Positions 1 through 64,000 of a stretch of DNA of 64,000 nucleotides are shown piece by piece (positions within the stretch are counted from its first letter, which is position 1; the number at the start of each line of letters is the position of its first letter). Both the position numbers and the translations under genes were made by a program. This DNA is from a virus, in the IMG/VR virus record IMGVR_UViG_2936984999_000007; one strand, 5' to 3'. The notes under the pieces are model-generated. The model did not search any database. It was given only the letters and a program-made list of their open reading frames with translations, and had not been told where the DNA came from.

Positions 1-474
1 GATCTAGCTTCTTTTACATCAATCCTGACAGACCTTTATGACCTCGCTTCTTCGTCTGATTACATACGAGATATGCGAATCAATGAGAAGCTTGGAACTT
101 TGCTCACATTGCTGATGGAGCAGTCCTGGCATCCAGAGAGTGTGACGGTGAGCCGAAAGAGAATGGAACTGGCGGCTGTAAAGGAGTATCTGGACGAGCA
201 TTATACGGAGAAGCTTACATTGGATGATTTGGCAGAGAAGTTCTTTATTAACAAGTTCTATCTGTCCAAAATCTTCAAAGAGACTTACGGAACAACGGTC
301 AACAACTATCTGATCTCAAAGCGGATCACCAGAGCCAAGCAGCTGCTTCGCTTCACAGATATGACTGTGGATGAGATCGGCGTTGGCGTTGGCATGGGAG
401 ATGCAAACTACTTTAGCCGGATGTTCCGCAAGGTGGAAGGTATCAGTCCAAGGGAGTACAGAAAGCAATGGTGA
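1..474 (+). CDS. AraC-family transcriptional regulator, C-terminal HTH domain (gene starts upstream of window)
   Basis: Frame 1 is open from nt 1. The translation carries the AraC double HTH signature (KLTLDDLAEKFFINKFYLSKIFKETYGTTVNNYLISKRITRAKQLL ... GDANYFSRMFRKVEGISPREYRK). Confidence 0.7.
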   Translation, partial: DLASFTSILTDLYDLASSSDYIRDMRINEKLGTLLTLLMEQSWHPESVTVSRKRMELAAVKEYLDEHYTEKLTLDDLAEKFFINKFYLSKIFKETYGTTVNNYLISKRITRAKQLLRFTDMTVDEIGVGVGMGDANYFSRMFRKVEGISPREYRKQW

Positions 475-527
475 ACACAGGGGTTTTCCTAAAAAACATA
501 TAGTTTGAAACGAAAATAAAAGGAGAA

Positions 528-1043
528 GTGTACATGGATACGAAGCCAATAATACTCACAGCCCCGGCCTTTGAAGACTTCAGAGGATATCTTGCTGTGC
601 CATACGACAAATCGGTGGATTTCACAATCTGTCAGATTAACCAGGGATACAGCAGGAAAGCGTTCACATTGCGTGGCTTGCACTTTCAGGAAGGGGAACA
701 CGCCCAAGCGAAGCTGGTGTCTTGCCTACATGGTTCGATCTTCAATGTGGCTGTGGATCTGCGCCCAGGAGAAACCTTCAGTCATGCTTACAGTGCGGTG
801 CTGTCTTTTGAAAATCGAAAGCAGATGCTAATTCCCAGAGGTTTTGCGCATGGATACCTGACGCTGGAAGATGATACCTTGATGCAGTGGTGTGTGGATA
901 ATGATTTCTGCGGTGAAGCTGCCAAGGCTGTGCGGTATGATTCGGATTTTGTCTGGGAAGGTGAGTCGTGGCCGGAAGCTGAGTATATAATATCGGAAAA
1001 AGATCGGAATGCTGTGAGATTGGAGAATTTTTGTGGGAGATAA
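528..1043 (+). CDS. dTDP-4-dehydrorhamnose 3,5-epimerase-like cupin (RmlC family)
   Basis: RmlC-like motifs: FEDFRGYL, RGLHFQ, KLVSCLHGSIFNVAVDLR, IPRGFAHGY. RBS AAAGGAGAAG precedes the ATG. Confidence 0.7.
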   Translation: MYMDTKPIILTAPAFEDFRGYLAVPYDKSVDFTICQINQGYSRKAFTLRGLHFQEGEHAQAKLVSCLHGSIFNVAVDLRPGETFSHAYSAVLSFENRKQMLIPRGFAHGYLTLEDDTLMQWCVDNDFCGEAAKAVRYDSDFVWEGESWPEAEYIISEKDRNAVRLENFCGR

Positions 1044-1833
1044 AAGACCATATAAACCAAGAAAACCCGGTGCTGGCCGGAAACCGTTGAAGCCGAACTA
1101 TGATGCGGCAGCTATCCTGCAGGAGCAGATGGAAGCGGCTGTGGCTCTCTATACAAATAATTCCCTTCAGACAATCGCAGACACACTATCTCTCAATCCC
1201 ATCAAGGTGCGGAAACTATTGATCACGGCCGGTGTTTATGAATCGGAAATTGCAAATGTGGTGAACGCTTCTTTTGAGGAAAAACAGGGGATGTCTTATA
1301 AAGAAGCATTGGAAGCGGTGGCTGCAGAACTGAATTTGTCAAAAGCATCTGTGACTTCTTACTTACCTTATAAGAAAGGCGTGTATTTCAGAGAAAACTG
1401 TGAGAGGGAGCAGATCAGCGTTGTGGCAGAGGGACTTCGACGAATGCGGCAGAGGCAGAAAGCAGTTGAAGAGTTAAAGCGTAGTCATGATGAGCAGCAC
1501 CTCTGGAAGTGTATCGTTGCTTTTCAAGGATACCGGTTCAAGACGATATCTGGATTGCCGTTTTCCTATAAGATCAAGACCGGGCGGAATGGGGAACTGA
1601 CCAAGGAACTGTGGATCGATCGTCGAGAAAGCAGTAAGAGCCTGACGTGGAGTTCGGTACTGCTGGCACTGGGGAATATAAAAGGAGAAGTGGTAGATCG
1701 CCCGAAAGCTCTGGGCGATATCCGGGGCGTAACTTATATATTCGGAATGTTCTACCGGTTCGGCCTGATCGATGTGCCAGACGAAGTGAAGGAGAAGATG
1801 AAGCACCCAAAGCAAAATACTGGTAAGCAATGA
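1033..1833 (+). CDS. hypothetical protein; GTG start at 1033 is uncertain
   Basis: Long ORF with a basic N-terminus and no recognisable family. Probably host-encoded. Confidence 0.35.
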   Translation: MGDKRPYKPRKPGAGRKPLKPNYDAAAILQEQMEAAVALYTNNSLQTIADTLSLNPIKVRKLLITAGVYESEIANVVNASFEEKQGMSYKEALEAVAAELNLSKASVTSYLPYKKGVYFRENCEREQISVVAEGLRRMRQRQKAVEELKRSHDEQHLWKCIVAFQGYRFKTISGLPFSYKIKTGRNGELTKELWIDRRESSKSLTWSSVLLALGNIKGEVVDRPKALGDIRGVTYIFGMFYRFGLIDVPDEVKEKMKHPKQNTGKQ

Positions 1834-1896
1834 AAAATTCAGTTGCTATGTATAGAACTGTGAGGTAATATCCATCCTAACCAGGGGCAGAATGTA

Positions 1897-2280
1897 TTGC
1901 TCACGGTTAGGAAGGTAGGTAGCATTATAGAAAAACTGAAAGAGATGCTAGAGGAATACTTAAAGAAAACGAAACCGAAGTATTATCCGCCAGTGGAGAA
2001 CTTGCTGGATCTGGTGTATGAGCATTACACAGAAAATAACAGCATTGCACCGGAGAATACAGTGGCCGGGAAAGCCGCAAAGGAAAAAGAAAAGGAACTG
2101 GAAACATGGCTTCGAGACTTGCCGAGGATGGATGAGATGGTTGAGGACTACGGAATAGACATTCCGCTTTGGGAAAAAATCATGGACCAGCAAGGCAGTG
2201 TGTGCTGTGCATGGGAGAAGACTGCTTTTGAGGAAGGCATGAAAGTCGGAATCAGGCTTATGATGGAAGCAATGAAGTAA
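1897..2280 (+). CDS. hypothetical protein
   Basis: ORF followed by hairpin 2321-2351. Confidence 0.4.
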   Translation: MLTVRKVGSIIEKLKEMLEEYLKKTKPKYYPPVENLLDLVYEHYTENNSIAPENTVAGKAAKEKEKELETWLRDLPRMDEMVEDYGIDIPLWEKIMDQQGSVCCAWEKTAFEEGMKVGIRLMMEAMK

Positions 2281-2320
2281 GTGCGATCCATTCCATATAG
2301 TTTGTAATGGAAATAAAAAT

Positions 2321-2351
2321 CCCTCACTGCGGTGTATGTACACAGTGAGGG
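2321..2351. terminator. hairpin CCCTCACTG-N13-CAGTGAGGG, flanked by an A/T run (bidirectional-like)
   Basis: Perfect 9 bp stem. A T-run follows on the minus strand (aaataaaaat on the plus strand). Confidence 0.5.
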
Positions 2352-2367
2352 TGATGTTCGTATATAA

Positions 2368-2553
2368 TTACTTTTCTTCAGCTTTTTTCTTCTTCGGAGC
2401 AATTTTATGACCGGAGTAGATTGCCATGCCCATGCAGATCAGGGAGCCGTAGGCAAAATATTTGTGAGCCTGCCGCAGTTTTTTGCAACCTGTGTAGAAA
2501 CAGCCTGTCATGCAAGCGAGTGCTCCGAGTGACCAATATTTATGTGCTTTCAT
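2368..2553 (-). CDS. small Cys-rich membrane protein, hypothetical
   Basis: 61 aa ORF with a hydrophobic core. First gene-like ORF at the presumed prophage left edge. Confidence 0.3.
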   Translation of the reverse strand: MKAHKYWSLGALACMTGCFYTGCKKLRQAHKYFAYGSLICMGMAIYSGHKIAPKKKKAEEK

Positions 2554-2569
2554 TATGTGTGTTCTCCTT

Positions 2570-2740
2570 TCAGTCGTTATCTTCTGCCCGAATTCTGAGC
2601 AGTTCTTTTACTTCGGTATCTGTTGCCTGCCGTACTGCTGCGTGATCGTTATATTCTATTGCGCCGCAATCAGGGCAACGGTCAGGGAACTTCTCGGCAG
2701 AGAAACAGTAGTGGCAGGTATCGCAGTAATAGTAGTTCAC
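2570..2740 (-). CDS. small zinc-ribbon protein (CxxC ... CPDCG), GTG start abutting the immA stop
   Basis: Minus-strand translation VNYYYCDTCHYCFSAEKFPDRCPDCGAIEYNDH.... Not in the ORF track (GTG start, under 60 aa). Start overlaps the immA stop, consistent with translational coupling. Confidence 0.3.
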   Translation of the reverse strand: MNYYYCDTCHYCFSAEKFPDRCPDCGAIEYNDHAAVRQATDTEVKELLRIRAEDND

Positions 2741-2741
2741 C

Positions 2742-3401
2742 TCATTTCACCTCGCTATTCTTCATGGAGTCTTTCAGAAAATCATTGTGGAGTTCAGGAA
2801 GAACTGGCAGCTGATATCCTTTTGCCGCGAGGATGTTCAGCTTAAAATCTACGAAGTGTTTTTCAATTTCGATTTTCTGGGCAATCTCAGCCGGGGTGAG
2901 TACATCACCGTGTGTATACAGGAATTCCTGTAAAAGTTCCTGATACTTCATCGCCCGGTAAGCTGCAGATGCGTGGGATGGCATATTTGTCTCCAGATGA
3001 ATCCGGTCGGCATTGAATTCGTAATAGCCAATCGGTTTAAGAATATCATCGTCCGACAGAAGCAGTTCGGAAGCAAAGATATTTGCTCGTCTTTCTGCCT
3101 TGGAGTTGTCCAGACTATAAAAATAGGTGTCTTGAAATGCCTGGCCGGAGCTGGCATGCTTCCGGTCAAACAGTGCGTGTCCCAGTTCATGAGCCAGAGC
3201 AGATATACGCTGGGCAGCTGTACAATTCGGATTGATGCCGATATATTCGCAGTTCAGCAGGACGGTATAGTAACCCAGAAGGTCGTGGCAAAAACGGATG
3301 TCTTTCAATTTGATAGCCCGTTGTGAGATGATTTCTTCTGGATTCCGGGTCTTATAGCGGCGAACCACAGCATCGGCGGTATCAATTATGCGTGTGTTCA
3401 A
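2742..3401 (-). CDS. immA: ImmA/IrrE-family zinc metallopeptidase (anti-repressor protease)
   Basis: HEXXH motif (AHELGHALF) and DUF955-like architecture. TTG start with RBS GGAGGAAAGGAG. Lies directly downstream of the XRE repressor in the same operon. Confidence 0.8.
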   Translation of the reverse strand: MNTRIIDTADAVVRRYKTRNPEEIISQRAIKLKDIRFCHDLLGYYTVLLNCEYIGINPNCTAAQRISALAHELGHALFDRKHASSGQAFQDTYFYSLDNSKAERRANIFASELLLSDDDILKPIGYYEFNADRIHLETNMPSHASAAYRAMKYQELLQEFLYTHGDVLTPAEIAQKIEIEKHFVDFKLNILAAKGYQLPVLPELHNDFLKDSMKNSEVK

Positions 3402-3436
3402 AGTAGACTCCTTTCCTCCGGAGTAAATGTGACTCT

Positions 3437-3946
3437 TTACCGCAGATATTTTTTTGGAGTAAATTTCTTCGCATCAGCTTTTGCATCGAGGAAAAGTGCT
3501 TCCATTTCTTTGATAAATGCCGCTTGATCTTCTTCGGACAGTTCACCGCCTGCAAATAGAGCTGTGGTCTGTTCTTTTATTTTCTTTGCCTGTGCAACAC
3601 CACGGGAGCCATACTTTTTTCGTACATCTGCATAGAAGAGGTCATCGTTGAGTTCTTGCTGGAAAGTGGCCTCATCCATAAAATAATCAGTGGTGACTCC
3701 AAGAGCTGCGGCAATCTTCTGGATTGCATCTACGCTTGGTTCACGCTGGTTGGATTCAATATAGCGGATCGCACGGTCTGACATAGAAGCCCGACGTGCC
3801 AGTTCAGCCATACTCATGTGCTGGGCGGTGCGGAGGGCTTTTATTTTATCTCCGTTGGTTGCGTCAGGAGCCAGAGTAGTGGCGGCTTCTGCCTTGGCAT
3901 CCTGTGTGTTAAGTGGACTGGTTTCAAAGTTTGTTTCTTTTTTCAT
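3437..3946 (-). CDS. immR: XRE-family HTH repressor (ImmR/CI-like)
   Basis: HTH: IKALRTAQHMSMAELARRASMSDRAIRYIESNQREPSVDAIQKIAAALG. Preferred start is the ATG at 3946 (MKKETNF) with RBS GGAGG. The ORF-track start at 4000 has no RBS. Confidence 0.8.
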   Translation of the reverse strand: MKKETNFETSPLNTQDAKAEAATTLAPDATNGDKIKALRTAQHMSMAELARRASMSDRAIRYIESNQREPSVDAIQKIAAALGVTTDYFMDEATFQQELNDDLFYADVRKKYGSRGVAQAKKIKEQTTALFAGGELSEEDQAAFIKEMEALFLDAKADAKKFTPKKYLR

Positions 3947-4025
3947 GTCATGCCTCCATGTGGGATAACCTGTTGTCTGTTGGAGGGAAAGCACCAACAT
4001 TTACAACATAATTTTGTAAAGCTAC

Positions 4026-4054
4026 TTGACAAGGAACAACTGTTCCTATATACT
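4026..4054 (+). promoter_or_regulatory. sigma-A-like promoter TTGACA-17-TATACT, overlapping operator O1
   Basis: Hexamers at 4026-4031 and 4049-4054. The spacer contains the palindrome AGGAACAACTGTTCCT (4032-4047). Confidence 0.55.
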
Positions 4055-4069
4055 AAGAACAAAGGTTCG

Positions 4070-4083
4070 GGAACTCATGTTCC
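4070..4083. promoter_or_regulatory. operator O2, GGAAC-TCAT-GTTCC palindrome (same family as O1)
   Basis: Perfect 5+4+5 palindrome. Overlaps the -10 of the leftward immR promoter. Confidence 0.55.
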
Positions 4084-4084
4084 T

Positions 4085-4113
4085 ATAATACAATAGAAGG
4101 TTGTAGAAGTCAA
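4085..4113 (-). promoter_or_regulatory. sigma-A-like promoter for immR (TTGACT-17-TATTAT on the minus strand)
   Basis: Reverse complement of 4108-4113 is TTGACT; reverse complement of 4085-4090 is TATTAT; 17 bp spacer. Confidence 0.55.
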
Positions 4114-4196
4114 GAGGTGATTTTGGAAGTAATTCGTTGAAATGTATGGTGAAAAGGGTACACTAAAAACATTTCAAAAATTAAATTGGAAATGTA

Positions 4197-4225
4197 TTGA
4201 CTTATACTACGATAGATGATAGTAT
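4197..4225 (+). promoter_or_regulatory. promoter TTGACT-17-TAGTAT in front of the S/M genes, flanked by GAAATGT/ACATTTC half-sites
   Basis: Half-sites at 4140, 4168, 4190, 4237 and 4246. The perfect palindrome ACATTTCAAATGT lies at 4239-4251. Confidence 0.5.
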
Positions 4226-4275
4226 ATGTACATGAAAAACATTTCAAATGTATAAAACGAAATGGCGGTGAAAGT

Positions 4276-4887
4276 ATGAATGTTGAATTTGGAGATTTGA
4301 TGGGAATGAGCATGGTCGGAAGCATCATGTCCAGACTGCAGATAAAAGAGGATGACAGGATAAAGGGAATCAAAGCTGAAAAAGTTACCGTTCTGGTACC
4401 GAAAGCAATTTCTAATGGTAGTGTAAACCATCAAGAGTTGACAGAGTACGAGGTAAAGGAAGGAAGTGGACAATCACGGCTGACTGTTGTCGATGATATT
4501 GTTATAAAGCTGACAACACCTTATAGCTGTGCGCTGATTACGGAAGAAGATGAGGATTTGGTTGTTCCGTCCTATTGTATGATATGCAGAGATTTTGATA
4601 CGCAAGAAGTGGATTTAGACTATCTGGTTGGCTATCTGAATACTGAATATGCACGACAACTTCTTACGGCTGGGGTTGCTGCAACAACCAATTCGATGTT
4701 AAAGCCTAAAGATGTACATCGACTTCCAGTACCAATGCTTCCAATAGAGGAACAGAGATTGCTTGGGAGACTTTATAGGCTGAGTTCTGAGAAACAGTTG
4801 GTGTTGAAGCAGATGCTTACGAATGAAGAAGCGATGGCAGATAATCTTATAACATCAGCGATTTTGGGGGTGATGAAGGATGAATGA
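4276..4887 (+). CDS. type I restriction-modification specificity subunit-like protein (half-HsdS, single TRD)
   Basis: C-terminal conserved HsdS region: LDYLVGYLNTEYARQLL ... LPVPMLPIEEQRLLGRLYRL. The ORF-track start at 4216 lies inside the promoter, so the ATG at 4276 (RBS GGCGGTGAAAGT) is preferred. Confidence 0.6.
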   Translation: MNVEFGDLMGMSMVGSIMSRLQIKEDDRIKGIKAEKVTVLVPKAISNGSVNHQELTEYEVKEGSGQSRLTVVDDIVIKLTTPYSCALITEEDEDLVVPSYCMICRDFDTQEVDLDYLVGYLNTEYARQLLTAGVAATTNSMLKPKDVHRLPVPMLPIEEQRLLGRLYRLSSEKQLVLKQMLTNEEAMADNLITSAILGVMKDE

Positions 4888-6343
4888 TATAAAGTTGGTT
4901 GAAAGTAACGAACAGCCGATGAAAAATCATTTGCTATCGAGTCATGAAAGGATTCGATCAATATATTGGGCAATAGAATTAGAACTACGAGGCTGGGATA
5001 TTAGAAGTGCTTTTGTAGGGGGAACGGTATCTGCTATCGTGTATGTGACTTTTCTAAAATACATCTCAGACAGAAGAGATCAGTTAGGACTACAAGTTTC
5101 AGACTTGTATAGATATGATGCCTTGCTTAATCTATATCCAAATGTGGTTAACCAGCAAGAATTGTGCGAATACCTGGATGATGTGGAAAGACAACTGGGG
5201 CTTTCTCAGCGGCTGCTCCAAAATTTTGTGCTGGACATAAAAAGCCCTAATTTAGATACAAAATTTTTGAATGCTTTACACATTGCAAATGAATTGGACT
5301 TTAGAAGTAATGATATAGCACAAATTGAAATCGAAGAGCTTGTTCGTATTGTGGAAAAGGTGATTGAATCAGAAGGGAAGGTAAGTGGGCTTGTATATAC
5401 GCCTTGGGCTATTTCGACTTTAATGAGCGAAATCTGTCAGATTAAAGATGGAATGTCCGTATATGATCCGTGCGCTGGTTGTGGACTTTCTCTTATTCAA
5501 GCAATAAGAGGGAAAGACGTTAGCGTATTTGCACAGGAACAAAATATGCACATTGCTGCAATTCTTGAAATGCTACTTATTATGACTGGTGTGCGTAAGG
5601 GAGCAGTCCGGTGCGATGATTCGATTTGGCATCCATTAACGCAGACTTTCAATCAGAAGTTTGATTGTGTTATCAGTGAGCCGCCTTATATGAGGCCAGA
5701 AACATCCTATAGAATGTCGATTGATAAAAATCTGATTGGTCAAGTCTTATACTATCCGGACCAGAAGATTGAGGATACGTGGATTTTTATTAGACATATA
5801 GTGGCGTCTCTTAAAGAGAATGGCAAAGCAGCGGTACTAGTGCCAATGTCAATGCTAACTCGTGAAGGATCAGCTGCTGTCAGTAGGAAGAAACTGATAG
5901 CAGATGGTTATATAGATAGTGTTATTGAACTTCCGGCAAACGCATTCTCAAATCGGAATATGAAAACATCAATTCTAATTTTGCGTAAAGAAAGGCCGAT
6001 TCATAATATATATATGCTGGATCTGTCGAGAGGCTTATGGGACGAAAAGTGTAAGACTGGAAAAGATGGAATTGCCGAAATTACAGAGATGGTGCTTAAT
6101 CGTAAAATAGTTACGGGTGCGTCAGATATAGTAGAAACGGAAGAAATTGTTCAAAACGCTTATCAGTTAGGAGTTTCTCGTTATGTGCCGCAGGAAATTG
6201 ATGTGGAACAGTTTTTAGCAGATTCCGTAAAGCTGTATCGGACGGCAGATAAGCTGGAAGCAAAGTTTGAAAGATTATGCAGAGAGTTTAAAGAAGCAAT
6301 GGATGATTATAATGGATATTGCAATGAAAGAAAGTCGAAATGA
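4880..6343 (+). CDS. N6-adenine DNA methyltransferase, type I HsdM-like
   Basis: Motif I LVYTPWAISTLMSEICQ ... VYDPCAGCGLSL. Motif IV variant VISEPPYM (EPPY in place of NPPF). Overlaps the stop of the S gene. No R subunit in the window. Confidence 0.7.
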   Translation: MNDIKLVESNEQPMKNHLLSSHERIRSIYWAIELELRGWDIRSAFVGGTVSAIVYVTFLKYISDRRDQLGLQVSDLYRYDALLNLYPNVVNQQELCEYLDDVERQLGLSQRLLQNFVLDIKSPNLDTKFLNALHIANELDFRSNDIAQIEIEELVRIVEKVIESEGKVSGLVYTPWAISTLMSEICQIKDGMSVYDPCAGCGLSLIQAIRGKDVSVFAQEQNMHIAAILEMLLIMTGVRKGAVRCDDSIWHPLTQTFNQKFDCVISEPPYMRPETSYRMSIDKNLIGQVLYYPDQKIEDTWIFIRHIVASLKENGKAAVLVPMSMLTREGSAAVSRKKLIADGYIDSVIELPANAFSNRNMKTSILILRKERPIHNIYMLDLSRGLWDEKCKTGKDGIAEITEMVLNRKIVTGASDIVETEEIVQNAYQLGVSRYVPQEIDVEQFLADSVKLYRTADKLEAKFERLCREFKEAMDDYNGYCNERKSK

Positions 6344-6356
6344 AGGAGGAAACCGT

Positions 6357-6554
6357 ATGGAGAATGAAATCTATCCAATTATGACAGAGGATGGAAAAAT
6401 GTTTTGCAAGTGTCGTAATGATGGAACAACAGTTGAACTGATTGGAAAAAACTGCTCGATGTCTATACAGGAACTTGTATCAAAGGCTTCAAATCCGAAA
6501 ATGGCACAGCAGCGCCGGTTTAAGCGGAAAAATAGAACGACAAAACAAATTTAA
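6357..6554 (+). CDS. small hypothetical protein (65 aa)
   Basis: Strong RBS AGGAGGAAACCGT before the ATG at 6357. The ORF-track start at 6267 would overlap the MTase. Confidence 0.3.
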   Translation: MENEIYPIMTEDGKMFCKCRNDGTTVELIGKNCSMSIQELVSKASNPKMAQQRRFKRKNRTTKQI

Positions 6555-6740
6555 GAAAAAAATGCTAGGCAACCCTGCGATATGGCCACAGTGTGCAAGC
6601 GGATTATTTCCCCCGAAGCATTGGACTGTGCGGTTATAGAACCTAATCATATCGACAAATCAGAGGAAGTCAGTAGAACAAATACGAATAATTTCTTACT
6701 CTAGAGCGAACCGAGTGGGATGGAATCCACTAAGAGAAAA

Positions 6741-6835
6741 GCCGGGGTAGATAAAAGTTTTATGGTATAGCCTGTACTCAAATTATTTTGAGTCTTGCAG
6801 ACAGGAACTTTTATCTTCCTCGGCTTTTTTTGTTG
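6741..6835. terminator. large compound hairpin (about 23 bp imperfect stem with a nested hairpin) followed by T7
   Basis: AAAAGCCGGGGTAGATAAAAGTT ... AACTTTTATCTTCCTCGGCTTTTTTT, with inner stem CTCAAA/TTTGAG. Ends the S/M operon. Confidence 0.55.
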
Positions 6836-7007
6836 GTATCAGCATAGACAAAATATTTTAGCATAATCGTTAATATACTTAAATATAACAAAAACATACA
6901 GAAAAATATATATTTCGGCGCGAAAAACGCAATCTGTTTCGATGTCGAAAAAGACACAAACAGGATATTATAAAGTAGGGAACTACACAGGAGAGGAGGT
7001 GGATTGA

Positions 7008-7355
7008 GTGACCGAGGAAGAAAAGCGGTTCCATGAAAAAATGGCTGACCGACTAATTGAAACACGAGAAGCAGCGGGAATGACGCAGGAGAAACTGGCC
7101 GAAAAAGTCGGCCTCCAAAGCAACTCAATCCACCGATATGAAGCCGCAGAGCGAAAAATCAACCTTTTTACAGCTGTAAAGATGGCCGACGCTCTTAATA
7201 CAACAGTGGACAAGCTGGTTCCGGAGGAGTACATACACAAAACTGAAAAGACGGATATTGAGAGAGAAGCAGAGGATGTATTCCACCAGCTATCACCAGA
7301 AGAACAAAAAATGCTCCTTCGACAGATGAAGGGGCTGCTGGCAGTACCAGCATGA
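7008..7355 (+). CDS. XRE-family HTH protein (Cro-like early regulator), GTG start
   Basis: HTH: REAAGMTQEKLAEKVGLQSNSIHRYEAAERKINLFTAVKMADAL. RBS AGGAGGTG. AT-rich promoter region 6840-7000 contains the TTTCGA-TG-TCGAAA inverted repeat. Confidence 0.6.
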   Translation: MTEEEKRFHEKMADRLIETREAAGMTQEKLAEKVGLQSNSIHRYEAAERKINLFTAVKMADALNTTVDKLVPEEYIHKTEKTDIEREAEDVFHQLSPEEQKMLLRQMKGLLAVPA

Positions 7356-7364
7356 ACCGTGCAG

Positions 7365-7392
7365 TAGAAGGTTACTGTGCGGTTTTTATTTT
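7365..7392 (+). terminator. intrinsic terminator (GCAGTA-N6-TACTGTGC + TTTTTATTTT)
   Basis: Hairpin followed by a T-run immediately after the stop of the 7008-7355 gene. Confidence 0.5.
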
Positions 7393-7427
7393 GTCATTGG
7401 CGGTCCTCCATGCCAATTATTTTTGAA

Positions 7428-7443
7428 TTTCTACCAAATGGTA
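7428..7443. promoter_or_regulatory. perfect 16 bp palindrome TCTACCAAATGGTAGA in a 440 nt non-coding region
   Basis: Read directly from the sequence; candidate operator. Confidence 0.35.
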
Positions 7444-7794
7444 GAGCGGGAAACATATCTTCAACAGTCTGGTTGAGGAAAGCCGTTGGTCATTTTGTTA
7501 TCATGTAATCAGTCCAAGGGACAAGCCCACAGAGTCAAATGAAAGCATCTGTCGGCAAGCCCCGGACAAATAAAAAAATATCGTAAGCCCGATTCTAGAG
7601 CAGGCGAAGGATACCATAGCAGAACTTCACAGAACAGCGATTTATTTGCTGGCTGTGGAGGTGTGCGGTTGGGATTATTCCTGCTGTCTCTGGAATCGGG
7701 CTTTTTTGTTTTATGCTCCTGCCAGATAGATCAGTGCCTCATCAGCATCCTGCTTTGGTATCTTTCCCTTTCAGAGTCCGGGGGAAAGGACAAA

Positions 7795-8553
7795 ACAATG
7801 ATGATGAACATGATGACTGGAGCAGTTGCAATCAATGGTGGCGTTGGTGTGATGGAGGTCCGCCAGCCGCAGGTAATGGAGAAAGCGGTACAGGACGCAG
7901 GACATATCGCCGCCGATATCGCGGAGAACGCACACATTACCTTACATGAACTGAAGGAAAAGATCGATGCAGTGGTGGAGAAAAAGCTGCCGAGTTTCAA
8001 GGCCCTCATGGAAATGAATCCGATGGCTGTAGCCCGGACGACTGTGAATGATGCTTCTCTGACTGTTTACCAGAACGGCTATGCAGTTTACGAGATGGAC
8101 GGCGCACACACGGTCATGGCAGTGGAGCGCTGCGGGGATTACCGCTATGACTTCACGGACGATACATATCAGGTAGTGCCGGCTGAGACTTTTGAGGAGA
8201 CTGAGTGGAGCGTACGTCTGCTCATGGAAGGGGAACGCCGGATGGAGCACAATCGGAATAATCGTACTGCTGAGACTGAAAATGTGTCCCTGGAATGCGA
8301 TGGCTCCGACTGGTCCGCAGCAGTTATGGTGGATTTTTTGGATGAGGATAATGCCGAGATGTTGGCAGATCAGGAACTTCGCCGTCTGTATGCAGCCATG
8401 AGTAAGCTGACCGAGCGTCAGACGGAAATCCTTCAGCTTTATTTTTATAAAGGTATGAACCAATACGAGATTGCAGAGGAACTTGGCATCTGCCAGCAGT
8501 CGGTTAACCGGATCATGAATCAGGCAGTAAAAAGGCTGAGAAAAAATTTCTAA
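7795..8553 (+). CDS. sigma-70 region-4 domain protein (phage sigma-factor-like regulator)
   Basis: C-terminus LTERQTEILQLYFYKGMNQYEIAEELGICQQSVNRIMNQAVKRLRK matches a sigma-70 r4 HTH. RBS GGGGGAAAGGA before ATGATGATG at 7795. Confidence 0.55.
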   Translation, partial: TMMMNMMTGAVAINGGVGVMEVRQPQVMEKAVQDAGHIAADIAENAHITLHELKEKIDAVVEKKLPSFKALMEMNPMAVARTTVNDASLTVYQNGYAVYEMDGAHTVMAVERCGDYRYDFTDDTYQVVPAETFEETEWSVRLLMEGERRMEHNRNNRTAETENVSLECDGSDWSAAVMVDFLDEDNAEMLADQELRRLYAAMSKLTERQTEILQLYFYKGMNQYEIAEELGICQQSVNRIMNQAVKRLRKNF

Positions 8554-8647
8554 AAAAGTTTTTAGAAAAGTGTCTGTTAAAAGGCTCAAAAAGATGTTCA
8601 TAGTGAGAGGGTTACTTCTCAAGTACATGAACAGGAGGTCAGAACTT

Positions 8648-9205
8648 ATGAGTGCAGTAAGCATGAATGAAGCTGCAAAGAAAACTGCCCAGTTAGAAAA
8701 TGCGAAGGAGGCCCGTCCACCCGGCGGTGCACCGCAGGAAGAACACCTGCCAAGAAAAATCTTCGTCTGCTCACCGTACCGTCCTACTTCACAGGACGAG
8801 AAGTGCAGAAAAGATGAACTGGAAGCAAACATCCGCAGAGCGAAGATGGCCTGTCGGATTCTTTCCACACTGGGCTTTCTGCCACTGGCACCGCACCTGT
8901 ATTTTACCCAGTTCTTAAAGGATGAGGAGAAGCAGGAACGAAATACCGGCATTCAGCTTGGAATGCAATGGCTGGAGGAGGCAGATGAACTCTGGGTGTT
9001 TGGGAGTACCGTGTCGGAGGGCATGGCTGCCGAGATCAAGAGAGCCCATGAGTTGCAGAAAAAGGTCCGGAATCTCCCGGAACCGGGGCGTGTGGTTGAA
9101 CTGCTTTTGAAAAACATTTCAGAACAGTACCATGTGCCGTTGAATGATAAGAAAACAGAGGGGCAGCAGGAAGCTGCAGAAAGTGAGGAAGACAATGGAG
9201 AATAA
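8648..9205 (+). CDS. DUF4406-like protein (possible nucleoside 2-deoxyribosyltransferase-like fold)
   Basis: Motifs IFVCSPYRP ... LAPHLYF ... ELWVFGSTVSEGMAAEI. RBS ACAGGAGG. Confidence 0.35.
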   Translation: MSAVSMNEAAKKTAQLENAKEARPPGGAPQEEHLPRKIFVCSPYRPTSQDEKCRKDELEANIRRAKMACRILSTLGFLPLAPHLYFTQFLKDEEKQERNTGIQLGMQWLEEADELWVFGSTVSEGMAAEIKRAHELQKKVRNLPEPGRVVELLLKNISEQYHVPLNDKKTEGQQEAAESEEDNGE

Positions 9206-9617
9206 GAACGAGAAGAGCATGACTCTGGAGGAAATGATCAGCGAGATGCTGAAGGATGCCAAGGTGGTAAAGGTTCCGCTTCCTGCCAAGGCAGAGGAAA
9301 AAACGGAAGCGCAGAAGCAGGACAAGCCGATGCCGGCACGCCCGTCTGGTGTTCCGTTCCTTTCGCTCAGCATCAAGAACCTGCATGTCCACATGGATGA
9401 GCGCATGACCTCTTACAACTACGGCTTCGGTCAGGAGCCGGATGCTGAGGCAGACGACCCGGCAGAGGACATTGACTTCGATGAGATGCTGGATCGCATC
9501 CACAAGGAAACCGGTCTGTGTGAGAAGGTCATTCTGGCAGTTCTGAAGGCACAGGCCGATTATCTGGATGACCTGTGGGGTGATGAGGAAGAAGCCGGAG
9601 AGGAGGAAAACGCATGA
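9196..9617 (+). CDS. acidic hypothetical protein
   Basis: ORF with an RBS; Glu/Asp-rich C-terminus. Confidence 0.35.
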
Positions 9618-10267
9618 TGGACGAACTGAATGCATTGAACGCTCCGAAGAAAGTCGTGGATGGTTTGGTCGAGGTCTTTGATGGCCTGGCACAGATGTTT
9701 GCGGGTGTATCCGAGCAGCTGGATATGCTGGCAGCAGATGCAAAGACGGAGGATGAGCCGGAGCTTCCGGTGGCAGAACAGCCGGTACTGCCCGTAACAG
9801 AAAAGAAAGGCCCGGCTGCTGTGCATCCCCGTAAGAAGCCGGTCAAGAAAACCAAAAAGGTGGAAGAGACGGCTCCTTCGGCTACCGAGGAAGCTGCAGA
9901 GGTGCCTGTGGTAGAAGACCCTGACGAGGCAGAGGAAGCAGTGAACTCCGAGAGTTCAGAATCTACAGAAGGTGAGCATCCGGTGGATGATGCGGATGCG
10001 CTGCCGTGGGAAGAAGATACCGGCCAAAAAGAAGTACCGTCCGATAAAACCACCGGCAAGGACACACCTGCTGCCAAAGAGGAAACGCAGTCAGCAGTGA
10101 CAATCACCAAGGATGAAATCACGGCGGTCATTGTCGCCAAGATCAAGAAGAAGCGTGATAACAACGAGAAGATCGGTCAGCTTCTGAAGACCTACGGTGT
10201 GGCCCAGCTGTCTGACCTGCCTGCAGAGAAGTACGAAGCATTTCTGGCAGATGTTTCCCAGATTTAA
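9614..10267 (+). CDS. hypothetical protein (acidic N-terminus, Lys-rich C-terminus)
   Basis: ATGA overlap with the upstream gene. Confidence 0.4.
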   Translation: MMDELNALNAPKKVVDGLVEVFDGLAQMFAGVSEQLDMLAADAKTEDEPELPVAEQPVLPVTEKKGPAAVHPRKKPVKKTKKVEETAPSATEEAAEVPVVEDPDEAEEAVNSESSESTEGEHPVDDADALPWEEDTGQKEVPSDKTTGKDTPAAKEETQSAVTITKDEITAVIVAKIKKKRDNNEKIGQLLKTYGVAQLSDLPAEKYEAFLADVSQI

Positions 10268-10278
10268 GGGAGGTCATC

Positions 10279-11502
10279 ATGCCGGAAGTACATGCAATCC
10301 TTTCTGCATCCAGCTCGAAGAGGTGGTTGAACTGCACGCCATCTGCAAGGCTGGAGCAGAACTTTCCAAATGAATCCTCGGTGTACGCCGAGGAGGGAAC
10401 TGCCGCCCATGCGCTGGGCGAATACAAGCTGCGGAAATATCTGCATGAACGGGTGAAGCGCCCAACCTCTGAATATGAGGATGAGGAGATGGAAGCGAAC
10501 ACTGATATCTATGCGGAGTTCATCATTTCCACAGTGGAGCGCATCAAGGAGACCTGTCCGCATCCGCTGGTCATGGTGGAGGAGCGGCTGGATTACAGTT
10601 ATCTTGTTCCATCCGGCTTTGGTACCGGCGACTGCGTGATCATCGCAGACGGTACGCTTTATGTCATGGACTACAAGAACGGCAAGGGCGTGTTCGTAAA
10701 CTGTGACCATAATCCGCAGATGATGCTGTACGCCCTGGGTGCTTACCACGCCTACGGATATCTGTACAGCATCAAAAAGGTGTCCATGACCATTATCCAG
10801 CCGAGACTGGAAAATATCTCAACGTTTGAATGCAGTGTGGAGGAACTGCTGGACTGGGCAGAGACCTATGTCAGACCGAGGGCAAAGCTGGCCTTTGAAG
10901 GAAAAGGCGAGCAGGTTCCCGGGGACTGGTGCCGGTTCTGTCGTGCCAGAACTTCCTGCAAAGCCTGCACCGATGAAGCAATGGCTCTGGTGAAAGAAGA
11001 GTTTCTGGATCTGGATGCCGGTGTGCTGGAGGATGAAACTGAGGAAACGGATGCGACGGCATCCTTTGACCCGGACACCTCCGTGCCGACCTTCAAATCC
11101 CCGGCACTGCTTTCCAAGACAGACATTGAGAAAATGCTGCCGACCCTGAACCGTATCGAGTCTTGGATCGAAGCGATCTTTGCCTATGTCAGCTCGGAGG
11201 CCATCAATCATGGTGTCAGCTGGGATGGGTATAAGGTGGTCGAGGGCCGGAGCAAGAGGCAGTTCCTTGATACGAAATCGGTGGTAGCTGCTGCAGAGAA
11301 GGCCGGATACACCGATATTTATAAGACGGAGCTGATCTCCCTGACAGCCTTTGAAAAGCTCATGGGGAAGAAAAAGTTCCAGGAGATTCTGGGAGAGTAT
11401 GTGGTCAAGCCGCCCGGTAAGCTGGCACTTGTCCCGGATTCGGACCCCAGAGAAGCAGTCGATCTGCAGACTGCGGAAGATGAATTTACTGTCCTCGACT
11501 GA
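10279..11502 (+). CDS. PD-(D/E)XK nuclease, DUF2800 family (phage replication-module nuclease)
   Basis: RBS GGGAGG. Motifs GDCVIIADGTLYVMDYKNGKG and CxxC cluster CRFCRARTSCKAC. Canonical partner of DUF2815 and PolA. Confidence 0.65.
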   Translation: MPEVHAILSASSSKRWLNCTPSARLEQNFPNESSVYAEEGTAAHALGEYKLRKYLHERVKRPTSEYEDEEMEANTDIYAEFIISTVERIKETCPHPLVMVEERLDYSYLVPSGFGTGDCVIIADGTLYVMDYKNGKGVFVNCDHNPQMMLYALGAYHAYGYLYSIKKVSMTIIQPRLENISTFECSVEELLDWAETYVRPRAKLAFEGKGEQVPGDWCRFCRARTSCKACTDEAMALVKEEFLDLDAGVLEDETEETDATASFDPDTSVPTFKSPALLSKTDIEKMLPTLNRIESWIEAIFAYVSSEAINHGVSWDGYKVVEGRSKRQFLDTKSVVAAAEKAGYTDIYKTELISLTAFEKLMGKKKFQEILGEYVVKPPGKLALVPDSDPREAVDLQTAEDEFTVLD

Positions 11503-11547
11503 GGGCAGCAGCAATACACAAAAACAGATTGATGGAGGATTTTTATT

Positions 11548-12132
11548 ATGGCTAACAAGATTTCCAGTGCAACTAAGGTCGTGATTCCGTGCCGTATCTC
11601 TTTTGCAAACATTTTTGAAGCAAAGAGCATCAACGGTGGTGAGGCTAAGTATTCCGTTTCCTGCCTGATCCCGAAGGAGGACAAGAAGACCCTGCTGGCG
11701 ATCCACAAGGCAGTGGAGGCCGCCAAGGAGGATGGCAAGACCCGTAAGTGGGGCGGTAAGATCCCGCCGAACCTGAAGCTGCCTCTGCGTGACGGCGATA
11801 TCGACCGCCCGGACGACGAGAACTACCAGGAGCATTTCTTTGTGAATGCCTCCAGCAAGGATGCACCGCAGGTCGTGGACCGTCATGTCCAGCCTGTGAC
11901 AGACCCGATGATGGTCTACTCCGGCTGCTACTGCAACGTCAGCGTGAACTTCTACGCTTTTAACGCCAACGGCAACCGCGGTGTGGCCGCTGGTTTGGGG
12001 AATGTGCAGTTCGTCAAGGATGGTGACCGTCTGTCCGGCAAGGCATCGGCAGAGTCTGATTTTGACGCGCTGGACGATGAGGATGTTCTGGGCGGCGATG
12101 CCGGTGAGGAACTGCCGGATTACCTTCGCTAA
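11548..12132 (+). CDS. DUF2815 family protein (phage ssDNA-binding-like)
   Basis: Conserved gene order DUF2800-DUF2815-PolA; RBS GGAGGA. Confidence 0.65.
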   Translation: MANKISSATKVVIPCRISFANIFEAKSINGGEAKYSVSCLIPKEDKKTLLAIHKAVEAAKEDGKTRKWGGKIPPNLKLPLRDGDIDRPDDENYQEHFFVNASSKDAPQVVDRHVQPVTDPMMVYSGCYCNVSVNFYAFNANGNRGVAAGLGNVQFVKDGDRLSGKASAESDFDALDDEDVLGGDAGEELPDYLR

Positions 12133-12153
12133 GAGAAACACAGATAAGTAACC

Positions 12154-12195
12154 GTGCCGGGGGATGCCAGGGTGTCCTCCGGCTTTTTACATCGA
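12154..12195 (+). terminator. hairpin CCGGGGGATGCC ... GTCCTCCGG + CTTTTT
   Basis: Lies between the DUF2815 gene and the polymerase start. This argues against the ORF-track polymerase start at 12154. Confidence 0.4.
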
Positions 12196-12210
12196 ATAGA
12201 GGTGAGATAT

Positions 12211-14208
12211 TTGAAAGAAACGCTGATCGATATTGAGACCTACAGCGAGGTGGATATCGGAAAATGCGGCCTGTACCGCTATGCCACAGATCCAAGCTTT
12301 GAGATCCTGTTGGTAGCCTGGGCTACCGATGAAGGGGATGGTTTTGGCGAGACCAGATGTGCAGATCTTGCATCAGGAGAACCGCTCCCCAAAGAACTGC
12401 TGGAGGATTTCCAGTCTGGAAACGTGCGCCTGATCGCCCATAATGCTTCCTTTGAGCGGGTCTGTTTTTCTGTGCATATGCAAAGACATCTGCCGGGACA
12501 GTATCTGAAACCCGGGGAGTTCCTTTCTCCGGACAGCTGGATCTGTACGATGGTTATGGCGGCATCGCTGACTCTGCCAATGGCCCTAAAGGATGTTGGC
12601 ACTGTGCTGAAGACCAGCCAGCAGAAAGATAAGGAAGGCGAGCGGCTGATCAAGCTGTTTTCCATGCCCTGTAAGCCAACGAAGAGTAATGGGATGCGTA
12701 CCCGGAATCTTCCGGAGCATTACCCTGCAGATTGGGAGAAGTTTAAGTATTACTGCATTCAGGATGTCAACACTGAGGTGGACATTTATAAGAGGCTGAA
12801 GAAATTCCCGATGCCGGAGCAGGAATGGAAACATTACCGGGTCAATGAACGTATCAATGACCGGGGCGTAAAGATCGACACGGAGCTGGTGCAGCAGGCC
12901 ATTGCCTGTGATCTGATGCTCTCGGACGCCATGAGTAAGAAAGCCTACGAACTGACAGGGCTTGAGAATCCCAACTCTGTGTCACAGCTGAAGTCATGGC
13001 TGGATGAGCGTGGCATTCCGATGGACACGCTCGGAAAAAAGGATGTAGCACAGATGATCAATGAACTGGACAAAAACGGAGTGGATGCTGAGGCAATGGA
13101 TATGCTGAAGCTCCGGCTTCAGATGGCGAAAAGTTCTGTGAAGAAATACCAGGCGGCAGAACGCTGTGTCTGCTCAGATGGCAGAGCCAGAGGGCTGTTC
13201 CAGTTCTATGGGGCCAGCCGCACAGGTCGGTATTCCGGCCGGAATATCCAGTTGCAGAATCTGCCGCAGAACCATATTTCCACGCTGGATGAGGCGAGGG
13301 AACTGGTGAAGCTGGGGTGCTTTGATATGGTCGAGACCATCTACGGAAACACCCCGGATGTGCTCTCTCAGTTGATCCGAACCATGCTGATTCCAAAAGA
13401 AGGCTGTGAGTTTATCGTGGCTGACTTCTCTGCCATCGAAGCCCGTGTGCTTGCATGGGAAGCCGGAGAGGACTGGCGGCTGGAAGCCTTTCTGGAAGGG
13501 AAGGACATCTACTGTGCCTCTGCCAGCCAGATGTTCCATGTGCCGGTGGTGAAGCACGGCATCAACGGGGAACTTCGGCAGAAAGGAAAGGTGGCAGAGC
13601 TGGCCTGCGGCTATGGCGGTTCTTCCGGCGCACTCATCAGTATGGGTGCTCTGCAGATGGGTCTGAAAGAAGAGGAACTGCCGGAGATCATCGATTCTTG
13701 GCGGGAAGCCAATCCGAAGATCGTCCAGTATTGGTGGGATGTGGAAAAGGCGGCAACGCAGGCATTCAAGACTGGAAAGCGACAGGAGATCGGCAAGCTG
13801 GCGTTCGAGTTTTATTCCGGTACGCTTTGGATGCTGCTTCCTTCTGGAAGAAAGCTGGCGTATCTGAAGCCGAGATTGCAGCCGAACCGCTTCGGAAGGA
13901 TGAGCCTGACCTATGAAGGAGTGGGACAGAACCACAAATGGGCCAGACAGGAAACCTACTCCGGCCGGCTGGTGGAGAATGCGACACAGGCGATTGCCCG
14001 TGATATTCTGGCAGAAGCAATGGCCCGTATGGAAGGCTATGGCCTGAATATCGTAGGTCACGTTCACGATGAAGTCATCATAGAAGCGTCCAAGGATCGA
14101 TACACAGTGGATGAGGTCTGCAAGCTGATGTCCGTTAACCCGGAGTGGTGCAAAGACCTTCCTCTGAATGCTGCCGGATATAAGGGCAGCTACTACTTTA
14201 AGGATTAA
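12211..14208 (+). CDS. DNA polymerase I family A (phage-type, with 3'-5' exonuclease), TTG start
   Basis: LIDIETYS exonuclease motif. Polymerase motifs DFSAIEARVLAWEAGE, RQKGKVAELACGYGG, HVHDEVIIE. RBS GAGGTGAG before the TTG. Confidence 0.85.
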   Translation: MKETLIDIETYSEVDIGKCGLYRYATDPSFEILLVAWATDEGDGFGETRCADLASGEPLPKELLEDFQSGNVRLIAHNASFERVCFSVHMQRHLPGQYLKPGEFLSPDSWICTMVMAASLTLPMALKDVGTVLKTSQQKDKEGERLIKLFSMPCKPTKSNGMRTRNLPEHYPADWEKFKYYCIQDVNTEVDIYKRLKKFPMPEQEWKHYRVNERINDRGVKIDTELVQQAIACDLMLSDAMSKKAYELTGLENPNSVSQLKSWLDERGIPMDTLGKKDVAQMINELDKNGVDAEAMDMLKLRLQMAKSSVKKYQAAERCVCSDGRARGLFQFYGASRTGRYSGRNIQLQNLPQNHISTLDEARELVKLGCFDMVETIYGNTPDVLSQLIRTMLIPKEGCEFIVADFSAIEARVLAWEAGEDWRLEAFLEGKDIYCASASQMFHVPVVKHGINGELRQKGKVAELACGYGGSSGALISMGALQMGLKEEELPEIIDSWREANPKIVQYWWDVEKAATQAFKTGKRQEIGKLAFEFYSGTLWMLLPSGRKLAYLKPRLQPNRFGRMSLTYEGVGQNHKWARQETYSGRLVENATQAIARDILAEAMARMEGYGLNIVGHVHDEVIIEASKDRYTVDEVCKLMSVNPEWCKDLPLNAAGYKGSYYFKD

Positions 14209-14221
14209 AGGGGGGAGCGAG

Positions 14222-14560
14222 ATGCCTCACGTTCTAAAAATGAAAGACGGGAAACTCCTGACACCCTTTGGCATCCGGGATCTGCTGGATGCGGTGCAGG
14301 ACTATACCGGCGAGGAACTCCGCCGGGAAATCGAAAGCTATATCGATACAAACGTGGAGGATATTGGCGACTATGAAAAGGAGTATGACCGCATGGAGCA
14401 GGACAATGAACGTCTTGCTGACCATCAACGGTCGGTTCTCTGTGACATCCGGGATGAGGTGGATGCTCTGGATACACTCCTGCAGGACACCCGGCTGAAC
14501 CGCCGCAGGATGCAGGGGGCAGTCCGGATCATCCAGCAGATGATCAACCGGGAACTGTAA
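14222..14560 (+). CDS. hypothetical protein
   Basis: RBS AAGGGGGGAG before the ATG at 14222. Confidence 0.4.
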   Translation: MPHVLKMKDGKLLTPFGIRDLLDAVQDYTGEELRREIESYIDTNVEDIGDYEKEYDRMEQDNERLADHQRSVLCDIRDEVDALDTLLQDTRLNRRRMQGAVRIIQQMINREL

Positions 14561-14656
14561 GCACTTAAAACGATAAGCACGGTGCCCTTGCCATAAGGAC
14601 GCAGACGCATAAACAGGCGTATAAATATGCGCCGCAAAAATGAAAGGATAAAAGCT

Positions 14657-15724
14657 ATGAAAACAGGAAGAAATTTGCAGGAAGTCCTGGTCGAACTGAA
14701 CCGGCAGAACCAGGCAAAGCAGGATTTCATCAGTCCGGCGCAGGGAATGCGTCTCCGGGAAGATGGACACACCTTTGAGATCAACCATCTCACTACGAAT
14801 CAGCAGGAGGTGTTCGGTACGACCTCACTGTTCCATCGTCAGGTGGCATCAGCACTGGGTATTCCGGCCAAATACTATGATCTCATGCAGGCACAGAAGC
14901 CGGAACTTCTGGCCGAGAACGTGAACAGCTGGTTTGCGGATAAGCCCAGCTCTTACATGGTCCGCTCGATGGATTACGGTGCCGGACAGGTGGCCCGCGC
15001 ACTGCTGTCAGAACGATACCGCCGTATCGACAACATGGAGATTGCCACAGCTGTCCTGCCGCTGTTTGCAGGCAACGATCAGTACGAGGTCATGTCCTGC
15101 GAGGTAACGGAGAACCGTCTGTACCTCAAGGTGGTCAATCACCGTCTGGAGATGGAAGTCCGCAAGGGTGATATCGTCCAGGCTGGTGTGATGATCTCCA
15201 ACTCCGAGGTCGGTCTGGGAGCTGTGTCCATTCAGCCGCTGGTATATCGTCTGGTCTGCACCAACGGTATGGTGGTGAATGACATGGGCGAACGACGCCA
15301 CCATGTTGGCCGGCAGGCGAAAGCAGTGGAGGACAGCTTTGCACTGTATTCGGATGAGACGATGGAAGCAGAGGACAAGGCATTCCTGCTGAAACTCCGC
15401 GATACCACGATGGCAGCTATTGATGAGGCTCGTTTTTTCCAGGTGGTCGGCCGCCTGCAGGAATCTATGGCAGTACCGATCACCGGCAAGGTACAGGATG
15501 TGGTGCAGTTGACTGCCCAGAGCTATGGCATCAATGCCGAGGAACAGGAAGGCATCCTCAAGTATCTCATTGAAGGCGGTGATCTTTCTCTGTACGGCCT
15601 GTCCAATGCGGTGACCCGTGCTTCGCAGGACGTTGTTTCCTATGACCGTGCTACCACACTGGAGGGCATCGGCTGGCAGGTCGCCACAATGGAGCCGCAG
15701 CAGTGGAAGCAGATCAATCAGTGA
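14657..15724 (+). CDS. DUF932 domain protein (phage/plasmid-related)
   Basis: Typical member of this replication module; ORF with an RBS. Confidence 0.55.
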   Translation: MKTGRNLQEVLVELNRQNQAKQDFISPAQGMRLREDGHTFEINHLTTNQQEVFGTTSLFHRQVASALGIPAKYYDLMQAQKPELLAENVNSWFADKPSSYMVRSMDYGAGQVARALLSERYRRIDNMEIATAVLPLFAGNDQYEVMSCEVTENRLYLKVVNHRLEMEVRKGDIVQAGVMISNSEVGLGAVSIQPLVYRLVCTNGMVVNDMGERRHHVGRQAKAVEDSFALYSDETMEAEDKAFLLKLRDTTMAAIDEARFFQVVGRLQESMAVPITGKVQDVVQLTAQSYGINAEEQEGILKYLIEGGDLSLYGLSNAVTRASQDVVSYDRATTLEGIGWQVATMEPQQWKQINQ

Positions 15725-15733
15725 GGTGACGGT

Positions 15734-15970
15734 ATGGAAGATGTCATTCACTGGATCACAGAACACAAAGAGGGCGGCTCTCCGAACAGGAAAGTCAGCC
15801 ACAGCCACCCGGACCCGACTGCCAATGAAGCCATCGGCAATGTGGTTCGGGAAGAGCGCAGGAAGAAGCAACGCCCAAGGAAGCGCTCGAAAAGGGAACA
15901 CCAGGAAAAGCACCACCCACGCATCGGTGTATGGCGGGCAGAGGAGGCGAAGCCGGATGAGAGAGAATGA
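15734..15970 (+). CDS. small basic hypothetical protein
   Basis: RBS GTGAGGTGACGGT. Overlaps the VRR-NUC start by 14 nt. Confidence 0.3.
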   Translation: MEDVIHWITEHKEGGSPNRKVSHSHPDPTANEAIGNVVREERRKKQRPRKRSKREHQEKHHPRIGVWRAEEAKPDERE

Positions 15971-16358
15971 AGTCGAAAAGCAGTTTGTGGAAGCAGTCAG
16001 GGCCGCCGGTGGGCAGGCCCTTAAATTTACCAGTCAGAGTATGAACGGTGTGCCGGATCGACTGGTTTTGCTGCTCGGCGGCAAGTGTGCTTTTGTGGAA
16101 CTGAAAGCTCCCGGCAAGCAGATGCGTATCCTTCAGAGAAAACGTAGACTGCAGCTGGAGGCACTGGGTTTCCCGGTATTCTGCGTAGACCGCCCGGAAC
16201 AGATCCAGCCTGCTATCCATGCGTTGATTTGCTGGAAACCGGGCGAGCCTATCCCACAGGGGATCGGAGCAAAGATCCCGGAGCTGCCGGCGGTTACATT
16301 GCCGCAGAATACGCCAGAACAGGACGGAAAGTCGGAAAGCGAGGTGATGCCCAAATGA
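15957..16358 (+). CDS. VRR-NUC domain nuclease
   Basis: FVELKAPGKQMRILQRKRRLQLEALGFPVFCV. Confidence 0.6.
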   Translation: MRENEVEKQFVEAVRAAGGQALKFTSQSMNGVPDRLVLLLGGKCAFVELKAPGKQMRILQRKRRLQLEALGFPVFCVDRPEQIQPAIHALICWKPGEPIPQGIGAKIPELPAVTLPQNTPEQDGKSESEVMPK

Positions 16359-17737
16359 AGTTCATTCCTCATGATTATCAGAGCTACTGTACGGAGTATA
16401 TCAAAACACACCCGGTTGCAGCCCTTTTTCTGGATATGGGCTTGGGTTAAGGAAAGACCGTTATCACATTGACGGCCATCAAAGACCTTATGCTGGAGAC
16501 CTTTGAAGTCAGCAAGGTTCTCATCATTGCGCCGCTGCGTGTGGCCCGTGACACATGGCCGGCAGAAATCGAAAAGTGGGATCATCTGCAGGGACTGGAT
16601 ATTTCCGTCATCGTAGGTGATACAAAGACCCGCATTGCAGCACTCCACCATCCGGCAATGATCTATGTCATCAACCGGGAAAATATCAAGTGGCTGGTGG
16701 AGTATTATGAGAAAAACGGAATGCGCTGGGATTTTGGCATGGTCGTGATCGATGAGCTTTCATCGTTCAAGAACTACCAGTCTCAGCGTTTTAAATTCCT
16801 GCGGAAAGTCCGTCCGTATGTGAAACGATGGGTTGGGCTGACCGGTACCCCTTCTTCCAATGGTCTCATGGATCTTTGGGCGGAGATCGGGATTCTGGAT
16901 GGCGGTGAGAGACTCGGCAAATTCATTGGCCGGTACCGGGAAGCTTATTTCAAAGCCTCTTCCATGAATCCTTCCACGGGTGTTGTGTTCCAATACAAGC
17001 CCAGAGAAGGAGCAGAGGAGCTGATCTACCAGAGGATCTCGGATATCACGATCTCCATGAAAGCACTGGATTACCTCCATATGCCGGACTGTATTCCAAG
17101 CCGGTATGAGGTGGAGATGAGCGCGCCGGAGCGGGAACTTTACGATATGCTCCGAAAGGACCTGCTGATCCCGCTGAAAGATGGTGACATAGATGCTGCC
17201 AATGCCGCATCACTGACAGGGAAGCTGTTGCAGATGAGCAATGGCGCTGTCTACGATGAGAACGGCAAAGCGAGGATCATCCACGACCACAAGCTGGAAG
17301 CATTGGAAGACCTGATCGAAGCCGCCAATGGGCAGCCTGTTCTGGTGGCGTACTGGTTCAAGCATGACCGCCAGCGCATCATGGAGCATTTGTCCAAGCA
17401 GAAGATTCCGGTGCGGGATATCAAGAGCAGCACCGATATCAAGGACTGGAACACCGGCAAGATCCCGGTCGCCCTGATCCACCCGGCATCAGCCGGACAC
17501 GGTCTGAACATCCAGCAGGGCGGACACATCCTGATCTGGTTCGGATTGACATGGAGCCTGGAATTGTATCAGCAGACCAACGCCAGACTTTGGCGGCAGG
17601 GGCAGACGGATGTGGTCACCATCCACCATATCATTACCAAGGACACCGTGGATGAGGATGTCATGGCCGCTTTGGAGCAGAAAGACATGACACAGGAAAA
17701 GCTGATCTCAGCAGTCAGGGCGCAGCTGGGGAGATAA
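16355..17737 (+). pseudogene. SNF2/DEAD-like helicase interrupted by an in-frame TAA (16448-16450) inside Walker A (DMGLG*GKT)
   Basis: ATGA overlap with VRR-NUC. N-terminal fragment MKFIPHDYQ ... FLDMGLG, then stop, then GKTVITLTAIKD ... DELSSFKN ... helicase C-domain. Removing 3 nt restores DMGLGKT. Confidence 0.65.
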
Positions 17738-17746
17738 GGAGAGAAT

Positions 17747-18445
17747 ATGAAAAAGTATCTTTTTTTGAGTGCAGAGGACCGCCGTCCGGTCGAGGAGAGC
17801 GGTTATCGTTATAAGAAGTCGAAGCCGGTGACGGCTGTAAAAACCAAACGGGATGAGGATGGTTTCTTCATCCCCTGGGCAATGTTCCGACCGCTGGGAG
17901 AAAAAGGACTTTTCTGCGAACTCTTCGGGGCGAGTCCCGTCCGCAGAGCAGCAGATCTCCGCATGAACCGTGACCTGCTGCTGAAGGAAGCCTATGAGCA
18001 CGAAGTGGAACTGCTGATGTGCCGGATTCGTATGAGTGAATTTCAGATGCAGCAGTCATTCTGCAAGGAAGAACAGGCTCTGGAACTGTATCAGCGGTCC
18101 AAACTCCAGAATATGCCCAAAATCACACCGGAGCATAAGCGAAAGATTCTGCTGGATGCAGTCACTTGGAAATACGACTGTGTCCAGCAGTACAAGAAGA
18201 TCTGCTTTCAGTTTGCCGAGGCAGTCATTGGCAGGGAGCATGACAAAGGCTCCAAAAATTTGAACAGGGATCATTTTATCGAGAATTTCATCCAGAAGGC
18301 AAATGAACTGCCGGAAGCAAACCGATTTCTGGTTGACCGTCTGTATGAGACGGCATGGCGCACGATTTTTGTTTTTAAGTATGGTTGTGATCCAGAAGAC
18401 ATCCCGGCTCCCTGGTACGACAAGAAGGGAGGCACAGAGGAGTGA
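17747..18445 (+). CDS. hypothetical protein
   Basis: RBS AAGGAGAG. Confidence 0.45.
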   Translation: MKKYLFLSAEDRRPVEESGYRYKKSKPVTAVKTKRDEDGFFIPWAMFRPLGEKGLFCELFGASPVRRAADLRMNRDLLLKEAYEHEVELLMCRIRMSEFQMQQSFCKEEQALELYQRSKLQNMPKITPEHKRKILLDAVTWKYDCVQQYKKICFQFAEAVIGREHDKGSKNLNRDHFIENFIQKANELPEANRFLVDRLYETAWRTIFVFKYGCDPEDIPAPWYDKKGGTEE

Positions 18446-18771
18446 GTACAGTAAGAAGTGCTGCGAGAGTTGCAGTCAATGAAAATCTGGACTGTTATGA
18501 GAATCTGGCAAATGCCATCATTCTGCAGGCGGTCAAGGATTACAAGAAAGCACTCCGCCAGCTGGAGGGCAATCCAAGAAATCAGGAGGCCCGGCATGAT
18601 AAGGTGCGGCTGGAGAAATTCTTCCGTTCTCAGTGGTACGGTGTTCTTACAGAACTTGATCCGGAGCGGCTCATGGCCGGGGTGAAAGAAAATGTGCAGC
18701 ATGAGATGAACGAGCGTAGGAGAAAGAAAGCGGAAAAGCTGCGCCGGAAAGCAGAACTGAGAGGAAGCTGA
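18442..18771 (+). CDS. hypothetical protein (GTG start, GTGA overlap)
   Basis: Translationally coupled ORF. Confidence 0.4.
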   Translation: MSTVRSAARVAVNENLDCYENLANAIILQAVKDYKKALRQLEGNPRNQEARHDKVRLEKFFRSQWYGVLTELDPERLMAGVKENVQHEMNERRRKKAEKLRRKAELRGS

Positions 18772-19358
18772 TGGGCTGGATCGGCCAGAAAGGAGGGCCA
18801 AAGGTGGAAGAAGAAAAGAACGTGGCGACTGCAGAACGGAACTGTTCCGAGCAGACCGATTATCTGGAGCAGGCAAGAAAACTGGCCGATTCCTATCGGC
18901 TCCTGATCCACAGACGGGATCTGCTCCGCCAGCAGTACGAGGATTCCAAGTCATGGTTTTACACCAAGGAGGAAATTGTCTATAAGCTGTCGCAGGGCGC
19001 ACACGAGGAATCCGAGCATGTGCAGACCAGCGGATTGTCGAATCCGGTGGAGCGTACCGTCCTCAACTGCGATAAGGTACTGGCGTCTATGAACCGTGAG
19101 GTACAGACTCAGCGCACGGAGCAGTTTCTGGAGCCATACTATGAAGTCTGTGAGCAGATCGAACTATTTGAGGTCGGGCTTCGCAGTCTCCGGGGCCAGA
19201 CCCGGCTTGTGGCAGAGCAGCTGTTTGTGGAGGGAAAGAAACAGACGGAGATCACAGGGGCGGATGGAAATAACTTGACCCGGCGAACGGTAGTCCGGGA
19301 AAAGAAAAATGCCCTTGTTGGAATAGCCGACACAATTTGCCGGTATCAGAAAAGGTGA
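18771..19358 (+). CDS. putative transcriptional regulator with a sigma-70 r4-like C-terminus (ArpU/RinA-like?)
   Basis: LRSLRGQTRLVAEQLFVEGKKQTEI resembles a region-4 HTH. Weak. Confidence 0.3.
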   Translation: MGWIGQKGGPKVEEEKNVATAERNCSEQTDYLEQARKLADSYRLLIHRRDLLRQQYEDSKSWFYTKEEIVYKLSQGAHEESEHVQTSGLSNPVERTVLNCDKVLASMNREVQTQRTEQFLEPYYEVCEQIELFEVGLRSLRGQTRLVAEQLFVEGKKQTEITGADGNNLTRRTVVREKKNALVGIADTICRYQKR

Positions 19359-19366
19359 GGTGGAAT

Positions 19367-19834
19367 ATGGAGCGAGAAGCAACAGAGGAAATGCTCCGGT
19401 ACACAGCAGAAGTCTGCGGAAAGTATCGGGAAATCAAAATGCTGGCTGAAGAAGCGGAAGCTGCATGGAAACAGAGCCTTGCACTGATGGCGGAATCAAA
19501 GTATCCAAGCGAAAAAGAAATGTACGAACGTGAGGCAGCAGAGGAACTGGAAAAATATGAATCCGCCCGAAGCTGGATGAAACTGGTGAATGCCACAGTG
19601 TCCAAAGTGAAGGAAGAAAAGGCAAGGCTGGTTTTGAAACAGAATTGTCTGGAAGGCGCAACGATGAAAGCGGTTCTGGTGGACAAAAAGGCAGAAATTT
19701 ATATGAGCCGGTCTACAGCAACCCGGTACAAAAAGAAAGGTCTTGCTGAACTTTCTTGCCGTTTGGTTCCGCTTCAAAGTCGCTTGGAAGAACTGGAGAA
19801 AAATATTTATAAAAATGAGCCAGTTTGGAGCTAA
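19367..19834 (+). CDS. hypothetical protein
   Basis: RBS GGTGAGGTGG. Confidence 0.35.
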   Translation: MEREATEEMLRYTAEVCGKYREIKMLAEEAEAAWKQSLALMAESKYPSEKEMYEREAAEELEKYESARSWMKLVNATVSKVKEEKARLVLKQNCLEGATMKAVLVDKKAEIYMSRSTATRYKKKGLAELSCRLVPLQSRLEELEKNIYKNEPVWS

Positions 19835-19980
19835 GTGAGCCACTTTGAGCCAAATTCTCTCTTAACCGTACATTGGCTTTTTGCTATACTTTAAACTAGG
19901 AAAATAGGAGAAACGAAGGCATGGAAAGTCCGGGAGCAGAAGATGCTGTCCGGTATTTTTTATGCCTTTTTACATTTTGT

Positions 19981-20015
19981 GCCGCCTAAAAGTGTGAACT
20001 TGGGCGGCCTTTTTG
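19981..20015 (+). terminator. hairpin GCCGCC-N16-GGCGGC + CTTTTT
   Basis: Precedes the mazF-like gene; isolates it transcriptionally from the upstream genes. Confidence 0.45.
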
Positions 20016-20040
20016 CTATCAACATGGAGGTGATATCCTG

Positions 20041-20610
20041 ATGGGACGAAAGAAAAGTAATGCCAGGCCGATAGAGCGCGGCCGCAAGATCCATGTCAAT
20101 AAATACATCAACCAGCGTGGAAAAACAAAGCCGCACCGCAGATCAGAGGCATCCTGTAAACTGACATCGAAAGAACCTCAGTTTTACGAGTTGCCAGCAG
20201 ATCAGTGGCCGGCAACAAAGATACCGAAGCAGTATGAAATCTGGTTTGCAGAATTGGGAAACCATTATGGCACTTCGGTCCAGAGCGGAAACCGTCCGGT
20301 GCTGGTCATCAGCAACGATATGGCAAACCGCAATTCCCCAATCATCACGGTGATCCCGATGAGTTCTAAGCTGAAGAAGCTGGAGCTGCCGGTACACATT
20401 CCGGTCACCGGGAAAGACTGTGAAATGCTCCGGGATGAGTGTCTGGAAGAATCCATTCTGCTGGTGGAGCAGATCACGACCATTGACAAGATGGTTCTGT
20501 GCAACCGGCTCTGCCGTGTGACCTCGGCCAGGAAAAAGCAGGAGATCGAAGCTGCTGTTAAAAAGCAGTTTGCGATGCAGGCTTGTACGGGAAGGGAGGC
20601 GCAGGCATGA
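20041..20610 (+). CDS. MazF/EndoA (PemK-family) endoribonuclease toxin homologue with a ~60 aa basic N-terminal extension
   Basis: Residues ~63-170 align motif-for-motif with B. subtilis EndoA: EIWFAELG ... GNRPVLVISND ... NRNSP ... KLELPVHIPV ... LLVEQITTIDK. RBS GGAGGTGAT. No mazE-like gene adjacent. Confidence 0.75.
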   Translation: MGRKKSNARPIERGRKIHVNKYINQRGKTKPHRRSEASCKLTSKEPQFYELPADQWPATKIPKQYEIWFAELGNHYGTSVQSGNRPVLVISNDMANRNSPIITVIPMSSKLKKLELPVHIPVTGKDCEMLRDECLEESILLVEQITTIDKMVLCNRLCRVTSARKKQEIEAAVKKQFAMQACTGREAQA

Positions 20611-23036
20611 TGGACATCAAGAACATTCCGGGCAAGCTGAAAACGACCTGCAGCTTCTGTGTCTGGAAGTTTGAAAAGCGCAATGGACAGAAAACGAAGA
20701 TGCCGTACAACCCGGCAACGGGAGAACGGGCAAAGATCAATGACCTGCGTACATTTTCGGATTTCAAGAATACCCTCGTCACCTATGCGATGGGTGGTTA
20801 TGACGGAATCGGCATCGCAGTCGGAAACGGCATCGGTGCTTTTGATATCGACCACTGTATCCGGGAGGATGGTACGCTGAACGATACAGCGGATACTGTC
20901 CTTTCCATCTTTCCTACGGCTTACGTGGAAAAATCTCCATCCGGGAAAGGACTGCGAGGTTTCTTCTGTGTGCCGGAAGACTACGTCTACGACAAGACAG
21001 TCTACTACATCAATAACCGCAACAAGGGTCTGGAAGTGTATATGCCCGGTGCGACGAACCGCTTCGTCACCGTAACGGGAGATGTTTACCGCACAGGTGA
21101 GATCCCAAACGATGAAACGGCAATGACAACACTGCTGGACACGCTGATGAAGCGAAACAAGCAGGTGCAGCAGACCCATTTCCAGCACCATTCGTACTTG
21201 GATGATGATGCTGTTATCGCACACGCCAACGAAGCCAGCAACTCGGAAAAGTTTAAAAAACTCTTTGCCGGTGACTGGGAAGACCTCTACGGCAGCCAGT
21301 CGGATGCGGATATGGCATTGCTGTCGATCCTGGCATTCTGGTGTGGCTGCGATGAGGAGCAGATGGATCGCATCTTCCGTACATCGGGCTTGATGCGTGA
21401 TAAGTGGGATCGCAAGCAGGCTGGTTCGACCTATGGTGCGATCTCTATCCGTAACACGGTCAATACCTGTTCGGCTGTCTATATGCCGGTCAATGCGCAG
21501 GACATTGTGGATGAGGAATTTTCCAAGCTGGATGAGGATGATTATATCGAGTTTCAGCCGGATCTCACCAAGATCACGGTCACGCTGGAAGAAATGGCTC
21601 CGCACACAAATGCCCGGTATGGAAGAAATGAGATCGGCATGGGCAATATGTTTGCGGATTATTTCAAGCAGATTGCCCGGTACAACAGTGAGCGTAAAGG
21701 CTGGTATGTCTATGACGGCTCTGTCTGGCGGCCGGACAAAGGCAATCTCAAGGTGTCGGAACTGGCAAAGCTGCTGGCTGACAAGCTGTATGTGTTTGCC
21801 CTGACGATCATCGAAGAAGATGCCAGGAAGCGGTTCATCGACCGTGTCCGAAAGCTGCAACTGCGTAAGAACCGGGAAACGATGCTGAAAGATGCCATGT
21901 CCGTGTATCCGATCTCCATGCAGGCGTTCGACAGGAACAAGTATTTCTTCAACTGCAAAAATGGAACGCTGGATATGCGGACACTGGAATTCAGGGAGCA
22001 TCGGCCGGAGGATTATCTCACAATGGAATCCGGTATTACCTATGACCCAGATGCAGACTGCACACGCTGGCACTCGTTTATCAAGGAAGTCATGTGTGGG
22101 GATGCAGATCTGGCAGACTTCCTTCAGCGTTCTTTGGGATACGCCCTGACAGGAGACACCTCGCAGGAGTGTATGTTTATCCTTTACGGTGCCACTTCCC
22201 GAAATGGAAAAGGTACTGCAATGGAAACATTCCTGAAGATCATGGGCGACTATGGAAAGACATCAAATCCGGATATGCTGGCAGCTAAATTCCGTGGTGG
22301 GAACACAGGCGGACCTTCGGAAGAAGTGGCTCGTCTGGTCGGTTCCAGATTTGTAAATATCTCTGAGCCAGAGAAGAAGATCACATTCAATGCGGCTCTC
22401 GTAAAAAGAATGACCGGCAACGATACCATCAACGCCCGATTCCTAAATGAGAACAGCTTTGATTTTATACCAGTGTTCAAGATTTTTATCAATACGAACT
22501 ACCTGCCCAATGTCAATGATATGACCTTGTTCCAATCCGGCCGACTGAAAATCATACCGTTCAACCGTCACTTTGAAGAGGGAGAACAGGACCAGGGGCT
22601 GAAGGGGCAGTTTGCGAAGCCGGAGAACCTGTCAGGTATTTTCAACTGGTGCTTGGAAGGGTACAAGAAGTATTGTAAGCAGGGGCTTGAAGTTCCAGAT
22701 GCAGTTAAGAGAGCCACAGAGGATTATAAGGATGACTCTGACCGAATTGGGCAGTTCATCGAGGCGTGGATTGAAAAAGACGAGACTTCGGAACTCAGGA
22801 CATCTGCTGCGTACCAGTTGTACGCCAAGTGGTGCGAGGAAAACGGATACTCGTCCGAAAACCAGAAAAACTTCAAAAATGCCATCGGTGTGCATTTCAA
22901 AATAACGAGAAAACGTCCAAAAGACGGCGGTGGTCAAACAACGATGATTCTTGGTTGTCGATTCCGTGATGTTCAAGAAGGAGCAGAAGATTCAACCGTT
23001 CAGGATGCTTATAAACCAAAGGATGTGCTCCTTTGA
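20607..23036 (+). CDS. primase-polymerase / VirE-family primase with D5-like P-loop NTPase domain
   Basis: N-terminal prim-pol domain plus C-terminal P-loop (ILYGATSRNGKGTAMETFLK). Overlaps the mazF stop by 4 nt. Confidence 0.8.
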   Translation: MMDIKNIPGKLKTTCSFCVWKFEKRNGQKTKMPYNPATGERAKINDLRTFSDFKNTLVTYAMGGYDGIGIAVGNGIGAFDIDHCIREDGTLNDTADTVLSIFPTAYVEKSPSGKGLRGFFCVPEDYVYDKTVYYINNRNKGLEVYMPGATNRFVTVTGDVYRTGEIPNDETAMTTLLDTLMKRNKQVQQTHFQHHSYLDDDAVIAHANEASNSEKFKKLFAGDWEDLYGSQSDADMALLSILAFWCGCDEEQMDRIFRTSGLMRDKWDRKQAGSTYGAISIRNTVNTCSAVYMPVNAQDIVDEEFSKLDEDDYIEFQPDLTKITVTLEEMAPHTNARYGRNEIGMGNMFADYFKQIARYNSERKGWYVYDGSVWRPDKGNLKVSELAKLLADKLYVFALTIIEEDARKRFIDRVRKLQLRKNRETMLKDAMSVYPISMQAFDRNKYFFNCKNGTLDMRTLEFREHRPEDYLTMESGITYDPDADCTRWHSFIKEVMCGDADLADFLQRSLGYALTGDTSQECMFILYGATSRNGKGTAMETFLKIMGDYGKTSNPDMLAAKFRGGNTGGPSEEVARLVGSRFVNISEPEKKITFNAALVKRMTGNDTINARFLNENSFDFIPVFKIFINTNYLPNVNDMTLFQSGRLKIIPFNRHFEEGEQDQGLKGQFAKPENLSGIFNWCLEGYKKYCKQGLEVPDAVKRATEDYKDDSDRIGQFIEAWIEKDETSELRTSAAYQLYAKWCEENGYSSENQKNFKNAIGVHFKITRKRPKDGGGQTTMILGCRFRDVQEGAEDSTVQDAYKPKDVLL

Positions 23037-23045
23037 AGTGAAAAA

Positions 23046-23151
23046 CTGTAGCAGGTAGCAATTTGTAGCCTGATTTTCATATCCCTTTTTATTATTACTT
23101 TCTTTTATAGACTTCTATATGAAAAAGTATCTACAACCTGCTACTTGCTAC
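23046..23151. repeat. iteron-like element: 3 direct plus 3 inverted GTAGCA hexamers flanking a 57 bp AT-rich core (candidate origin or terminator)
   Basis: tGTAGCAgGTAGCAatttGTAGCc ... AT-rich ... cTACAAccTGCTACtTGCTACaaaaaaaa. Immediately 3' of the primase gene. Confidence 0.45.
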
Positions 23152-23338
23152 AAAAAAAACAAATAAGAGAATCCGAGGTCTGCTTTTTATCTTGGCGGCC
23201 CAATTTTTGAGAAATCCATTTTGTGAGATATAAATTTTGAGTTTCACCTGAAACAGAGCAGGCAACCTTTGTGGGAGCCTATTTGTGGGCATGGGCAAAG
23301 GCGGCCTGCTTTGTGATACAAGAAAGAGAGGACAGAAC

Positions 23339-24406
23339 ATGAGTAAGATTATCACCTGTGAACAGGTCAGCAACGGCCATCCTGATAAGATCTGTGACCA
23401 GATCGCAGATGCCATTGTGACCGACATTCTTCAGCATGACAAGCACGCCCGCGTGGCGATTGAGTGTCTGCTGAAAAAGAGCCAGCTCTTTATTGCTGGC
23501 GAAGTCACTACCGATTACCGCCCAAACTACAACCAGATCGTACACGATGTGTTCAATCGTATCGGTGCCGAAAAGCTGGGCTGGAACCTGACCGAGCTTC
23601 TTCGCATCGGCATTCTGGTGGACAAGCAGTCCCCGGACATTGCACTGGGTGTGGATAAGGGCGGTGCCGGTGACCAGGGAATCATGTATGGCTATGCCAC
23701 CAACGAGACGGCAGAGCAGATGCCGATTCCCTACATGGTCGCCACCAAGTTCCTGCAGCTTCTCAAGGCACATCCGTCTAAGATGTTCCGTGCAGATGCC
23801 AAGGCGCAGGTCAGCTACGATTACGACACCGGACGCATCACCACATTCCTCTGCTCTGTGCAGCACAGCCCAGATGTGGAGGTCAGCGACTTCCGGCACA
23901 TCATCGAATCCATGATGGTGCTTGCCGCCTGCGAGTATGGTCTGGACGGTGACTTCACGAAGCTGGTCAATCCGACCGGCCGTTTCGTTCTGGGCGGCAG
24001 CTACGCCGACTGTGGTGTGACTGGTCGGAAGCTGGCGTGCGATACCTACGGCGGCATTGGTCGCATGGGTGGCGGTGCTCTGAGCGGTAAAGACCCCACC
24101 AAGGTGGATCGCTCCGCAGCATACATGGCGAGGAAGATTGCCAAGGACATCGTGCAGGCGGGCTACGCTGACAAGTGCGAAGTCCAGCTGGCCTACGCCA
24201 TCGGTGTGGTACAGCCGGTAGGTGTGGCTGTGGAGTGCTTCGGTACTGAGCACCAGTCCCTTGACTTCATCGAAGCCTATGTCCATGACAGCTATGACCT
24301 GACCCCACAGGGTATCATCAAGCGGCTGGGACTGCTGGATGTAGATTACAACAAAGTCAGTGCTTACGGTCATTTCGGTAAGGCTGGTCTTCCGTGGGAG
24401 GACTGA
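23339..24406 (+). CDS. metK: S-adenosylmethionine synthetase (MetK)
   Basis: GHPDKICDQIADAIVTDIL and GAGDQGIMYGYATNET. Full-length alignment to MetK; RBS AGAGAGGA. Confidence 0.85.
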   Translation: MSKIITCEQVSNGHPDKICDQIADAIVTDILQHDKHARVAIECLLKKSQLFIAGEVTTDYRPNYNQIVHDVFNRIGAEKLGWNLTELLRIGILVDKQSPDIALGVDKGGAGDQGIMYGYATNETAEQMPIPYMVATKFLQLLKAHPSKMFRADAKAQVSYDYDTGRITTFLCSVQHSPDVEVSDFRHIIESMMVLAACEYGLDGDFTKLVNPTGRFVLGGSYADCGVTGRKLACDTYGGIGRMGGGALSGKDPTKVDRSAAYMARKIAKDIVQAGYADKCEVQLAYAIGVVQPVGVAVECFGTEHQSLDFIEAYVHDSYDLTPQGIIKRLGLLDVDYNKVSAYGHFGKAGLPWED

Positions 24407-24409
24407 CCT

Positions 24410-24769
24410 ATGCCGTACAGACCAAAGACACCGTGCCATCACCCCGGCTGCCCGGAGCTGGTGGAAGCCGGCCAGCTCTACTGTGAGAAGCACCTGCCTC
24501 TCCATCCAGAGGTGACCCGCCCGGCAGCGAAGCGTGGATACAACAGGCGGTGGCAGAAAGCCAGAAAGTCGTATCTGGAAGCTCATCCACTCTGTGTGCA
24601 GTGTGCCAAGCAGGGCAAGTACGTCCGGGCAACGGTTGTGGACCATATCATTCCACACCGTGGTGACCAGAAACTTTTCTGGGACCAGAATAACTGGCAG
24701 TCGCTCTGCAAAAGCTGCCACGATAAAAAGACGCTGACCGAAGACATCAACCCGCCCTACTCCTACTGA
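24410..24769 (+). CDS. HNH endonuclease
   Basis: VDHIIPHRGDQKLFWDQNNWQSLCKSCHDKKT with CxxC pairs. Confidence 0.8.
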   Translation: MPYRPKTPCHHPGCPELVEAGQLYCEKHLPLHPEVTRPAAKRGYNRRWQKARKSYLEAHPLCVQCAKQGKYVRATVVDHIIPHRGDQKLFWDQNNWQSLCKSCHDKKTLTEDINPPYSY

Positions 24770-25170
24770 CACCCCCACCGGGGGCCGGGGTCACTTCTCT
24801 ACGGTGAAGTCACACGGAGACCGGTGCGCCCTTTTCCGTGAAAAACCGCAAAATTCATAGGCCGGGGGTCAGAGGAATAACGGCGCAAAATGAAACAGGA
24901 AAATGTACAGGCATCGGAGCTTCGGTTTCGGTGCCATTCTTTTTCCCCGAAATGAACCAAAGTGTGTGAAACCTCTCGTAAACAGGGAGCTTTCGCACAT
25001 TTTAGCTTGTTCCGGGAGGAGCAGGGGCGAGCGAGAATCGGCCGCCGCAACAACAATCCAACCTGGCGGGGCGGTGCCGATTTCCACTTCGCCGCTTTTC
25101 GTATGAATTATGAGATTTTTCTAAGAAACCGCCGAAGAAACGGCGAAAAATGAGAGTGAGGTGAGGGCAG

Positions 25171-25479
25171 ATGGAAGACTACACGGCTGAGATGATCAAG
25201 GACATGGCGTTTTCGTTCTGTCCTCAGTGCGGCACGGCAATCATACCAAACCACAAAGGCAGACCACGGAAGTTCTGCTCTCCGGAATGCCGGTCACGGT
25301 GGAACAACACCCATCCGAAGCCGGAGAACTGGAAGACCGTGCGGTCGAAGATCTGCCCGGTGTGCGGCAGGGAGTTTTCCTATCGGCATCAGTACGGGTT
25401 GGAACGGAAATATTGCAGCCGGGCTTGTGCCAACCGGGGCAGAGGAAAGGAGGCAAAAGATGCAGCCGTTGAGTATTGA
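25171..25479 (+). CDS. tandem TRASH/zf-FCS zinc-ribbon protein
   Basis: Two CxxCG ... GRPRKFCSxEC / ERKYCSRAC motifs. Confidence 0.5.
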   Translation: MEDYTAEMIKDMAFSFCPQCGTAIIPNHKGRPRKFCSPECRSRWNNTHPKPENWKTVRSKICPVCGREFSYRHQYGLERKYCSRACANRGRGKEAKDAAVEY

Positions 25480-25963
25480 ACGGGATGTCAGAAGAAATGG
25501 CATCCGTATGGATTGTGTTTTTGAAGGAACGGCGTTTGATACTGCCAGGGAGCAGGTGAGGACGCTGCGGCTTTCTGGAACGAAACTTTCTCAGATCGCA
25601 GAGCAGACGGGAATGCCTGTGGAACAGGTGATGGATTACTGCCGGGAACTGGGATTGCCGGAAATAGGAAGCTGCCATCTGGTGCCGCCGGGCCGAGTGA
25701 AAGAACGCAGATGTCCAGTCTGTGGAAGAATCATCGGGCAGAGTGGAAGAGGTGCGCCGAGAAAATATTGTTCGGATGAGTGCTATGCCGAATATGAACG
25801 AAGGAATTATAAACGGGAAAAGGCTGGCAGGGTAGCATTCTGTCAGAACTGTGGCCGTCCGTTTACGGCAATCTGCGAAAGCAGGAGTCAGCGGATGTTC
25901 TGCAGCAGAAATTGTTATTTTGAATTTCGATATGGAATGAAGGAGGCGAAGGAGCATGAGTGA
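25460..25963 (+). CDS. HTH plus tandem TRASH/zf-FCS zinc-ribbon protein (paralogue of the upstream gene)
   Basis: LSQIAEQTGMPVEQV HTH-like segment, then CPVCG ... APRKYCSDEC and CQNCG ... RMFCSRNC. Confidence 0.5.
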   Translation: MQPLSIERDVRRNGIRMDCVFEGTAFDTAREQVRTLRLSGTKLSQIAEQTGMPVEQVMDYCRELGLPEIGSCHLVPPGRVKERRCPVCGRIIGQSGRGAPRKYCSDECYAEYERRNYKREKAGRVAFCQNCGRPFTAICESRSQRMFCSRNCYFEFRYGMKEAKEHE

Positions 25964-26183
25964 AAAGGTGATCGGTGTGTACCCATTGTTCAACACCGGG
26001 GGTATTTGTGTACATGCAATCGACTATGCGGAAGATAAGGTCCTGGCATCTGTGAACGGGGAAAACCCGGAATGGTGCGAGATGGCAGAGAAACCGCAGC
26101 CAGAAGAAGATGGCAGTGAAATGGAGTCGGGCTTTTTGTTCGGCTCCTTTTTCGTGCCGTTCTCCGGGGTCATACGCATGTGA
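25956..26183 (+). CDS. small hypothetical protein
   Basis: ORF in the operon gap; weak support. Confidence 0.25.
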   Translation: MSEKVIGVYPLFNTGGICVHAIDYAEDKVLASVNGENPEWCEMAEKPQPEEDGSEMESGFLFGSFFVPFSGVIRM

Positions 26184-26204
26184 ATCTAAAACGGGAGGGC
26201 TTAC

Positions 26205-27473
26205 ATGAAAGCGACTGCTGAACTAAAGATGCTGCCGGTGTCCGTACTCAAGCCGGCTGCATACAATCCCCGGAAAAAGTTGAAGCCGGGGGATAAAGAG
26301 TACGAGAAAATCAAGAACTCCATCACGGAGTTCGGCTTCGCAGATCCTTTGGTGGTCAATGCAGACATGACGATCATCGGCGGCCATCAGAGACTGACTG
26401 TTGCAATGGAACTGGGATACACAGAAGTGCCTTGTGCGGTGGTGGACATCGACAAGACCAGAGAAAAAGCTCTGAACATCGCACTCAACAAGATTACGGG
26501 TGCATGGGATGATTCTCTGCTGGCGGATCTTTTGAAGGACATCGAGGATTCCGATTTCGATCTCGGAAAGACGGGTTTTGACCCGCCTGAGATTGAGACT
26601 CTGTTCAACAAGGTCCACAGCAAAGAGGTCAAGGAAGATGACTTCGATGTGGAATCCGAGTTGAAGCAGCCATGCTTCTCCAAAGAGGGTGACCTCTGGC
26701 ATCTGGGAAAGCATATCGTTCTGTGCGGTGATTCTACCAAAGCAGAATGCTACAACACCCTGATGGACGGAACCAAGGCAAATCTGGTCCTTTCCGATCC
26801 CCCTTATAACGTGGATGTGGAAGAGACTGCCGGTAAGATCATGAATGACAACATGGGCGATTCGGAATTCTACCAGTTCCTTCTGGCAGCGTTCCAGCAG
26901 ATGCACGACCATCTTGCAGACGACGGTTCCATCTACATCTTCCATGCAGATACGGAAGGGCTGAACTTTAGAAAGGCATTCAAGGATGCCGGGTTCTACC
27001 TGTCCGGGTGCTGTATCTGGAAGAAGAATGCGCTGGTGCTGGGCCGTAGTCCTTACCAGTGGCAGCACGAACCGTGTCTCTACGGCTGGAAGCAGAAGGG
27101 GAAGCACCAGTGGTATTCCGACCGGAAGCAGACGACCATATGGGAGTATGACCGGCCGAAGTCTAACAAGGATCATCCGACCATGAAGCCCATCGGCCTG
27201 ATGAGCTATCCAATCCGCAATTCCACTATGACCAACGGCATCGTCCTCGATCCGTTCCTCGGCAGCGGCTCGACCCTGATCGCCTGTGAGGAGACCGACC
27301 GTGTGTGCCGGGGCATCGAGCTGGACCCGAAGTTCGTGGATGTGATCGTGAAGCGGTACATCGAACACAGCGAAGGTCATTACGATGATGTGTATGTCAT
27401 CCGGGATGGGCAGAAGCTGAAGTTCGAGGAGGTGGCGACCTTCGAGCCGGAAAGCGAGGATGCCGATGCCTGA
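26205..27473 (+). CDS. ParB-like nuclease domain fused to an N6-adenine/N4-cytosine DNA methyltransferase (beta class)
   Basis: ParB N-domain (GGHQRLTVAMELG). Motif IV SDPPYN precedes motif I DPFLGSGST. Confidence 0.8.
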   Translation: MKATAELKMLPVSVLKPAAYNPRKKLKPGDKEYEKIKNSITEFGFADPLVVNADMTIIGGHQRLTVAMELGYTEVPCAVVDIDKTREKALNIALNKITGAWDDSLLADLLKDIEDSDFDLGKTGFDPPEIETLFNKVHSKEVKEDDFDVESELKQPCFSKEGDLWHLGKHIVLCGDSTKAECYNTLMDGTKANLVLSDPPYNVDVEETAGKIMNDNMGDSEFYQFLLAAFQQMHDHLADDGSIYIFHADTEGLNFRKAFKDAGFYLSGCCIWKKNALVLGRSPYQWQHEPCLYGWKQKGKHQWYSDRKQTTIWEYDRPKSNKDHPTMKPIGLMSYPIRNSTMTNGIVLDPFLGSGSTLIACEETDRVCRGIELDPKFVDVIVKRYIEHSEGHYDDVYVIRDGQKLKFEEVATFEPESEDADA

Positions 27474-28239
27474 TGTGAAATGTGTTCTCATTCACGACAA
27501 CTTCCAGAACTTCAAGTCTTATAACATCCCCAAGGCACAGCTGGTGATCGCAGATATTCCGTACAACATCGGTACAGATTTCTACGCCAGCCGGCCGGAC
27601 TGGTATGTGGATGGCGATAACAAAAACGGGGAGAGCAGCAAGGCGAGGAAGGCGGCGTTCAATACCGACTTCACCTTCAACATTGCAGAGTATTTCCACT
27701 TCTGCAACCGCCTGCTGAAGAAAGAACCCGGCACGGGCGAGAAGGATGCGCCGTGCATGATCGTGTTCTGTGCGTTCCAGCAGATCCCGAAGGTGATCAC
27801 CGAAGCAGAGAAATACGGCTTCAAGAATTATATCCCTCTGGTGTTCTGCAAGAACTACAGTCCGCAGGTGCTCAAAGCCAACATGAAGATTGTGGGTGCA
27901 ACAGAGTATGCGCTGGTGCTGTATCGGGGAAAGCTCCCGAAGTTCCGTAATCTCGGTGAGGACGGAAAGCCCCACATGATCTTCAACTGGTTTGACTGGA
28001 AGAGGGATGGCAAGGAATATCCGAAGATCCATCCTTCCCAGAAACCGATCTCTGTGCTGAAACGACTGATCGAGACCTTTACAGATGAGGGCGATGTGGT
28101 CATTGACCCCTGCGCCGGCAGCGGTTCCACGCTGAGAGCAGCAAGAGAACTGGGGCGCAACAGCTACGGATTTGAAGTGTCCAGAGATTTTTACCGGAAA
28201 GCAAATGAGCAGATGCTCGGAGAGGAGGCTTCCGCATGA
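27460..28239 (+). CDS. DNA methyltransferase (amino-MTase, beta class)
   Basis: ADIPYN ... DPCAGSGST. Confidence 0.75.
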   Translation: MPMPDVKCVLIHDNFQNFKSYNIPKAQLVIADIPYNIGTDFYASRPDWYVDGDNKNGESSKARKAAFNTDFTFNIAEYFHFCNRLLKKEPGTGEKDAPCMIVFCAFQQIPKVITEAEKYGFKNYIPLVFCKNYSPQVLKANMKIVGATEYALVLYRGKLPKFRNLGEDGKPHMIFNWFDWKRDGKEYPKIHPSQKPISVLKRLIETFTDEGDVVIDPCAGSGSTLRAARELGRNSYGFEVSRDFYRKANEQMLGEEASA

Positions 28240-30491
28240 GCACAGAACAGAATAAGACTTTGACCCTCGGCAGCCTCTTTGATGGCTCCGGGGGTTTTCC
28301 GTTAGGCGGTCTTCTGACTGGGCAGATCACTCCGCTGTGGAGCAGCGAGATCGAGCCCTTTGCCATCCGGGTCACGACCAAACGTCTACCACAGGTGAAG
28401 CACTACGGAGATGTATCCGTCATCAGCGGCGCAGACCTGCCGCCTGTGGACATCATCACCTTTGGCAGTCCCTGTCAGGATATGTCCATCGCGGGTAAGC
28501 GGGACGGTCTGGATGGTTCACGGTCCAGTCTGTTTTACGAAGCAATCCGAATCGTGAAGGAAATGAGGTGTAAGACCAATGGAGAAAAACCAAGATTTAT
28601 CGTGTGGGAGAATGTGCCAGGGGCCTTCTCCTCAAACAAAGGACAGGACTTCAAAGCAGTCCTCGAAGCCGTCATCGGTGTTAAAGAACCGGCCGCCTCG
28701 GTGCCTGCGCCTGAGAAGAAAGGATGGCCCGACGCTGACTACTACGTGGGAGACGGATGGAGCGTCGCATATCGAGTTCTTGATGCACAATGGTGGGGCG
28801 TTCCCCAAAGACGAAAACGTATCTACCTTGTCGCAGATTTTGCAGGTCAGAGTGCCCCAGAAATATTATTTAACTCCGAGGGCTTGTCTCGGTATTCTGC
28901 GGAGGGCTTCCGTGCGTGGCAAAGAGCTGCCGCCGGTGTTGAAAGCGGCACTGGAGAGGCAGGCTGCAACGGAGCAGGAGGACGGATCTGTCTGAACGAC
29001 CAGGGCGGAGAGCGGATGGATGTGACAGAGGAAGTGACAGCCACCCTCCGTGCGGAGGCACATCATCCCCCGTGTGTTATGGAAGCAGCTGGTTTCTGTA
29101 CCGAGCATTCCGCAAATGCCAGAAGCATCGGATATGAAGAGGAGCGGTCACCGACTCTCCGAGCTGGTGTCGTACCGGCCGCCATCGCACTGGAAAATCA
29201 TCCTGCTGACAGCCGGGTGAAGATTTCCGAGGATGATAAGGTGCAGACACTGACAAGCCGGTGTGGTACGGGTGGCGGTAATGTCCCGATGGTTATGGAT
29301 GCTGTTGAAAATTCAGTGGAAAGCCAGGTGAAAGATGTTGAAAACTCCCCGGCGGTCACGTTAAAGATCCGTTCCGGATGTGAAGGTGGCGGAAAGGGAG
29401 CCATCTGGCAGGAAGAAAAGTCTGCCACTCTTGGCTGCAACAACGACCAGACACTGTTCGTTCCGAAATGCTATGGTGTCTGCTCAAAAGCCAGCCACTC
29501 CATGATGTCCGACAATCCGCACAGCGGTTTTTATGAAGCGGAGACCTCCCGGACACTGGATCGCAGCGGTGGAGACCCGACTTGCAATCAGGGCGGCATC
29601 TGTGTGGTAGAGCCGGTCGCCTTTACTCAGAATCAGAGGGATGAAGTCCGGGATCTGGGAGATAAGTCGGCGGCACTGGCAGCAGAGCCGGGGATGAAGC
29701 AGCAGACATTCGTGGCACAGCCGGAAGATGTGACAGCTTTCCATGTGAACCAGCGCAATGAGCTGATTGACCTGCATGGCAAGTCCGGGGCTTTGATGGC
29801 GACCCGGAGTGATCAGATGCAGACCTTTGTCCTGCAGGGCAACATGATCGGTCGCAAAGATGAGAATGGCCCACAGGGGGATGGTGTCAATGAGGATGTC
29901 TGCTTTACACTGGATGCCACTGACCGCCATGCAGTCTGCGCACCGGAGGATGTGTATGCCATGACCACCGGCTCCTATATGCAGGTGGCAAAAGAAGTCG
30001 CACCGACTCTGATGGCACGGGATTACAAAGACCCGACCACCATCGCACCGGCACCACATCTGAACGAGGGTGTGGCTGGTACTGTGGCGACCGGGGCACA
30101 TCCCAGCGGCTTCAATGGGCAGGATGCTTTCAATGACCGTCTGGTCATCGACAACCCGGAGGCACAGTCCACCCCTGTGACCTACACCGTCCGCCGCCTT
30201 ACACCGACCGAGTGTGCCAGACTGCAGGGCTTCCCGGACTGGTGGTGCAGAGACCTTGGAACGGAGAATCCGACCGAGGAAGAGCTGGCGTTCTGGACAG
30301 ATGTGTTTGAAACGCACCGCAAGATCGTGACCCATGCCAAGAAGCCGAAGACGGAGAAGCAGATCCGGAAATGGCTGGCTGACCCGTATACGGATTCGGC
30401 AGAGTACCGTATCTGGGGTAACGGCATTTGTTTGGCCAACGCATTTTTTGTTCTGGCCGGCATCGCATGGTGTGCAGGTCTGGAAGAATAA
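28236..30491 (+). CDS. DNA cytosine-5 methyltransferase, unusually long (751 aa) with an expanded variable region
   Basis: Motif I FDGSGGF, IV GSPCQDMS, VI ENVPG, VIII QRRKRIY, IX/X RRLTPTECARLQGFPD. About 420 aa between VIII and IX, containing several TL/RDYKDP-type segments and internal repeats. Confidence 0.85.
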   Translation: MSTEQNKTLTLGSLFDGSGGFPLGGLLTGQITPLWSSEIEPFAIRVTTKRLPQVKHYGDVSVISGADLPPVDIITFGSPCQDMSIAGKRDGLDGSRSSLFYEAIRIVKEMRCKTNGEKPRFIVWENVPGAFSSNKGQDFKAVLEAVIGVKEPAASVPAPEKKGWPDADYYVGDGWSVAYRVLDAQWWGVPQRRKRIYLVADFAGQSAPEILFNSEGLSRYSAEGFRAWQRAAAGVESGTGEAGCNGAGGRICLNDQGGERMDVTEEVTATLRAEAHHPPCVMEAAGFCTEHSANARSIGYEEERSPTLRAGVVPAAIALENHPADSRVKISEDDKVQTLTSRCGTGGGNVPMVMDAVENSVESQVKDVENSPAVTLKIRSGCEGGGKGAIWQEEKSATLGCNNDQTLFVPKCYGVCSKASHSMMSDNPHSGFYEAETSRTLDRSGGDPTCNQGGICVVEPVAFTQNQRDEVRDLGDKSAALAAEPGMKQQTFVAQPEDVTAFHVNQRNELIDLHGKSGALMATRSDQMQTFVLQGNMIGRKDENGPQGDGVNEDVCFTLDATDRHAVCAPEDVYAMTTGSYMQVAKEVAPTLMARDYKDPTTIAPAPHLNEGVAGTVATGAHPSGFNGQDAFNDRLVIDNPEAQSTPVTYTVRRLTPTECARLQGFPDWWCRDLGTENPTEEELAFWTDVFETHRKIVTHAKKPKTEKQIRKWLADPYTDSAEYRIWGNGICLANAFFVLAGIAWCAGLEE

Positions 30492-30715
30492 AATGGCCCA
30501 CTATATTACAAGGTAGAAAGGCTACCAAGTGATATGGCGGGCTTACATATCGGGACTATTTACACAAATGAGTTAGCATCTCATTGTGTAAAGGGTCGAA
30601 CATAAAGATTATTCGGAAATGGACTTGCTATTTGCCCGGTTCAGAGTGATATATGTGCTACCGAAAAAACATCGGGATGCACAAAAACAAAATAATGAAA
30701 AAGGAGCGATGAATT

Positions 30716-31843
30716 ATGTTGAAGTTTGAACTAAATGTAGAGGAGCGCAAAACACTGGCAAAGCGGATGGAGGAGCTGACAGGCATCCATCCTTACTACA
30801 CCAAGGCGCCTCGGTATGCGTATGACATCGGAAATTACACCATTGACCGGGATGGCAACCTGCTGGTGGAGGCGGAAAATGCAGATCTGGAATTGCTGAC
30901 TACGCTGATGAACGAAGGTCTGATCCGCGGCGGCGAGGATGTGGATGCAGAGACTTTGCAGGAAACTGCAGACGAACAGCCTGCGGTAGACCTTGCCGAG
31001 GGTGTCCAGATGATTCCGGCAGTACATCCAAATGAGCAGGAGACCTGTGAAGGGGATTCAGAAGAAGCCGAGGAAGATGGGGAATCCGAAATGGAGAGTG
31101 CAGAGCAAATTCCATCGGAAGAAGGTGAGGAACAGCCTGTGGCAGAGGAAGCAATCCCTCTGGATGCGGATTTTTCTTTCCCGATCAGCCAGCATAACGG
31201 CGTATCGCTTCGCAACCTGGTCAATCTGATCTACAGCAGAGGGGAACTCGTCAGCAAGGCAACGGACGGCATTTTCCTTGCCGATAAGGGGCTGGTGGAT
31301 GCCTTGAAAGATGACAGCTGCACTTATGCGGTAGCAAATTTCATTCATGCGCTCAAAGAGTATGAAGAACAGCATGGTGCTTCCCTGGAAGGCTTGACGA
31401 TCACAGATGAGAAAGTTACCTTTACAGGTTTCCCGACTGCACCGGATTATGACCACCTGACTGCATTCGGACACCTTGCGATTCTGATGAACCAGCAGGC
31501 TATCAGCCAGAAGCGGATTCAGGCAAAAGAGGTGAACGATTCCAATGAGAAATACGCTTTGCGAACTTGGCTTCTGCGCCTTGGCATGAATGGCCCGGAC
31601 TTCAAGCAGACCAGAAAGATCTTGATGGAGAACCTTTCCGGCCATGCGGCTTTCCGCACAGATGAGGAAGCACAGAAGTTCCTTGCAAGGGAAAAGGCAA
31701 AACGGGATGCCCTGAAAGCCGCGAAACAGGCGGCACAGGAGGGCAGTGCCTCCGCTGGGGAAACGATTGCATCAGCAGATGCCGAGCCGACACAGCTCGG
31801 CTGTGGGGCAGACACGGCGCAGATGCTGGAGGCGGGAGCGTAA
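30716..31843 (+). CDS. acidic protein whose C-terminal ~45 aa module is homologous to the amidoligase C-terminus
   Basis: NEKYALRTWLLRLGMNGPDFKQTRKILMENLSGHAAFR here, versus NEKYAMRCWMLRLGFIGDEFATAREILLRNMEGNASWR in the 32076-33014 gene. Confidence 0.45.
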   Translation: MLKFELNVEERKTLAKRMEELTGIHPYYTKAPRYAYDIGNYTIDRDGNLLVEAENADLELLTTLMNEGLIRGGEDVDAETLQETADEQPAVDLAEGVQMIPAVHPNEQETCEGDSEEAEEDGESEMESAEQIPSEEGEEQPVAEEAIPLDADFSFPISQHNGVSLRNLVNLIYSRGELVSKATDGIFLADKGLVDALKDDSCTYAVANFIHALKEYEEQHGASLEGLTITDEKVTFTGFPTAPDYDHLTAFGHLAILMNQQAISQKRIQAKEVNDSNEKYALRTWLLRLGMNGPDFKQTRKILMENLSGHAAFRTDEEAQKFLAREKAKRDALKAAKQAAQEGSASAGETIASADAEPTQLGCGADTAQMLEAGA

Positions 31844-31999
31844 GCTCTCAAGCCCCCAGTGGGGGCCGGAAAATATGCGAGACCCTCTTCCATTGTACTG
31901 ATATTAGCTCTGAAAATGTACATTATCAAGCGGATAAACTGCAGAAATGTACACGATCATTCCTCTCAATATTTGTCGAATATATGTTCTTTTATGGCC

Positions 32000-32028
32000 T
32001 TGCTATTATGTGCACCTGACGGTAATAT
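32000..32028 (+). promoter_or_regulatory. cassette promoter copy 1 (TTGCTA-17-TAATAT plus conserved leader GCACATACCGAAAGGGAAAAC)
   Basis: Member of the 7-copy family; drives the amidoligase. Confidence 0.55.
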
Positions 32029-32075
32029 GCACATACCGAAAGGGAAAACAAGGAAAAAGCAAAGGAGAACATACC

Positions 32076-33014
32076 ATGAACGATAAAACAAGAGAGCAGA
32101 TTGAAGCCATGAAGAACCAGACCATCGGAGTTGAGATCGAGATGAACAACATCACCAGAGAAAAAGCGGCAAGAAAGGTCGCTGATTACTTCGGAACCAG
32201 AGCATGGAACGCCGCCAGCGAGTACGGATATTACAGCTGGGCTTGCAAAGACCAGCAGGGCAGGGTTTGGAAATTTCAGAGGGATGTGAGCATCTACGGG
32301 CCAGACGCAGAAAAATGCGAACTGGTCACCCCGATCCTCACCTACGACGACATCGAACCCCTGCAGGAAATCATCCGACTGCTCCGCAAGGCAGGCGCAA
32401 AGAGCGGCCCAAGCCGCGGATGCGGGGTCCACATCCACATTGGCAAAGGCGACCACACCGCAAAGACCATCCGCAACCTTGTGAACATCATGGCGGCACA
32501 CGAACAGCAGATCGGAAGAGCCATCCGGATTGATGCAGGACGCACCGGACAATATTGCCGGGTAGTCGACCACCGCTTCCTCGACCGGCTGAACCGCGAG
32601 AAGCCGACCACCATGCGCAAGCTGGAAGACATCTGGTACGAAGGCAACGGTTCCAGCTGGGAAAACCGGAATGTCCACTACAATTCAAGCCGATACCATA
32701 TGCTGAACCTCCATGCCACCTTTACAAAAGGGACCATTGAATTCCGCCTTTTCCAATTCGCAGACCCAGCGGACGGAAAGCGCAACGGACTGCATGCCGG
32801 TGAGATGAAAGCTTACATCCAGCTTTGCCTCGCAATGAGCCAGCTTGCCAAGATGGTCAGAACAGCAAGCCCGAAGCCCCAGCAGACCGACAACGAAAAG
32901 TACGCGATGCGGTGCTGGATGCTGAGGCTGGGATTCATCGGGGATGAATTTGCAACGGCAAGGGAGATTCTTCTGCGGAACATGGAGGGCAACGCATCCT
33001 GGCGGAACAAATAA
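32076..33014 (+). CDS. amidoligase (glutamine-synthetase-like, Amidoligase_2 family)
   Basis: IGVEIEMN start, YGPDAEKCELVTP, GCGVHIHIG. RBS AAAGGAGAAC. Confidence 0.6.
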   Translation: MNDKTREQIEAMKNQTIGVEIEMNNITREKAARKVADYFGTRAWNAASEYGYYSWACKDQQGRVWKFQRDVSIYGPDAEKCELVTPILTYDDIEPLQEIIRLLRKAGAKSGPSRGCGVHIHIGKGDHTAKTIRNLVNIMAAHEQQIGRAIRIDAGRTGQYCRVVDHRFLDRLNREKPTTMRKLEDIWYEGNGSSWENRNVHYNSSRYHMLNLHATFTKGTIEFRLFQFADPADGKRNGLHAGEMKAYIQLCLAMSQLAKMVRTASPKPQQTDNEKYAMRCWMLRLGFIGDEFATAREILLRNMEGNASWRNK

Positions 33015-33081
33015 GCCAGGATGCACGGGCACCTTTTGGGCGGGAAACCGCCCTTGAGGTGGTAGAAGGAGGTGCAGGTTT

Positions 33082-33318
33082 ATGAAAAGCACGTTAAAAA
33101 ATGAAAACACACCGGGTGGCAGAGCCTTTAAGGTGACCATCACCGAGACCTACCAGAGGACGGTGACCATTTATGAATCTGAGATGAAAGAGCCGACCGT
33201 GGAGGAAGCCCAGCGTGTGGCAGAGGACTGGTGGCAGGACAGCCAGATCGAGCTTGGGACAGAGGATTTCCAGGGCGTGGAATTCACTGGCAGGGAGGAC
33301 GGTGAGGCAGATGTTTGA
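33082..33318 (+). CDS. small hypothetical protein
   Basis: RBS GGAGGTG. Confidence 0.3.
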   Translation: MKSTLKNENTPGGRAFKVTITETYQRTVTIYESEMKEPTVEEAQRVAEDWWQDSQIELGTEDFQGVEFTGREDGEADV

Positions 33319-33832
33319 ACTGATCAGCCGAGTCCCATCCAAATATTACCTTGCCTATGGAAGCAACCTCGACATGGAGCGGATGGGAAAGAGATGCCCT
33401 TACGCTGTGGTGGTCGGCACGACCGAGATCAAGGGCTACCGGCTCCTGTTCAAAAAGAGTAAGACCGGCTGCTATGCCACCATCGAGCAGGACGCCAATG
33501 AAAGCGTACCGGCGGTGGTCTGGAAGCTCTCGGAATATGATGAGCTCCTGCTGGACCGGTACGAGGGTTGCCCAAGATACTATTACAAGAAGCAGTTCCA
33601 GCTTCCGGTCTGGAACCTGAACGGGAACCGCATGAAAAAGGCAAAGCCCTGCACCGCTTATGTGATGCACGAGGACCGGCGGCTTGGCTGCCCGGATGCC
33701 GAGTATTTTGAACTGCTGCACGGCGGATACAGCGACTGGGAATTTCCGCTGGACACACTGAAGCGTGGACTGGCAGCCAGCATCGGAAGGGCGGAAGCCA
33801 TCCGGTATCTGAAGAAGCGGCAGATGATGTAA
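33311..33832 (+). CDS. gamma-glutamyl cyclotransferase (GGCT/AIG2-like)
   Basis: YLAYGSNL motif near the N-terminus. RBS GGGAGGACGGTGAGG. Confidence 0.65.
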   Translation: MFELISRVPSKYYLAYGSNLDMERMGKRCPYAVVVGTTEIKGYRLLFKKSKTGCYATIEQDANESVPAVVWKLSEYDELLLDRYEGCPRYYYKKQFQLPVWNLNGNRMKKAKPCTAYVMHEDRRLGCPDAEYFELLHGGYSDWEFPLDTLKRGLAASIGRAEAIRYLKKRQMM

Positions 33833-33962
33833 GAGTACACGATCACAGGGAAAAAACATTGTGCAGTATATGATGCTCATCGGCCTTGATAAATCAGGGC
33901 AAAAGAGTGATATATACCATACCGCCAGACAAGAGCGGAGAAAACCGAAGGGAGAGATTCAA

Positions 33963-34442
33963 ATGAAGAACAAGAAATATTACATCGCCTACGGCAGCAA
34001 CCTGTCGGTGGAGCAGATGGCATACCGGTGTCCGGATGCAAAAATAGCAGGACAGGCGGTGCTGGCAGGCTGGGAGCTTTTGTTCCGAGGCTGCGCTACC
34101 ATCGCACCGAACCCGAAGAAGAACACGCCGGTTCTGGTGTGGGAGATCTCGGAAAGGGACGAAGAGAACCTCGACCTCTATGAGGGCTACCCGAACTACT
34201 ACCGCAAGGAAGACCTGAACATCGAACTGCTCCGGGAAGGGGCAGAGCCGGAGATGGTGACCGCAATGGTCTACATCATGGAGAACGACTTCGGACATCG
34301 CGCACCGAGCCGGTATTACTACAAAGTTTTGCATGACGGCTACAAGGCATTCCACTTCCCGATGCACATCCTCGAAGGTGCACTGAAGGAGTGCATGGAT
34401 AAGGATGCCGCCCAGAAGATGATCGAGGAGGTGCAGGCATGA
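33963..34442 (+). CDS. gamma-glutamyl cyclotransferase (GGCT/AIG2-like), second paralogue
   Basis: YIAYGSNL motif. Confidence 0.65.
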   Translation: MKNKKYYIAYGSNLSVEQMAYRCPDAKIAGQAVLAGWELLFRGCATIAPNPKKNTPVLVWEISERDEENLDLYEGYPNYYRKEDLNIELLREGAEPEMVTAMVYIMENDFGHRAPSRYYYKVLHDGYKAFHFPMHILEGALKECMDKDAAQKMIEEVQA

Positions 34443-34906
34443 ATTTCGCAGATCAGAAAACAGTCGAACGCCTTCGGGCAGAATTCCCGGTCGGATGCCG
34501 GATCGTCCTCGATGAGATGGATGACAGGCAGGCAACGCCCATCGGAACGCAGGGAACCTGCAACGGGGTCGATGATGCCGGAAACATCTTAGTGAGCTGG
34601 GATACCGGAAGCCATCTGAACGTTGCCTACGGTGCGGACAGTTGCCACCGTGTGGCTTCGGAAACCGAGGTCAAGGTGTCGCTCGACCGCCTTGGTAAAA
34701 CGCGACAGACCGGCCCACGTTGCCCCAGGTGCGGAGCAAAGCCCGACTGCTACGACCATCAGCAGCAGGCACTCAGCCGAAGGGCGGACATCCAGATCTG
34801 CAACCGCTGCGGAACGGAGGAAGCGTTAGAGGACATTGCATGGGGTGGACAGCAGAAGATGCAGCTTGCAGACTGGGCAATCGTGAAAGGGGGCTGGGTC
34901 GAATGA
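34439..34906 (+). CDS. DUF4314-like domain protein with a C-terminal zinc ribbon
   Basis: CPRCG ... CNRCG. Confidence 0.4.
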   Translation: MNFADQKTVERLRAEFPVGCRIVLDEMDDRQATPIGTQGTCNGVDDAGNILVSWDTGSHLNVAYGADSCHRVASETEVKVSLDRLGKTRQTGPRCPRCGAKPDCYDHQQQALSRRADIQICNRCGTEEALEDIAWGGQQKMQLADWAIVKGGWVE

Positions 34907-35277
34907 AAGTCCTTCTGATCAAACCGATGGAGCATCCGCATGTGGTGGACATTGAAAACTCCCTGAAAGAGTTCTACCGCATCCTCGACTGCGACTGCAT
35001 CACAGCCACGTACCCGTGGGAAGCGGATGCCGTGGCACTGGTAACGGACGACAATGGGATGTTCACTGAGAAGCCGTTCAGCCGGTACATTCCGGAGCTG
35101 GAGCAGCCCATCAAGGGAAACTTCTTCATCTGCGGACTGGGAGAGGAGGATTTCGCAGAGCTGCCCCAAGACCTTATCCAGAAATTCAGGGAACGATTCT
35201 GGGTGCCGGAGGCATTCGTCAGCATGTTCGGGCAGATGGCAGTCATCCAGATGGATGACGGAACGAAGCCGGAATAA
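34903..35277 (+). CDS. DUF3846-like protein
   Basis: MKVLLIKPMEHPHVVDIEN N-terminus typical of DUF3846. Confidence 0.4.
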   Translation: MKVLLIKPMEHPHVVDIENSLKEFYRILDCDCITATYPWEADAVALVTDDNGMFTEKPFSRYIPELEQPIKGNFFICGLGEEDFAELPQDLIQKFRERFWVPEAFVSMFGQMAVIQMDDGTKPE

Positions 35278-35349
35278 GATACCACAATCAGAAAAAATAC
35301 CCTCTCGGCCAGAAAAGACCGGGAGGGCTTGGTTTAACAGGAGGAGCCT

Positions 35350-35541
35350 ATGGGACACAGAAAGATGCCGGCTTATGGCGAGAGGGAACACGGCGGCAGA
35401 TACGTTCTGGATGAATACGAATGGTCGAGAAATCACTGCAAGGCAGTAACCATCCGCAGATGGAAAAGGGACCTGAAAAAGAAAGCCAGAGCGCATAACC
35501 GCAGGGTGATGCATCAGGCAATACGGGGCGAAGCCGATTAG
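35350..35541 (+). CDS. small basic hypothetical protein
   Basis: Excellent RBS AACAGGAGGAGCCT before the ATG. Confidence 0.35.
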   Translation: MGHRKMPAYGEREHGGRYVLDEYEWSRNHCKAVTIRRWKRDLKKKARAHNRRVMHQAIRGEAD

Positions 35542-35705
35542 ACGGAAAATGGGGGCCTCAAAAGAATGAGAACCCCTTTCCAGTTTACTGTATATTACCT
35601 CTGGAAAGCAACAATAGCAAGGAGAACCGCCGCCATAATGTACACAAACATCTGGCAGCGGTTTTGTGTATCATACCAAACCAAAACGGGGGATACGAGG
35701 CAGAG

Positions 35706-35757
35706 CCCCAGCTTCTGCTGGGGAGCCTCTGAGGGATTCCTTAGAAGAAATCCCTCA
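35706..35757. terminator. two adjacent hairpins (CCCCAGC-ttct-GCTGGGG and GAGGGATT-N9-AATCCCTC) between convergent genes
   Basis: Bidirectional terminator position. Confidence 0.45.
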
Positions 35758-35974
35758 TGCTCATGCCGACCTCGTTCAGTCGTTCCTCCATGCTGTGGTA
35801 GTGCCAATCCTCTTCCTCAAGCTCCTCTGGAAAAGGGTCGTGCTGCCATCCGGCTTTCTGGTATTCTTCTTCCCGGATGTCGTTGCGGTCGTAAATGTCC
35901 AGCTCGTATTCTTCTTCAAGCTCTGCGATGCGGTTTTCGATTGCGTTTTCAACTTCTGTAATGGTCTTTTTCAT
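35741..35974 (-). CDS. small acidic protein (77 aa); the only minus-strand gene in the 4-64 kb block
   Basis: Minus-strand RBS AAACGGAGGACAAAACCC before the ATG at 35974. Rich in E/D/W/Y. Confidence 0.4.
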   Translation of the reverse strand: MKKTITEVENAIENRIAELEEEYELDIYDRNDIREEEYQKAGWQHDPFPEELEEEDWHYHSMEERLNEVGMSMRDFF

Positions 35975-36123
35975 GGGTTTTGTCCTCCGTTTTTGGTTTG
36001 GTTTTCTTTGCTTTCGTTGTGTGTATAATGCCGCAGAAACACATATATAGCAAGTCAATCAGGGGTCATATATGTACCAAACATGAAGGGGGAAGATCGT
36101 TGATAATATGACGTTTTATGGCC

Positions 36124-36152
36124 TTGCTATCACAGGGCGGTGACGGTAATAT
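36124..36152 (+). promoter_or_regulatory. cassette promoter copy 2 (TTGCTA-17-TAATAT, ACAGCTAC leader)
   Basis: Conserved family member. Confidence 0.55.
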
Positions 36153-36183
36153 ACAGCTACAAAAAGCAAAGGAGGACAGCAGA

Positions 36184-36360
36184 ATGGCTGATTGGAGAAC
36201 ATGGAAAAAAGGGAGAAAGACAACATGGCACTGGAACGAATTCGATGGAAGCGGAAGCCGGGAAGGGATCATCACCGAGGTTCATGAAGACCACGCGATC
36301 ATGGAAGCAGACGGCATGCACCTTTGGATCGACGATGACACAGCAGAGATGTTCAGCTAA
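36184..36360 (+). CDS. small hypothetical protein (58 aa), cassette gene A
   Basis: RBS AAAGGAGGACAGCAGA. Terminator hairpin CGGGGAGG-gaaa-CCTCCCCG at 36363-36390. Confidence 0.4.
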   Translation: MADWRTWKKGRKTTWHWNEFDGSGSREGIITEVHEDHAIMEADGMHLWIDDDTAEMFS

Positions 36361-36441
36361 GAAAAACGGGGAGGGAAACCTCCCCGGATAAACACATAAA
36401 TCCACCAGATCAAGGTGCAGATGATCGTGTACTTTAGCCGC

Positions 36442-36470
36442 TTGATAGTATCCGGCAGTGACGGTAATAT
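36442..36470 (+). promoter_or_regulatory. cassette promoter copy 3 (TTGATA-17-TAATAT)
   Basis: Conserved upstream box GATCGTGTACTTTAGCCGC. Confidence 0.55.
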
Positions 36471-36500
36471 ACAGCTACCAAAACGAAAGGGGCAAAGAAC

Positions 36501-36707
36501 ATGGAACGCTACACTTACGAGATCACTTTTACACGGCTGGATGGACAGCCAGATGAAATCCAGCAGCACACCAGCGAGGAGCTGGCAAGAGAATGCTTCC
36601 GGCTTTTCGATGAGCCAGACAGTGCAGAGATGTACAGCAAAATCGAACTTAGCCGCCACGACTGGGAGACAGCCACGGATGAGATTCTGGAAACGATGAC
36701 ATTCTGA
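36501..36707 (+). CDS. small acidic hypothetical protein (68 aa), cassette gene B
   Basis: RBS GAAAGGGGCAAAG. Confidence 0.4.
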   Translation: MERYTYEITFTRLDGQPDEIQQHTSEELARECFRLFDEPDSAEMYSKIELSRHDWETATDEILETMTF

Positions 36708-36722
36708 GAGGAGGAAAATACA

Positions 36723-36983
36723 ATGACCTACACAAAAATCAACCTTTACCTTGCGAACGGAATCCCAGAGGCGCTCAGCAACCTTTGGTACGGAAGCGAC
36801 AGCTCGGTGGTCGAGATCAGGGATGCCGTTGAGGATGCGAAGAACGGCAAAGACCTTCTGAACCGCATCCAGAAGATGAAGCTCCTGCGGAAATTCACCC
36901 TCGACAGGGAGACCGACAAGCGAATCCGCTTCAAGGGCACGGACTGCTGGGACAACGTAAGCTACCTCGAAATCATCCGCTAA
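36723..36983 (+). CDS. small hypothetical protein (86 aa), co-transcribed with gene B
   Basis: RBS GAGGAGGAAAATACA. Terminator 37003-37030. Confidence 0.35.
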   Translation: MTYTKINLYLANGIPEALSNLWYGSDSSVVEIRDAVEDAKNGKDLLNRIQKMKLLRKFTLDRETDKRIRFKGTDCWDNVSYLEIIR

Positions 36984-37112
36984 AGGCAAGACCGACAGGC
37001 GCAAGGGGCTGGAAATGACCAGCCTTTTGCTCGTGTCTGTCTTCCGAAAGCCGACATAAAAAGCACATAAATATGACAATTACAGGATTGAATGATTGTG
37101 TAGTTTAGCCGC

Positions 37113-37141
37113 TTGATAGTGCTCCGGGGTGACGGTAATAT
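37113..37141 (+). promoter_or_regulatory. cassette promoter copy 4 (TTGATA-17-TAATAT)
   Basis: Conserved family member. Confidence 0.55.
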
Positions 37142-37185
37142 ACAGTCACCGAAAGGGGAAAACAACAAAAACGGAGGATAAGACA

Positions 37186-37629
37186 ATGACGAAGAACGAA
37201 GACCGCATCAATAAACTTTTCAAGGAACTGGTACCGGAGACGGGCAAGGCGGACAGCCTCGCAGGGGAGCTGGTAAGGGCAATGAGCCGCATCGGATACC
37301 GCTTTTACAACGACGGTGACCAGCTGGGCATCGGCTACGGCAAGGAAACCTGCAACCCTGCAGGGCGGTTCCTTGGAGCCAAGGGAAACGACAAAATCGC
37401 AAAGCTGACTGCAGATGCCTGGGCAGTTTACAGCGAGGAAGCCTACGAAAAGGTTCTGGACATCCTTTGCGGAGCGGTTGCCGACTATGTCGAGCAGAAC
37501 CCAGACCTTAAAAACCAGCCGACCGAAGATATGTGGGACTTCAAGGATGAGGAAGAAGACCAGGATGACAGCTGGGATGAGGAAGAAGATGACTGGGACG
37601 AAGAGGACTACGACGAGGAAGACTACTAA
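37186..37629 (+). CDS. hypothetical protein with an extremely acidic C-terminal tail (DNA-mimic candidate), cassette gene D
   Basis: C-terminus DEEEDQDDSWDEEEDDWDEEDYDEEDY. RBS AACGGAGGATAAGACA. The ORF-track start at 37129 lies inside the promoter. Confidence 0.45.
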   Translation: MTKNEDRINKLFKELVPETGKADSLAGELVRAMSRIGYRFYNDGDQLGIGYGKETCNPAGRFLGAKGNDKIAKLTADAWAVYSEEAYEKVLDILCGAVADYVEQNPDLKNQPTEDMWDFKDEEEDQDDSWDEEEDDWDEEDYDEEDY

Positions 37630-37726
37630 GCCAGAGAAACACAGGGGGCTTGCCGGAAACGGCGGCCCTTTTCCTCTGTCATAATCCTTACAGATCCGGG
37701 CGGTCATCTTTGTGTAGTATAGCCGC

Positions 37727-37755
37727 TTGATAGTGTGTGACATAGACGGTAATAT
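37727..37755 (+). promoter_or_regulatory. cassette promoter copy 5 (TTGATA-17-TAATAT, GCACATACCGAAAGGGAAAAC leader)
   Basis: Conserved family member. Confidence 0.55.
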
Positions 37756-37799
37756 GCACATACCGAAAGGGAAAACAAAGAAAAACGGAGGAAACCACC

Positions 37800-37991
37800 A
37801 TGAAGAAGAACATCACCAAGGAAGAAGAAAAAGCCCTGCTGGAGATCACTAAGCGCCTGCTGGCAGCGGTAGACAGCCGGGGCGACCTCGAAGCCCGCGA
37901 TAATGACAGCGAGGACTTCATTGAGGTTCCGGTCTGGGGCATCCAGAAAGCAATGGAGGAAGCCTACTTGCTGGGACGGATGACCAGATAA
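37800..37991 (+). CDS. small acidic hypothetical protein (63 aa), cassette gene E
   Basis: RBS AACGGAGGAAACCACC. Confidence 0.4.
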   Translation: MKKNITKEEEKALLEITKRLLAAVDSRGDLEARDNDSEDFIEVPVWGIQKAMEEAYLLGRMTR

Positions 37992-38122
37992 ACCGACAGC
38001 CCCCGACACAGCCCTCACACAGAGGCTTGTGCCACGGGTGGCAAAATGATCCGGATGAACCGACAGCGCCCCACACAGGGGCAGATGTGGCGGTGTGGAT
38101 GCGCCAGAAAGAGGAGAAGCAT

Positions 38123-38329
38123 ATGGAAGAACGGATGATGGATACCATCGTGGAAATCTACAACCACATGGATGACAGCGATAAGGATGCCTTCACACTG
38201 GAGGATGCCGAGGATATGGTGGAAGACCAGATCAGGATGGACAAGGAAGCCGGACGGGAGCCGCTGGCATATGACCCGCAGTTCTTCTACGATACCATTG
38301 TGGAACTCATGGAGCAGGATGTAGAATGA
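38123..38329 (+). CDS. small acidic hypothetical protein (68 aa)
   Basis: RBS AGAGGAGAAGCAT. No promoter copy of its own. Confidence 0.3.
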   Translation: MEERMMDTIVEIYNHMDDSDKDAFTLEDAEDMVEDQIRMDKEAGREPLAYDPQFFYDTIVELMEQDVE

Positions 38330-38378
38330 TGTACGTTTTGCCTGGTATTCCGGGCAGAAGATCGTGTACTTTAGCCGC

Positions 38379-38407
38379 TTGCTATCCTTTGCACCTGACG
38401 GTAATAT
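38379..38407 (+). promoter_or_regulatory. cassette promoter copy 6 (TTGCTA-17-TAATAT)
   Basis: Conserved family member. Confidence 0.55.
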
Positions 38408-38463
38408 GCACATACCGAAAGGGAAAGACCCCAAGAAAAAAACGAAAACACGGAGGATTTACC

Positions 38464-38748
38464 ATGAAAAAGCATTTGATCGACTTCCCGGAAAACAACA
38501 TCAGCATCGAGAGTTTCTACGAACGACTCAGACCTTGCTACGACAGCATCATGCAGTTCGGTGACCGGGTTCTGGTTGCCCAGATGAACTGGAACGGCAT
38601 GCTGGAAGGAGCGGTATATGGCTTTGTGGAAGACCCAGAGGAAGGCTGGTCACCGATTGAGTGCCGACTGGAACTTCTGAAGATTTCCGATGAGACCTAC
38701 ACGGATGCCGGTCACGCAATCGAGTGGTGCATCAAGAACGCACACTGA
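38464..38748 (+). CDS. hypothetical protein (94 aa), cassette gene G
   Basis: RBS ACGGAGGATTTACC. Confidence 0.4.
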   Translation: MKKHLIDFPENNISIESFYERLRPCYDSIMQFGDRVLVAQMNWNGMLEGAVYGFVEDPEEGWSPIECRLELLKISDETYTDAGHAIEWCIKNAH

Positions 38749-38860
38749 AAAAGGGCAGAGCTCCTTCGGGGGCTTTTGCTCGTAGTGGCGGATTCTTCCA
38801 GTGTGGAAATATACATAAATCCGACAAAAAGAGGTGTGTATGATCGTGCAGCATAGCCGC

Positions 38861-38889
38861 TTGCTATATCCGGGCGGTGACGGTAATAT
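38861..38889 (+). promoter_or_regulatory. cassette promoter copy 7 (TTGCTA-17-TAATAT)
   Basis: Conserved family member. Confidence 0.55.
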
Positions 38890-38947
38890 ACAGTCACAAC
38901 GAAGGGGAAAGCCCTACGGAAAACAAAACACACGGAGGATACAGACC

Positions 38948-39325
38948 ATGACGAACAAAGCAAAAACCTACCTTAAGAACATTCAGGGAGCCGATACCGA
39001 GAAGAAGCTGATCGGCATCGAGATCGCCTTCAAGCAGGACATGACCCTCAGCTGCAGCGACCTCGGAAGCCTTTGCAGGGCGGCAGAGGACAGGCGGTAC
39101 AGCCTGCGGAACAACGAGGAAACGCTGAAGCTGAAGCAGATCCTTTTCTTCCGGACGAAAGCGGAAATGGATGCCTACCATGACATGAGCCACAAGCCGG
39201 AAGATTGGACGGAAGCGGAGATCAAGCAGCAGAGAAGCCGCTTCTGCAGCGTCTGGCAGGTCATCGAGGAAGCGGAGCTGGTCGATGAATACGAGGCTTG
39301 GAAGGAAGCCAACCCCAACGCATAA
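38948..39325 (+). CDS. hypothetical protein (125 aa), cassette gene H
   Basis: RBS ACGGAGGATACAGACC. Confidence 0.4.
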   Translation: MTNKAKTYLKNIQGADTEKKLIGIEIAFKQDMTLSCSDLGSLCRAAEDRRYSLRNNEETLKLKQILFFRTKAEMDAYHDMSHKPEDWTEAEIKQQRSRFCSVWQVIEEAELVDEYEAWKEANPNA

Positions 39326-39395
39326 CAGCACCCAAAAGGTACACGCCCCGAAAAGGGGCTGTGCCTCGTATCCGATGTGTTTTATATAGATTTCA

Positions 39396-39423
39396 AGGAC
39401 TTCTTCGGAGGTCCTTTTTCTTT
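39396..39423 (+). terminator. strong intrinsic terminator (AGGACTTC-ttcg-GAGGTCC + TTTTTCTTT)
   Basis: Separates the cassette array from the packaging genes. Confidence 0.6.
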
Positions 39424-39453
39424 ACCCAAATTTCAGGAGAGGAGGGGAAGCCA

Positions 39454-39933
39454 ATGGCTACCAGAGGCAGAAAACCAAAGCCGACCGCCATGAAGGAACT
39501 GGAAGGCAATCCAGGCAAGCATCCGCTGAATACCAGCGAACCGAAGCCCAACAAGAAAGCACCGGCCTGTCCGAAGTGGCTGGAGCCGGAAGCAAAGAAA
39601 GAGTGGCGCAGACTTGCCAAACAGATGGAAGCCATCGGCATCCTGACCGAAGTGGACATGGCGGCCTTCGCCGGTTACTGTCAGGCGTATGCCCGATGGA
39701 AAGAGGCAGAGGAGTTCATCACCCAGCACGGCACCATTGTCAAGACCCCGTCCGGCTACTGGCAGCAAGTGCCGCAGGTGTCCATTGCTCAGACCTATCT
39801 GAAAATCATGAATAAGTTTGCCGAGCAGTTCGGCCTGACCCCATCCTCCCGAAGCCGGATCATTGCTTCGGACGGTGGTCCTGCGGATGCAGCCGATGAG
39901 ATGGAGAATCTGCTGGGAGGAGGTGGAAGCTGA
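39454..39933 (+). CDS. terminase small subunit, P27 family
   Basis: MATRGRKPKPTAMKELEGNPGKHPLN ... PACPKWL ... AKKEWRRL matches the P27-family TerS N-terminus. RBS GGAGAGGAGGGG. Confidence 0.75.
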   Translation: MATRGRKPKPTAMKELEGNPGKHPLNTSEPKPNKKAPACPKWLEPEAKKEWRRLAKQMEAIGILTEVDMAAFAGYCQAYARWKEAEEFITQHGTIVKTPSGYWQQVPQVSIAQTYLKIMNKFAEQFGLTPSSRSRIIASDGGPADAADEMENLLGGGGS

Positions 39934-41558
39934 TGGCAGAGTGCAGACCGAAAAACTATCCGAAACTGAAGAACTATAAGCCCAGCCGGTTCATGCTTCC
40001 GACCTGTCACTACGATGCGGCCAAGGCTGACCGGGCAGTGACTTTTATCGAAAACCTGCGCCATACCAAAGGCAAGTGGGCAGGCAAGCGGTTCTGGCTG
40101 CTTCCTTGGCAGGAGCAGATCATTCGGGATGTGTTCGGCATTGTGGATGAAAAAGGGAACCGTCAGTTTCGCACGGCTTATGTCGAAATCGGTAAGAAAA
40201 ACGGAAAGTCAGAGCTTGCCGCTGCGGTGGCCTTGTATCTGCTTTTTGCCGATAACGAGCCGTCTGCCGAAGTCTATGGTGCGGCGGCTGACCGCCAGCA
40301 GGCATCCATCGTTTTTGATGTCGCCCATCAGATGGTGCAGATGACCCCAGCACTTTTGAAACGGTGCAAGATCATGGCGGCCACCAAGCGCATTGTGAAC
40401 TACGGGAATGCAGGATTCTACCAAGTCCTGTCTGCTGAAGTTGGTACGAAGCACGGCCTGAATGTGTCGGGTCTTGTTCTGGATGAGGTACATGCCCAGC
40501 CAAACCGAAAGCTCTACGATGTCCTTACCAAAGGTTCTGGTGATGCCCGTGAACAGCCGCTATTCTTCCTGATTACCACGGCCGGCACGGACAAAGAAAG
40601 CATCTGCTACGAACTGCACATGAAAGCACTTGATCTGCTGAACGGCCGCAAGATTGACCATACTTTTTATCCGGTAGTCTACGGCCTGACCGATGAGGAT
40701 GACTGGCACGATGAAGCCAACTGGTATAAAGCCAATCCGTCTCTCGGACAGACCATCCAGATCCAGCGTGTCCGGGATGCGTATCAGGAAGCATTGGATA
40801 ACCCGGCAGAGGAGAATGTATTCAAGCAGCTTCGTCTGAATATGTGGGTGTCCTCGCTGACGAGATTTATCCCGGAACACATCTACAACCTCGGAAACCA
40901 GCCAATCGATATGGAAGCCCTCAAGGGCCGTGACTGCTATGGCGGACTGGACTTGTCCAGTACCGGAGACATCACGGCTTTTGTGCTGATGTTCCCGCCC
41001 AGAGTTCCAGAGGAGAAATACATCATGCTTCCGTTCTTCTGGATACCGGAGGACACGATCCCCCAGCGTGTGCGCAGGGCATCCGTTCCGTATGATGTCT
41101 GGTATCAGCAGGGCTACCTGATGGCGACCGAGGGAAATGTCATCCACTACGGCTTTATCGAAAAAGTCATCGAGGAGCTTGGCAAGACTTATCACATTCT
41201 GGAGATTGCCTTTGACCGATGGGGAGCCGTGCAGATGACTCAGAACCTTGAGGGGATGGGCTTCACAGTCATTCCTTTTGGTCAGGGATTCAAAGATATG
41301 AGCCCGCCTACCAAGGAGTTTTACAAGCTCCTGATGGAAGGGCGTATTACCCACGGCGGCAATCCGGTCATGGCATGGATGGCGGGGAATGTGGTCGTGG
41401 ATACCGACCCGGCGGGCAACATCAAGCCGACCAAGGCAAAGTCGCCGGAGAAGATTGATGGTATCGTCGCTGCGATCATGGCACTGGATCGCTGTATCCG
41501 AAATGAAGGACAGCAGCAGGGAAGCGTCTACGACGAACGTGACATGATCGTTTTTTGA
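39933..41558 (+). CDS. terminase large subunit
   Basis: Walker-A-like YVEIGKKNGKSEL plus a C-terminal nuclease domain; standard position. Confidence 0.85.
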   Translation: MAECRPKNYPKLKNYKPSRFMLPTCHYDAAKADRAVTFIENLRHTKGKWAGKRFWLLPWQEQIIRDVFGIVDEKGNRQFRTAYVEIGKKNGKSELAAAVALYLLFADNEPSAEVYGAAADRQQASIVFDVAHQMVQMTPALLKRCKIMAATKRIVNYGNAGFYQVLSAEVGTKHGLNVSGLVLDEVHAQPNRKLYDVLTKGSGDAREQPLFFLITTAGTDKESICYELHMKALDLLNGRKIDHTFYPVVYGLTDEDDWHDEANWYKANPSLGQTIQIQRVRDAYQEALDNPAEENVFKQLRLNMWVSSLTRFIPEHIYNLGNQPIDMEALKGRDCYGGLDLSSTGDITAFVLMFPPRVPEEKYIMLPFFWIPEDTIPQRVRRASVPYDVWYQQGYLMATEGNVIHYGFIEKVIEELGKTYHILEIAFDRWGAVQMTQNLEGMGFTVIPFGQGFKDMSPPTKEFYKLLMEGRITHGGNPVMAWMAGNVVVDTDPAGNIKPTKAKSPEKIDGIVAAIMALDRCIRNEGQQQGSVYDERDMIVF

Positions 41559-41582
41559 TATGAAGATTTGGAGGAAAACACA

Positions 41583-41798
41583 ATGAAGTATCTGATGAGC
41601 GCAGAATGGTGGAAGGCAGCCGGTATCCGTGCTGCAAAGACGATGTTCCAGACCGGCGCGGCCCTGGTCGTGACACAGATGCCCGGCGGCACGGTGGACT
41701 GGATGGCGGTCGGCAGTGCAGTGATCGTGGCAGGCGTTGCGTCCCTCGGCACCAGCCTTGCCGGTCTGCCGGAGCTGGAGAAAGGAGATAAGGCTTAA
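41583..41798 (+). CDS. small membrane protein (resembles phi-LC3-type holin family; function uncertain)
   Basis: WWKAAGIRAAKTMFQTGAALVVTQ ... followed by a hydrophobic helix. RBS GGAGGAAAACACA. Confidence 0.3.
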   Translation: MKYLMSAEWWKAAGIRAAKTMFQTGAALVVTQMPGGTVDWMAVGSAVIVAGVASLGTSLAGLPELEKGDKA

Positions 41799-43204
41799 TG
41801 GGATTCTGGGAATGGATGGGGTTTGAGAACCCAAGGGATTCTCCCAAAACAGAACAGCCAAAAGAAGGTCTGCCGCAGGTCACGGATAACGTCCGCGATT
41901 CCGGGCAGACCTTTGTGTTTGGCCGTTCCAATGCCGGGGAGCAGGTGGATGAGAAAGCCGCCATGCAGATTCCGACTGTGTATGCCTGTGTCCGTCTGTT
42001 GGCAGAGTCCATTGCGGCACTGCCGCTGCATCTGTACCGGGTGACAGACGATAACGGCAACAAGGAAAAGGCGAGGGATCATCCACTGTACAAGATTCTG
42101 TATCGCCAGCCCAACCCAGAAATGACATCCTTTGTATTCTGGGAAACGCTGATGACCCATCTGCTTCTTTGGGGCAACGCCTACGCACAGATCGTCCGGG
42201 ACGGAAAGAATACAGTACTGGGTCTGTATCCGCTTTTGCCGGAAAACGTCGAGGTGGATCGGGACGAAAGCGGAGAACTCTACTATATCTACCACGCATA
42301 CACGGACGAAGTTCCGGGAGAGCAGAACAAGGATATCTACTTTCGTCGGGACGAGATCTTTCATGTGCCGGGACTGGGGTTCAATGGTCTGATCGGTTTC
42401 TCGCCAATCGCCATGATGAAGAACAGCCTCGGCACTTCCATTGCGGTGGATAAGTACGGCTCTTCCTTTTTCAAGAACGGCGCACAGCCCAGCGGTGTAC
42501 TGGAACACCCTGGTGTCTTAAAAGACCCGAACCGTGTCCGGGATAACTGGGAGGCCGCATACGGCGGTGCCGCCAATGCCCACCGTGTGGCTGTGCTGGA
42601 AGAGGGCATGGCCTACAAGCCAATCTCCCTGCCGCCAGAGGACAGCCAATTCCTCGAAACAAAGCAGTTCTCTGTGACGGAGATCTGCCGCATCTTCCGT
42701 GTGCCTCCGCATCTGGTGGCCGACCTGTCGAGAGCTACTTTTTCCAACATTGAATACCAGTCGCTGAATTTTGTGATGCATTCCCTGACCCCGTGGCTTG
42801 TCCGCATTGAGCAGGGCATCATTAAGGATCTGCTGCTGGAAGAGGAGCAGGACACCTACTTCCCGAAATTCAATGTGGACGGTCTGCTCCGTGGCGACTA
42901 CCAGAGCCGGATGAACGGCTACGCGACAGGAATAAGCAACGGCTTTCTTTCTCCGAATGATGTGCATCGTCTTGAGAACATGGACCTCATCCCGGCAGAG
43001 GAGGGAGGAGATGACTACTACCTGAACGGCGGGTATGTGAAACTGAAAGACGCCGGGGTGGCACAGCAGAATAAAGCTGCGTCAGTCCAGCAGAATCAGC
43101 CCAAGCAAACACAGTCGGAGGAGCAAGACCCGGAAGAAGAACCTGACAGCGATAACCGGCTGAGTGAGAGTAAGCCACGGAAAAATGGAAGGAGAAACCG
43201 ATGA
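41798..43204 (+). CDS. portal protein (HK97 family)
   Basis: Size and position downstream of TerL. The conserved portal core is at GFNGLIGFSPIAMMKNS ... LPPEDSQFLE. Confidence 0.85.
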   Translation: MGFWEWMGFENPRDSPKTEQPKEGLPQVTDNVRDSGQTFVFGRSNAGEQVDEKAAMQIPTVYACVRLLAESIAALPLHLYRVTDDNGNKEKARDHPLYKILYRQPNPEMTSFVFWETLMTHLLLWGNAYAQIVRDGKNTVLGLYPLLPENVEVDRDESGELYYIYHAYTDEVPGEQNKDIYFRRDEIFHVPGLGFNGLIGFSPIAMMKNSLGTSIAVDKYGSSFFKNGAQPSGVLEHPGVLKDPNRVRDNWEAAYGGAANAHRVAVLEEGMAYKPISLPPEDSQFLETKQFSVTEICRIFRVPPHLVADLSRATFSNIEYQSLNFVMHSLTPWLVRIEQGIIKDLLLEEEQDTYFPKFNVDGLLRGDYQSRMNGYATGISNGFLSPNDVHRLENMDLIPAEEGGDDYYLNGGYVKLKDAGVAQQNKAASVQQNQPKQTQSEEQDPEEEPDSDNRLSESKPRKNGRRNR

Positions 43205-44067
43205 AGAAATTCTGGAACTGGATCAAAAACAGTGACGACACCAGAATCCTCCGGCTGGAAGGCCCCATCGACGAGGAATCGTTCTGGGGCGATGAGATCA
43301 CGCCGCAGATGTTCCGGGATGAGCTGGAATCCGGCGAGGGGGATCTGACCGTCTGGATCAACTCTCCGGGCGGCAATGTGTTCGCCGCTGCCGAGATTTA
43401 TACCATGCTGAAGGACTACAAGGGCAGTATCACGGTCAAGATCGATGCGATTGCGGCATCTGCCGCATCTGTTGTGGCAATGGCCGGTGACACTGTCCAG
43501 ATGAGTCCCGTTGCCATGCTGATGATCCATGACCCCAGCACGGTTGCGATGGGCAATACCAAGGACATGGAAAAGGCCATCGAGGTGCTGACCGAGGTCA
43601 AGGAAAGCATCATCAATGCCTATGCTGCAAAGAGCGGACTCAGCCACGCCCGCATCGCCAACCTCATGAGCAATGAGACCTGGATGAATGCGAAGAAGGC
43701 GGTGGAGCTGGGCTTTGCAGACGAGATCCTTTTTGAAAAGAAAGAGGAGGAGCCGGACAGTGACCCGGCAGACCCGGAGAATCCGGAAGAAGACCCTGAC
43801 AGTGAACCGGGCGAGGGCGAAGAAAAGAAGCCGTTCCAGAAGGATACGGCAGGGCACCTTTTCTCCAGCCGTCAGATGGATCTAATCGTCCTGAACCGTC
43901 TGGGTGTGAAGCCGGAACAGACCGAGCCAAAAGCCAAAGAGCCGGAGAAAACCCCTCCGACAGAACCGCCTGCCAATCCGGGGCCTGTCCTTGACATGGA
44001 CGGCAAGACCGAGGATGGCAGTATCCCCTACAATATCCTGATGAAGCAGCTTGAGTGCATGAAGTGA
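43201..44067 (+). CDS. prohead maturation protease (ClpP/S14 family) with a C-terminal acidic/Pro-rich extension
   Basis: WINSPGGNVFAAAEIYTML ... AASAASVVAMAGD ... MLMIHDPS. Confidence 0.8.
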   Translation: MKKFWNWIKNSDDTRILRLEGPIDEESFWGDEITPQMFRDELESGEGDLTVWINSPGGNVFAAAEIYTMLKDYKGSITVKIDAIAASAASVVAMAGDTVQMSPVAMLMIHDPSTVAMGNTKDMEKAIEVLTEVKESIINAYAAKSGLSHARIANLMSNETWMNAKKAVELGFADEILFEKKEEEPDSDPADPENPEEDPDSEPGEGEEKKPFQKDTAGHLFSSRQMDLIVLNRLGVKPEQTEPKAKEPEKTPPTEPPANPGPVLDMDGKTEDGSIPYNILMKQLECMK

Positions 44068-44127
44068 TGTGCATTTAGGCTGTTTTTCATATCACAACCA
44101 ATCAATTATCTATGGAGGAAATGCACT

Positions 44128-45333
44128 ATGAGTAAGATTCTGGAACTGCGCACCAAGCGCAACACTCTCTGGGAGCAGACCAAGGACTTTCTGGAGAAGA
44201 ACCGCGGCGAGAACGGTCTGGTAAAGGCTGAGGCCGTGGAGCAGTACAACAAGATGGCACAGGAGGTCAAGGACCTGGGTGCAGAGATCGAGCGTCTGGA
44301 GCAGCAGGCACAGATCGAGGCACAGCTGTCCGCACCGACTTCCAGTCCTGTCCACGCTGACCCGAAGAACGGTGCCAAGAAGGATGTCAAGCCGACCGCC
44401 ACTGCCGAGTATGCCGAAAACTTCTGGAACATGATTCGCAACCGTGGCCATTACGGCGAGGTCCGCAATGCCCTGTCTGTGGGTGAGGACACCGAGGGCG
44501 GCTTTACCGTTCCCGATGAGTTTGAAAAGAAGCTGGTGGAGGCACTGGAGGAGAACAACATCTTCCGTGGCATGGCGACCGTCATCCGCACCAGCTCCGG
44601 CACCCGCAAGATCCCTATCGCAGAGGATACCGGTGAAGCCAGCTGGATCGATGAGGGCGAGGAGATCCCGGAGAGCGATACCACTTTCGGTCAGACTATG
44701 CTGTCTGCGTACAAGCTGGGCACTATGATCAAGATCTCCAACGAGCTGCTGAACGATTCCGCATTCGACCTCGCCACCTATATTGCCCGCCGTTTCGGTG
44801 TGCGTATGGGCAACGCAGAGGAGCGCGCCTTTATCACCGGTGACGGTGTGGGCAAGCCTCTGGGTCTGCTGGCTGAGACTGGCGGTGCCAAGGTCGGTGT
44901 GACCGCTGCCCAGAAGGATGCCGTTACCTTCGATGAAATCTTCAAGCTCTACTACGCACTGAAGGCTCCGTACCGCAAGAAGGCACAGTTCCTCTGCAAC
45001 GAAGCCCTGGTGCTGCAGCTGATGACCATTAAGGACAACAACGGCAACTATATCTGGAAACCGGGTCTGGAGATCGGTAAGCCTGATACCCTGCTGAACC
45101 GTCCGCTGAAGACTTCCGCCTTCATGCCGGAGATCAAGGGCGGCAGCAAGGTCATGGCCTTTGGCGATTACAGCTACTACTGGGTAGCTGACCGCCAGAA
45201 CCGCACCTTCCGCCGTCTGAACGAGCTGTATGCCCGTACTGATCAGGTCGGCTTCCTGACCACCCAGCGTGTGGATGGCAAGCTGATCCTGCCTGAAGCC
45301 GTACAGCTTCTGCAGATGGCACCGCAGGGCTAA
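44128..45333 (+). CDS. major capsid protein (HK97 fold) with an N-terminal coiled-coil delta domain
   Basis: Position after the protease; coiled-coil N-terminus; 401 aa. Confidence 0.75.
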   Translation: MSKILELRTKRNTLWEQTKDFLEKNRGENGLVKAEAVEQYNKMAQEVKDLGAEIERLEQQAQIEAQLSAPTSSPVHADPKNGAKKDVKPTATAEYAENFWNMIRNRGHYGEVRNALSVGEDTEGGFTVPDEFEKKLVEALEENNIFRGMATVIRTSSGTRKIPIAEDTGEASWIDEGEEIPESDTTFGQTMLSAYKLGTMIKISNELLNDSAFDLATYIARRFGVRMGNAEERAFITGDGVGKPLGLLAETGGAKVGVTAAQKDAVTFDEIFKLYYALKAPYRKKAQFLCNEALVLQLMTIKDNNGNYIWKPGLEIGKPDTLLNRPLKTSAFMPEIKGGSKVMAFGDYSYYWVADRQNRTFRRLNELYARTDQVGFLTTQRVDGKLILPEAVQLLQMAPQG

Positions 45334-45359
45334 GAAAGCCCGGAAAGGAGGAGCCGGTT

Positions 45360-45698
45360 ATGGCACTGATCCCGCTTTACGAGGCGAAGACCTATCTCCG
45401 CGTGGACAGCAGTGATGAGGATACCATGATCGGCATCCTTTTATCTTCTGCGGAGCAGATGTGCAAGGACGTGGGACGTTTATCGGAAGACCAGTGGGAG
45501 GCAGTCAATGCCGCTGACCGGGATGTCGAGAACGGGGTACAGCCCACAAGGGAACTGGAAGCCTTGCGCAGTACCTGCCGTGTGGCAATTCTGTATGCGC
45601 TGGGCTATCTGTATGAACACCGGGACGAAGCCGACCACCATCAGCTGATGCTGACGCTTCGTTCCATTCTGTTTGCTGTGAGGGAGGGGGTGTTCTGA
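45360..45698 (+). CDS. head-tail connector protein (gp6-like)
   Basis: MALIPLYEAKTYLRVD typical N-terminus. Confidence 0.55.
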   Translation: MALIPLYEAKTYLRVDSSDEDTMIGILLSSAEQMCKDVGRLSEDQWEAVNAADRDVENGVQPTRELEALRSTCRVAILYALGYLYEHRDEADHHQLMLTLRSILFAVREGVF

Positions 45699-46054
45699 TG
45701 ATCGAGAAACTGAATGAGCGGATCACGATCGAGAAAAGCACGGTCGTGACCGATAAGGTCGGAAACCATCGGAACACATGGGAGGAATATTTCACCTGCT
45801 TTGCCTACGCTTCGACCTATCAGGCGCAGGAAGACGAGGGTGAGGTCACAGCCGAACAGAAGAGCGTGGTGTTCACGGTCCGGTGGTGCAGTGAGACGAG
45901 AGGTCTGACTTCCACCGGTTACCGTATCCGCTTCCGGGAGCAGCTCTACAATATCGAATCCGTTGACCCGATGAACTATCAGAAGAAGATCCTGAAGATT
46001 CATTGCCGTTTGGAAAGGAGGCAGCCAGATGAGCAGAACCGTCAGCATCGATGA
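45698..46054 (+). CDS. head closure / head-tail adaptor protein
   Basis: Size and position; ATGA overlap. Confidence 0.5.
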   Translation: MIEKLNERITIEKSTVVTDKVGNHRNTWEEYFTCFAYASTYQAQEDEGEVTAEQKSVVFTVRWCSETRGLTSTGYRIRFREQLYNIESVDPMNYQKKILKIHCRLERRQPDEQNRQHR

Positions 46055-46406
46055 GATGGCAGATGCCATCAATGAAGGCCTGAAAGAGTATGCGACCCTT
46101 GCCTCCACCGAGGTCAAGAAGGCTGTGAGAAAATCAGCCAAGACCGTCAAGGAGCAGATTCAGTCCGGCGCACCGTCCAGAACGGGAGCATACAAAGGAA
46201 GCTGGGTGGCGACCAAACAGTCGGAATCCAGCCAGAGCCTTCAGATGGTGGTGCATTCCAAGAACCGCTACCAGCTGGCACATCTGCTGGAAAAAGGCCA
46301 TGCCAAGCGCGGCGGTGGCCGGGTGGCAGGAAGACCGCATATCGCTCCGGCAGAACAGGCTGGTATTGAGCAGCTCCAATCCCTTATCGAAAAGGCACTG
46401 AAATAG
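46029..46406 (+). CDS. HK97 gp10-family tail component
   Basis: Size and position. Confidence 0.5.
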   Translation: MSRTVSIDEMADAINEGLKEYATLASTEVKKAVRKSAKTVKEQIQSGAPSRTGAYKGSWVATKQSESSQSLQMVVHSKNRYQLAHLLEKGHAKRGGGRVAGRPHIAPAEQAGIEQLQSLIEKALK

Positions 46407-46415
46407 GAGGAGTCT

Positions 46416-46733
46416 ATGACCCACGAAGAAGTAAAAGCTCTGGTGGAGGAGATGGGGCTTCCCTATGCGTATGACCATTTCGCAGAAGGGGAGAGCCCTG
46501 ATCCACCGTTTATCTGCTTCCTGTATCCGAAAGCCGAGAATTTCGGTGCGGATAACCTTGTGTACCATCACTTCAACCGGCTGGACATCGAGGTGTACAC
46601 CGACTACAAAGACCCGGATATGGAAGCAAATATTGAAGAAGTCCTGACCGCACACGAACTCTACTATGAGAAAAGCGAGGTCTGGATCGAAACAGAAAAA
46701 ATGTATGAAGTCCTGTATGAGCTGACTGTCTGA
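46416..46733 (+). CDS. tail-module hypothetical protein (tail completion/terminator position)
   Basis: Position only. Confidence 0.35.
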   Translation: MTHEEVKALVEEMGLPYAYDHFAEGESPDPPFICFLYPKAENFGADNLVYHHFNRLDIEVYTDYKDPDMEANIEEVLTAHELYYEKSEVWIETEKMYEVLYELTV

Positions 46734-46767
46734 GTCAGCCAGCAGGCTATTTTTATGGGAGGATTCT

Positions 46768-47385
46768 ATGGCAAACAAGAAAAGCAACAAGGTCAAATTC
46801 GGCCTGAAAAACTGCCATTATGCAAAGGCAACCTTTGACGAAGATGGCAGTGTCACTTACGCAAAGCCGGTCCGCATCCCCGGTGCAGTCAGTCTTTCGA
46901 TGGATGCCAATGGCGAGATCGAGCCGTTCTATGCAGACAATATCGCCTACTATGTCGTGAATAACAACTCCGGCTACGAGGGGGATCTGGAGATCGCACT
47001 GATCCCGGAGAGCTTCCTCACGGATATCATGCACGAGGAGCTGGATGGCAACGGTGTGCTTGCTGAGAACGCCAACGTGGAACTGGAGCATTTCGCCTTC
47101 CTGTTCGAGTTCGATGGCGACCAGCGCCACATCCGTCATGTGCTGTACAACTGTGTGGCAAGTCGTCCGTCCATCGAGGGTGAGACCAATGAGGACAGCA
47201 AGGAAGTCAAGACGGATACCCTGAACCTGCAGGCAACCCCTCTGGCAAACGGTTATGTCAAGGCAAAGACCGGCACCAACACCACTGATGATGTCTATAA
47301 CAAGTGGTACGATGCGGTCTATGAGCCGCAAGCAGAAGCTGTGGACACCGAAGACACCAGCCATACCGAGGAACCGCAGGGCTAA
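46768..47385 (+). CDS. major tail protein (phi13-family-like)
   Basis: Position before the chaperone pair; size 205 aa. Confidence 0.6.
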   Translation: MANKKSNKVKFGLKNCHYAKATFDEDGSVTYAKPVRIPGAVSLSMDANGEIEPFYADNIAYYVVNNNSGYEGDLEIALIPESFLTDIMHEELDGNGVLAENANVELEHFAFLFEFDGDQRHIRHVLYNCVASRPSIEGETNEDSKEVKTDTLNLQATPLANGYVKAKTGTNTTDDVYNKWYDAVYEPQAEAVDTEDTSHTEEPQG

Positions 47386-47441
47386 GTGACCAATTCACAC
47401 CGCAGGGCTTCGGCTCTGCTTACATTATTATAAAGAGGTAT

Positions 47442-48275
47442 ATGACTATGAAGAAGATTTTTCCTTTGTTCGCAGTGATCATCGTTCTGGTGCTGGCTGT
47501 CTGCTCGTTCCACATCATCCCCACCGGTTACACGGGCGTGAAGACCAGCTTCGGTCAGATTCAGAAAACTACCATTCAGAGTGGCAAGCTCAACTTCTGC
47601 ATTCCCTTTGTGCAGAGTATCCACAAGGTCAACAACAAGCAGCAGGATAAACACATCGAGGCGCAGGTCTGGGGCGAAGCCTCCGACAAGACTCCTGTGT
47701 ATGCGGCTGATGTGATCGTGACCTATCAGGTGCTTCCTGAGAAGAGTGCATGGCTGTATGCGAATGTGTCCGACATCAAGAATCTGGTCGGTGACGAACT
47801 GGTGGCATCGGCAATCAAGTCTGCGATGGCAGAACTTGGTCCCAATGAGGTAACCAACCGTACCAAGATCGAGCCTCTGGCACAGCAAAAGCTGGCAGAG
47901 TCCCTTGTGCAGAAATACGGTGAGGACGTTGTATTCGTAAACAAGGTGGTCATCAACGACATGAATTTCGAGGATGCCTATAACGAAGCCATCCAGCAGA
48001 AGTCCATTGCACAGCAGAATGCAGATAAGCAGAAGATCGAGAATGAAGCCGCCATTGCCAAGGCAGAAGCGGATAAGCAGGTGGCGATCACCAATGCAGA
48101 GGCGGAAGCACAGAAAACTTCCATTGCCGCAGACGCACAGGCAGAGGCAAACCGCAAACTGGCAGAAAGCCTGTCCGATACGCTGATCGATTACCAGAAG
48201 GTTCAGAAGTGGGATGGAAAGCTTCCTACTGTGAGCGGCGGTAATGCACTGGTCAGCATTGACCCGGCAGAGTAA
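47442..48275 (+). CDS. SPFH/band-7 (prohibitin/stomatin-like) membrane protein inserted in the tail module
   Basis: N-terminal TM helix, then SPFH core (IIPTGYTGVKTSFGQIQ ...), then an A/E/K-rich coiled-coil tail. Confidence 0.7.
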   Translation: MTMKKIFPLFAVIIVLVLAVCSFHIIPTGYTGVKTSFGQIQKTTIQSGKLNFCIPFVQSIHKVNNKQQDKHIEAQVWGEASDKTPVYAADVIVTYQVLPEKSAWLYANVSDIKNLVGDELVASAIKSAMAELGPNEVTNRTKIEPLAQQKLAESLVQKYGEDVVFVNKVVINDMNFEDAYNEAIQQKSIAQQNADKQKIENEAAIAKAEADKQVAITNAEAEAQKTSIAADAQAEANRKLAESLSDTLIDYQKVQKWDGKLPTVSGGNALVSIDPAE

Positions 48276-48342
48276 GAAACACGATATACGGCAGGGCTTC
48301 GGCTCTGCCAATTTTACATGAAATTTATGGAGGATTACGATT

Positions 48343-48723
48343 ATGGCAGTTACAAAGAAAATCGAGATCGATGGCAAGGAAGTCACCTTTAAGGCAAGTG
48401 CCGCTGTGCCTCGCCTGTACCGCATCAAGTTCGGTCGTGACATCTACAAAGACCTGCGCCAGTTGGAAAAGAGCGTGGGGGAGAATGATGAGGACAATTC
48501 CAACCTCGACCTGTTCAGTTTGGAGATGTTTGAGGACTTGGCATGGCTGATGGCCCGTCATGCAGACCCGGCAAAGGTGCCGGACAGCCCGGAGGAGTTC
48601 CTGGACCAGTTCAACACCTTCTCTATTTATCAGATCCTGCCCCAGCTGATCGAACTGTGGGGTCTGAATGTGCAGACCGAGGTAGAATCCAGAAAAAACC
48701 TCGCAAAAGTGAGCGGGAAATGA
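48343..48723 (+). CDS. tail assembly chaperone (G-like)
   Basis: Canonical position between the major tail protein and TMP; partner -1 frame ORF overlaps. Confidence 0.7.
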   Translation: MAVTKKIEIDGKEVTFKASAAVPRLYRIKFGRDIYKDLRQLEKSVGENDEDNSNLDLFSLEMFEDLAWLMARHADPAKVPDSPEEFLDQFNTFSIYQILPQLIELWGLNVQTEVESRKNLAKVSGK

Positions 48724-48884
48724 CCACCCCGCTCTTTCTGCTGCGCTGTGTGCAGCTCGGTATCAGCATCGCCGATCTCGACCTGCTGACCATCGGGTTG
48801 GTCAATGATATGTTCACGGAACGGCAGAACGACGACTATCCGTACAAAGAGCTGGCTTCGCAAAGTGATTTTGACAAATTTTGA
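48343..48884 (+). CDS. tail assembly chaperone -1 frameshift extension product (G-T-like)
   Basis: Slippery heptamer A-AAA-AAC at 48693-48699 in the zero frame. The -1 frame continues to 48884 (KKPRKSEREMTTPLF ...). Confidence 0.5.
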
Positions 48885-48948
48885 CAGAATAAAACTCGAC
48901 GAGCGTGCATATATTAAACATGAAATAAGCACGCCCGTTTGATTTTGC

Positions 48949-48977
48949 TTGACTACCGTGCTTATTTCGATTACAAT
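48949..48977 (+). promoter_or_regulatory. promoter TTGACT-17-TACAAT for the abiE cassette, embedded in inverted repeats
   Basis: Hairpins GCGTGC ... GCACGC and CCGTGCTTAT ... ATAAGCACGG flank it. Confidence 0.5.
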
Positions 48978-49002
48978 ATAAGCACGGAAGGATGGTGATT
49001 CT

Positions 49003-49587
49003 ATGAATGAGATGACAAGATTAGTTCAAAATCATGATTACCTTACGCCGAGAATTGCGGGAAAATCTGGAATTTCAAAATTTAAGTTTTACAAATATGT
49101 TCGAGAAAACGGATTGGAGCCGGTCAGCCGTGGTGTTTATTCTACGGGAGCGGATTGGGTCGATGAGTTGTATGTGCTTCATAAGAGATGCCCGAATGCT
49201 GTTTTTTCACATGACGAGGCTTTTTATTATCATGGTCTGACAGACAGAGAACCGTTTGTCCACACACTTACCATATACAGCGGTTACAATGCACATCGGC
49301 TTATAGCGGATGGAAGTTGTAAAGTATATACGGTAAAACGGGAATTACTGGATGTCGGAAAGATCATTGTGAAAGACAACGATGGGAACATGATTCCAAT
49401 GTATGACTTGGAACGAACGATTTGTGATCTGATGAGAAGCCGGAGCAGTATTGAAGCACAGGATTTCAATTCCGTTCTGAAGACATATGTTTCCAGAAGA
49501 GACAAGGACCTAAATCGACTCATGGAATATGCAAAGCTGTTTCGGGTTGATAATGTGATCCGCAGATATATGGGGGTATTATTGTAA
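49003..49587 (+). CDS. abiEi: AbiEi-family antitoxin/transcriptional regulator (type IV TA / abortive infection)
   Basis: N-terminal AbiEi_4-like wHTH (LTPRIAGKSGISKFKFYKYVRENGLEPVSRGVYS). Confidence 0.65.
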   Translation: MNEMTRLVQNHDYLTPRIAGKSGISKFKFYKYVRENGLEPVSRGVYSTGADWVDELYVLHKRCPNAVFSHDEAFYYHGLTDREPFVHTLTIYSGYNAHRLIADGSCKVYTVKRELLDVGKIIVKDNDGNMIPMYDLERTICDLMRSRSSIEAQDFNSVLKTYVSRRDKDLNRLMEYAKLFRVDNVIRRYMGVLL

Positions 49588-49588
49588 A

Positions 49589-50428
49589 ATGCAGCTGACA
49601 CCAGAACAGGTTAAGGGAAGAATTAAGAATGTGGCAAAGGAAAACAAGGCAGATGCCAGAACGCTCATGCGGATCTATATGATGGAGCGTTTCCTTGAGA
49701 GAGTTGCCAGTTCGCAGTACAAAGATAATTTTATCATCAAAGGCGGGATGCTGGTGACAGCAATGGTTGGCGTAGCATTGCGGTCTACGATGGATATCGA
49801 TACGAGCATAAAAAATCAGAATCTGTCGGCAGAAGATGCCAGACGGATTGTGGATGAAATCAAGGACATCGATCTTGGCGATGGAGTGACCTTTGAGGTT
49901 AAGGAAGTTTCCAATATCATGGATGAGATGGAGTATCCGGGTATTCGTTTTACCATGAATGCCGTGATGGGAAAACTTGTGACACCTATGAAAATTGATA
50001 TTTCTACAGGAGATGTTATTACGCCGAGAGCTATCGAGTATAATTATAAATTGCTCTTGGATGACCGTTCCATCAGCCTTTGGTCATATAATTTGGAAAC
50101 AATTCTGGCAGAAAAACTTCAGACGGTCCTTGCAAGAGGTCTTTTGAATACCCGAATGAGAGACTTCTATGACATCAAGACCCTGCTTTCTATTTACGAG
50201 CAGGACATAGATGCTGATGTGCTGAAAAAGGCATTTGAGGCAACCTGTAAGAAAAGAAGCACCGAAAATCTGAAAGAGGAAGCACCCAAAATTATGGCTG
50301 CCGTCAGTGATGACGCACAGTTACATACACTTTGGAAGTCCTACCAGAAGAAATATCCGTATGCTGCTGATATCAGCTATGAGGATATTATGGAGAGCAC
50401 AATGCTCTTATGGAGTAAAATTCAATAA
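49589..50428 (+). CDS. abiEii: AbiEii nucleotidyltransferase toxin (DUF1814)
   Basis: FIIKGGMLV ... RSTMDIDTS ... nucleotidyltransferase motifs. 1 nt gap after abiEi. Terminator 50441-50470. Confidence 0.75.
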   Translation: MQLTPEQVKGRIKNVAKENKADARTLMRIYMMERFLERVASSQYKDNFIIKGGMLVTAMVGVALRSTMDIDTSIKNQNLSAEDARRIVDEIKDIDLGDGVTFEVKEVSNIMDEMEYPGIRFTMNAVMGKLVTPMKIDISTGDVITPRAIEYNYKLLLDDRSISLWSYNLETILAEKLQTVLARGLLNTRMRDFYDIKTLLSIYEQDIDADVLKKAFEATCKKRSTENLKEEAPKIMAAVSDDAQLHTLWKSYQKKYPYAADISYEDIMESTMLLWSKIQ

Positions 50429-50440
50429 TCGGTAGCAACC

Positions 50441-50470
50441 CCGTTGGAGAAATCTGACGGGGTATTTTTA
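50441..50470 (+). terminator. intrinsic terminator ACCCCGT-N13-ACGGGGT + ATTTTTA
   Basis: Ends the abiE unit. Confidence 0.55.
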
Positions 50471-50540
50471 TACCCATTTTTAGCCTGTCTGTCCCGTGCA
50501 GATGGGCTTTTTTCATGCCCACAAGGAGGTGGTTACGCAA

Positions 50541-53500
50541 ATGGCATCCAGAATCCAGGGCATCACCGTTGAGATCGGCGGCGATACCACAAAGCTCTCC
50601 AAAGCACTGGAAGGTGTAAACAAGTCAATCAAGGGGACGCAGTCCGGACTGAAGGATGTCAACAAACTCCTGAAACTGGATCCCTCGAATACAGAACTGG
50701 TCGTCCAGAAGCAGAAGATGCTGAAGGATGCCATTCAAGCAACCAAGGAAAAGCTGGCAACTCTGAAGACTGCGGCACAGCAGGCGAATGAGCAGCTTGC
50801 AAATGGTGAGATCACCCAGCAGCAGTACGATGCTCTCCAGCGCGAGATCGTGGAAACCGAACAGAATCTGCGGTCATTACAGGACCAGGCGGCTACTACC
50901 AATGCGACGCTTGCCAAGATTGATGAAGCCGGAGAAAAGCTCCAGAACATTGGATCTTCTGTGGAGAATGTCGGTAAGAAGTTCCTGCCGGTGACTGCCG
51001 CTGTAACGGGTCTTGGCACTGCCGCAGTGAAGACCGCAGCCGACTTCGATTCTGAGATGAGCAAGGTTTCTGCCATTTCCGGTGCAACAGGGGATGACTT
51101 TGACCAGCTTCGTGCAAAAGCCCGTGAAATGGGTGCAAAGACAAAGTTCTCCGCATCCGAGGCGGCCTCGGCGATGGAGTACATGGCCATGGCCGGATGG
51201 AAAACGGGGGACATGCTGAATGGTATCGAAGGTATCATGAACCTCGCGGCGGCATCCGGTGAAGACCTCGCTACGACTTCGGATATCGTCACCGATGCCC
51301 TTACCGCTTTCGGTTTGTCTGCGGCGGATTCCGGGCATTTTGCAGATATCCTTGCAGCCGCTTCCTCCAATGCGAACACCAATGTCAGCATGATGGGCGA
51401 GACGTTCAAGTACTGTGCGCCTATCGCCGGTGCGCTTGGGTTCTCGGCAGAGGATACCGCAGAAGCCATCGGTCTGATGGCAAACAGTGGTATCAAGGCT
51501 TCTCAGGCTGGTACTTCCCTTCGTACCATCATGAACAACCTTTCCGGTGAAGTGACCTTTGTGGGCAAGAACATCGGTGAGGTCACGATTGCGACCAGCA
51601 ACGCAGATGGCAGCATGAGAAGCCTGAACGACATCCTTGCGGACTGCCGTGTGGCATTCTCCGGGTTGTCGGAATCTGAGAAAGCTGCCAACGCAGAGGC
51701 ACTGGTCGGCAAGAATGCCATGTCCGGCTTCCTTGCCCTGATGAATTCCAGCGAGACGGACATCAACAAACTGCGTGGAGCCATTGAAAACTGCGATGGC
51801 GCATCCGAGAGCATGGCAGAGACCATGCAGGACAACTTAAATGGTCAGCTCACCATCCTGAAATCTCAGCTGGAGGAGCTGGCTATTTCTTTTGGTGATA
51901 TCCTGATGCCGACCATCCGCAAGATCGTATCAGCCGTGCAGCAGTTCGTGGATAAACTGAACAGCATGGATGAAAGTACCAGGGAAACGATCATCAAAAT
52001 CGGACTTCTGGCAGCATCCATCGGTCCGCTGCTCATTGTGCTGGGCAAGACCATATCGACCGTCGGCACAGCGATGCGGGGGTTCAGTTCTCTTGCAAAG
52101 GGTGTCCGGCTTCTCATCACCCATGTGGGCAGTGCCAGCGGTGTGTTCAGCAAGCTGGGTGTGGTTCTGGGTGGTCTGTCCGGGCCGGTCGTAGCAGTGG
52201 TGGCGGTCATCGGCACACTGGTGGCGGCGTTCATGAACCTCTGGAACACCAACGAGGAGTTCCGTGCTGCCATTACCGGTATCTGGAACGACATCGTTTC
52301 CAAGGTGAAAGGCTTCTGCGACCAACTGACACAGCGGATCAACGGGCTGGGCTTTGATTTTAAGGATGTCACTGAGGTACTGAAAGCAGTATGGGATGGC
52401 TTCTGTCAGGTGCTTGCACCGCTGTTTGAGGGAGCATTCCAGAATATTTCGACCATCCTTGGCGTTGTTCTGGATACCTTACTGGGTCTGTTCGATGTCT
52501 TTTCCAATGTGTTCTCCGGCAACTGGAGCGGTGCATGGGAAGCGGCAAAGGGCATCTTCTCCAGTATCTGGGATGGCGTGAAGTCTGTATTCTCTACGAC
52601 TCTTACCGCATTAAAGAGCGCACTGGATGTGTTCCTTGGTCTGTTCGGTACGGACTGGCAGACTGTCTGGGGCAGTATCAAGAACTTCTTCGAGATCGTG
52701 TGGAGCGGAATCAGCAGCTTCTTTTCAAACACAGTTTCTGCTATCCAAAGTGTGGCAACGACTGTGTTCACTGCAGTTTCGAGCTTCTTTACGACTGTCC
52801 TTACGAGTATCCAGACGACCTTCAGCACCATCTGGACTGCCATTTCTACAGCAGTTTCGTCTGTGTTGAATACGATCCATACCACGGTGACAACTGTGTG
52901 GACGGCGATCTCGACTGCGATTTCTACGGTCATGAACACCATCAGCACGACAATCACTTCGGTGTGGAATGGCATCTACAACACCATGAAACCTCTGTTG
53001 GATGCGTTCAAGTATCTGTTTGAGACCATCTGGCAGGCAATCCAGATCCTGATCGGCGCAGCACTGACCGCAATCCAGACGAAGATCACTTCCATCTGGA
53101 ACGCTATCGTCGCCTTTGTGACTCCGATCCTGACTGGATTGCAGACGACTTTCTCTACGGTTTGGTCTGCAATCCAAACAGCCATCTCCACGGTGCTGAC
53201 TGCGATCCAGACTGCAGTGACGACGGTGTGGAACGCCATTGTGTCGTTCCTGTCTCCGCTGCTGACTGGCATCCAGACCCGGATGAGTACGGCATGGAAT
53301 GCGATCAAGACGGTCATCTCGACGGTCCTTTCTGCAATCCAGTCCAAGGTTTCTTCCATCTGGAGCGCCATCAGCAGCAAGATATCCGGTGTGGTAAACA
53401 GCATCAAATCGGTGGTTTCTTCCGGCTGGAATGCTATGAAATCCACGGTATCGTCCCTCAGTAACAGCATCAAGAGCGCAGCGACCACAGCTTTTAACTC

Positions 53501-56450
53501 GATGAAATCCGGGATTTCCTCTACGATCTCCGGCATTAAGACTACCATTACGAATGGCTTTAACAGTGCAGTCTCATTTATCAAGGGTCTGGCTGGACAG
53601 GCATTCTCGTGGGGCTCTGACATGATCGGCAACATTGTGTCCGGTATCCAGTCGAGGATTCAGGATGTGGCAAGTGCCGTATCGGGAGTGGCGGACCGTA
53701 TCCGTTCCTTCCTGCACTTCTCCGTGCCGGACGAAGGACCGTTGGCGGATATGGAAAGCTGGATGCCGGACTTCATGCAGGGACTGGCAAACGGTATCAC
53801 GACCAACACCAGCCTTGTAACTGCGGCGGCAGAGAACCTGTCCACCACGCTGTCTACCTCCATCACCAACTCCATGAGGGGAGTGGAGCAGGCATACAGT
53901 AAGAGCTGGGCAGCCATCAGCCAGACGGTAAGAACCGGAACGGCAGGTGTGAGTGCCGCGATGAGATCCGCATGGAGTTCCATTACGGCCAGTACCACAA
54001 GCACATGGAACAGCATCAAGACCACCACCCAGACCAGCTTTGCGGCGGTGAAGACCAATGTGACCTCTGCGACGGCAGCAGTGAAAACGTCAATGACCAG
54101 TGCTTGGAATGCGGTGAAGTCGCTGACAATGACCAGCTGGAACGGAATCAAGAGCGTTATTACTACAGCATGGAATGGGATCAAGTCACTGACCACCTCG
54201 GCGACCGCTTCTGTCAAAACGTCAATGACCAGCGCGTGGAATGCGGTGAAAACTCTGACGAATACCAGTTGGAATGGTATCAAAACAGTCATCACGACAG
54301 CGTGGAGCAGTATCAAGTCTCTTACAACTTCCTCTGTATCCGCAGTTCGCAGTACGGTCACAAGCGGCTGGAACACACTGAAATCCACCACGACCTCTGC
54401 TTTCAACAGCATCAAGTCCACGGTGTCTTCGGCAATGTCCGGCCTGCGCAGCACGGTTTCTTCCGGTGTTGCAAGTATCAGGAGCAGCTTTAACTCGCTC
54501 GGTTCGATTGCTTCTTCGGCATACCGCTGGGGCGCAGATATCTGTTCCCAGATGGCGGCAGGTGTCCGGGCAGCAGCCGGTTCCGTGATCGCAGCGGCAG
54601 AAAATGTCGCAAGCAGGGTCAGAAGTCTGCTGCATTTCTCTGTGCCGGACGAAGGACCTCTGTCCGACGCAGATACCTATATGCCCGACTTCATGAAGCT
54701 GCTGGCGACCGGCATTAAGAAAAATGTCAAGTCGGTGGTGAAAGCCGTGCAGGGACTTGCCGGGTCTATGAGCAGCAACCTGACAACCCCAGTAGATTCT
54801 CTGGGCGACTGGATGGATTCCGTGGTCGGCAGTTTTGCTACCACGATCAAGAAAAGCCAGAGCGGTATCGGCAGTGCTGCAAGGGATGTGGGCAGCGGTA
54901 TCCAGACCCAGCTGATGTCCGGGCTTTCCGGTGTGAAGACACAGTTCCAGCAGCTCTGGACTGACCTGCAGGGCATCACCAAAACTGCAGTCGGCAGTAT
55001 GAGCGATGAAGTGAAGCAGGGCTTTACGGATATGAAGGATTCCATTGGAGAGCTGAGTTCACAGACCAGTTCTCTTGGGAATGCGATCCGCAGCCTTGGC
55101 GATACCTTCAACTCGGATTTTCTAAAGAGCCTGGGCAACGGCATCAACAAAGTCGGTGACACGGTCAATACGGTCACCGGTCTTGTGGACAAGCTCGGCT
55201 CCATGAAGAACACCATCGGAAATCTCGGAAGTACGTTGCAGAACCTCGGTAATGTCCTTGGCTCCGAAAACGGAGGCGGTCTGCTGTCCAACCTCGGCAG
55301 TTTCCTGTCGAAGATCGGCAGCGCAGATGGCGGTCAGATCGTGTCGAACTTTGGCAACCTGATCTCCGGGCTGACCTCCAAAATGGGTGGTCTGGGAGAG
55401 GGAATCTCCGGCATCATCTCGAAGCTGGGAAGCCTTGGTTCCAGCGGTGGGGGAATCCTGTCGAAGCTGGGCGGGCTGCTTTCCGGCGTAGTGTCGAAAA
55501 TCGGCGGCTTAGGCGGCAGTCTTTCCGGCATCGTATCGTCTATCGGTTCTTCGCTGGGCGGTATTGCCGGGACAGTCGGGACAACGCTTTCCGGTCTGCT
55601 CGGTTCTGTGGGTACGACCGTATCTGGTTTGGCGGCAGGTGCGGGTACGGCTCTTGCAGGCGTAGCAAGCTCCGCAGGTGGTTTCCTCGCATCCGCAGGC
55701 ACAGCACTTGCTGGTCTGGCGGGTCCTGCAGGTATCGCAGTGGCAGCAGTTGGCGGCATCGGTCTTGGACTGACCGCTCTCTGGAAAAACTGCGATGGCT
55801 TCCGGGAGGAAGTCACAAATATTTGGAACAAGGTTACTTCGGTGTTTTCCAAGGGCGTGTCGGCCATCAAGAACGGTATCTCCAATGCAGCATCTGCTAT
55901 TGGCAATGTGGCATCGTCCATCTGGGGCGGTATCAAGAATGTGGCTTCCTCGGCAGTCAGCTGGGGCAAGGACATCGTTGGCGGTATCGCAGGAGGTATC
56001 AAGAAGGGCGTGGGCTGGGTCGGCAGTGCAGTCAAGAGTGTGGCAAGGGGCATCCGCTCGTTCCTGCACTTTTCGGTGCCGGACGAGGGTCCGTTGTCTG
56101 ATGCAGACACCTATATGCCGGATTTCATGAAGCTGCTGACTGGCGGCATCAAGAAAGGCGAGGGTGGACTGATCAGCCAGATCAAGTCGATGGCAGCAAA
56201 GGTACAGCAGGGAATTGAGGGCATCAGTTCCTTCAGCCTGCCGGAACTGACCCTGCCGCACTTCGATGGCTCTGGCTGGAACTTCCCGCAGGCAGCTCTG
56301 GCCGGAGGCGGTACCACCCGGACGACCAACCTTGGCGGCGTATATATCACGGTCAATGGCTATAACGCCCGGAACGATGATGAACTGGCACAGACTGTTG
56401 CCGATAAGATCAACGGCATGATCCACGAGGATGATTCAGTCTTCAAGTAA
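50541..56450 (+). CDS. tail tape measure protein (TP901-family core), ~1969 aa
   Basis: RBS AAGGAGGTGG. TMP core SASEAASAMEYMAMAGWKTGD. Long 11-residue-periodic Thr/Ser/Trp repeat tracts and three copies of a ~30 aa RSFLHFSVPDEGPL ... MPDFM motif. Confidence 0.85.
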   Translation: MASRIQGITVEIGGDTTKLSKALEGVNKSIKGTQSGLKDVNKLLKLDPSNTELVVQKQKMLKDAIQATKEKLATLKTAAQQANEQLANGEITQQQYDALQREIVETEQNLRSLQDQAATTNATLAKIDEAGEKLQNIGSSVENVGKKFLPVTAAVTGLGTAAVKTAADFDSEMSKVSAISGATGDDFDQLRAKAREMGAKTKFSASEAASAMEYMAMAGWKTGDMLNGIEGIMNLAAASGEDLATTSDIVTDALTAFGLSAADSGHFADILAAASSNANTNVSMMGETFKYCAPIAGALGFSAEDTAEAIGLMANSGIKASQAGTSLRTIMNNLSGEVTFVGKNIGEVTIATSNADGSMRSLNDILADCRVAFSGLSESEKAANAEALVGKNAMSGFLALMNSSETDINKLRGAIENCDGASESMAETMQDNLNGQLTILKSQLEELAISFGDILMPTIRKIVSAVQQFVDKLNSMDESTRETIIKIGLLAASIGPLLIVLGKTISTVGTAMRGFSSLAKGVRLLITHVGSASGVFSKLGVVLGGLSGPVVAVVAVIGTLVAAFMNLWNTNEEFRAAITGIWNDIVSKVKGFCDQLTQRINGLGFDFKDVTEVLKAVWDGFCQVLAPLFEGAFQNISTILGVVLDTLLGLFDVFSNVFSGNWSGAWEAAKGIFSSIWDGVKSVFSTTLTALKSALDVFLGLFGTDWQTVWGSIKNFFEIVWSGISSFFSNTVSAIQSVATTVFTAVSSFFTTVLTSIQTTFSTIWTAISTAVSSVLNTIHTTVTTVWTAISTAISTVMNTISTTITSVWNGIYNTMKPLLDAFKYLFETIWQAIQILIGAALTAIQTKITSIWNAIVAFVTPILTGLQTTFSTVWSAIQTAISTVLTAIQTAVTTVWNAIVSFLSPLLTGIQTRMSTAWNAIKTVISTVLSAIQSKVSSIWSAISSKISGVVNSIKSVVSSGWNAMKSTVSSLSNSIKSAATTAFNSMKSGISSTISGIKTTITNGFNSAVSFIKGLAGQAFSWGSDMIGNIVSGIQSRIQDVASAVSGVADRIRSFLHFSVPDEGPLADMESWMPDFMQGLANGITTNTSLVTAAAENLSTTLSTSITNSMRGVEQAYSKSWAAISQTVRTGTAGVSAAMRSAWSSITASTTSTWNSIKTTTQTSFAAVKTNVTSATAAVKTSMTSAWNAVKSLTMTSWNGIKSVITTAWNGIKSLTTSATASVKTSMTSAWNAVKTLTNTSWNGIKTVITTAWSSIKSLTTSSVSAVRSTVTSGWNTLKSTTTSAFNSIKSTVSSAMSGLRSTVSSGVASIRSSFNSLGSIASSAYRWGADICSQMAAGVRAAAGSVIAAAENVASRVRSLLHFSVPDEGPLSDADTYMPDFMKLLATGIKKNVKSVVKAVQGLAGSMSSNLTTPVDSLGDWMDSVVGSFATTIKKSQSGIGSAARDVGSGIQTQLMSGLSGVKTQFQQLWTDLQGITKTAVGSMSDEVKQGFTDMKDSIGELSSQTSSLGNAIRSLGDTFNSDFLKSLGNGINKVGDTVNTVTGLVDKLGSMKNTIGNLGSTLQNLGNVLGSENGGGLLSNLGSFLSKIGSADGGQIVSNFGNLISGLTSKMGGLGEGISGIISKLGSLGSSGGGILSKLGGLLSGVVSKIGGLGGSLSGIVSSIGSSLGGIAGTVGTTLSGLLGSVGTTVSGLAAGAGTALAGVASSAGGFLASAGTALAGLAGPAGIAVAAVGGIGLGLTALWKNCDGFREEVTNIWNKVTSVFSKGVSAIKNGISNAASAIGNVASSIWGGIKNVASSAVSWGKDIVGGIAGGIKKGVGWVGSAVKSVARGIRSFLHFSVPDEGPLSDADTYMPDFMKLLTGGIKKGEGGLISQIKSMAAKVQQGIEGISSFSLPELTLPHFDGSGWNFPQAALAGGGTTRTTNLGGVYITVNGYNARNDDELAQTVADKINGMIHEDDSVFK
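52590..53590 (+). repeat. 33 bp (11 aa) periodic repeats within the TMP gene (a second tract lies near 53990-54490)
   Basis: Reiterated TxxxTxxWxAI units in the translation. Confidence 0.5.
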
Positions 56451-56458
56451 AGGAGGAG

Positions 56459-57241
56459 ATGCGTATGGGCTATAACACCCCAAAGCAGACAGTATCACAG
56501 TTTCAGCTCAAAGGCAGATACGCCAGACAGTATCTGTCCTTTGCCGGGAAGTCCAGCAAAGACTTCCTTTTATATTTGTCTGGCCCCGGTGTGTATGATT
56601 CCCCGGCTGCGGATGTGGAGAGTACCTCCGTACCCGGCAGGAACGGGGACATCATCACCGAGAATGCAAGGACAGGAAGGCGCAGATATCAGAACGTGGA
56701 TATCAAGTATAAGGCATTTTTTTTCAATGGTCTGCCAGCCAAGACAGCAGCGGTCAAGGCATGGCTGTTATCTCCGATCGGGTATCAGAAATTGCAGGAC
56801 ACTTACGATCCGGATTTTTTCCGGATGGCAGTCTGCAAGGATGCCCTGGAATTTGATATCACCGCCCAGAAAGCCGCTGAGATGGAACTGACCTTCAATT
56901 GTAAGCCCCAGCGTTGGAGCGTGGACGGGCAGAGGAGCATTCGATTGGAAAGCAGGTCAACTCTAAAGAATCCCTTTGCTTTTCCGGCACAGCCCATCTT
57001 CAAGGTCTACGGAGACAGCAGCGGCGAACTGTATGTGGGTGAGGAGAAGATCACCATCCACAGCATCAAGGACTACGTGCTGCTCAACTGTGAAACGCAC
57101 AACGCTTACAACGCTTCCGGCTTCTGCAATGAGACCATTCTTTCGGATGATTTCCCGGAACTGCCGGAGGGAAAGACACAGATCACATGGACAGGCGGTA
57201 TCACGGCGGTGGAGGTGGCTCCACGCTGGTGGACACTGTAA
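56459..57241 (+). CDS. distal tail protein (Dit)
   Basis: Position after the TMP; ~260 aa siphovirus Dit size. Confidence 0.65.
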   Translation: MRMGYNTPKQTVSQFQLKGRYARQYLSFAGKSSKDFLLYLSGPGVYDSPAADVESTSVPGRNGDIITENARTGRRRYQNVDIKYKAFFFNGLPAKTAAVKAWLLSPIGYQKLQDTYDPDFFRMAVCKDALEFDITAQKAAEMELTFNCKPQRWSVDGQRSIRLESRSTLKNPFAFPAQPIFKVYGDSSGELYVGEEKITIHSIKDYVLLNCETHNAYNASGFCNETILSDDFPELPEGKTQITWTGGITAVEVAPRWWTL

Positions 57242-57257
57242 GAGGGAGGTGCAGCCA

Positions 57258-59252
57258 GTGATCCCATGTTTATATGATTCCAGAGAAATGAAATTTGACC
57301 ATAACGGCATCGGAAAGCTGGCAGATGCACAGTCCTGTACCGTGACAGAAAAGAGAAACGGAAGCTACGAGCTGAAGCTCATCTGTCCGGCAGATGGCAT
57401 TCATGCGGAAATGTTGGAGGAAGGGAATATCATCCTTGCCAAGCCATCCGATACCATGCAGTCTCAGCCGTTCCGCATCTACAAGATCACGACCCCGATC
57501 GATGGAAAACTGGAAGTGCAGGCACGGCATATTTCCTACCAGCTCAATTTTATCACGGTATCACCGTTTTCGGTGGTCGGATGTGTCGGGGCAATGCAGG
57601 GGCTGAAAAGCCATGCGGCTTCTGACTGTCCCTTTGAGGTTTGGACGGATGTGGAATCCAGCGCGACTTTTACGCTTGGGGTTCCATCTTCCTTCCGAAA
57701 CTGCCTTGGAGGTATGGCCGGGTCAGTCCTGGATGTTTTTGGCGGTGAATTTGAGTGGGACCGGTACACGGTCAAGTTCCATAAGGCCAGAGGTGCCGAC
57801 CATAACGTCCACATCATCTACGGTAAGAACCTGACGGATTTCAAGATGGAAAAGTCCATCGAGAACACGATTACAGGGGTGCATCCGTACTGGGTAGACA
57901 ACGAAACGCAGGCAGTCATGGAGCTACCGGAGAAGGTGGTGTTGCAAAGCAAACGGTCGATCCCCTACCAGAAGATCACCGTGCTGGATTGTACTAGCAA
58001 TTTTCAGGAAAAGCCGAGTGAAGCGGCACTTCGGGAATACGCACAGAACTATATCGACACCACGGACTTAACGGAGCCGGAAATCGACATCAAGATCGAC
58101 TTTTTACAGCTCTGGAATACGCCGGGGTATGAGGACATCGTGGAAGCAGAGCGTGTCTCCCTTTGCGATATGGTCCATGTGTTTATCTCAAAGCTGGGTA
58201 TCGAAGTTAGTTCCAAAGTCACCGAGACCGAGTATGATGCGCTGCTGGAACGTTATAACAGCATCACATTGTCGAACTCCACGGTCAGCAGCCGGAATTC
58301 CTCTCTGACAGGTTCTCTTAACAGTATCCGAAATACAGCTGTTATTGCCTACGACACTGCCGTCCGTGCGGAGACTGCAGTTGGGGAGCAGGTCGGTGGA
58401 ATCACAGCGTCTATCATTTATGACGGTGCGCTTTTTGCTGCGCTATTTGGTCTTCATTATAAGAATGAGACAGATAGCAAAGGCAATACAATCCGGTATG
58501 CTTTTAATGCTGTATCCCTGAAACAGTCAACAGTTGCGTGGAAGAACAGCCCTGCTGGATTATTTGTATCCACAGATGGTGGTAAAACTTGGGGCTATGG
58601 ATGGGAATCCGATGACACAGCAGTAAAAACAGCAATCCTGTTGGAACAGACCCTCAAGGAGTTAGATGACCGCTATAAGAAAGCTACGGAGCTTTCCGAG
58701 GAACTGCTGAAAGAACTGGATGATCGGTATAAGACGGCAACAGCGCTTTCTTCCGAACTCCAAGAGCAGCTGGATCAGCGGTATGAAACTGCAAAGAAGT
58801 TATCCAAAGAACTGTCTGAGGAATTGGACAGACGGTATGGAAATGTCACGACACTCTCGGAAGCACTGCAAAAGGAATTGGATGAGAGATACAGCGTGGC
58901 AAAGAAGCTGTCGGAAGATGTCGAAAAAGAGCTGGATAAAAAGTATCAGCCGAGTATCCCGGTATCGGAAACCGCACCAGAGGAGCCGGGGAACGATGCA
59001 TTGTGGGTCGATAAGAAGAATCTGCGGCTGAAGCTGTGGGATGGAGAAAACTGGCGAATTGTTGGATATGAGCCAGAAGACCCAAAAGATCCAGAGAAAC
59101 CAGTAGAACCAGAAGGACCGGACAACACCGGGCAGGGAGGAGGCGAAAGCGATGGCAGTAAGGAGGAAACAGATAGTGGAAACACAGACACAGGAAGCAC
59201 AGGAGATGGCAGCGACAACAGCGAAACCAGTCCGGATCTTTCAGGAGATTGA
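57258..59252 (+). CDS. tail-associated lysin / tail endopeptidase-like protein (Tal) with a C-terminal coiled-coil repeat array and a Pro/Asp/Gly-rich tail
   Basis: GTG start with RBS AGAGGGAGG. N-terminal Tal domain. Six 15 aa repeats LKELDDRYKxAxxLSEE at 58660-58950. Confidence 0.65.
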   Translation: MIPCLYDSREMKFDHNGIGKLADAQSCTVTEKRNGSYELKLICPADGIHAEMLEEGNIILAKPSDTMQSQPFRIYKITTPIDGKLEVQARHISYQLNFITVSPFSVVGCVGAMQGLKSHAASDCPFEVWTDVESSATFTLGVPSSFRNCLGGMAGSVLDVFGGEFEWDRYTVKFHKARGADHNVHIIYGKNLTDFKMEKSIENTITGVHPYWVDNETQAVMELPEKVVLQSKRSIPYQKITVLDCTSNFQEKPSEAALREYAQNYIDTTDLTEPEIDIKIDFLQLWNTPGYEDIVEAERVSLCDMVHVFISKLGIEVSSKVTETEYDALLERYNSITLSNSTVSSRNSSLTGSLNSIRNTAVIAYDTAVRAETAVGEQVGGITASIIYDGALFAALFGLHYKNETDSKGNTIRYAFNAVSLKQSTVAWKNSPAGLFVSTDGGKTWGYGWESDDTAVKTAILLEQTLKELDDRYKKATELSEELLKELDDRYKTATALSSELQEQLDQRYETAKKLSKELSEELDRRYGNVTTLSEALQKELDERYSVAKKLSEDVEKELDKKYQPSIPVSETAPEEPGNDALWVDKKNLRLKLWDGENWRIVGYEPEDPKDPEKPVEPEGPDNTGQGGGESDGSKEETDSGNTDTGSTGDGSDNSETSPDLSGD

Positions 59253-59913
59253 ACTGTCCTTCACGGAAAATCTGATCCCGGTGCAGATTCCGGTCAAACA
59301 GTTTGACAATCAGGCGCGAAAAGTCAGATGCCGACTATATCAGAATTCGGTGGAATATGTTGTGCAGGAAGGTATCATCGTCAGCTATTCGGGTACAAGG
59401 CCAGATGGAGCGGTGTTCCAGTATTCCAGCGAATCCAGACCGGAGCTTGTGTTTGTGGATTCCGGTACGATCATTCTGACCGTCACTTCTTTTATGACGG
59501 AAGTGTATGGCCGTTTTCCAATTGACATTTACCTTCTTTCTGATGATGGGGATGTACTGGGAATGTTCAACCTGACCCTGAACGTGGCACGGGCGGCAAT
59601 CACGAACCGGAAGATTGCAACGCTGACCTATAAGCAGTGCGTGGATGCAACGGTGGCGGGCATTCAGGGATTCTATATTTCTGAGGACGGATACCTTGTC
59701 ATGGAATCGGACGATGAACTTGGGCTGATGAAGGGCTCTTATTCCAGTACGATGGAAAAGGTGGCAGCAGATGTGTATGACAAGATGGTCAACAGCTCCA
59801 TTGACGGAAACGGCTATCTGAATTTTCAGTCCTGGGATGATCTGGGGCTGGTGTTTTCTTTGGATGAAGAATCACAGCTGGTCGTCCAGTATGGAGAAGA
59901 AAAAGAACAATGA
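59206..59913 (+). CDS. tail/baseplate structural protein (alternative start 59152)
   Basis: ORF overlapping the Tal 3' end; position before the fibre gene. Confidence 0.4.
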   Translation: MAATTAKPVRIFQEIELSFTENLIPVQIPVKQFDNQARKVRCRLYQNSVEYVVQEGIIVSYSGTRPDGAVFQYSSESRPELVFVDSGTIILTVTSFMTEVYGRFPIDIYLLSDDGDVLGMFNLTLNVARAAITNRKIATLTYKQCVDATVAGIQGFYISEDGYLVMESDDELGLMKGSYSSTMEKVAADVYDKMVNSSIDGNGYLNFQSWDDLGLVFSLDEESQLVVQYGEEKEQ

Positions 59914-59942
59914 TACCGGAAATCCGGTAGGAAGGAGATACA

Positions 59943-62900
59943 ATGGGAGAATTTCTTGGAAAGAGAGTCATTCCCCGGCATGAGGGAGACTGGGAGAAGG
60001 CGAGAAGTTATGAACCGCTGATGATCGTCCTTGACCCGGAAACGGGGGATGGTTATATCAGCCGGTATGATGTTCCCGCCGGTACGCTGCTCACAAACGA
60101 GCACTACTGGGCAAGGTGCAGCCATTTCAATGCTCAGATGCACCGTCTGGAAACAGATGTGGCAGAAGATGTGGAAGGAATGCACACAGATCTTGCTAAT
60201 ACGAAGTCTGCGATGAGTGAGGAACTTTCGCAGACCCATCAGAAAATGGCAGAGGAACTCTCAGAAACAGAGAACCGGATGGGTGAAAAGGTAACTGCTG
60301 CAACGTCTGCCATGAAAGACACACAGAACAGCATGGATGCGGCAGTTGCCCAGATGAATAAACGTCTGGATGCAAATGTGACGGCATCCACGGACAGCAA
60401 GGCGGACTATGCCGCAGAATTGGTGGATACCAGAGTGGACAGCGAAGGAACTACCTATCCGAGTGCCGGGGAAGCCATCCGCAGCATTACGGCAGGTTTG
60501 GCAAGAAAAATCGTTCCGGCAGAAATGGGAACTGCATACCGAAATGAGAATACTGTTCAGAATAGTATGGAAGGTGCAGCTGTTCACTGCTTGGTTCATC
60601 ATGTTTCTGGCTACACGGGAACCTTTCTTGGCTTCTTCAGTTCCTATGAAGAGTGCAAAGAAAAGTCGTTCCGGGTCGTTATTCTAAGCAACAAGGTGCC
60701 GTATGAAGGACAGGCTATCATTACAAATTCTCCGAATGCATGGGGCAGCGACAATGGAAAGGTTGGCTGTGTAGCTCTCGGTGCTGTAAAGCTGAATGAG
60801 GAAAACGGCTATCTGGCAGCGTTTGATCTGGATTTTTCCGAAAGCCGCTGGGAAGAATTTGTGACGAAGTACACGGCATCCAGAAAACTCTATTTCTGTA
60901 TCCGCAGGGAAAAAGCTGCTGCACAGGACAGTGAGTTTTATGTGTATGCGTATGAAACAACAGATGTCAAGGATTTTGGCTGGAAATATGTTTCTGAGCA
61001 TGACTGTCTGCGGATTCTGGAGCAGGAAATCATCAATGCCAGAGCCGGAGAGGCATCCCTGTCACAGCTTTTGCGGGCGCACGAGGCAATCCTGAAAGAG
61101 GTGACGGACTGCCACTCGGATTCTTCTGGTATCCTTTATGAAAACCTGTCCGACCGCTTAAAGCTGCTCGATGCGATGGCGGCTCCCAGACTTCCGGTAA
61201 GTTCTTATTTTGCACCGAGGGACAATACAAACGGAGAACTGAAAACCGGTGCGATGGGAGTATCCGCAGTGGGAGAGAACGTGCAGTTTAAGTTTGACCA
61301 TACGGCCTATGTGACTGAGTACGAACAGACCGCCTGGTCTTCGGTGCATTTTGCATTCTGTATTTCCTATGAGCAGATGATGAAGCTGAAGGGGCTAGAT
61401 CGCCTGTACCTGGAACTGTTCTTTGAAGGCGTGGGCGAGAAAGGAAATAAGGAGCAGACCGGAAAAGTGCTGAATCCCCGGTTCTATGTGAATAGTGTGG
61501 GAAACTGGGCATCTTCGGTCAATCCCTCTGTCGTGGTTCCGATCACGGTCGGCTCTAAGGTGTTCTATCATCTGGAGCAGGAGATGGTGGAGAAGGTTCT
61601 GGAAAAGGAAAGACCGCTGTATATCGTTTTTGCCGGAAGTTTCATGGACAACGCAGTTGTCAAGGATCTGGGACAGGTCTGCCTGACCGTTTCTATTGTG
61701 AATCAGCGTTCCTCCGGCATTCTGACTCCGTTTATCAGCTATGCGGACAGTGCAGAAACGGCGGCATTTGCCAATGAAGCAGGCAAAGCTATTCAGGCAG
61801 AAAATGCTTCGTATGCAGAAAACGCTGACTATGCAGGCAGCGCAGGGAGTGCCGTCATTGCAGATAACTTCTTCCTCGTCCCGGCGGAGGAACTGCTGAA
61901 TCATCCGGGAGTGCGTTATTCGTTTGGGCTGGATACGCTGGCGTACCCGGAGAAGTATCCATATGCCTACCGTTTTGGATTCCAGAGTACCGGCAACCGG
62001 GCAAGTGCAAAGATCAGTGGTACAGGTTTTGACCAGGTGGTCGAGTTTAGCATCGGTCTGAGCAAAGAATCCGATCAGCCGCATAACCAAGGATATGCCA
62101 AGCAGCTGAGCGGCATGATGTCCTTTGACGAGATGCTCCGGAAGTTTGAAGAAGGCTACCAGTATTGTTATCTCTGTGAGATCGAGGAATTCGAGAACTG
62201 TCCGGAAGGTGTTCAGGGTGGTGCGTATGATAACCGGCTGTTGATTGCCTATTATCTGGATGGCAAGTTCACGAATCCAATCAATGTTTCACCAGTGCTG
62301 AAGCGTATCATTTACGGAAACCGAAAGATGTATGTCTGGCGGTTTGCTTTTACGCAGGAAATACTGGAAGCAATCCAAGTACAGAAAGAAGCAGGAACAT
62401 TCAGTGCCAGCTGGTTTGGCATCTGGAACACCCGGAAGTATTCCGGAGAGGAGCATGTTGTATGGACTCCGAAATGGTATTGGCAGGATTATGCTTTTGC
62501 GGATGACAGTTTTTCCAATGAAGATATGGCAACCTTCTTCCAGAGTAAATACACCTACTGGTGTTCCTATGTGAACCACGGAAAGCTGAAAGAACGCTTT
62601 GCAGAGGTGGATGCTTCGTTGGAACAGCTGAAATCCGGTGCGGAGAAGGCAGAAGAAAGACTGAATGGGCAGGAAGCACGAATAAAAAATCTGGAGAAAC
62701 CGACTGTGCTGACGGGTATTGTCTGTTGGGGCGATTCTCTTACCGCAGGAGGTGGATGGACGTCCACTCTTCAGAAACTGTCCGGGATTCCGGTCTACAA
62801 CGGCGGTACCGGTGGCGAGAATGCCAGAACGATTGCTGCCCGTCAGGGAGCTGATGTGATGCTGGTCAATAATATCACGATCCCGGCCACCTGTGAGCCG

Positions 62901-63593
62901 GTAACTATCGCCGTGCGGAAAACGGATTCTGGTATCTTGACAGAGGAAGGCTATAAGGTGACGCCACTTTTGCAGGGCGGAGCCCATGTCAATCCAGTCA
63001 AGATCGGCGAGGTGGAAGGTACGCTCCGTTGGACTGGCACGAACTATGCGGATACCAACGGCATCTGGACGTTTACACGTTCTGTCGCTGGTGAAGCAGT
63101 CACAATCAAGCGTCCGACTGCGGTCCGTACTGCATTTGACCGGCTGCACAATCAGCCTTCTGAAGTGATGATTCTTTTTATTGGTCAGAATGGTGGCTAT
63201 GCAGACCTTACAGATCTGATTCGGATGCACCAGCAGATGATCAGCCACTTCAAAGGAAAGGAATATCTGGTGCTGGGCCTTTCGACTGGCACGGAAAGCC
63301 AGCGTGCAGAATATGAAAAGCAGATGAAGCAGGCGTTTGGCAGACGTTTCGTCAGTCTCAGAGAGTATCTGGCGCATCCGGTGTATGACACGGATGGCAA
63401 GACGGTCATCAGCTGCTATGGTCTGGACGATGCAGGCCTTGATCCCACGGATGCGGACATCGAGCGTATCAAACAGGGACAGGTTCCGCAGACACTGCTG
63501 GCGGATTCCGTTCATTACACAGCTGCAACCAAGACGGTCATCGGAACTATGCTGTATAAGAAGATGATCGAACTTGGAATTTTGGAACAGTAA
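59943..63593 (+). CDS. receptor-binding tail fibre with a C-terminal SGNH (GDSL) esterase domain
   Basis: RBS GGAAGGAGATACA. SGNH blocks GDSLTAGGGW, NGGTGGEN, GQNGGYAD, DSVHYT. Confidence 0.7.
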   Translation: MGEFLGKRVIPRHEGDWEKARSYEPLMIVLDPETGDGYISRYDVPAGTLLTNEHYWARCSHFNAQMHRLETDVAEDVEGMHTDLANTKSAMSEELSQTHQKMAEELSETENRMGEKVTAATSAMKDTQNSMDAAVAQMNKRLDANVTASTDSKADYAAELVDTRVDSEGTTYPSAGEAIRSITAGLARKIVPAEMGTAYRNENTVQNSMEGAAVHCLVHHVSGYTGTFLGFFSSYEECKEKSFRVVILSNKVPYEGQAIITNSPNAWGSDNGKVGCVALGAVKLNEENGYLAAFDLDFSESRWEEFVTKYTASRKLYFCIRREKAAAQDSEFYVYAYETTDVKDFGWKYVSEHDCLRILEQEIINARAGEASLSQLLRAHEAILKEVTDCHSDSSGILYENLSDRLKLLDAMAAPRLPVSSYFAPRDNTNGELKTGAMGVSAVGENVQFKFDHTAYVTEYEQTAWSSVHFAFCISYEQMMKLKGLDRLYLELFFEGVGEKGNKEQTGKVLNPRFYVNSVGNWASSVNPSVVVPITVGSKVFYHLEQEMVEKVLEKERPLYIVFAGSFMDNAVVKDLGQVCLTVSIVNQRSSGILTPFISYADSAETAAFANEAGKAIQAENASYAENADYAGSAGSAVIADNFFLVPAEELLNHPGVRYSFGLDTLAYPEKYPYAYRFGFQSTGNRASAKISGTGFDQVVEFSIGLSKESDQPHNQGYAKQLSGMMSFDEMLRKFEEGYQYCYLCEIEEFENCPEGVQGGAYDNRLLIAYYLDGKFTNPINVSPVLKRIIYGNRKMYVWRFAFTQEILEAIQVQKEAGTFSASWFGIWNTRKYSGEEHVVWTPKWYWQDYAFADDSFSNEDMATFFQSKYTYWCSYVNHGKLKERFAEVDASLEQLKSGAEKAEERLNGQEARIKNLEKPTVLTGIVCWGDSLTAGGGWTSTLQKLSGIPVYNGGTGGENARTIAARQGADVMLVNNITIPATCEPVTIAVRKTDSGILTEEGYKVTPLLQGGAHVNPVKIGEVEGTLRWTGTNYADTNGIWTFTRSVAGEAVTIKRPTAVRTAFDRLHNQPSEVMILFIGQNGGYADLTDLIRMHQQMISHFKGKEYLVLGLSTGTESQRAEYEKQMKQAFGRRFVSLREYLAHPVYDTDGKTVISCYGLDDAGLDPTDADIERIKQGQVPQTLLADSVHYTAATKTVIGTMLYKKMIELGILEQ

Positions 63594-63642
63594 GAGAAAG
63601 GACACTAAAATGAAGAAAAAGCGGTATATCGAAAAAATGTTC

Positions 63643-63651
63643 GGGGGGGGG
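63643..63651. repeat. G9 homopolymer tract between the two fibre genes
   Basis: ttcgggggggggtaaaacc read directly from the sequence. Confidence 0.6.
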
Positions 63652-63754
63652 TAAAACCTGACCGCCATAAGAAAAGAACTCCTCCCTGACCGGGTGACTA
63701 TCCGAAATTGTTATGAGGACAGCCGGATAAACACCGGCAGGAAGGAGATTTTTT

Positions 63755-64000
63755 ATGGGAACTTTTAAGGGTAAGCGGATCATTCCGAAACACGATGGCG
63801 TATGGAATCAGAAAAAGGAATATGAGGAACTGACGATCGTTCTGGATGCGGAAAGTGGGGATGGTTATATCTCCAGAAAGCCAGTCCCGGCAGGTACAGT
63901 GCTGACCGATACGGATTATTGGAGCCTGTGCAGTCATTTCAATGCCCAGATGCACCGTCTGGAAACAGATGTGGCAGAAGATGTGGAAGGAATGCACACA
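63755..64000 (+). CDS. second receptor-binding fibre gene, 5' end (continues beyond window)
   Basis: MGTFKGKRIIPKHDG ... CSHFNAQMHRLETDVAEDVEGMHT. The last ~65 nt are near-identical to 60121-60190 of the first fibre gene. Confidence 0.55.
   Translation, partial: MGTFKGKRIIPKHDGVWNQKKEYEELTIVLDAESGDGYISRKPVPAGTVLTDTDYWSLCSHFNAQMHRLETDVAEDVEGMHT

Follow-up and report, generated by a model that had tools for sequence, protein, structure and literature searches.

An apparently mobile, nuclease-less cassette with a type I methylase-like core beside a phage immunity region: a candidate guard module

The window, the whole stretch of 64,000 nucleotides analysed here from the virus record IMGVR_UViG_2936984999_000007, carries at positions 4134-6831 what appears from sequence comparison to be a self-contained, horizontally mobile operon built from the methylase core of a type I restriction-modification (R-M) system and devoid of a nuclease. 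We propose, with a probability of about 0.45, that this cassette is a guard or decoy module of the Ronin/PrrC kind expressed by the lysogen. An earlier note on this DNA had treated the S and M gene pair as the unit; the unit is instead a conserved mobile cassette comprising two box copies around a promoter, the genes of the specificity subunit S' and the methylase-like subunit M', a 65-aa basic protein, a structured RNA-like element and a long-stem terminator. The features of the cassette and its left flank are as follows.

2742-3401, minus strand: ImmA/IrrE metalloprotease, directly left of the cassette
3437-4000, minus strand: HTH_3 repressor, directly left of the cassette, likely start near 3946
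4026-4087, plus strand: rightward phage promoter TTGACA-17-TATACT, overlapped by GGAAC-N4-GTTCC operator repeats
4134-4275, plus strand: cassette regulatory region, left boundary at ~4134
4158-4195, plus strand: box 1, GTACA-N6-ACATTTC-N13-GAAATGT, ending against the -35 hexamer
4197-4225, plus strand: cassette promoter TTGACT-17-TAGTAT with an extended -10 TG, from a consensus scan
4228-4265, plus strand: box 2, GTACA-N6-ACATTTC-N13-GAAATGG, from just after the -10 hexamer to the ribosome-binding site
4276-4887, plus strand: S', single-TRD HsdS-like protein of 203 aa, from PADLOC, NCBIfam and family-profile matches
4880-6343, plus strand: M', HsdM-fold protein of 487 aa, from a Pfam match
6357-6554, plus strand: third gene, 65-aa basic protein, 13 nt after M', with a strong AAGGAGG ribosome-binding site
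6564-6676, plus strand: structured RNA-like element, model R1, 35 base pairs, from conservation at the DNA level
6714-6731, plus strand: small conserved hairpin with a GAUGG loop
6736-6831, plus strand: long-stem intrinsic terminator and cassette end, from its fold and compensatory changes

Setting, spread and non-coding elements of the cassette

The S and M pair lies, as noted before, directly beside the immunity switch, with the HTH_3 repressor and ImmA/IrrE metalloprotease adjoining it on the left. The operator repeats of the phage promoter differ from the boxes of the cassette. Pfam scans assigned the large open reading frames of the window to phage replication, packaging and tail genes. 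The phage also encodes three other DNA methylases and a SAM synthetase; these three methylases serve self-protection and are separate from the cassette. The absence of an R subunit, claimed earlier for the vicinity, extends to the entire window, since a canonical HsdR query run by phmmer against all open reading frames of the 64 kb returned no match at E <= 10; at most related loci, too, no HsdR adjoins the cassette. In phages of the L004 type, a 678-aa gene with a HEGTH motif of the HExxH type (identified by eye) sits between the repressor and the cassette and has no equivalent in the window; it was rejected as a cassette member and assigned to the immunity region.

The left boundary was placed by comparison with the related locus L008, the cassette of which is 96% identical; this locus lacks the counterpart of window positions 3945-4133 and retains everything from 4134 onward. 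The region upstream of S' is kept in all cassettes whatever their context. Among the about 15 contexts examined, the cassette recurs as a unit in unrelated settings, which include prophage immunity regions (window, L009, L004-7, L127-131 and L214/215) and loci resembling defence islands; it lies next to a holin and group II intron remnants in L001-3, next to AbiEii, ParE/Phd and PDDEXK ATPases in L122-124, and near AbiH in L220. S' and M' are the only proteins common to all cassettes. A search of deposited phages and plasmids yielded no homologue of S' and no close homologue of M', and a literature search found no description of an S'-M' family. Matches of PADLOC to mad2 and mad5 raised an identity with MADS, but the remaining MADS genes are all missing, and this identity was rejected.

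The promoter of the cassette was recovered exactly as proposed in the earlier note, with transcription expected to start near 4232. Its -35 sequence TTGAC recurs in 14 of 15 related cassettes that were searched; the pattern TTGACx-17-TAnnAT was recognized by eye in the related cassettes inspected. Boxes 1 and 2 form a 37-nt direct repeat (4158-4194 and 4228-4264) with a spacing of 70 bp, and the GAAATGT/ACATTTC half-sites, previously described as private to this promoter, are part of it. The heptamer GAAATGT occurs 11 times in the 64-kb window against 10.8 expected by chance, with 4 of the 11 copies clustered within 4139-4245, and the full box is found in the window only at the promoter of the cassette itself. 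An equivalent box is present in 14 other cassettes, with a clade-dependent heptamer that changes along with the S' clade, a co-variation that could be plain co-inheritance; the box persists where the small-protein type differs between cassettes. Because its RNA hairpin is weak (-3.7 kcal/mol, z about 0 to 0.5), box 2 is more likely a DNA operator. A translational switch formed by the 5'UTR hairpin ACAUUUC/GAAAUGG was rejected as the sole explanation, the hairpin being weak and absent in L001 and box 1 not being transcribed from the cassette promoter, and a palindromic target GAA-N6-TTC within the box was rejected as it differs between cassettes. The half-sites in ACATTTC-N13-GAAATG lie about 20 bp apart, a spacing apparently too wide for a type I core with coiled coils of normal length. 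With regard to control of the C-protein type, repeated boxes are present, and the small protein matches no HTH family and its model is of low confidence.

The third gene product has a pI of 9.6 and lacks a transmembrane segment, with a maximum 19-aa Kyte-Doolittle value of 0.41. Its homologues are 70-97% identical, and come after S' and M' in L122 and also in L214, a very divergent cassette; the small proteins are basic in all cassette types. The AlphaFold2 (AF2) model (pLDDT 62) comprises three strands, followed by helices and a disordered basic tail. No match was obtained in Pfam, PHROG or PADLOC, and the fold search gave no significant match. The protein has no recognisable toxin fold and so could be a regulator rather than an effector, which counts against a guard module. 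The R1 element is conserved at the DNA level across cassettes whose M' proteins are only 43% identical: 97% of its cells are paired, versus 31-39% when the structure is slid, and compensatory changes occur at six pairs. It is found only directly after a small gene of the window type (window, L008, L009, L122-124 and L214/215). Searching Rfam with the window or positions 3900-7100 gave nothing at the gathering threshold or at E <= 1, and the RNA pattern of R1 was not found in IMG/VR. A hairpin similar to the one with the GAUGG loop precedes the terminator in L004-type cassettes. The fold of 6540-6840 reaches -85 kcal/mol (z -4.6), and the terminator stem is retained with compensatory changes; a simple terminator scan had missed it because the loop is too long.

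A conserved specificity subunit and a variant methylase

The two core genes follow the order S then M that the earlier note had given, and their open reading frames overlap by 8 nt. Assignment of the first as a single-TRD HsdS-like gene is well founded on PADLOC Specificity_I (E 1.4e-11), the NCBIfam type I S profile (2.3e-6) and a match of the S' family profile to the solved HsdS chains 5ybb_D and 3okg at 4e-8. Of the two Pfam families suggested for checking, N6_Mtase matches M' at 2.5e-44, whereas Methylase_S gave no match to the window S' protein. The start of S' had been placed at 4216, which falls within the promoter; the true start is the ATG at 4276, as all homologues begin with MNVEFGDL. 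S' has one TRD, in contrast to the two variable TRDs of canonical HsdS. In the family alignment (A3), the mean column identity is 70% with the TRD included, and the TRD is conserved as strongly as the coiled-coil region. Moreover, the identity of S' exceeds that of M' in 66 of 66 cassette pairs, the reverse of canonical type I systems. This pattern points to purifying rather than diversifying selection on S'.

M' was correctly recognized as an HsdM-like N6-adenine methyltransferase by fold: its AF2 model (pLDDT 85) matches solved HsdM chains from end to end. Motifs X, I, II and III are intact, as are the SAM motifs (DPCAGCG, QE and D247), and the SAM-binding motifs are strictly conserved in the close M' family. 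Motif IV reads SEPPY (residues 266-270) and aligns with the NPPF of canonical HsdM, in agreement with the EPPY tetrad reported earlier. The glutamate, first taken as a substitution that calls activity into question, is indeed present; it is not isolated, given that E and D alternate in the family, with EPPY or DPPY in 15 of 17 close M' homologues. The homologue P0017 has EPPM and is found on more than 24 contigs, and P0019 has DLPI. Among the nearest representative clusters, the first residue of motif IV is V, T, A, H, L, E or D, compared to N in canonical HsdM. DPPY is reportedly a standard active motif in the 1995 classification of Malone and colleagues. M' shares only about 20-27% identity with canonical HsdM, and it clearly forms a family separate from the NPPF-type HsdM. 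Matches to M' in IMG/VR (22-28% identity) were rejected as family members, as they are canonical NPPF HsdM proteins.

Together with its relatives, the cassette falls into a superfamily of S'-M' modules that have a common gene order and promoter/box architecture. Some of these modules adjoin a complete type I R-M operon, and the third partner is swappable, being either a small basic protein, a TIR protein, an ApeA-HEPN protein or an orphan MazF, as in the following loci.

L218: S'-M'-TIR_2
L136: S'-M'-ApeA_NTD1/HEPN_Apea, then HsdM and HsdS
L216: orphan PemK/MazF first behind the boxes, then S'-M'-HsdR-HsdM-HsdS-AbiTii
L135: PemK-S'-M', with HsdM/S/R further on
L134: S'-M', directly followed by HsdM and HsdS

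The layout of box, promoter and box is also found in the relatives that are partnered with TIR, ApeA-HEPN or MazF and in those abutting type I operons. Toxin-type partners were seen in relatives with an M' that is only 26-35% identical to that of the window, and not in the clade of the window itself, which counts against a guard role of the window cassette.

A guard module and the alternatives

Two known systems suggest how such a module might operate. Ronin of E. coli ECOR55 lacks hsdR and joins hsdS and hsdM to a tightly linked effector of 61 aa (Silas et al., bioRxiv 10.1101/2023.04.06.535777). [quoted passage not shown] By analogy, an S'2M'2 complex of the cassette would imitate the methylase core of type I systems and serve as a sensor or decoy, rather than marking DNA on behalf of a restriction enzyme. 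As long as the lysogen is uninfected, it would keep the partner in check and probably also occupy both boxes, repressing its own promoter. An invading phage or conjugative element would bring a DNA-mimic anti-restriction protein of the Ocr/ArdA type, and binding of this protein to the complex would free the partner or cause its over-expression. In the window, the partner would be the small basic protein, perhaps with the RNA; the outcome would be growth arrest or a block of infection, such that a prophage-borne cassette might guard its lysogen against superinfection. Methyl transfer may persist, considering the E/D-PPY of most close relatives, and would not be the purpose of the module.

A more specific version holds that S' and M' are catalysis-optional mimics sitting on their own boxes, from which anti-restriction DNA mimics of incoming phages or conjugative elements pull them off and thereby de-repress or unleash a co-transcribed toxin. 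The toxin would be the 65-aa protein with the RNA, or TIR, ApeA-HEPN or MazF in the relatives. This version is tentative and, in our estimate, less likely than not.

The strongest rival is the one raised in the earlier note, an orphan methylase or donor of methyl marks. It would be an active, autoregulated, type I-like N6-adenine methyltransferase (S'2M'2) with a fixed palindromic specificity and its own lysogen promoter, controlled by the small protein as a box-binding regulator. It would mark host and prophage DNA for epigenetic effects or protect against a widespread restriction activity. The complete HsdM fold with its intact motifs fits an active enzyme, and the conservation of the SAM motifs, the acidic residue and PPY is the pattern expected of an active methylase, which counts against the guard reading. 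The conserved S' is consistent with a fixed specificity as in housekeeping orphan methylases, the promoter-flanking operators resemble C-box control, and a basic small protein in every cassette type would suit a controller. However, variants such as EPPM and DLPI persist, the nearest relatives have V, T, A, H or L at the first position, and the literature search gave no active N6-adenine methylase with a natural EPPY tetrad; the EPPL variant of METTL14 belongs to a non-catalytic partner. The box is also conserved though the small-protein type changes, the phage already possesses three methylases and a SAM synthetase, and the TIR, HEPN or MazF partners of the relatives would be useless to an ordinary methylase. 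The methylase therefore remains the main rival, a considerable though minority possibility; the conserved S', taken together with these partners or type I neighbours, makes a sensor or guard at least as likely as an epigenetic orphan methylase.

S' and M' might also lend an extra specificity to a host HsdR encoded elsewhere and so complete a type I restriction system in trans. The placement of S'-M' directly upstream of hsdR-hsdM-hsdS in L216, and upstream of HsdM/S/R in L135 and L134, accords with this idea. Nevertheless, we consider it improbable: M' is remote from canonical HsdM, hosts would go unprotected with the non-canonical catalytic residues of the relatives, the TRD fails to diversify as that of a restriction specificity does, and in most contexts the cassette has no hsdR. 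Slightly less probable still is the domestication of S'M' as a sequence-specific DNA-binding regulator of the boxes and perhaps other sites, acting on prophage or host expression and having no role in defence: boxes universal in the superfamily, S' and M' as the only universal proteins, the heptamer that follows the S' clade and the position at the immunity switch of several prophages would suit it, but the full box occurs in the window only at the cassette promoter with GAAATGT elsewhere at chance level, the cassette is also found outside prophages, and the toxin-type partners are left unexplained.

The analysis defines a family of HsdM-like proteins that have E, D, V, T, A or H in place of the catalytic asparagine, as well as a new pairing of small protein and RNA. 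Under the guard reading, Ronin-like decoy immunity would not be confined to E. coli but would be a widespread strategy with modular effectors, found on temperate phages of Clostridia from the human gut and operating through a simple circuit in which the sensor is its own repressor. Should the version with mimics on the boxes be true, gut Firmicutes and their prophages would harbour a broad, so far unrecognised family of decoy-immunity systems, fired through transcription in a way that has not been described for Ronin. If the module is instead an active EPPY methylase, the accepted motif rule for amino-methyltransferases, (D/N/S)PP(Y/F/W), would be widened.

Comparison with known systems

Measured against canonical type I R-M systems, the cassette has the N6_Mtase fold and the SAM motifs and lacks HsdR, NPPF/Y and two variable TRDs. 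Half-size HsdS cores, namely truncated EcoDXXI or EcoR124I HsdS and natural half-S genes, resemble S' in having one TRD and one coiled-coil helix. Such proteins are predicted to dimerise and bind two M subunits, and S' would dimerise likewise. They differ in that their TRDs diversify and M is conserved, the opposite of the cassette family. The solitary adenine methylases Dam, CcrM and CamA, the last being among the weaker structural matches of the M' model, also have a conserved specificity and no cognate nuclease. However, they are single polypeptides with a canonical D/NPPY, and have neither an S subunit nor a linked small gene, an RNA or toxin-partnered relatives. METTL3-METTL14 of the MT-A70 family offers a natural case of motif IV beginning with glutamate: METTL14 (EPPL) is the non-catalytic, substrate-binding partner. 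That complex belongs to another methylase class (beta, acting on RNA), and METTL14 has lost SAM binding, whereas the window M' keeps its SAM motifs.

In PrrC/EcoprrI, an anticodon nuclease is kept latent by a type Ic R-M complex, which places an abortive-infection effector under an M/S core. Relatives of the window cassette similarly have HEPN (ApeA), TIR or MazF in the same operon. The R-M system of EcoprrI is nevertheless complete, including HsdR and a canonical HsdM, whereas the window cassette has no recognisable nuclease or RNase. Ronin, compared by description, is similar in combining hsdS and hsdM without hsdR with a linked gene for a protein of ~60 aa; in both, the upstream non-coding region is part of the system and there is linkage to other defence systems. 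They differ in motif IV, which is a canonical NPPF in the HsdM of Ronin and EPPY in the window M', at a position that varies across the superfamily. The Ronin protein RonA has a transmembrane helix, whereas the 65-aa protein of the window is soluble and basic. The hosts are E. coli for Ronin and gut Clostridia for the window. Further features that set the window apart are the single TRD of S', the position of S' ahead of M', the conserved pair of boxes and the structured RNA after the small gene.

Anatomy of the S'M' cassette

Immediately right of the minus-strand repressor, the ORF map resolves two overlapping plus-strand genes encoding S', an HsdS-like protein with a single TRD, and M', a protein of the HsdM fold. 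The pair belongs to a larger fixed unit, the cassette (window 4134-6831), laid out as follows.

2742-3401, minus: ImmA/IrrE metalloprotease, beyond the repressor as seen from S'M'
3437-4000, minus: repressor, an HTH_3 protein
4158-4194 and 4228-4264: 37-nt direct repeat
4197-4225, plus: cassette promoter
4276-4887, plus: S'
4880-6343, plus: M'
6357-6554, plus: 65-aa ORF, 13 bases past M', with a strong AAGGAGG in front
6564-6676, plus: conserved, structured RNA-like element, directly after the 65-aa ORF and ahead of the long terminator
6714-6731, plus: small hairpin
6736-6831, plus: long-stem terminator

S' is HsdS-like by PADLOC (Specificity_I, 1.4e-11) and NCBIfam (type I S, 2.3e-6), and its family profile matches solved HsdS chains (4e-8) over the second half of the TRD and the coiled-coil helix. 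M' matches Pfam N6_Mtase (2.5e-44), and its AF2 model (pLDDT 85) superimposes over the full length on solved HsdM subunits, the structural matches including EcoR124I and EcoKI cores with bound Ocr or ArdA. Motif IV of M' reads S-E-P-P-Y, aligned to the canonical HsdM NPPF, and the SAM motifs are conserved (motif I DPCAGCG, motif II QE and motif III D247). No HsdR was found within the 64-kb window. The earlier note's type I-like pair in the order S then M, its absent restriction subunit, its EPPY tetrad and its promoter TTGACT-17-TAGTAT are all upheld. Of the two Pfam families it named, N6_Mtase was recovered, whereas Methylase_S stayed below threshold for S' in the Pfam scan. Its start of S at 4216 falls inside the promoter; the true start is 4276, because every homologue in the family alignment begins at MNVEFGDL. 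The interpretation is supported in part: the S+M pair lacking HsdR holds, but the larger fixed cassette was overlooked.

The 65-aa protein shares 70-97% identity among homologues, exceeding the conservation of S' and M'; a fold search gave no recognisable fold. In the RNA-like element, 97% of the predicted pairs are kept, compared to 31-39% with the structure slid, and compensatory changes occur at six pairs. It has no Rfam match, and a pattern search of IMG/VR returned no copy. A covariance model matched it only directly after a small gene of the window type. Among the related loci (L-numbers), copies that likewise precede a long terminator lie at 2561-2672 in L009, 11304-11414 in L122 and 9732-9843 in L214, whose HPPY-type M' represents a very different branch.

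Conservation pattern, motif IV and promoter boxes

S' shows higher identity than M' in all 66 pairwise comparisons (84 versus 67%, 61 versus 47% and 42 versus 33%, for example, relative to the window pair), and in the family alignment the TRD and the coiled-coil part are equally conserved. Canonical type I families display the reverse pattern, with M more conserved than S. Among the 17 close M' homologues, 15 have EPPY or DPPY as motif IV; the homologues P0017 (EPPM), which occurs on more than 24 contigs, and P0019 (DLPI) depart from this. An exhaustive profile search showed V, T, A, H, L, E or D at its first position in the nearest full-length representative clusters, about 20 of the 26 nearest retaining the PP and the hydrophobic or aromatic residue after it; ordinary HsdM proteins, further down the same list, have N. 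As judged from these sequences, the catalytic position of the M' family is unstable.

GAAATGT is not over-represented across the window (11 copies against 10.8 expected). Four of the 11 copies cluster in 4139-4245, within the 37-nt direct repeat, which agrees with the GAAATGT/ACATTTC half-sites previously described around the promoter. Wherever the cassette occurs, the promoter region is kept: a box of the form GTACA-N6-A(C/T)ATTTC-N12/13-GAAAT(G/A) immediately precedes the -35, and a second one immediately follows the -10. The same box-promoter-box layout recurs in relatives with an M' only 26-35% identical, and the heptamer is clade-specific.

ACATTTC: window family
ATATTTC: L134, L136, L216, L218
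ACATTA: L125
ATATA(T/A)C: L135
ACATGAC: L214

Since the box-2 hairpin folds weakly as RNA and the cassette promoter does not transcribe box 1, a putative DNA operator is the better reading of the boxes. As the sole proteins common to all cassettes, S' and M' are the most parsimonious candidates to bind the boxes. A strong rightward phage promoter (4026-4087), overlapped by GGAAC-N4-GTTCC operators, also reads into the cassette; transcripts from it would run into the long-stem terminator ahead of the following phage genes, an HTH gene (7008-7355) and a sigma-like gene (7663-8553).

Genomic settings and partners

The close M' homologues form a tight family (34-100% identity), the next step down being canonical HsdM at 27% or less. 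All recovered loci have a 200-aa S' overlapping the M' start, and a small gene follows M' in every one except L126. In related prophages (the window, L009, L004-7 and L127-131), the cassette occupies the slot right of the repressor; in L001-3 it adjoins a holin and group II intron remnants, in L122-124 it sits among AbiEii, ParE/Phd and PDDEXK-ATPase genes, and in L220 it lies near AbiH. L008, a 96% identical locus from a Blautia MAG, has a deletion around 7250 that corresponds to window 3945-4133 and takes away the repressor start and the operator/promoter region, with the cassette intact from window 4134 on; its sequence suggests a decaying prophage that retains the cassette. Across these settings, the cassette is a self-contained mobile unit. 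Members of the close family occur in only two of 185,579 species genomes, and none was found in deposited phages or plasmids.

Prophages of the DPPY clade carry a 674-684-aa protein between a LexA-like repressor and the cassette, absent from the window, with an HEGTH metalloprotease-like motif and a faint C-terminal HTH (L004 7176-9212; L127 5768-7822; L130 5799-7823). By eye, the 266-aa protein of the window (1033-1833) is homologous to one of 264 aa that occupies the corresponding left-end site of L004-type prophages; together with a DUF6809 protein (1897-2280), it appears to be part of a conserved prophage end.

Six further superfamily branches were placed in context, five of them informative.

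L218: S'-M'-TIR_2, with nothing but housekeeping genes around it
L136: S'-M'-ApeA_NTD1/HEPN_Apea, then two HsdM and one HsdS
L216: box-promoter-box, orphan PemK/MazF, S', M', HsdR, HsdM, HsdS, 266-aa gene, AbiTii
L135: PemK, S', M', 283-aa protein, then HsdM, HsdS, HsdR
L134: S'-M' immediately before HsdM and HsdS
L214: prophage slot as in the window, with HPPY-type M', a homologue of the window small protein and the RNA-like element (structure model R1)

The orphan PemK/MazF genes (L216 7071-7409; L135 4258-4605) are the first behind the box-flanked promoter, and no MazE-like ORF was seen with either. A constant S'M' with swappable toxic partners, often joined to the system that it resembles, is the usual signature of sensor-effector defence.

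The window phage encodes further modification genes.

23285-24406: SAM synthetase, replication module
26205-27473: ParB_N and N6_N4_Mtase fusion, replication module
27460-28239: second N6_N4_Mtase, replication module
28236-30491: C5 cytosine methylase of 751 aa, replication module
31947-33014: Amidoligase_2, middle region
33215-33832: GGACT/AIG2-like gamma-glutamyl cyclotransferase, middle region

Given the SAM synthetase and three other DNA methylases, S'M' is unneeded for the usual methylation self-protection. The two middle-region genes possibly serve small-molecule or macromolecule modification.

Proposed mechanism and comparison with Ronin

In Ronin, from E. coli ECOR55, hsdS and hsdM lack an hsdR and are tightly linked to the gene of a 61-aa effector; the presence of Ocr, ArdA or Aop1 leads to cell killing, methylase catalysis being dispensable, and the system requires an upstream non-coding region with a role beyond the promoter (bioRxiv 10.1101/2023.04.06.535777). 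By analogy, we propose with a probability of roughly 0.45 that an equivalent mechanism operates in the window cassette, S'M' being a sensor or decoy that restrains its partner until an anti-restriction DNA mimic releases it. S' would dimerise, and the resulting S'2M'2 would mimic a type I methylase core and silence the partner by direct binding and/or by self-repression of the promoter via the two boxes. A DNA mimic filling the DNA-binding groove would abolish this hold, and the 65-aa protein and the RNA would then act as effector. Against this proposal, the 65-aa protein has no recognisable fold and is soluble and basic, whereas RonA of Ronin is membrane-active; partners of the toxin type turned up solely in the more distant branches; and, as expected of an active enzyme, the close family retains all SAM motifs and an acidic residue with PPY.

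The main rival, which we consider possible though doubtful, is that S'M' is an orphan m6A methylase that is active and autoregulated, has a fixed specificity and is controlled by the small protein. Such an enzyme fits the E/D alternation at motif IV and the intact SAM site, but it does not account for members with EPPM or DLPI, for relatives with V/T/A/H, for a box that stays the same while the type of small protein changes, or for TIR, HEPN and MazF as partners. It is improbable that S'M' serves a host HsdR in trans, and slightly more so that it is a purely regulatory DNA-binding complex.

A literature search found no published description of the family, and the defence, phage and general profile libraries give it no name beyond "type I M/S". 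Ronin, which its authors likened to PrrC/EcoprrI and termed decoy immunity (bioRxiv 10.1101/2023.04.06.535777), is the closest described system to the proposed sensor-decoy cassette. Compared to Ronin and PrrC, the cassette has a non-canonical motif IV, a small protein that is not TM and a different S architecture, and it is therefore not classed as a member of either.

Follow-up and report, generated by a model that had tools for sequence, protein, structure and literature searches.

A solitary MazF-like gene paired with a primase-helicase gene in prophages of gut Clostridia

Organization of the locus

The window considered here, meaning the whole 64,000-nucleotide stretch of viral DNA that was analysed (IMG/VR record IMGVR_UViG_2936984999_000007), carries host genes together with genes for ImmA and an HTH repressor (2742-4000) at the left end of the element. 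A MazF-like gene lies further inward and is followed on the same strand by genes for TerL, portal, capsid and tape-measure proteins. A sigma-like phage protein is encoded at 7663-8553. Relatives are located inside scaffolds of 0.16-1.09 Mb in isolate genomes of Clostridium fessum, Blautia faecis and Faecalibacterium. Judged from gene content and relatives, the element is an inducible, repressor-controlled, siphovirus-type prophage of Blautia and related Clostridia. The exact MazF-like protein is present on at least 1000 human-gut metagenome contigs and is the same as RefSeq WP_173769461.1. Its pipeline label, "type II toxin-antitoxin system PemK/MazF family toxin", implies a toxin-antitoxin module that is absent. 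The features of the locus are collected in Table 1.

Table 1. Features of the MazF-like locus, in window coordinates
Feature	Position	Strand	Remarks
Upstream ORF (ORF165), 165 aa	19337-19834	+	No known family; probable DNA-binding regulator
Direct repeats TGAGCCA, three copies (19816, 19836, 19846)	19816-19852		Just 5′ of the -35 element; read from sequence, family D2
Sigma-A-type promoter: TTAACC, 17-nt spacer, TATACT, extended -10 TG	19862-19890	+	Conserved; predicted
Purine-rich 5′ end of leader RNA, CUAGGAAAAUAGGAGAAACGAA	19897-19917	+	Conserved in clade 1; putative function
Leader hairpin 1, about 24 bp, dG -26 kcal/mol, then UUUUU	19918-19971	+	Putative attenuator, intrinsic-terminator-like
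Leader hairpin 2, GCCGCC...GGCGGC, then CUUUUU	19981-20014	+	Minimum-free-energy fold; second terminator-like element
Ribosome-binding site (RBS), GGAGGTGA	20026-20033	+	7 nt 5′ of ATG; invariant column block in alignments of homologous loci
MazF-like ORF	20041-20610	+	189 aa, ATG start
Conserved basic N-terminal peptide, MGRKKSNARPIERGRKIHVNKYINQRGKTK	20041-20130	+	Codons 1-30; net charge +10; near-invariant in 81 sequences
Linker	20131-20226	+	Codons 31-62; variable and disordered; pLDDT 34-48
PemK/MazF endoribonuclease-fold domain	20227-20571	+	Codons 63-177; sequence matches, AlphaFold model, Foldseek
C-terminal tail (variable) and stop codon	20572-20610	+	Houses primase RBS GGAAGGGAGG at 20590-20599
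D5/NrS-1-type primase-helicase gene, 809 aa	20607-23036	+	ATG overlaps the MazF stop (ATGA)

A PemK/MazF-fold domain with a substituted recognition residue

The original prediction of a MazF/EndoA-like domain is borne out. The motifs on which it was based (RPVLVISND, NRNSP, KLELPVHI and LLVEQITTIDK) are all found, and residues 63-177 match Pfam PemK_toxin (PF02452) over the full profile (positions 1-109 of 109; E = 1.9e-20; 73.5 bits, the curated cut-off being 23.1 bits). The protein also matches PHROG 1936, "MazF-like growth inhibitor" (E = 3.8e-18), and its nearest relatives of solved structure are the MazF/EndoA proteins of Bacillus and Staphylococcus (E about 1e-14 with the single sequence, about 1e-24 with a family profile). 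AlphaFold modelling with 81 close homologues gave a mean pLDDT of 51.6, and addition of the sister clade raised this to 73.3, with values of 83-95 in the domain. All top 50 Foldseek matches of the AlphaFold2 model are MazF/PemK-type structures, the first being 1NE8 (B. subtilis YdcE; E = 3.3e-12, TM 0.90, rmsd 1.9 Å, about 32% identity).

The fold, the catalytic Arg/Thr and the residues Gly18, Pro26 and Asn36 are common to the phage protein and the MazFs of B. subtilis (EndoA/YdcE) and S. aureus (1NE8, 4MDX, 4MZM). In the alignment, G18, R25, P26, N36 and T48 of B. subtilis MazF correspond to G77, R85, P86, N96 and S108; R85 is invariant, and position 108 is Ser or Thr across all aligned homologues. 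A catalytic role has been described for Arg25 and Thr48, in B. subtilis numbering (PMC7354611). The original prediction had named loss of catalytic residues as a sign of an inactive domain. The Arg and the Ser/Thr are kept, and the residue that has been lost is the recognition Glu (Glu20 in B. subtilis, Glu24 in E. coli), at which the phage protein has an invariant Val80 ("GTSVQSG.RP" versus "G-SEQGG.RP"). A second difference from canonical Bacillus MazF is a one-residue insertion in the β1-β2 loop. An E20A mutation renders MazF-Da almost inactive, and E24A in the E. coli protein impairs substrate recognition (PMC8634880). Glu20/Glu24 is highly conserved among MazFs of the ACA/UAC type, though perhaps not in all MazFs.

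The change from Glu20 to Val could leave RNase activity low, altered or lost. It is conceivable, then, that the gene is a catalytically dead relic, retained as an RNA-binding or structural protein or as a mere translational leader for the primase. The near-inactivity of the corresponding Ala mutant in MazF-Da speaks for such a relic, as do several frameshifted or truncated alleles of the gene in metagenomes. Those alleles, however, come mostly from contig ends or low-coverage assemblies, and the domain is under strong purifying selection throughout, G77, R85, P86, N96 and S/T108 included (140 sequences). The Val is itself invariant and common to the wider clade of phage MazF-like proteins, which points to adapted specificity rather than decay. 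On balance we think the relic scenario quite improbable.

A conserved basic peptide at the N-terminus

Canonical MazFs have no counterpart of the 60-residue N-terminal extension. Both the basic extension and the strong RBS in front of it had been predicted from the sequence, and both hold up on comparison: 81 sequences show no variation at residues M1, G2, R3, N7, A8, R9, H18, N20, Y22, I23 and K30, and a motif of the HVNKYI type is present in 112 of the 120 homologues among the matches listed. Sister clades have a shorter homologous motif, M[GA]RKN.R.K.EY.RGLGFDP.KYI. Across lineages the invariant residues are each encoded by two to four synonymous codons, so that, by this codon evidence, selection on residues 1-30 is acting at the protein level. 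Together with the RBS and the constancy of residues 1-30, the synonymous variation also rules out a mis-called start codon. The peptide is better conserved than the catalytic domain itself, and the linker between them varies among relatives in both sequence and length (about 15 to 110 aa).

The extension has no Pfam match. An exhaustive profile search returned 42 matches among 1.84 billion representatives, and those inspected were MazF-like proteins or truncated or frameshifted fragments, apart from P0284, P0288 and the repeat protein P0287. A word-index search with the extension alone recovered only fragments of the MazF-like family, with no other architectures and no free-standing copies beyond truncated fragments. 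Within the reach of these searches, the extension is confined almost wholly to the N-termini of MazF-like proteins. P0284 is the one real exception in the profile search, with the extension joined to a different C-terminal domain; that domain has no match in Pfam, PDB sequences or PADLOC, and may resemble a DUF4258/RelE-like toxin.

One scenario for the peptide is that of a single-chain toxin, in which it would inhibit the MazF domain by folding back, or would destabilize the protein, until released by a trigger such as proteolysis, or binding of a nucleic acid or of a phage protein. Fused toxin-antitoxin proteins such as EzeT and CapRel are known elsewhere. The conservation of the peptide relative to the domain, a flexible linker long enough to let it reach the active site, and the absence of a separate antitoxin would all fit. 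In the AlphaFold model the N-terminal 25 residues are largely disordered (pLDDT 50-56), slightly above the linker (34-36), yet the model has no confident docking of the peptide on the domain. The charge also tells against it: the RNA-binding groove of MazF is blocked by an acidic segment of MazE, whereas the peptide carries +10. Moreover, extension-less phage relatives are likewise without an obvious antitoxin and manage without the peptide, so an in-cis inhibitor is not required, and near-invariance of the peptide on a domain whose surface falls to 53% identity fits an external partner better. The suggestion in the original prediction that the extension regulates the toxin in cis is weakened by these points, and we judge a single-chain toxin rather improbable.

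A two-gene cassette with a primase-helicase

The predicted overlap of the MazF-like gene with the next gene is confirmed, the TGA stop (20608-20610) sharing nucleotides with the downstream ATG (20607-20609). The downstream product had been taken for a VirE primase; it matches no VirE family at E ≤ 0.001, and its Pfam matches are to D5_N (5.9e-30), NrS1-1_pol-like_HBD (1.7e-29) and Pox_D5 (1.5e-9). A primase gene lies directly 3′ of the extension-bearing MazF-like gene in 68 of 68 assessable loci and next to extension-less relatives in none of nine. At most extension-bearing loci the two genes are separated by -6 to +6 nt. Across the 68 loci, identity falls to about 35% for the MazF-like protein and about 44% for the primase, and the upstream genes are variable. 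This comparison of loci shows the MazF-like gene to stand first in a conserved cassette of two genes, situated in a lytic replication operon, unlike the mazF genes of Bacillus and Staphylococcus.

The co-occurrence of extension and primase may be due simply to descent from a single ancestral cassette, many of the loci being close relatives. We also note that the perfect association hints at a replication-linked role, which a plain shutoff model leaves unexplained.

Such a role has been framed here in two ways. The MazF-fold protein could assist or regulate the D5-type primase-helicase as a partner protein, its peptide docking to the primase or replisome or to nucleic acid of the origin or leader; the fold would clear or cut transcripts at the origin or fork, or modulate the primase, and might have little or no general RNase toxicity. 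The strict pairing (68/68 against 0/9) and the overlapping codons suit this proposal, as does the layout of conserved peptide, variable linker and domain, which is typical of tethered docking; an altered or non-classical activity would be in keeping with the missing recognition Glu. There are precedents of a kind: CcdB, another member of the MazF fold, acts on gyrase, and Cnr of phage P4 is a small regulator of the P4 primase-helicase. Against the proposal, shared descent could account for the pairing, and the strictly conserved catalytic Arg and Ser/Thr, together with the equally conserved Gly and Pro that contact RNA, point to a functional RNase. Nor could the protein supply extendable primers, because MazF cleavage leaves 2′,3′-cyclic phosphate ends. 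We consider the accessory-factor proposal unlikely. Alternatively, the peptide might be a docking motif that brings a MazF-fold nuclease to the primase-helicase or to the neighbouring nucleic acid of origin or leader. The cassette would then be a functional unit in which RNA cleavage, serving to remove transcripts or to control the cassette's own leader, is tied to the onset of phage DNA replication, an arrangement that is to our minds likewise unlikely. If docking to the primase or origin did prove true, a toxin fold would be serving inside the replisome rather than in growth arrest.

Promoter, leader and upstream regulator

The promoter of Table 1 is the only promoter-like site in a scan of 19000-21500. 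Its -10 block, TTTTTGCTATACTTTA, is unique within the window and invariant even at loci where MazF identity is only 53%. Leader sequences diverge widely between clades, and A/G-rich leader starts are found also at four distant loci (L082, L083, L084, L003). The leader is strongly structured (folding z = -4.67). Because MAFFT misaligns the hairpins through indels, leaders were compared by folding each sequence and counting pairs directly. A hairpin (dG -15 to -33) followed by a U-run is present in each of the 33 distinct leader variants, its start lying 26-36 nt past the -10 element, and pairing in the outer stem is kept in 118 of 120 cells, with compensatory GC/CG and TA/AT swaps. Hairpin 2 has different stem sequences in most lineages (the L004, L007, L033 and L034 groups) and is absent from the L026 group.

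A terminator had been predicted directly upstream of the MazF-like gene. There are in fact two hairpin-plus-U-run elements, and they are not merely the end of the previous operon: they lie downstream of the conserved promoter, and are therefore predicted to be leader terminators that gate the MazF-like gene and the primase.

The succession of promoter, short structured RNA, terminator and nuclease gene is the same as in type III ToxIN loci, which also have terminator-like elements between promoter and toxin gene. It is thus conceivable that the locus is a defence or addiction module expressed in the lysogen, with the short leader transcript as a type III-like or antisense-like antidote and the MazF-like protein as an abortive-infection or superinfection-exclusion toxin. 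The pronounced and conserved structure of the leader would agree with this. However, ToxIN RNA has repeats and the transcribed leader has no tandem array (19500-20700 contains only short two-copy direct repeats); no Rfam family was found in the leader (best E-values 0.1 and 0.48, far below gathering thresholds); and no PADLOC defence model matches the locus. The toxin family is PemK/MazF rather than ToxN/AbiQ, leader sequence varies widely among clades, and hairpin 2 is dispensable. The phage locus also continues into a replication gene: the MazF-like gene is co-oriented and translationally coupled with an essential gene for replication at the centre of the lytic operon, rather than being placed, as a moron, beside the repressor or at one end of the prophage. 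We regard an RNA antitoxin as highly improbable.

ORF165 matches no family in Pfam, PHROG, NCBIfam or PADLOC, and hints of a sigma or HTH identity for it and for the ORF at 18771-19358 were rejected as sub-threshold (KorA 0.0017, Sig70 0.015). It is 100% identical in one related locus (L012), where the repeats are also the same, and only 36-37% identical in three others (L011, L013 and L014), where the repeats differ and MazF identity is 93-95%; the primase C-terminus in these is 92% identical in L013 and L014 and 55% in L011. Other lineages have different repeats at the position of TGAGCCA, among them one with eight tandem 11-nt units (L082). From these comparisons ORF165 is probably a DNA-binding regulator that co-varies with the repeats in front of the promoter, and the TGAGCCA repeats are possibly binding sites of a lineage-specific regulator or, alternatively, origin iterons.

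Absence of an antitoxin

In canonical type II MazEF systems a MazE partner and a shared operon are present, whereas the phage locus has neither. The absence of an upstream MazE-, AbrB- or RHH-type gene, noted in the original prediction, stands after re-inspection of the 206-bp gap (19835-20040). It contains no conserved ORF, and the indels that distinguish homologous gaps have lengths not divisible by three. Mini-ORFs of 32 aa (plus strand, 19943-20041), 22 aa (ATG at 19922) and 58 aa (minus strand) were rejected, since homologous loci preserve neither their ATGs nor their frames. None of the four upstream ORFs has an antitoxin match in Pfam, PHROGs, NCBIfam or PADLOC, and no antitoxin lies beside the MazF-like gene in any homologous locus; a distant or host-encoded antitoxin is conceivable. 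ORF165 was considered as a candidate antitoxin and rejected, having no antitoxin homology and being exchanged independently of MazF; its fall to 37% identity while MazF stays at 95% argues against it as a cognate protein partner.

The closest comparison is with the PHROG 1936 proteins of other phages, such as the Candidatus Heliusvirales gut phages (PV036437, PV036424), which are homologous to the phage protein (36% identity, E = 5e-21). They are likewise solitary, lie in the DNA-metabolism region of phages of gut Clostridia, and have S-V/I/K-Q instead of S-E-Q, as does the protein described here. They differ in their length of about 120-134 aa, in having no N-terminal motif and in having no primase next to them. 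ORF165 was also compared with the gene that precedes the Heliusvirales MazF-like genes, and there was no significant similarity. Translations and record annotations of the plus-strand neighbours of the extension-less relatives revealed no MazE-like ORF. A chromosomal MazF without an adjacent mazE is known as well: MazF-mx of Myxococcus xanthus is solitary and has a role in a developmental programme, with an unrelated regulator as antitoxin and no N-terminal motif.

That no antitoxin is present is less of a paradox than the original prediction implied, because the MazF-like gene is part of the lytic programme in a prophage under repressor control and because extension-less relatives in other phages are similarly without a MazE-like neighbour on the plus strand. 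The phage transcripts have no strand-specific k-mer depletion (UACAU occurs 37 times), only palindromic, restriction-type words being depleted, and thus give no sign of phage mRNAs avoiding a cleavage site; this test is weak, given that the cleavage site is not known and that early phage RNAs may themselves be targets.

Discussion

We suggest, with about an even chance of being right, that the protein is a MazF-fold endoribonuclease used in the lytic cycle of a temperate siphovirus, rather than the toxin of a toxin-antitoxin pair. Lysogens would keep the gene silent by means of the phage repressor, a promoter that depends on an activator, and the terminators of the leader, which together would take the place of an antitoxin. 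After induction, read-through or antitermination would allow nuclease and primase to be made together at the onset of replication. The nuclease would then cleave at a short sequence in single-stranded RNA, whether from the host, from early phage transcription or from both; this sequence is probably not the UACAU of Bacillus MazF, since the recognition Glu is replaced by Val. Such cutting could free ribosomes and nucleotides and move expression to its next phase. A role in host-mRNA shutoff, as put forward in the original prediction, is plausible.

We envisage the N-terminal peptide as a tethered element by which the protein docks on, or is targeted to, a conserved partner. Candidate partners would be RNA or the ribosome, or else the primase or replisome, the latter because of the strict co-occurrence of extension and primase.

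A parallel to a lytic-cycle nuclease of this kind is RegB of phage T4, a sequence-specific endoribonuclease with a toxin fold and no known antitoxin, which inactivates mRNAs and speeds the switch between phases of infection (PMC3014915). By analogy, the phage MazF-like protein and RegB would be alike in logic. They differ in ancestry and setting: RegB has a RelE/YoeB-like fold rather than that of MazF/PemK, with no sequence relationship found or expected, and belongs to a virulent phage, in which it is transcribed from an early promoter and requires ribosomal protein S1. We found in the literature no functional characterization of the PHROG 1936 phage proteins, nor any such work on comparable MazF proteins that are solitary or encoded by phages.

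Finally, phages borrow toxin folds as regulated enzymes of the lytic cycle, and T4 RegB is the only well-studied case that we could cite. If the role suggested for the MazF-like protein were shown, the theme would extend to MazF and to temperate phages of the dominant gut Clostridia. The proteins described here form a delimited subfamily with three linked features, namely the basic N-terminal motif, the strict pairing with a primase-helicase, and the leader with its promoter and terminators. These features offer handles on how a potentially lethal prophage nuclease may be silenced without an antitoxin, and on what it might do at the onset of replication.

Results

The window contains a complete temperate siphovirus-type prophage. 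After the repressor, one plus-strand programme encodes a sigma-70-like protein, an exonuclease, a Gp2.5-like SSB, PolA, a DUF932 protein and a SNF2 helicase; then come four unknown ORFs, the MazF-like gene, a primase-helicase, MetK, an HNH nuclease and several DNA methyltransferases, and at the end the structural genes (TerL, portal, major head protein, tape measure). Relatives are found within large isolate-genome scaffolds of Clostridium fessum, Blautia faecis and Faecalibacterium, and also on many viral contigs. The sigma-70-like protein may direct later promoters. Two neighbouring amidoligase-family genes (PHROG 2443) lie between the methyltransferase and packaging genes. Across the whole phage (4200-63600), short palindromes are strongly avoided: GGCC, CGCG, GATC, GGWCC, CCWGG and CCATGG (1 observed versus 21 expected). 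Together with the four methyltransferases and the phage's own S-adenosylmethionine synthetase (MetK), this avoidance looks like a heavy investment in anti-restriction.

Features of the window discussed in the text
Feature	Position	Strand	Remark
AraC-type regulator, dTDP-sugar epimerase	left end		host genes
ImmA-type peptidase and HTH_3 repressor	2742-4000	-	
DNA methyltransferase genes	4880-6343, 26205-27473, 27460-28239, 28236-30491		
Sigma-70-like protein	7663-8553	+	296 aa, early region; Sigma70_r4 E=4e-15
TGAGCCA direct repeats	19816-19852		three, 5' of -35 element
Sigma-A-type promoter	19862-19890	+	TTAACC, 17-nt spacer, TG-n-TATACT; 5' of hairpins
Leader hairpin 1	19918-19971	+	long, with U-run; predicted fold
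U-rich spacer between hairpins	19967-19980		contains UACAU
Leader hairpin 2	19981-20014	+	predicted fold
MazF-like ORF	20041-20610	+	189 aa, ATG start
Primase-helicase gene	20607-23036	+	809 aa
MetK gene	23285-24406	+	
Amidoligase-family genes	30716-31843, 31947-33014		

Several comparisons agree with the original prediction of a MazF/EndoA-like protein. The entire PemK_toxin profile of Pfam matches residues 63-177 (E=1.9e-20; 73.5 bits, cut-off 23.1), PHROGs labels the protein 'MazF-like growth inhibitor', and the nearest solved structures are MazF/EndoA of Bacillus and Staphylococcus (E~1e-14 with a single-sequence query, ~1e-24 with a family profile). In an AlphaFold2 model from 140 homologues the MazF domain has a pLDDT of 83-95, and the best 50 Foldseek matches are without exception MazF/PemK-type structures, headed by B. 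subtilis YdcE (1NE8; TM 0.90, rmsd 1.9 A). The exact protein is present on at least 1000 contigs; RefSeq lists it for Blautia faecis as WP_173769461.1, under the name 'type II toxin-antitoxin system PemK/MazF family toxin'. Several metagenome-contig alleles are frameshifted soon after the N-terminal extension (P0122, P0128, P0129, P0131, P0133, P0134, P0261 and P0271); either faulty assembly or inactivation of the toxin gene could explain these.

It is possible that the MazF domain is a catalytically dead relic, and loss of catalytic residues had been named beforehand as the sign of an inactive domain. In an alignment to B. subtilis MazF, residues G18, R25, P26, N36 and T48 correspond to G77, R85, P86, N96 and S108 (Ser or Thr in homologues), all kept in the family. 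Arg25 and Thr48 are catalytic, and their mutation abolishes activity or toxicity (PMC7354611); Gly18 and Pro26 contact RNA bases (PMC8634880). What is replaced is a recognition residue, Glu20, with which an invariant Val80 aligns. In MazF-Da, E20A leaves almost no activity, and the E24A mutant of E. coli MazF is impaired in recognizing its substrate (PMC8634880). Because the position is Val, Ile or Lys in phage relatives without the extension too, the replacement seems to mark a phage-borne subfamily whose substrate recognition is altered, and not to reflect decay. Sequence, predicted fold and catalytic residues place the protein in the PemK/MazF family, from which it departs at one conserved recognition residue.

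The basic N-terminal extension, also part of the original prediction, has a net charge of +10 over residues 1-30, the MazF domain being about neutral. A search found 312 homologues; among the 120 listed, nearly all are 185-256 aa long and 112 carry an HVNKYI-type motif, the remainder being truncated gene calls or near variants. In 81 full-length sequences M1, G2, R3, N7, A8, R9, H18, N20, Y22, I23 and K30 are invariant, and G14, I17, V19, K21, G27 and T29 almost so, while residues 31-60 differ in sequence and length. The invariant residues are encoded by two to four synonymous codons across lineages (AGA, CGA or CGC for R3), and G14 and G27 by four each, so that what is constrained is the peptide and not the DNA or RNA. 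Judged by these patterns, the extension is a real, selected peptide. It has no Pfam family match. A sister clade of ~164-aa proteins on Oscillospiraceae-type contigs has a shorter homologous N-terminus (MARKNNRMKTEYHRGLGFDPRKYI).

An extension-only profile matched only 42 proteins among 1.84 billion representative proteins searched, with the common motif M-[GA]-R-K-N-x-R-x-K-x-E-Y-x-R-G-L-G-F-[DN]-P-x-K-Y-I. Those inspected are MazF-like, with linkers of up to ~110 aa, or are incomplete (truncated or frameshifted) versions of such proteins, with three exceptions: P0287, a repeat protein matching part of the profile only; P0288, 90 aa, in which an acidic tail follows the motif; and P0284 (143 aa; L079 5001-5432, also L080 and L081), in which an unrelated domain of 115 aa, without a match in Pfam, PDB sequences or PADLOC, follows the motif MARKNNRTSTAYRTSLGFDPAKYI. 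P0284 is encoded on a chromosome by a monocistronic gene flanked by NUDIX and ABC/GntR genes. This fusion suggests that the motif is a portable module, and the layout in the MazF-like proteins, with a conserved peptide joined to an enzyme by a variable linker, suggests a tethered element for docking or targeting. Alternatively, the peptide might inhibit the MazF domain in cis. In the AlphaFold2 model, extension and linker are predicted to be essentially disordered in a monomer (pLDDT 50-56 for residues 1-25, 34-48 for the linker).

The MazF-like gene forms a cassette with the gene that follows. Its TGA stop (20608-20610) overlaps the ATG (20607-20609) of a protein with D5_N, NrS-1-type helix-bundle and Pox_D5 domains, which is therefore a primase-helicase. 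The predicted overlap with a primase was thus correct, but not the VirE assignment: Pfam reports no VirE family at E<=0.001. A primase homologue directly follows the MazF-like gene in all 68 assessable motif-bearing loci, many of them close relatives and thus far fewer as independent observations. In most of them the distance between the MazF stop and the primase start is -6 to +6 nt; five loci differ more (L084, -34 nt; L083, L057 and L075, +87 to +158 nt), and linkage in L083 and L084 was checked by hand. Identity across motif-bearing loci drops to ~35% for MazF and ~44% for the primase, and the upstream neighbourhood changes. None of nine loci whose MazF-like protein is without the motif has the primase, nor does one follow the gene in L003, a short-motif variant. 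A replication-linked role through the primase is possible.

The terminator of the original prediction is present as hairpins with U-runs, but these lie within a leader, downstream of the gene's own predicted promoter. From its conserved purine-rich 5' end, the transcript would run through hairpins 1 and 2, each with a U-run, to the ribosome-binding site (GGAGGTGA, 7 nt 5' of the ATG). The -10 block occurs once in the window and is invariant even at loci with only 53% MazF identity. The leader folds with an MFE of -56 kcal/mol (z = -4.67) and matches no Rfam family. A hairpin of -15 to -33 kcal/mol with a U-run, starting 26-36 nt past the -10 element, was found in each of the 33 distinct leader variants collected, and most have a second; with GC<->CG and TA<->AT exchanges, the outer stem still pairs in 118 of 120 cells. 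Direct repeats, promoter, purine-rich start and terminator hairpin recur in the far more distant L082, L083, L084 and L003. The repeats themselves are lineage-specific, as in L082 (680-770; eight tandem 11-nt ATG[AG]GACTTTG units just 5' of the -35 element), L084 (4700-4760) and upstream of L011, L004, L026 and L034. They vary together with ORF165, the 165-aa ORF upstream of the gap before the MazF-like gene, and not with the primase C-terminus, and could be activator sites or origin iterons. We infer the function of each element: an activator-dependent promoter and a leader attenuator that would gate the mazF-primase cassette.

The spacer between the hairpins contains UACAU in most clade-1 lineages (UUUUUACAU); L036 and L040 have UACAC instead, and L010 and L026 lack the pentamer. 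UACAU is the cleavage site of B. subtilis/S. aureus MazF; here it may simply belong to the terminator tail.

The predicted absence of an upstream antitoxin was upheld on re-inspection of the 206-bp gap (19835-20040), which contains no conserved ORF; at homologous loci its small ORFs have lost either the start codon or the frame. Comparison of the four upstream ORFs with Pfam, PHROGs, NCBIfam and PADLOC gave no match to an antitoxin or defence family. ORF165 is swapped independently of the MazF gene (37% identity where MazF has 95%), which is not expected of a cognate binding partner. Among plus-strand neighbours of more distant, extension-less MazF-like genes in Heliusvirales and other elements, record annotations and a reading of ORF translations revealed no MazE-like ORF. 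Extension-less genes on IMG/VR contigs L059-L063 (~3960-4380; 131-134 aa, 'S[IV]Q.GYRP') are flanked on either side by paralogous 315-342-aa proteins without known family, apparently in another type of mobile element.

A type II MazEF system was rejected, no adjacent antitoxin having been found; a distant or host-encoded one is possible. A type III system was likewise rejected, a search for its repeats having found none. A defence module expressed in the lysogen with a type III-like RNA antidote is possible; the leader here has no tandem repeat array, and the only case seen of repeats within a transcribed leader is L084, where about five AATCGAC(A) copies lie between terminator and ribosome-binding site (4900-4960).

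Discussion

The best-supported reading is a predicted lytic-phase endoribonuclease; the dead relic, in-cis inhibition, the replication-linked role and the defence module with an RNA antidote are its rivals. In the lysogen, repressor, activator-dependent promoter and leader terminators would keep the nuclease silent; at the onset of replication it would be made together with the primase, and would cut RNA of the host, early RNA of the phage, or both. A k-mer test of phage transcripts found no cleavage-site avoidance specific to the transcribed strand: the depleted words are palindromic and restriction-type only, and UACAU occurs 37 times on the coding strand. Such an enzyme would not need an antitoxin for the same reason as holins, which need none, or T4 RegB. 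RegB, a phage RNase with a RelE/YoeB fold and no known antitoxin, inactivates early mRNAs (PMC3014915).

Solitary MazF-like genes of gut phages are already annotated in PHROG 1936, Heliusvirales genomes and RefSeq, and we found no functional study of their proteins in the literature. The N-terminal motif, the strict pairing with a D5-type primase-helicase and the conserved promoter-terminator leader appear to be previously undescribed.

What the first reader, a model, noticed from the sequence alone, without database searches (positions are those of the whole stretch)
23046..23151. Iteron-like GTAGCA hexamer array around an AT-rich core just 3' of the primase gene: candidate replication origin
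Three direct GTAGCA copies (23047-23069) and three inverted copies (23131-23150) flank a 57 bp core of roughly 80% AT, followed by A8. As RNA the element could fold into a large hairpin and act as a terminator. However, reiterated short repeats beside a DNA-unwinding element directly downstream of the primase/helicase loader is the standard layout of phage and plasmid origins.
Basis: seen in the sequence. Interest (0 to 1): 0.55.

Follow-up and report, generated by a model that had tools for sequence, protein, structure and literature searches.

The report
Phage replication origin beside its primase-helicase

Summary
There are two exact GTAGCA copies on each side, not three. The third copy on each side is degenerate (GTAGCC, and GTAGAT in inverted orientation). 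The copies flank a 58-nt core of 79% AT that starts 10 nt after the stop codon of an 817-aa primase-polymerase/SF3-helicase gene.

This layout (tandem pair, gap, inverted tandem pair) occurs once in the window and in 1 of 200 simulated 64-kb sequences. In 59 of 63 related viral contigs the same layout sits right after the homologous gene, against 1 of 640 control tiles.

The repeat unit differs between lineages (GTAGC, GTGGC, GTTGC, GTAGA, GGGGCA, GTGCA). All copies in both arms change together. The unit type tracks the protein's divergent C-terminal domain, which models as a winged helix and aligns to SaPI5 PriRep5 (PDB 7OLA).

Listeria phage PSA, a Staphylococcus phage and an 8.2-kb Clostridium plasmid show the same layout with unrelated units.

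This matches the published SaPI origin, and the pRN1 stem-loop origin in position and size. A terminator reading fails: the stem is followed by A8, not a U-tract, the loop is too large, and unit changes are not compensated.

Verdict: a candidate origin, a new member of a known kind. Function has not been tested by experiment.

The parts
20607..23036 (+). Gene for the presumed initiator. [quoted passage not shown] The likely start is ATG 20607, judged from homologues that begin MDIKNIP.
   Evidence: Pfam gives D5_N 5.9e-30, NrS1-1_pol-like_HBD 1.7e-29 and Pox_D5 1.5e-9. The best solved relative is SaPI5 PriRep5, 7OLA, E 5.6e-45. The C-terminal region aligns to 7OLA residues 631-739 at E 1.1e-5. 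The AF2 model of the C-terminus has pLDDT 77 and its best Foldseek match is the RFX winged helix.
23047..23060 (+). Left iteron pair, TGTAGCA-GGTAGCA, two exact GTAGCA units 7 nt apart, pointing toward the AT core.
23064..23070 (+). Left third iteron, degenerate (TGTAGCC), 10 nt after the second unit.
   Evidence: A third unit at the same spacing is present in L002, L003, L015 and L021.
23071..23128 (.). AT-rich core, 58 nt and 79% AT, the presumed DNA-unwinding element. It contains a T-rich, strand-asymmetric motif at 23086-23110 (TTTTTATTATTACTTTCTTTTATAG). That motif is conserved in lineages that carry different iterons.
   Evidence: for AT content and rank. for the core alignment: the motif is kept in 9 of 11 lineages.
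23129..23134 (-). Right third iteron, degenerate (ATCTAC on the + strand, GTAGAT on the - strand).
23139..23152 (-). Right iteron pair, TGCTAC-T-TGCTACA on the + strand (TGTAGCA-AGTAGCA on the - strand). Two exact units 7 nt apart, pointing toward the AT core.
23152..23159 (+). A8 run at the right border. Its length is not conserved (A7 to A9 in 99%-identical relatives). It is probably not a functional part. The A at 23152 also completes the outermost right unit.

Best explanation
The element at 23047-23152 is the phage's origin of replication, of the type used by self-loading primase-helicase initiators such as SaPI Rep/PriRep.

What the sequence and comparisons show:
- Two to three short repeats (core GTAGC, unit about 7 nt) lie on each side of a 58-nt AT-rich core.
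- The two sets point toward each other.
- The layout is conserved across the whole protein family. The repeat sequence switches between lineages, together with the C-terminal domain.

What is inferred by analogy with SaPI Rep proteins and pRN1 ORF904:
- The winged-helix domains of the protein bind the repeats.
- One hexamer assembles on each flank.
- The AT-rich core is melted without a separate loader.
- The primase-polymerase domain lays down the first primers on the exposed strands. The conserved T-rich motif may be the start site.
- The phage's own family-A DNA polymerase (12154-14208) and Gp2.5-like single-strand-binding protein (11548-12132) extend the primers.
For: 1. The layout is unique in the window and rare by chance: 1 of 200 simulations.
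2. The layout is present after the homologous gene in 59 of 63 IMG/VR loci, against 1 of 640 control tiles. The four loci that failed the exact-match test show degenerate units by eye.
3. There are about 15 distinct lineages with at least six unit types: GTAGC, GTGGC, GTTGC, GTAGA, GGGGCA and GTGCA. Each type is repeated within an arm and mirrored in the other arm. The inner gap is 43-55 nt and 67-90% AT.
4. Core unit positions match between arms at 96%, spacer positions at only 62%. Variant units in L015, L042 and L021 are not in hairpin register, and the alifold covariation term is +0.19. So the units are what is conserved, not a stem.
5. The C-terminal roughly 115 residues are the most divergent part of the protein. 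They group by iteron type, independently of the ancestry of the N-terminal part. L018 is 98% identical to the window in residues 1-300 but 31% in the C-terminal domain. It shares GTAGA units with L050, whose C-terminal domain is 82% identical to L018's.
6. The C-terminal domain aligns to the PriRep5 C-terminal region and models as a winged helix. NCBI names fragments of it 'primase-like DNA-binding domain'.
7. The published SaPI origin has 6-12 penta- or hexanucleotide iterons immediately downstream of rep and a central AT-rich region. At least two iterons lie on each side in opposite directions, and they are bound by the Rep C-terminal winged helix (PMC9371898).
8. In pRN1, a 100-bp stem-loop (21-nt stem, 58-nt loop) lies 3' of the prim-pol/SF3/winged-helix gene. 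With the replication operon it is reported as necessary and sufficient for plasmid replication (PMC4234260).
9. The same layout, with unrelated units, follows the 30%-identical primase genes of Listeria phage PSA (GGTGGATAGTT) and Staphylococcus phage phiSP119-3 (TTGGAAGAG).
10. In the 8.2-kb circular plasmid pCM034-8, this protein is the only recognisable replication protein. It is followed by GGTGTAGGTTAG arrays that include an inverted pair around an AT-rich stretch.
11. No other initiator was found in the window's replication module.
Against: - There is no experimental evidence for this phage: no coverage profile, no binding assay, no replication assay.
- The link between C-terminal domain and iteron type is confounded by physical adjacency. 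A recombination block spanning both would give the same pattern under any function.
- The link is not one-to-one. L033 and L035 have C-terminal domains 88% identical but carry GTTGC and GTAGC respectively.
- Only 4 exact plus 2 degenerate units are present, the low end of the SaPI range of 6-12.
- Cumulative GC skew rises steadily through the window with no inflection at the element. With all genes on one strand, this says little either way.
- The repeats could be binding sites for the same protein that serve autoregulation rather than initiation.
Confidence: 0.8

Rival explanations
1. The element is an RNA or single-stranded-DNA hairpin whose stem is the functional unit, for example a transcript-stabilising 3' hairpin or an intrinsic terminator for the replication operon. 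On this reading the repeats are incidental to making a stem.
For: The + strand RNA folds to -36.7 kcal/mol with z = -7.1. The element lies at the 3' end of a long same-strand operon. The consensus fold of eight relatives keeps 25 pairs, 5 of them with double changes.
Against: - No U-tract follows the stem on the + strand. A8 follows in the window, and GAGTTGAGAAG follows in L002.
- The outer stem encloses about 80 nt, far beyond a terminator loop, and the terminator scan reports nothing here.
- The covariation term is +0.19, so there is no net support. Unit variants in L015, L042 and L021 break the pairing.
- Spacers between units match at only 62% against 96% for the units.
- A stem does not need the same unit repeated within each arm, yet every lineage has this.
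- No Rfam family matches. Only generic miRNA-hairpin hits appear, at E above 0.1.
Confidence: 0.06
2. The repeats are operator sites. The primase-helicase (or another phage DNA-binding protein) binds them to regulate transcription of the flanking operons, and replication starts elsewhere.
For: Inverted repeats around an AT-rich stretch are also typical of operators over promoters. The units co-vary with the neighbouring protein's DNA-binding domain. This shows cognate binding, not what the binding achieves. A conserved regulatory-looking block follows at 23200-23338.
Against: - No sigma-70-like promoter is detected inside the core. The nearest candidate is at 23207-23236.
- In SaPIs, the same layout next to the same protein type is the origin.
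- In plasmid pCM034-8, the iteron region downstream of the primase operon is the only obvious origin candidate.
- No alternative origin-like repeat cluster was found in the window.
Confidence: 0.08
3. The element is one copy of the Rfam motif ssNA-helicase (RF03070). That motif's conserved tail, UGUAGCAUGUAGCA, is nearly identical to the window's repeat pair.
For: Both arms give weak RF03070 hits: 18.6 bits at 23139-23185 on the - strand, and 15.2 bits at 23032-23060 on the + strand. The tail matches at 13 of 14 positions.
Against: - The scores are far below the gathering score of 41.5, and the E-values are 0.22-1.3.
- None of 17 related loci reaches the threshold.
- True members (57-73 bits) have a short hairpin with loop TAGTATTAC, one direct repeat pair, no inverted partner and no AT core.
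- They lie upstream of a gene which, in the one member checked (L111), matches Viral_Rep and, below Pfam's cut-off, an SF3-type helicase domain.
- That looks like a rolling-circle origin, a different kind of element.
Confidence: 0.02
4. The element is a chance cluster of a common hexamer in an AT-rich intergenic spacer.
For: The overall GTAGCA count is as expected, 21 against 18. About ten other hexamers reach 4 copies within 110 nt.
Against: The oriented layout occurs in 1 of 200 simulations. It recurs at the same position in 59 of 63 homologous loci, with lineage-specific units, against 1 of 640 control tiles.
Confidence: 0.01

Closest known systems
SaPI (Staphylococcus aureus pathogenicity island) replication origin with Rep / PriRep5 self-loading helicase. 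Sources: Ubeda et al. 2007 and 2012 as summarised in Qiao et al. 2022, PMC9371898; PDB 7OLA.
   Same: - The position is immediately 3' of the initiator gene.
- It has short 5-7 nt iterons and a central AT-rich region.
- At least two iterons lie on each side, in opposite directions.
- The initiator is an SF3 helicase with a C-terminal winged helix. In SaPI5 it is fused to an AEP primase, as here.
- Detectable sequence homology covers the primase domain (E 5.6e-45) and reaches into the C-terminal region (E 1.1e-5).
- Iteron sequence is specific to each element.
   Different: - The host is a Clostridia-type gut phage of about 60 kb with its own family-A polymerase, not a 15-kb satellite island.
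- The unit sequence (GTAGCA) and its 7/10-nt spacing are its own.
- It has only 4 exact plus 2 degenerate units.
- The AT core carries a sequence motif that is conserved across lineages with different iterons. I did not find this described for SaPIs.
- Binding, melting and replication have not been tested here.
pRN1 (Sulfolobus plasmid) origin: a 100-bp stem-loop downstream of orf904 (Berkner et al. 2014, PMC4234260). The authors reported a similar stem-loop 3' of the replication protein gene of phage BIP-1.
   Same: - The replication protein has the same domain order: AEP prim-pol, SF3 helicase, winged helix.
- The origin lies just 3' of its gene.
- The size and shape are almost the same: about 100 nt, with a stem of about 21 nt around a loop of about 58 nt. 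Here the element is 106 nt with a 58-nt core.
   Different: - The pRN1 authors stress the stem-loop and state that pRN1 lacks the iteron structure.
- Here the repeats within each arm are the conserved feature, and the stem is not maintained by compensation.
- pRN1 is archaeal.
Phage P4 ori/crr with the alpha protein. This comparison is from general knowledge and from the discussion in PMC4234260.
   Same: One polypeptide combines primase, SF3 helicase and a C-terminal winged-helix origin-binding domain that recognises short repeated units. NCBI annotates the plasmid homologues as 'phage/plasmid primase, P4 family'.
   Different: The P4 primase is of the bacterial (Toprim) type rather than AEP (PMC4234260). 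From my own knowledge, not checked here: P4 ori is not immediately 3' of the alpha gene, and P4 needs a second site (crr).
Predicted origins of Streptococcus phages, located downstream of the replication module (as stated in PMC13575424).
   Same: The origin is placed in a non-coding stretch at the end of the early replication module.
   Different: I could not read the primary papers, so the repeat structures were not compared.

Membership tests
SaPI-type (Rep/PriRep) iteron origin | Located immediately downstream of the initiator (rep or pri-rep) gene | tested here: met
   The stop codon is at 23034-23036 and the first unit starts at 23047. The position is the same in 59 of 63 homologous loci.
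SaPI-type (Rep/PriRep) iteron origin | Six to twelve short (penta- or hexanucleotide) iterons | tested here: met
   There are 4 exact GTAGCA units plus 2 one-mismatch variants, 6 in all, which is the lower limit.
SaPI-type (Rep/PriRep) iteron origin | AT-rich region near the centre, with at least two iterons on each side pointing in opposite directions | tested here: met
   The core is 58 nt and 79% AT, the second AT-richest 60-mer in the window. The orientation is ++ / --.
SaPI-type (Rep/PriRep) iteron origin | The neighbouring initiator is a helicase with a C-terminal winged-helix DNA-binding domain, homologous to a SaPI Rep | tested here: met
   7OLA (PriRep5) matches at E 5.6e-45 for the full length and E 1.1e-5 for the C-terminal 166 aa. 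The AF2 model has H-S-H-H-S-wing-S topology, and its Foldseek top hit is the RFX winged helix at TM 0.76.
SaPI-type (Rep/PriRep) iteron origin | Iteron sequence is specific to the cognate initiator | tested here: inconclusive
   The unit type follows the C-terminal domain group rather than N-terminal ancestry. But the two are physically adjacent, and L033/L035 (88% identical domains) differ in unit.
SaPI-type (Rep/PriRep) iteron origin | The initiator binds the iterons, melts the AT region, and the pair supports autonomous replication | not testable with these tools
   This needs EMSA or footprinting, permanganate probing and a replication assay.
pRN1-type stem-loop origin | A stem-loop of about 100 nt, 3' of a prim-pol/SF3/winged-helix gene | tested here: met
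   The element is a 106-nt imperfect palindrome. The fold has 14+6+9 paired positions around an AT-rich centre, z = -7.1.
pRN1-type stem-loop origin | Stem integrity is what is conserved or required | tested here: inconclusive
   The covariation term is +0.19. There are uncompensated changes in L015, L042 and L021, and spacers are 62% symmetric. A requirement for the stem cannot be tested here.
Intrinsic (Rho-independent) terminator | G+C-rich stem with a short loop, followed directly by a U-tract | tested here: not met
   A8 follows the stem, and the outer stem encloses about 80 nt. The terminator scan gives no hit here.
Rfam RF03070 ssNA-helicase motif | Score at or above the gathering score of 41.5 bits, with a short hairpin next to a UGUAGCAUGUAGCA tail | tested here: not met
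   The window scores 18.6 and 15.2 bits. Related loci give no hit. True members have a different context.
Lambda-type origin (iterons plus AT-rich region inside the initiator gene) | Origin embedded in the coding sequence of the initiator | tested here: not met
   The element is intergenic. No unit cluster lies inside 20583-23036.

The most novel reading that the evidence does not exclude
The SaPI 'iteron' origin and the pRN1 'stem-loop' origin may be one and the same origin grammar. That grammar would be: inverted pairs of winged-helix sites about 45-55 bp apart, around a polar T-rich core, placed just 3' of the gene. It would be used by AEP-primase/SF3-helicase/winged-helix replicases from archaeal plasmids to a large family of human-gut Clostridia phages.

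Within the gut phages, the C-terminal domain plus origin would behave as a swappable specificity cassette, letting co-resident phages avoid cross-initiation. The conserved core motif TTATTAYTTTCTTTTATA would be the defined start site of the primase-polymerase.
Probability: 0.35. Interest if true: 0.5.

Novelty: new member of a known kind. Interest (0 to 1): 0.3.

Why it matters
It gives a concrete, testable origin for a widespread but uncultured family of human-gut phages. More than 60 related IMG/VR contigs carry the same module.

The lineage-specific repeat units, together with the variable C-terminal domain, form a natural series for working out how this winged helix reads DNA. They would also help in designing compatible phage-derived replicons for gut Clostridia.

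The finding does not change the current picture of replication initiation. The layout and the protein type are already established in SaPIs and in pRN1.

Tried and rejected
1. Rfam. There was no hit at gathering thresholds in the window. Permissive searches gave only generic miRNA-type hairpin matches and weak RF03070 hits.

2. The RF03070 lead. I followed it because its tail, UGUAGCAUGUAGCA, matches the window's repeat pair. A genome-wide pattern scan and an Rfam scan found eight true members in Clostridia. Their context is different, so I dropped the link as coincidence of a 7-nt unit.

3. Terminator and promoter scans. Neither found anything inside the element.

4. GC skew. There is no inflection, but this is uninformative because all genes lie on one strand.

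5. Tandem-repeat and hexamer-cluster scans for a competing origin. Nothing comparable turned up. The only other intergenic cluster is at 4140-4264 and looks like operators.

6. Single-sequence AF2 model of the C-terminus. It was too poor to use, pLDDT 44. I repeated it with an alignment.

7. Primary papers. The SaPI origin papers (PMC1964853, PMC3804134) and the supplement that describes RF03070 are not held. SaPI details are therefore taken from the summary in PMC9371898.

8. A literature search for 'downstream of the primase' origins found nothing.

Full report
**The observation**

The sequence shows exact GTAGCA at 23048 and 23055 on the + strand, and at 23139 and 23146 on the - strand.
- The third copy claimed on each side is a one-mismatch variant: GTAGCC at 23065-23070, and ATCTAC at 23129-23134.
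- Between the variants lie 58 nt of 79% AT. This is the second AT-richest 60-nt stretch of the 64-kb window.
- A8 follows at 23152-23159.
- The element starts 10 nt after the stop codon (23034-23036) of the 817-codon ORF 20583-23036.

The hexamer is not over-represented in the window as a whole: 21 found against 18 expected. Several other hexamers also reach four copies within 110 nt. The oriented layout is another matter. A tandem pair, a 30-120 nt gap, then a tandem pair of the reverse complement occurs only here. It arose in 1 of 200 simulated 64-kb sequences.

The whole element is also an imperfect 36-nt inverted repeat. It folds well as a single strand: -36.7 kcal/mol with z = -7.1 on the + strand, and -35.2 with z = -3.3 on the - strand.

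**Context**

The window is a Clostridia-type gut phage or prophage, with nearly all genes on the + strand. In order, the annotated genes are:
- a sigma-factor-like protein
- a nucleoside deoxyribosyltransferase
- a DUF2800 nuclease
- a Gp2.5-like single-strand-binding protein
- a family-A DNA polymerase
- an SNF2 helicase
- a MazF-like ORF
- the 817-aa protein, followed by the element
- MetK (23339-24406)
- an HNH endonuclease
- three DNA methylases
- the large terminase subunit and the portal protein.

The 817-aa protein carries an NrS-1-type primase-polymerase helix bundle, D5_N, an SF3 helicase region and Pox_D5.
- Its best solved relative is the fused primase-helicase PriRep5 of SaPI5 (7OLA, E 5.6e-45).
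- Its last 166 residues on their own still align to PriRep5 residues 631-739 at E 1.1e-5.
- An AlphaFold model of this part, built on a 26-sequence alignment, has mean pLDDT 77, with above 88 over residues 70-150 of the query. Its topology is helix-strand-helix-helix-strand-wing-strand.
- The model's best Foldseek match is the RFX winged-helix DNA-binding domain (E 3.8e-4, TM 0.76). The AsfvPrimPol C-terminus and the Orc1/Cdc6 winged helix follow.
- No other initiator-like protein was found in the replication module.

**Comparative test**

A scan of IMG/VR with the protein returned 67 loci at 99% to 43% identity.
- Reading the DNA after each stop codon shows the same layout everywhere. Two or three short repeats, an AT-rich gap and the inverted repeats are present, sometimes with extra repeat sets or a duplicated module.
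- By an exact pentamer criterion, the layout is found within 560 nt of the stop codon in 59 of 63 loci.
- The four misses carry visibly degenerate units.
- Only 1 of 640 control tiles from the same loci shows the layout.
- Many loci are near-duplicates. About 15 lineages are distinct.

Across those lineages the inner gap is 43-55 nt and 67-90% AT. The unit differs by lineage:
- GTAGC in the window, L002 and L003
- GTGGC in L021 and L061
- GTTGC in L020, L033, L045 and L047
- GTAGA in L018 and L050
- GGGGCA in L043
- GTGCA in L064.

Within a lineage, every copy in both arms carries the same unit.

**Units or stem?**

Between the two arms, the five core unit positions match at 96% and the spacer positions at 62%.
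- In L015 the variant units are out of hairpin register. The left arm reads GTAGC, GTCGC, GTAGC. The mirrored right arm reads GTCGC, GTAGC, GTAGC.
- L021 and L042 show similar uncompensated changes.
- The consensus fold of eight relatives has a covariation term of +0.19, which is no net support.
- A stem also does not require the same unit to be repeated within an arm.
- On the + strand the stem is followed by A8, not a U-tract. The outer stem encloses about 80 nt. No terminator is called here.

The conserved objects are therefore the repeated units, as expected for protein-binding sites.

**Link to the protein**

The C-terminal roughly 115 residues are by far the most divergent part of the protein. 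For L018, identity to the window is 98-99% over residues 1-300 but only 41% and 24% in the last two bins.

Pairwise matrices show that the type of C-terminal domain goes with the unit type, independently of N-terminal ancestry.
- L018's C-terminal domain is 82% identical to that of L050, and both have GTAGA units.
- L021 has an N-terminal part of the L050/L033 type, but a window-type C-terminal domain (81%) and window-like units.

The caveats are that the domain and the element are adjacent on the DNA, and that L033 and L035 (88% identical domains) differ in their unit.

**Wider reach**

Cultured relatives are only about 30% identical. Even so, the roughly 280-nt gaps after the primase genes of two such phages show direct repeats, an AT-rich stretch and the inverted repeats. 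These are Listeria phage PSA (unit GGTGGATAGTT) and Staphylococcus phage phiSP119-3 (unit TTGGAAGAG).

In the 8.2-kb circular plasmid pCM034-8 of Clostridium estertheticum, a P4-family primase of this type is the only recognisable replication protein. The non-coding region after its operon holds many GGTGTAGGTTAG repeats, including an inverted pair around an AT-rich stretch.

**Comparison with what is known**

Qiao et al. 2022 (PMC9371898) summarise the SaPI origin as follows:
- it lies immediately downstream of rep
- it has six to twelve penta- or hexanucleotide iterons
- it has an AT-rich centre
- it has at least two iterons on each side, pointing in opposite directions
- the iterons are recognised by the winged helix in the Rep C-terminal domain
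- binding and melting occur without ATP and without a loader.

Every feature that can be read from sequence is met here.

Berkner et al. 2014 (PMC4234260) studied a roughly 100-bp stem-loop in pRN1, with a 21-nt stem and a 58-nt loop. It lies 3' of the prim-pol/SF3/winged-helix gene.
- They concluded that the stem-loop, together with the replication operon, is necessary and sufficient for plasmid replication.
- They reported a similar stem-loop 3' of the replication protein gene of phage BIP-1.
- They suggested that replicases with this domain set assemble at such stem-loops.

The present element has almost the same dimensions. It is therefore a new member of a known kind.

**An unreported detail**

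The AT core contains a strand-asymmetric, T-rich motif, TTTTTTATTATTAYTTTCTTTTATA (window 23086-23110). It is kept in 9 of 11 lineages that carry different iterons.

This fits the better-conserved helicase and primase parts of the protein acting on the core, perhaps as the priming site. That reading is inference only.

**A lead that failed**

The permissive Rfam search showed that the orphan motif ssNA-helicase (RF03070) ends in UGUAGCAUGUAGCA. This is nearly the window's repeat pair.
- The window scores only 18.6 and 15.2 bits against a threshold of 41.5.
- Related loci give no hit.
- True members were found by a genome scan. They have a short hairpin with loop TAGTATTAC and a single direct pair, and no inverted partner or AT core.
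- They sit directly upstream of a gene which, in the one member checked (L111), matches Viral_Rep and, below Pfam's cut-off, an SF3-type helicase domain.

I take that to be a rolling-circle origin, a different kind of element, and regard the shared heptamer as coincidence.

**Verdict**

The interpretation as a replication origin is supported by strong comparative evidence and by close analogy with origins proven by experiment. Function in this phage has not been tested.
- Confidence in the origin reading: 0.8.
- Novelty: a new member of a known kind.
- Interest: 0.3.

Noticed in passing
L102 7530-7578; L111 2788-2836; also L085, L103, L107, L110, L126, L144 (Clostridia genome contigs): True members of the orphan Rfam motif ssNA-helicase (RF03070, 57-73 bits) have a hairpin with loop TAGTATTAC, followed by two TGTAGCA repeats. 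From memory, that loop is the circovirus/geminivirus-type nonanucleotide. They lie directly upstream of a gene which, in the one member checked by Pfam (L111), matches Viral_Rep (PF02407) and, below Pfam's cut-off, an SF3-type helicase domain. In L111 an FtsK/SpoIIIE gene comes next. The motif therefore looks like the origin of a rolling-circle element rather than a regulatory RNA.
   Followed up: partly
window 23253-23338: About 85 nt directly upstream of metK is almost invariant across lineages whose primases differ by 25-37%. It is kept whatever gene follows (metK, or another gene in L021 and L044). It forms a long hairpin, GCAGGC...CTTTG / CAAAG...GCCTGC, in which changes are mostly G-U wobbles on the + strand. 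TTTGTGATACATGAAAG and the ribosome-binding site follow. It also contains TTTGTGGG twice. It is a candidate leader RNA, or a promoter for the phage's sigma-like factor. No Rfam family matches.
   Followed up: partly
window 23200-23250: There is a 16-nt tandem repeat, CCAATTTTTGAGAAAT / CCATTTTGTGAGATAT, plus a third TTTTGAG. At the matching place, other lineages carry a palindrome, CCTCAnnTTGTGAGG (L020, L033, L035). It looks like an operator between the origin and the next operon.
   Followed up: no
window 4140-4264: Copies of AAATGT and CATTTC alternate on both strands (5 and 4 copies). They lie in the gap between divergent ORFs 3437-4000 (-) and 4216-4887 (+). This may be the operator region of a lysogeny switch.
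   Followed up: no
window 20583-23036 compared with L018, L021, L050: The primase-helicase gene is mosaic. L018 is 98-99% identical to the window over residues 1-300, but 65-81% in the helicase part and 24-41% in the C-terminal domain. L021 shows the opposite pattern. This points to recombination between the domains of one gene.
   Followed up: yes
window 20041-20610: A 189-aa ORF with a PemK/MazF-like toxin domain (E 1.9e-20) lies just upstream of the primase gene and overlaps its start. No antitoxin was looked for.
   Followed up: no
window 23339-24406 and 26205-30491: The phage encodes its own S-adenosylmethionine synthetase (MetK), placed right after the origin. Three DNA methyltransferases follow a little further on, one of them fused to a ParB N-terminal domain. 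This suggests the phage supplies SAM for heavy self-methylation.
   Followed up: no
L058 7824-7941 (-); L043 7573-7690 (-): Two related phage contigs carry full-length matches (93 and 91 bits) to the Rfam cis-regulatory motif Fusobacteriales-1 (RF02920), about 2.2-2.5 kb downstream of the primase gene. The window itself has no such hit.
   Followed up: no
L061 and L065, about 2798-3060: In these distant relatives (54% identity), the whole module of repeat pair, AT-rich gap and inverted pair is duplicated in tandem about 140 nt apart. This may be a double origin.
   Followed up: no
L192 (plasmid pCM034-8, NZ_CP086153.1) 560-930: The plasmid has seven plus three direct GGTGTAGGTTAG repeats, and further inverted GTGTAGG pairs around an AT-rich stretch. 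They lie downstream of the plasmid's only replication gene. The origin is not annotated in the record's gene table.
   Followed up: partly
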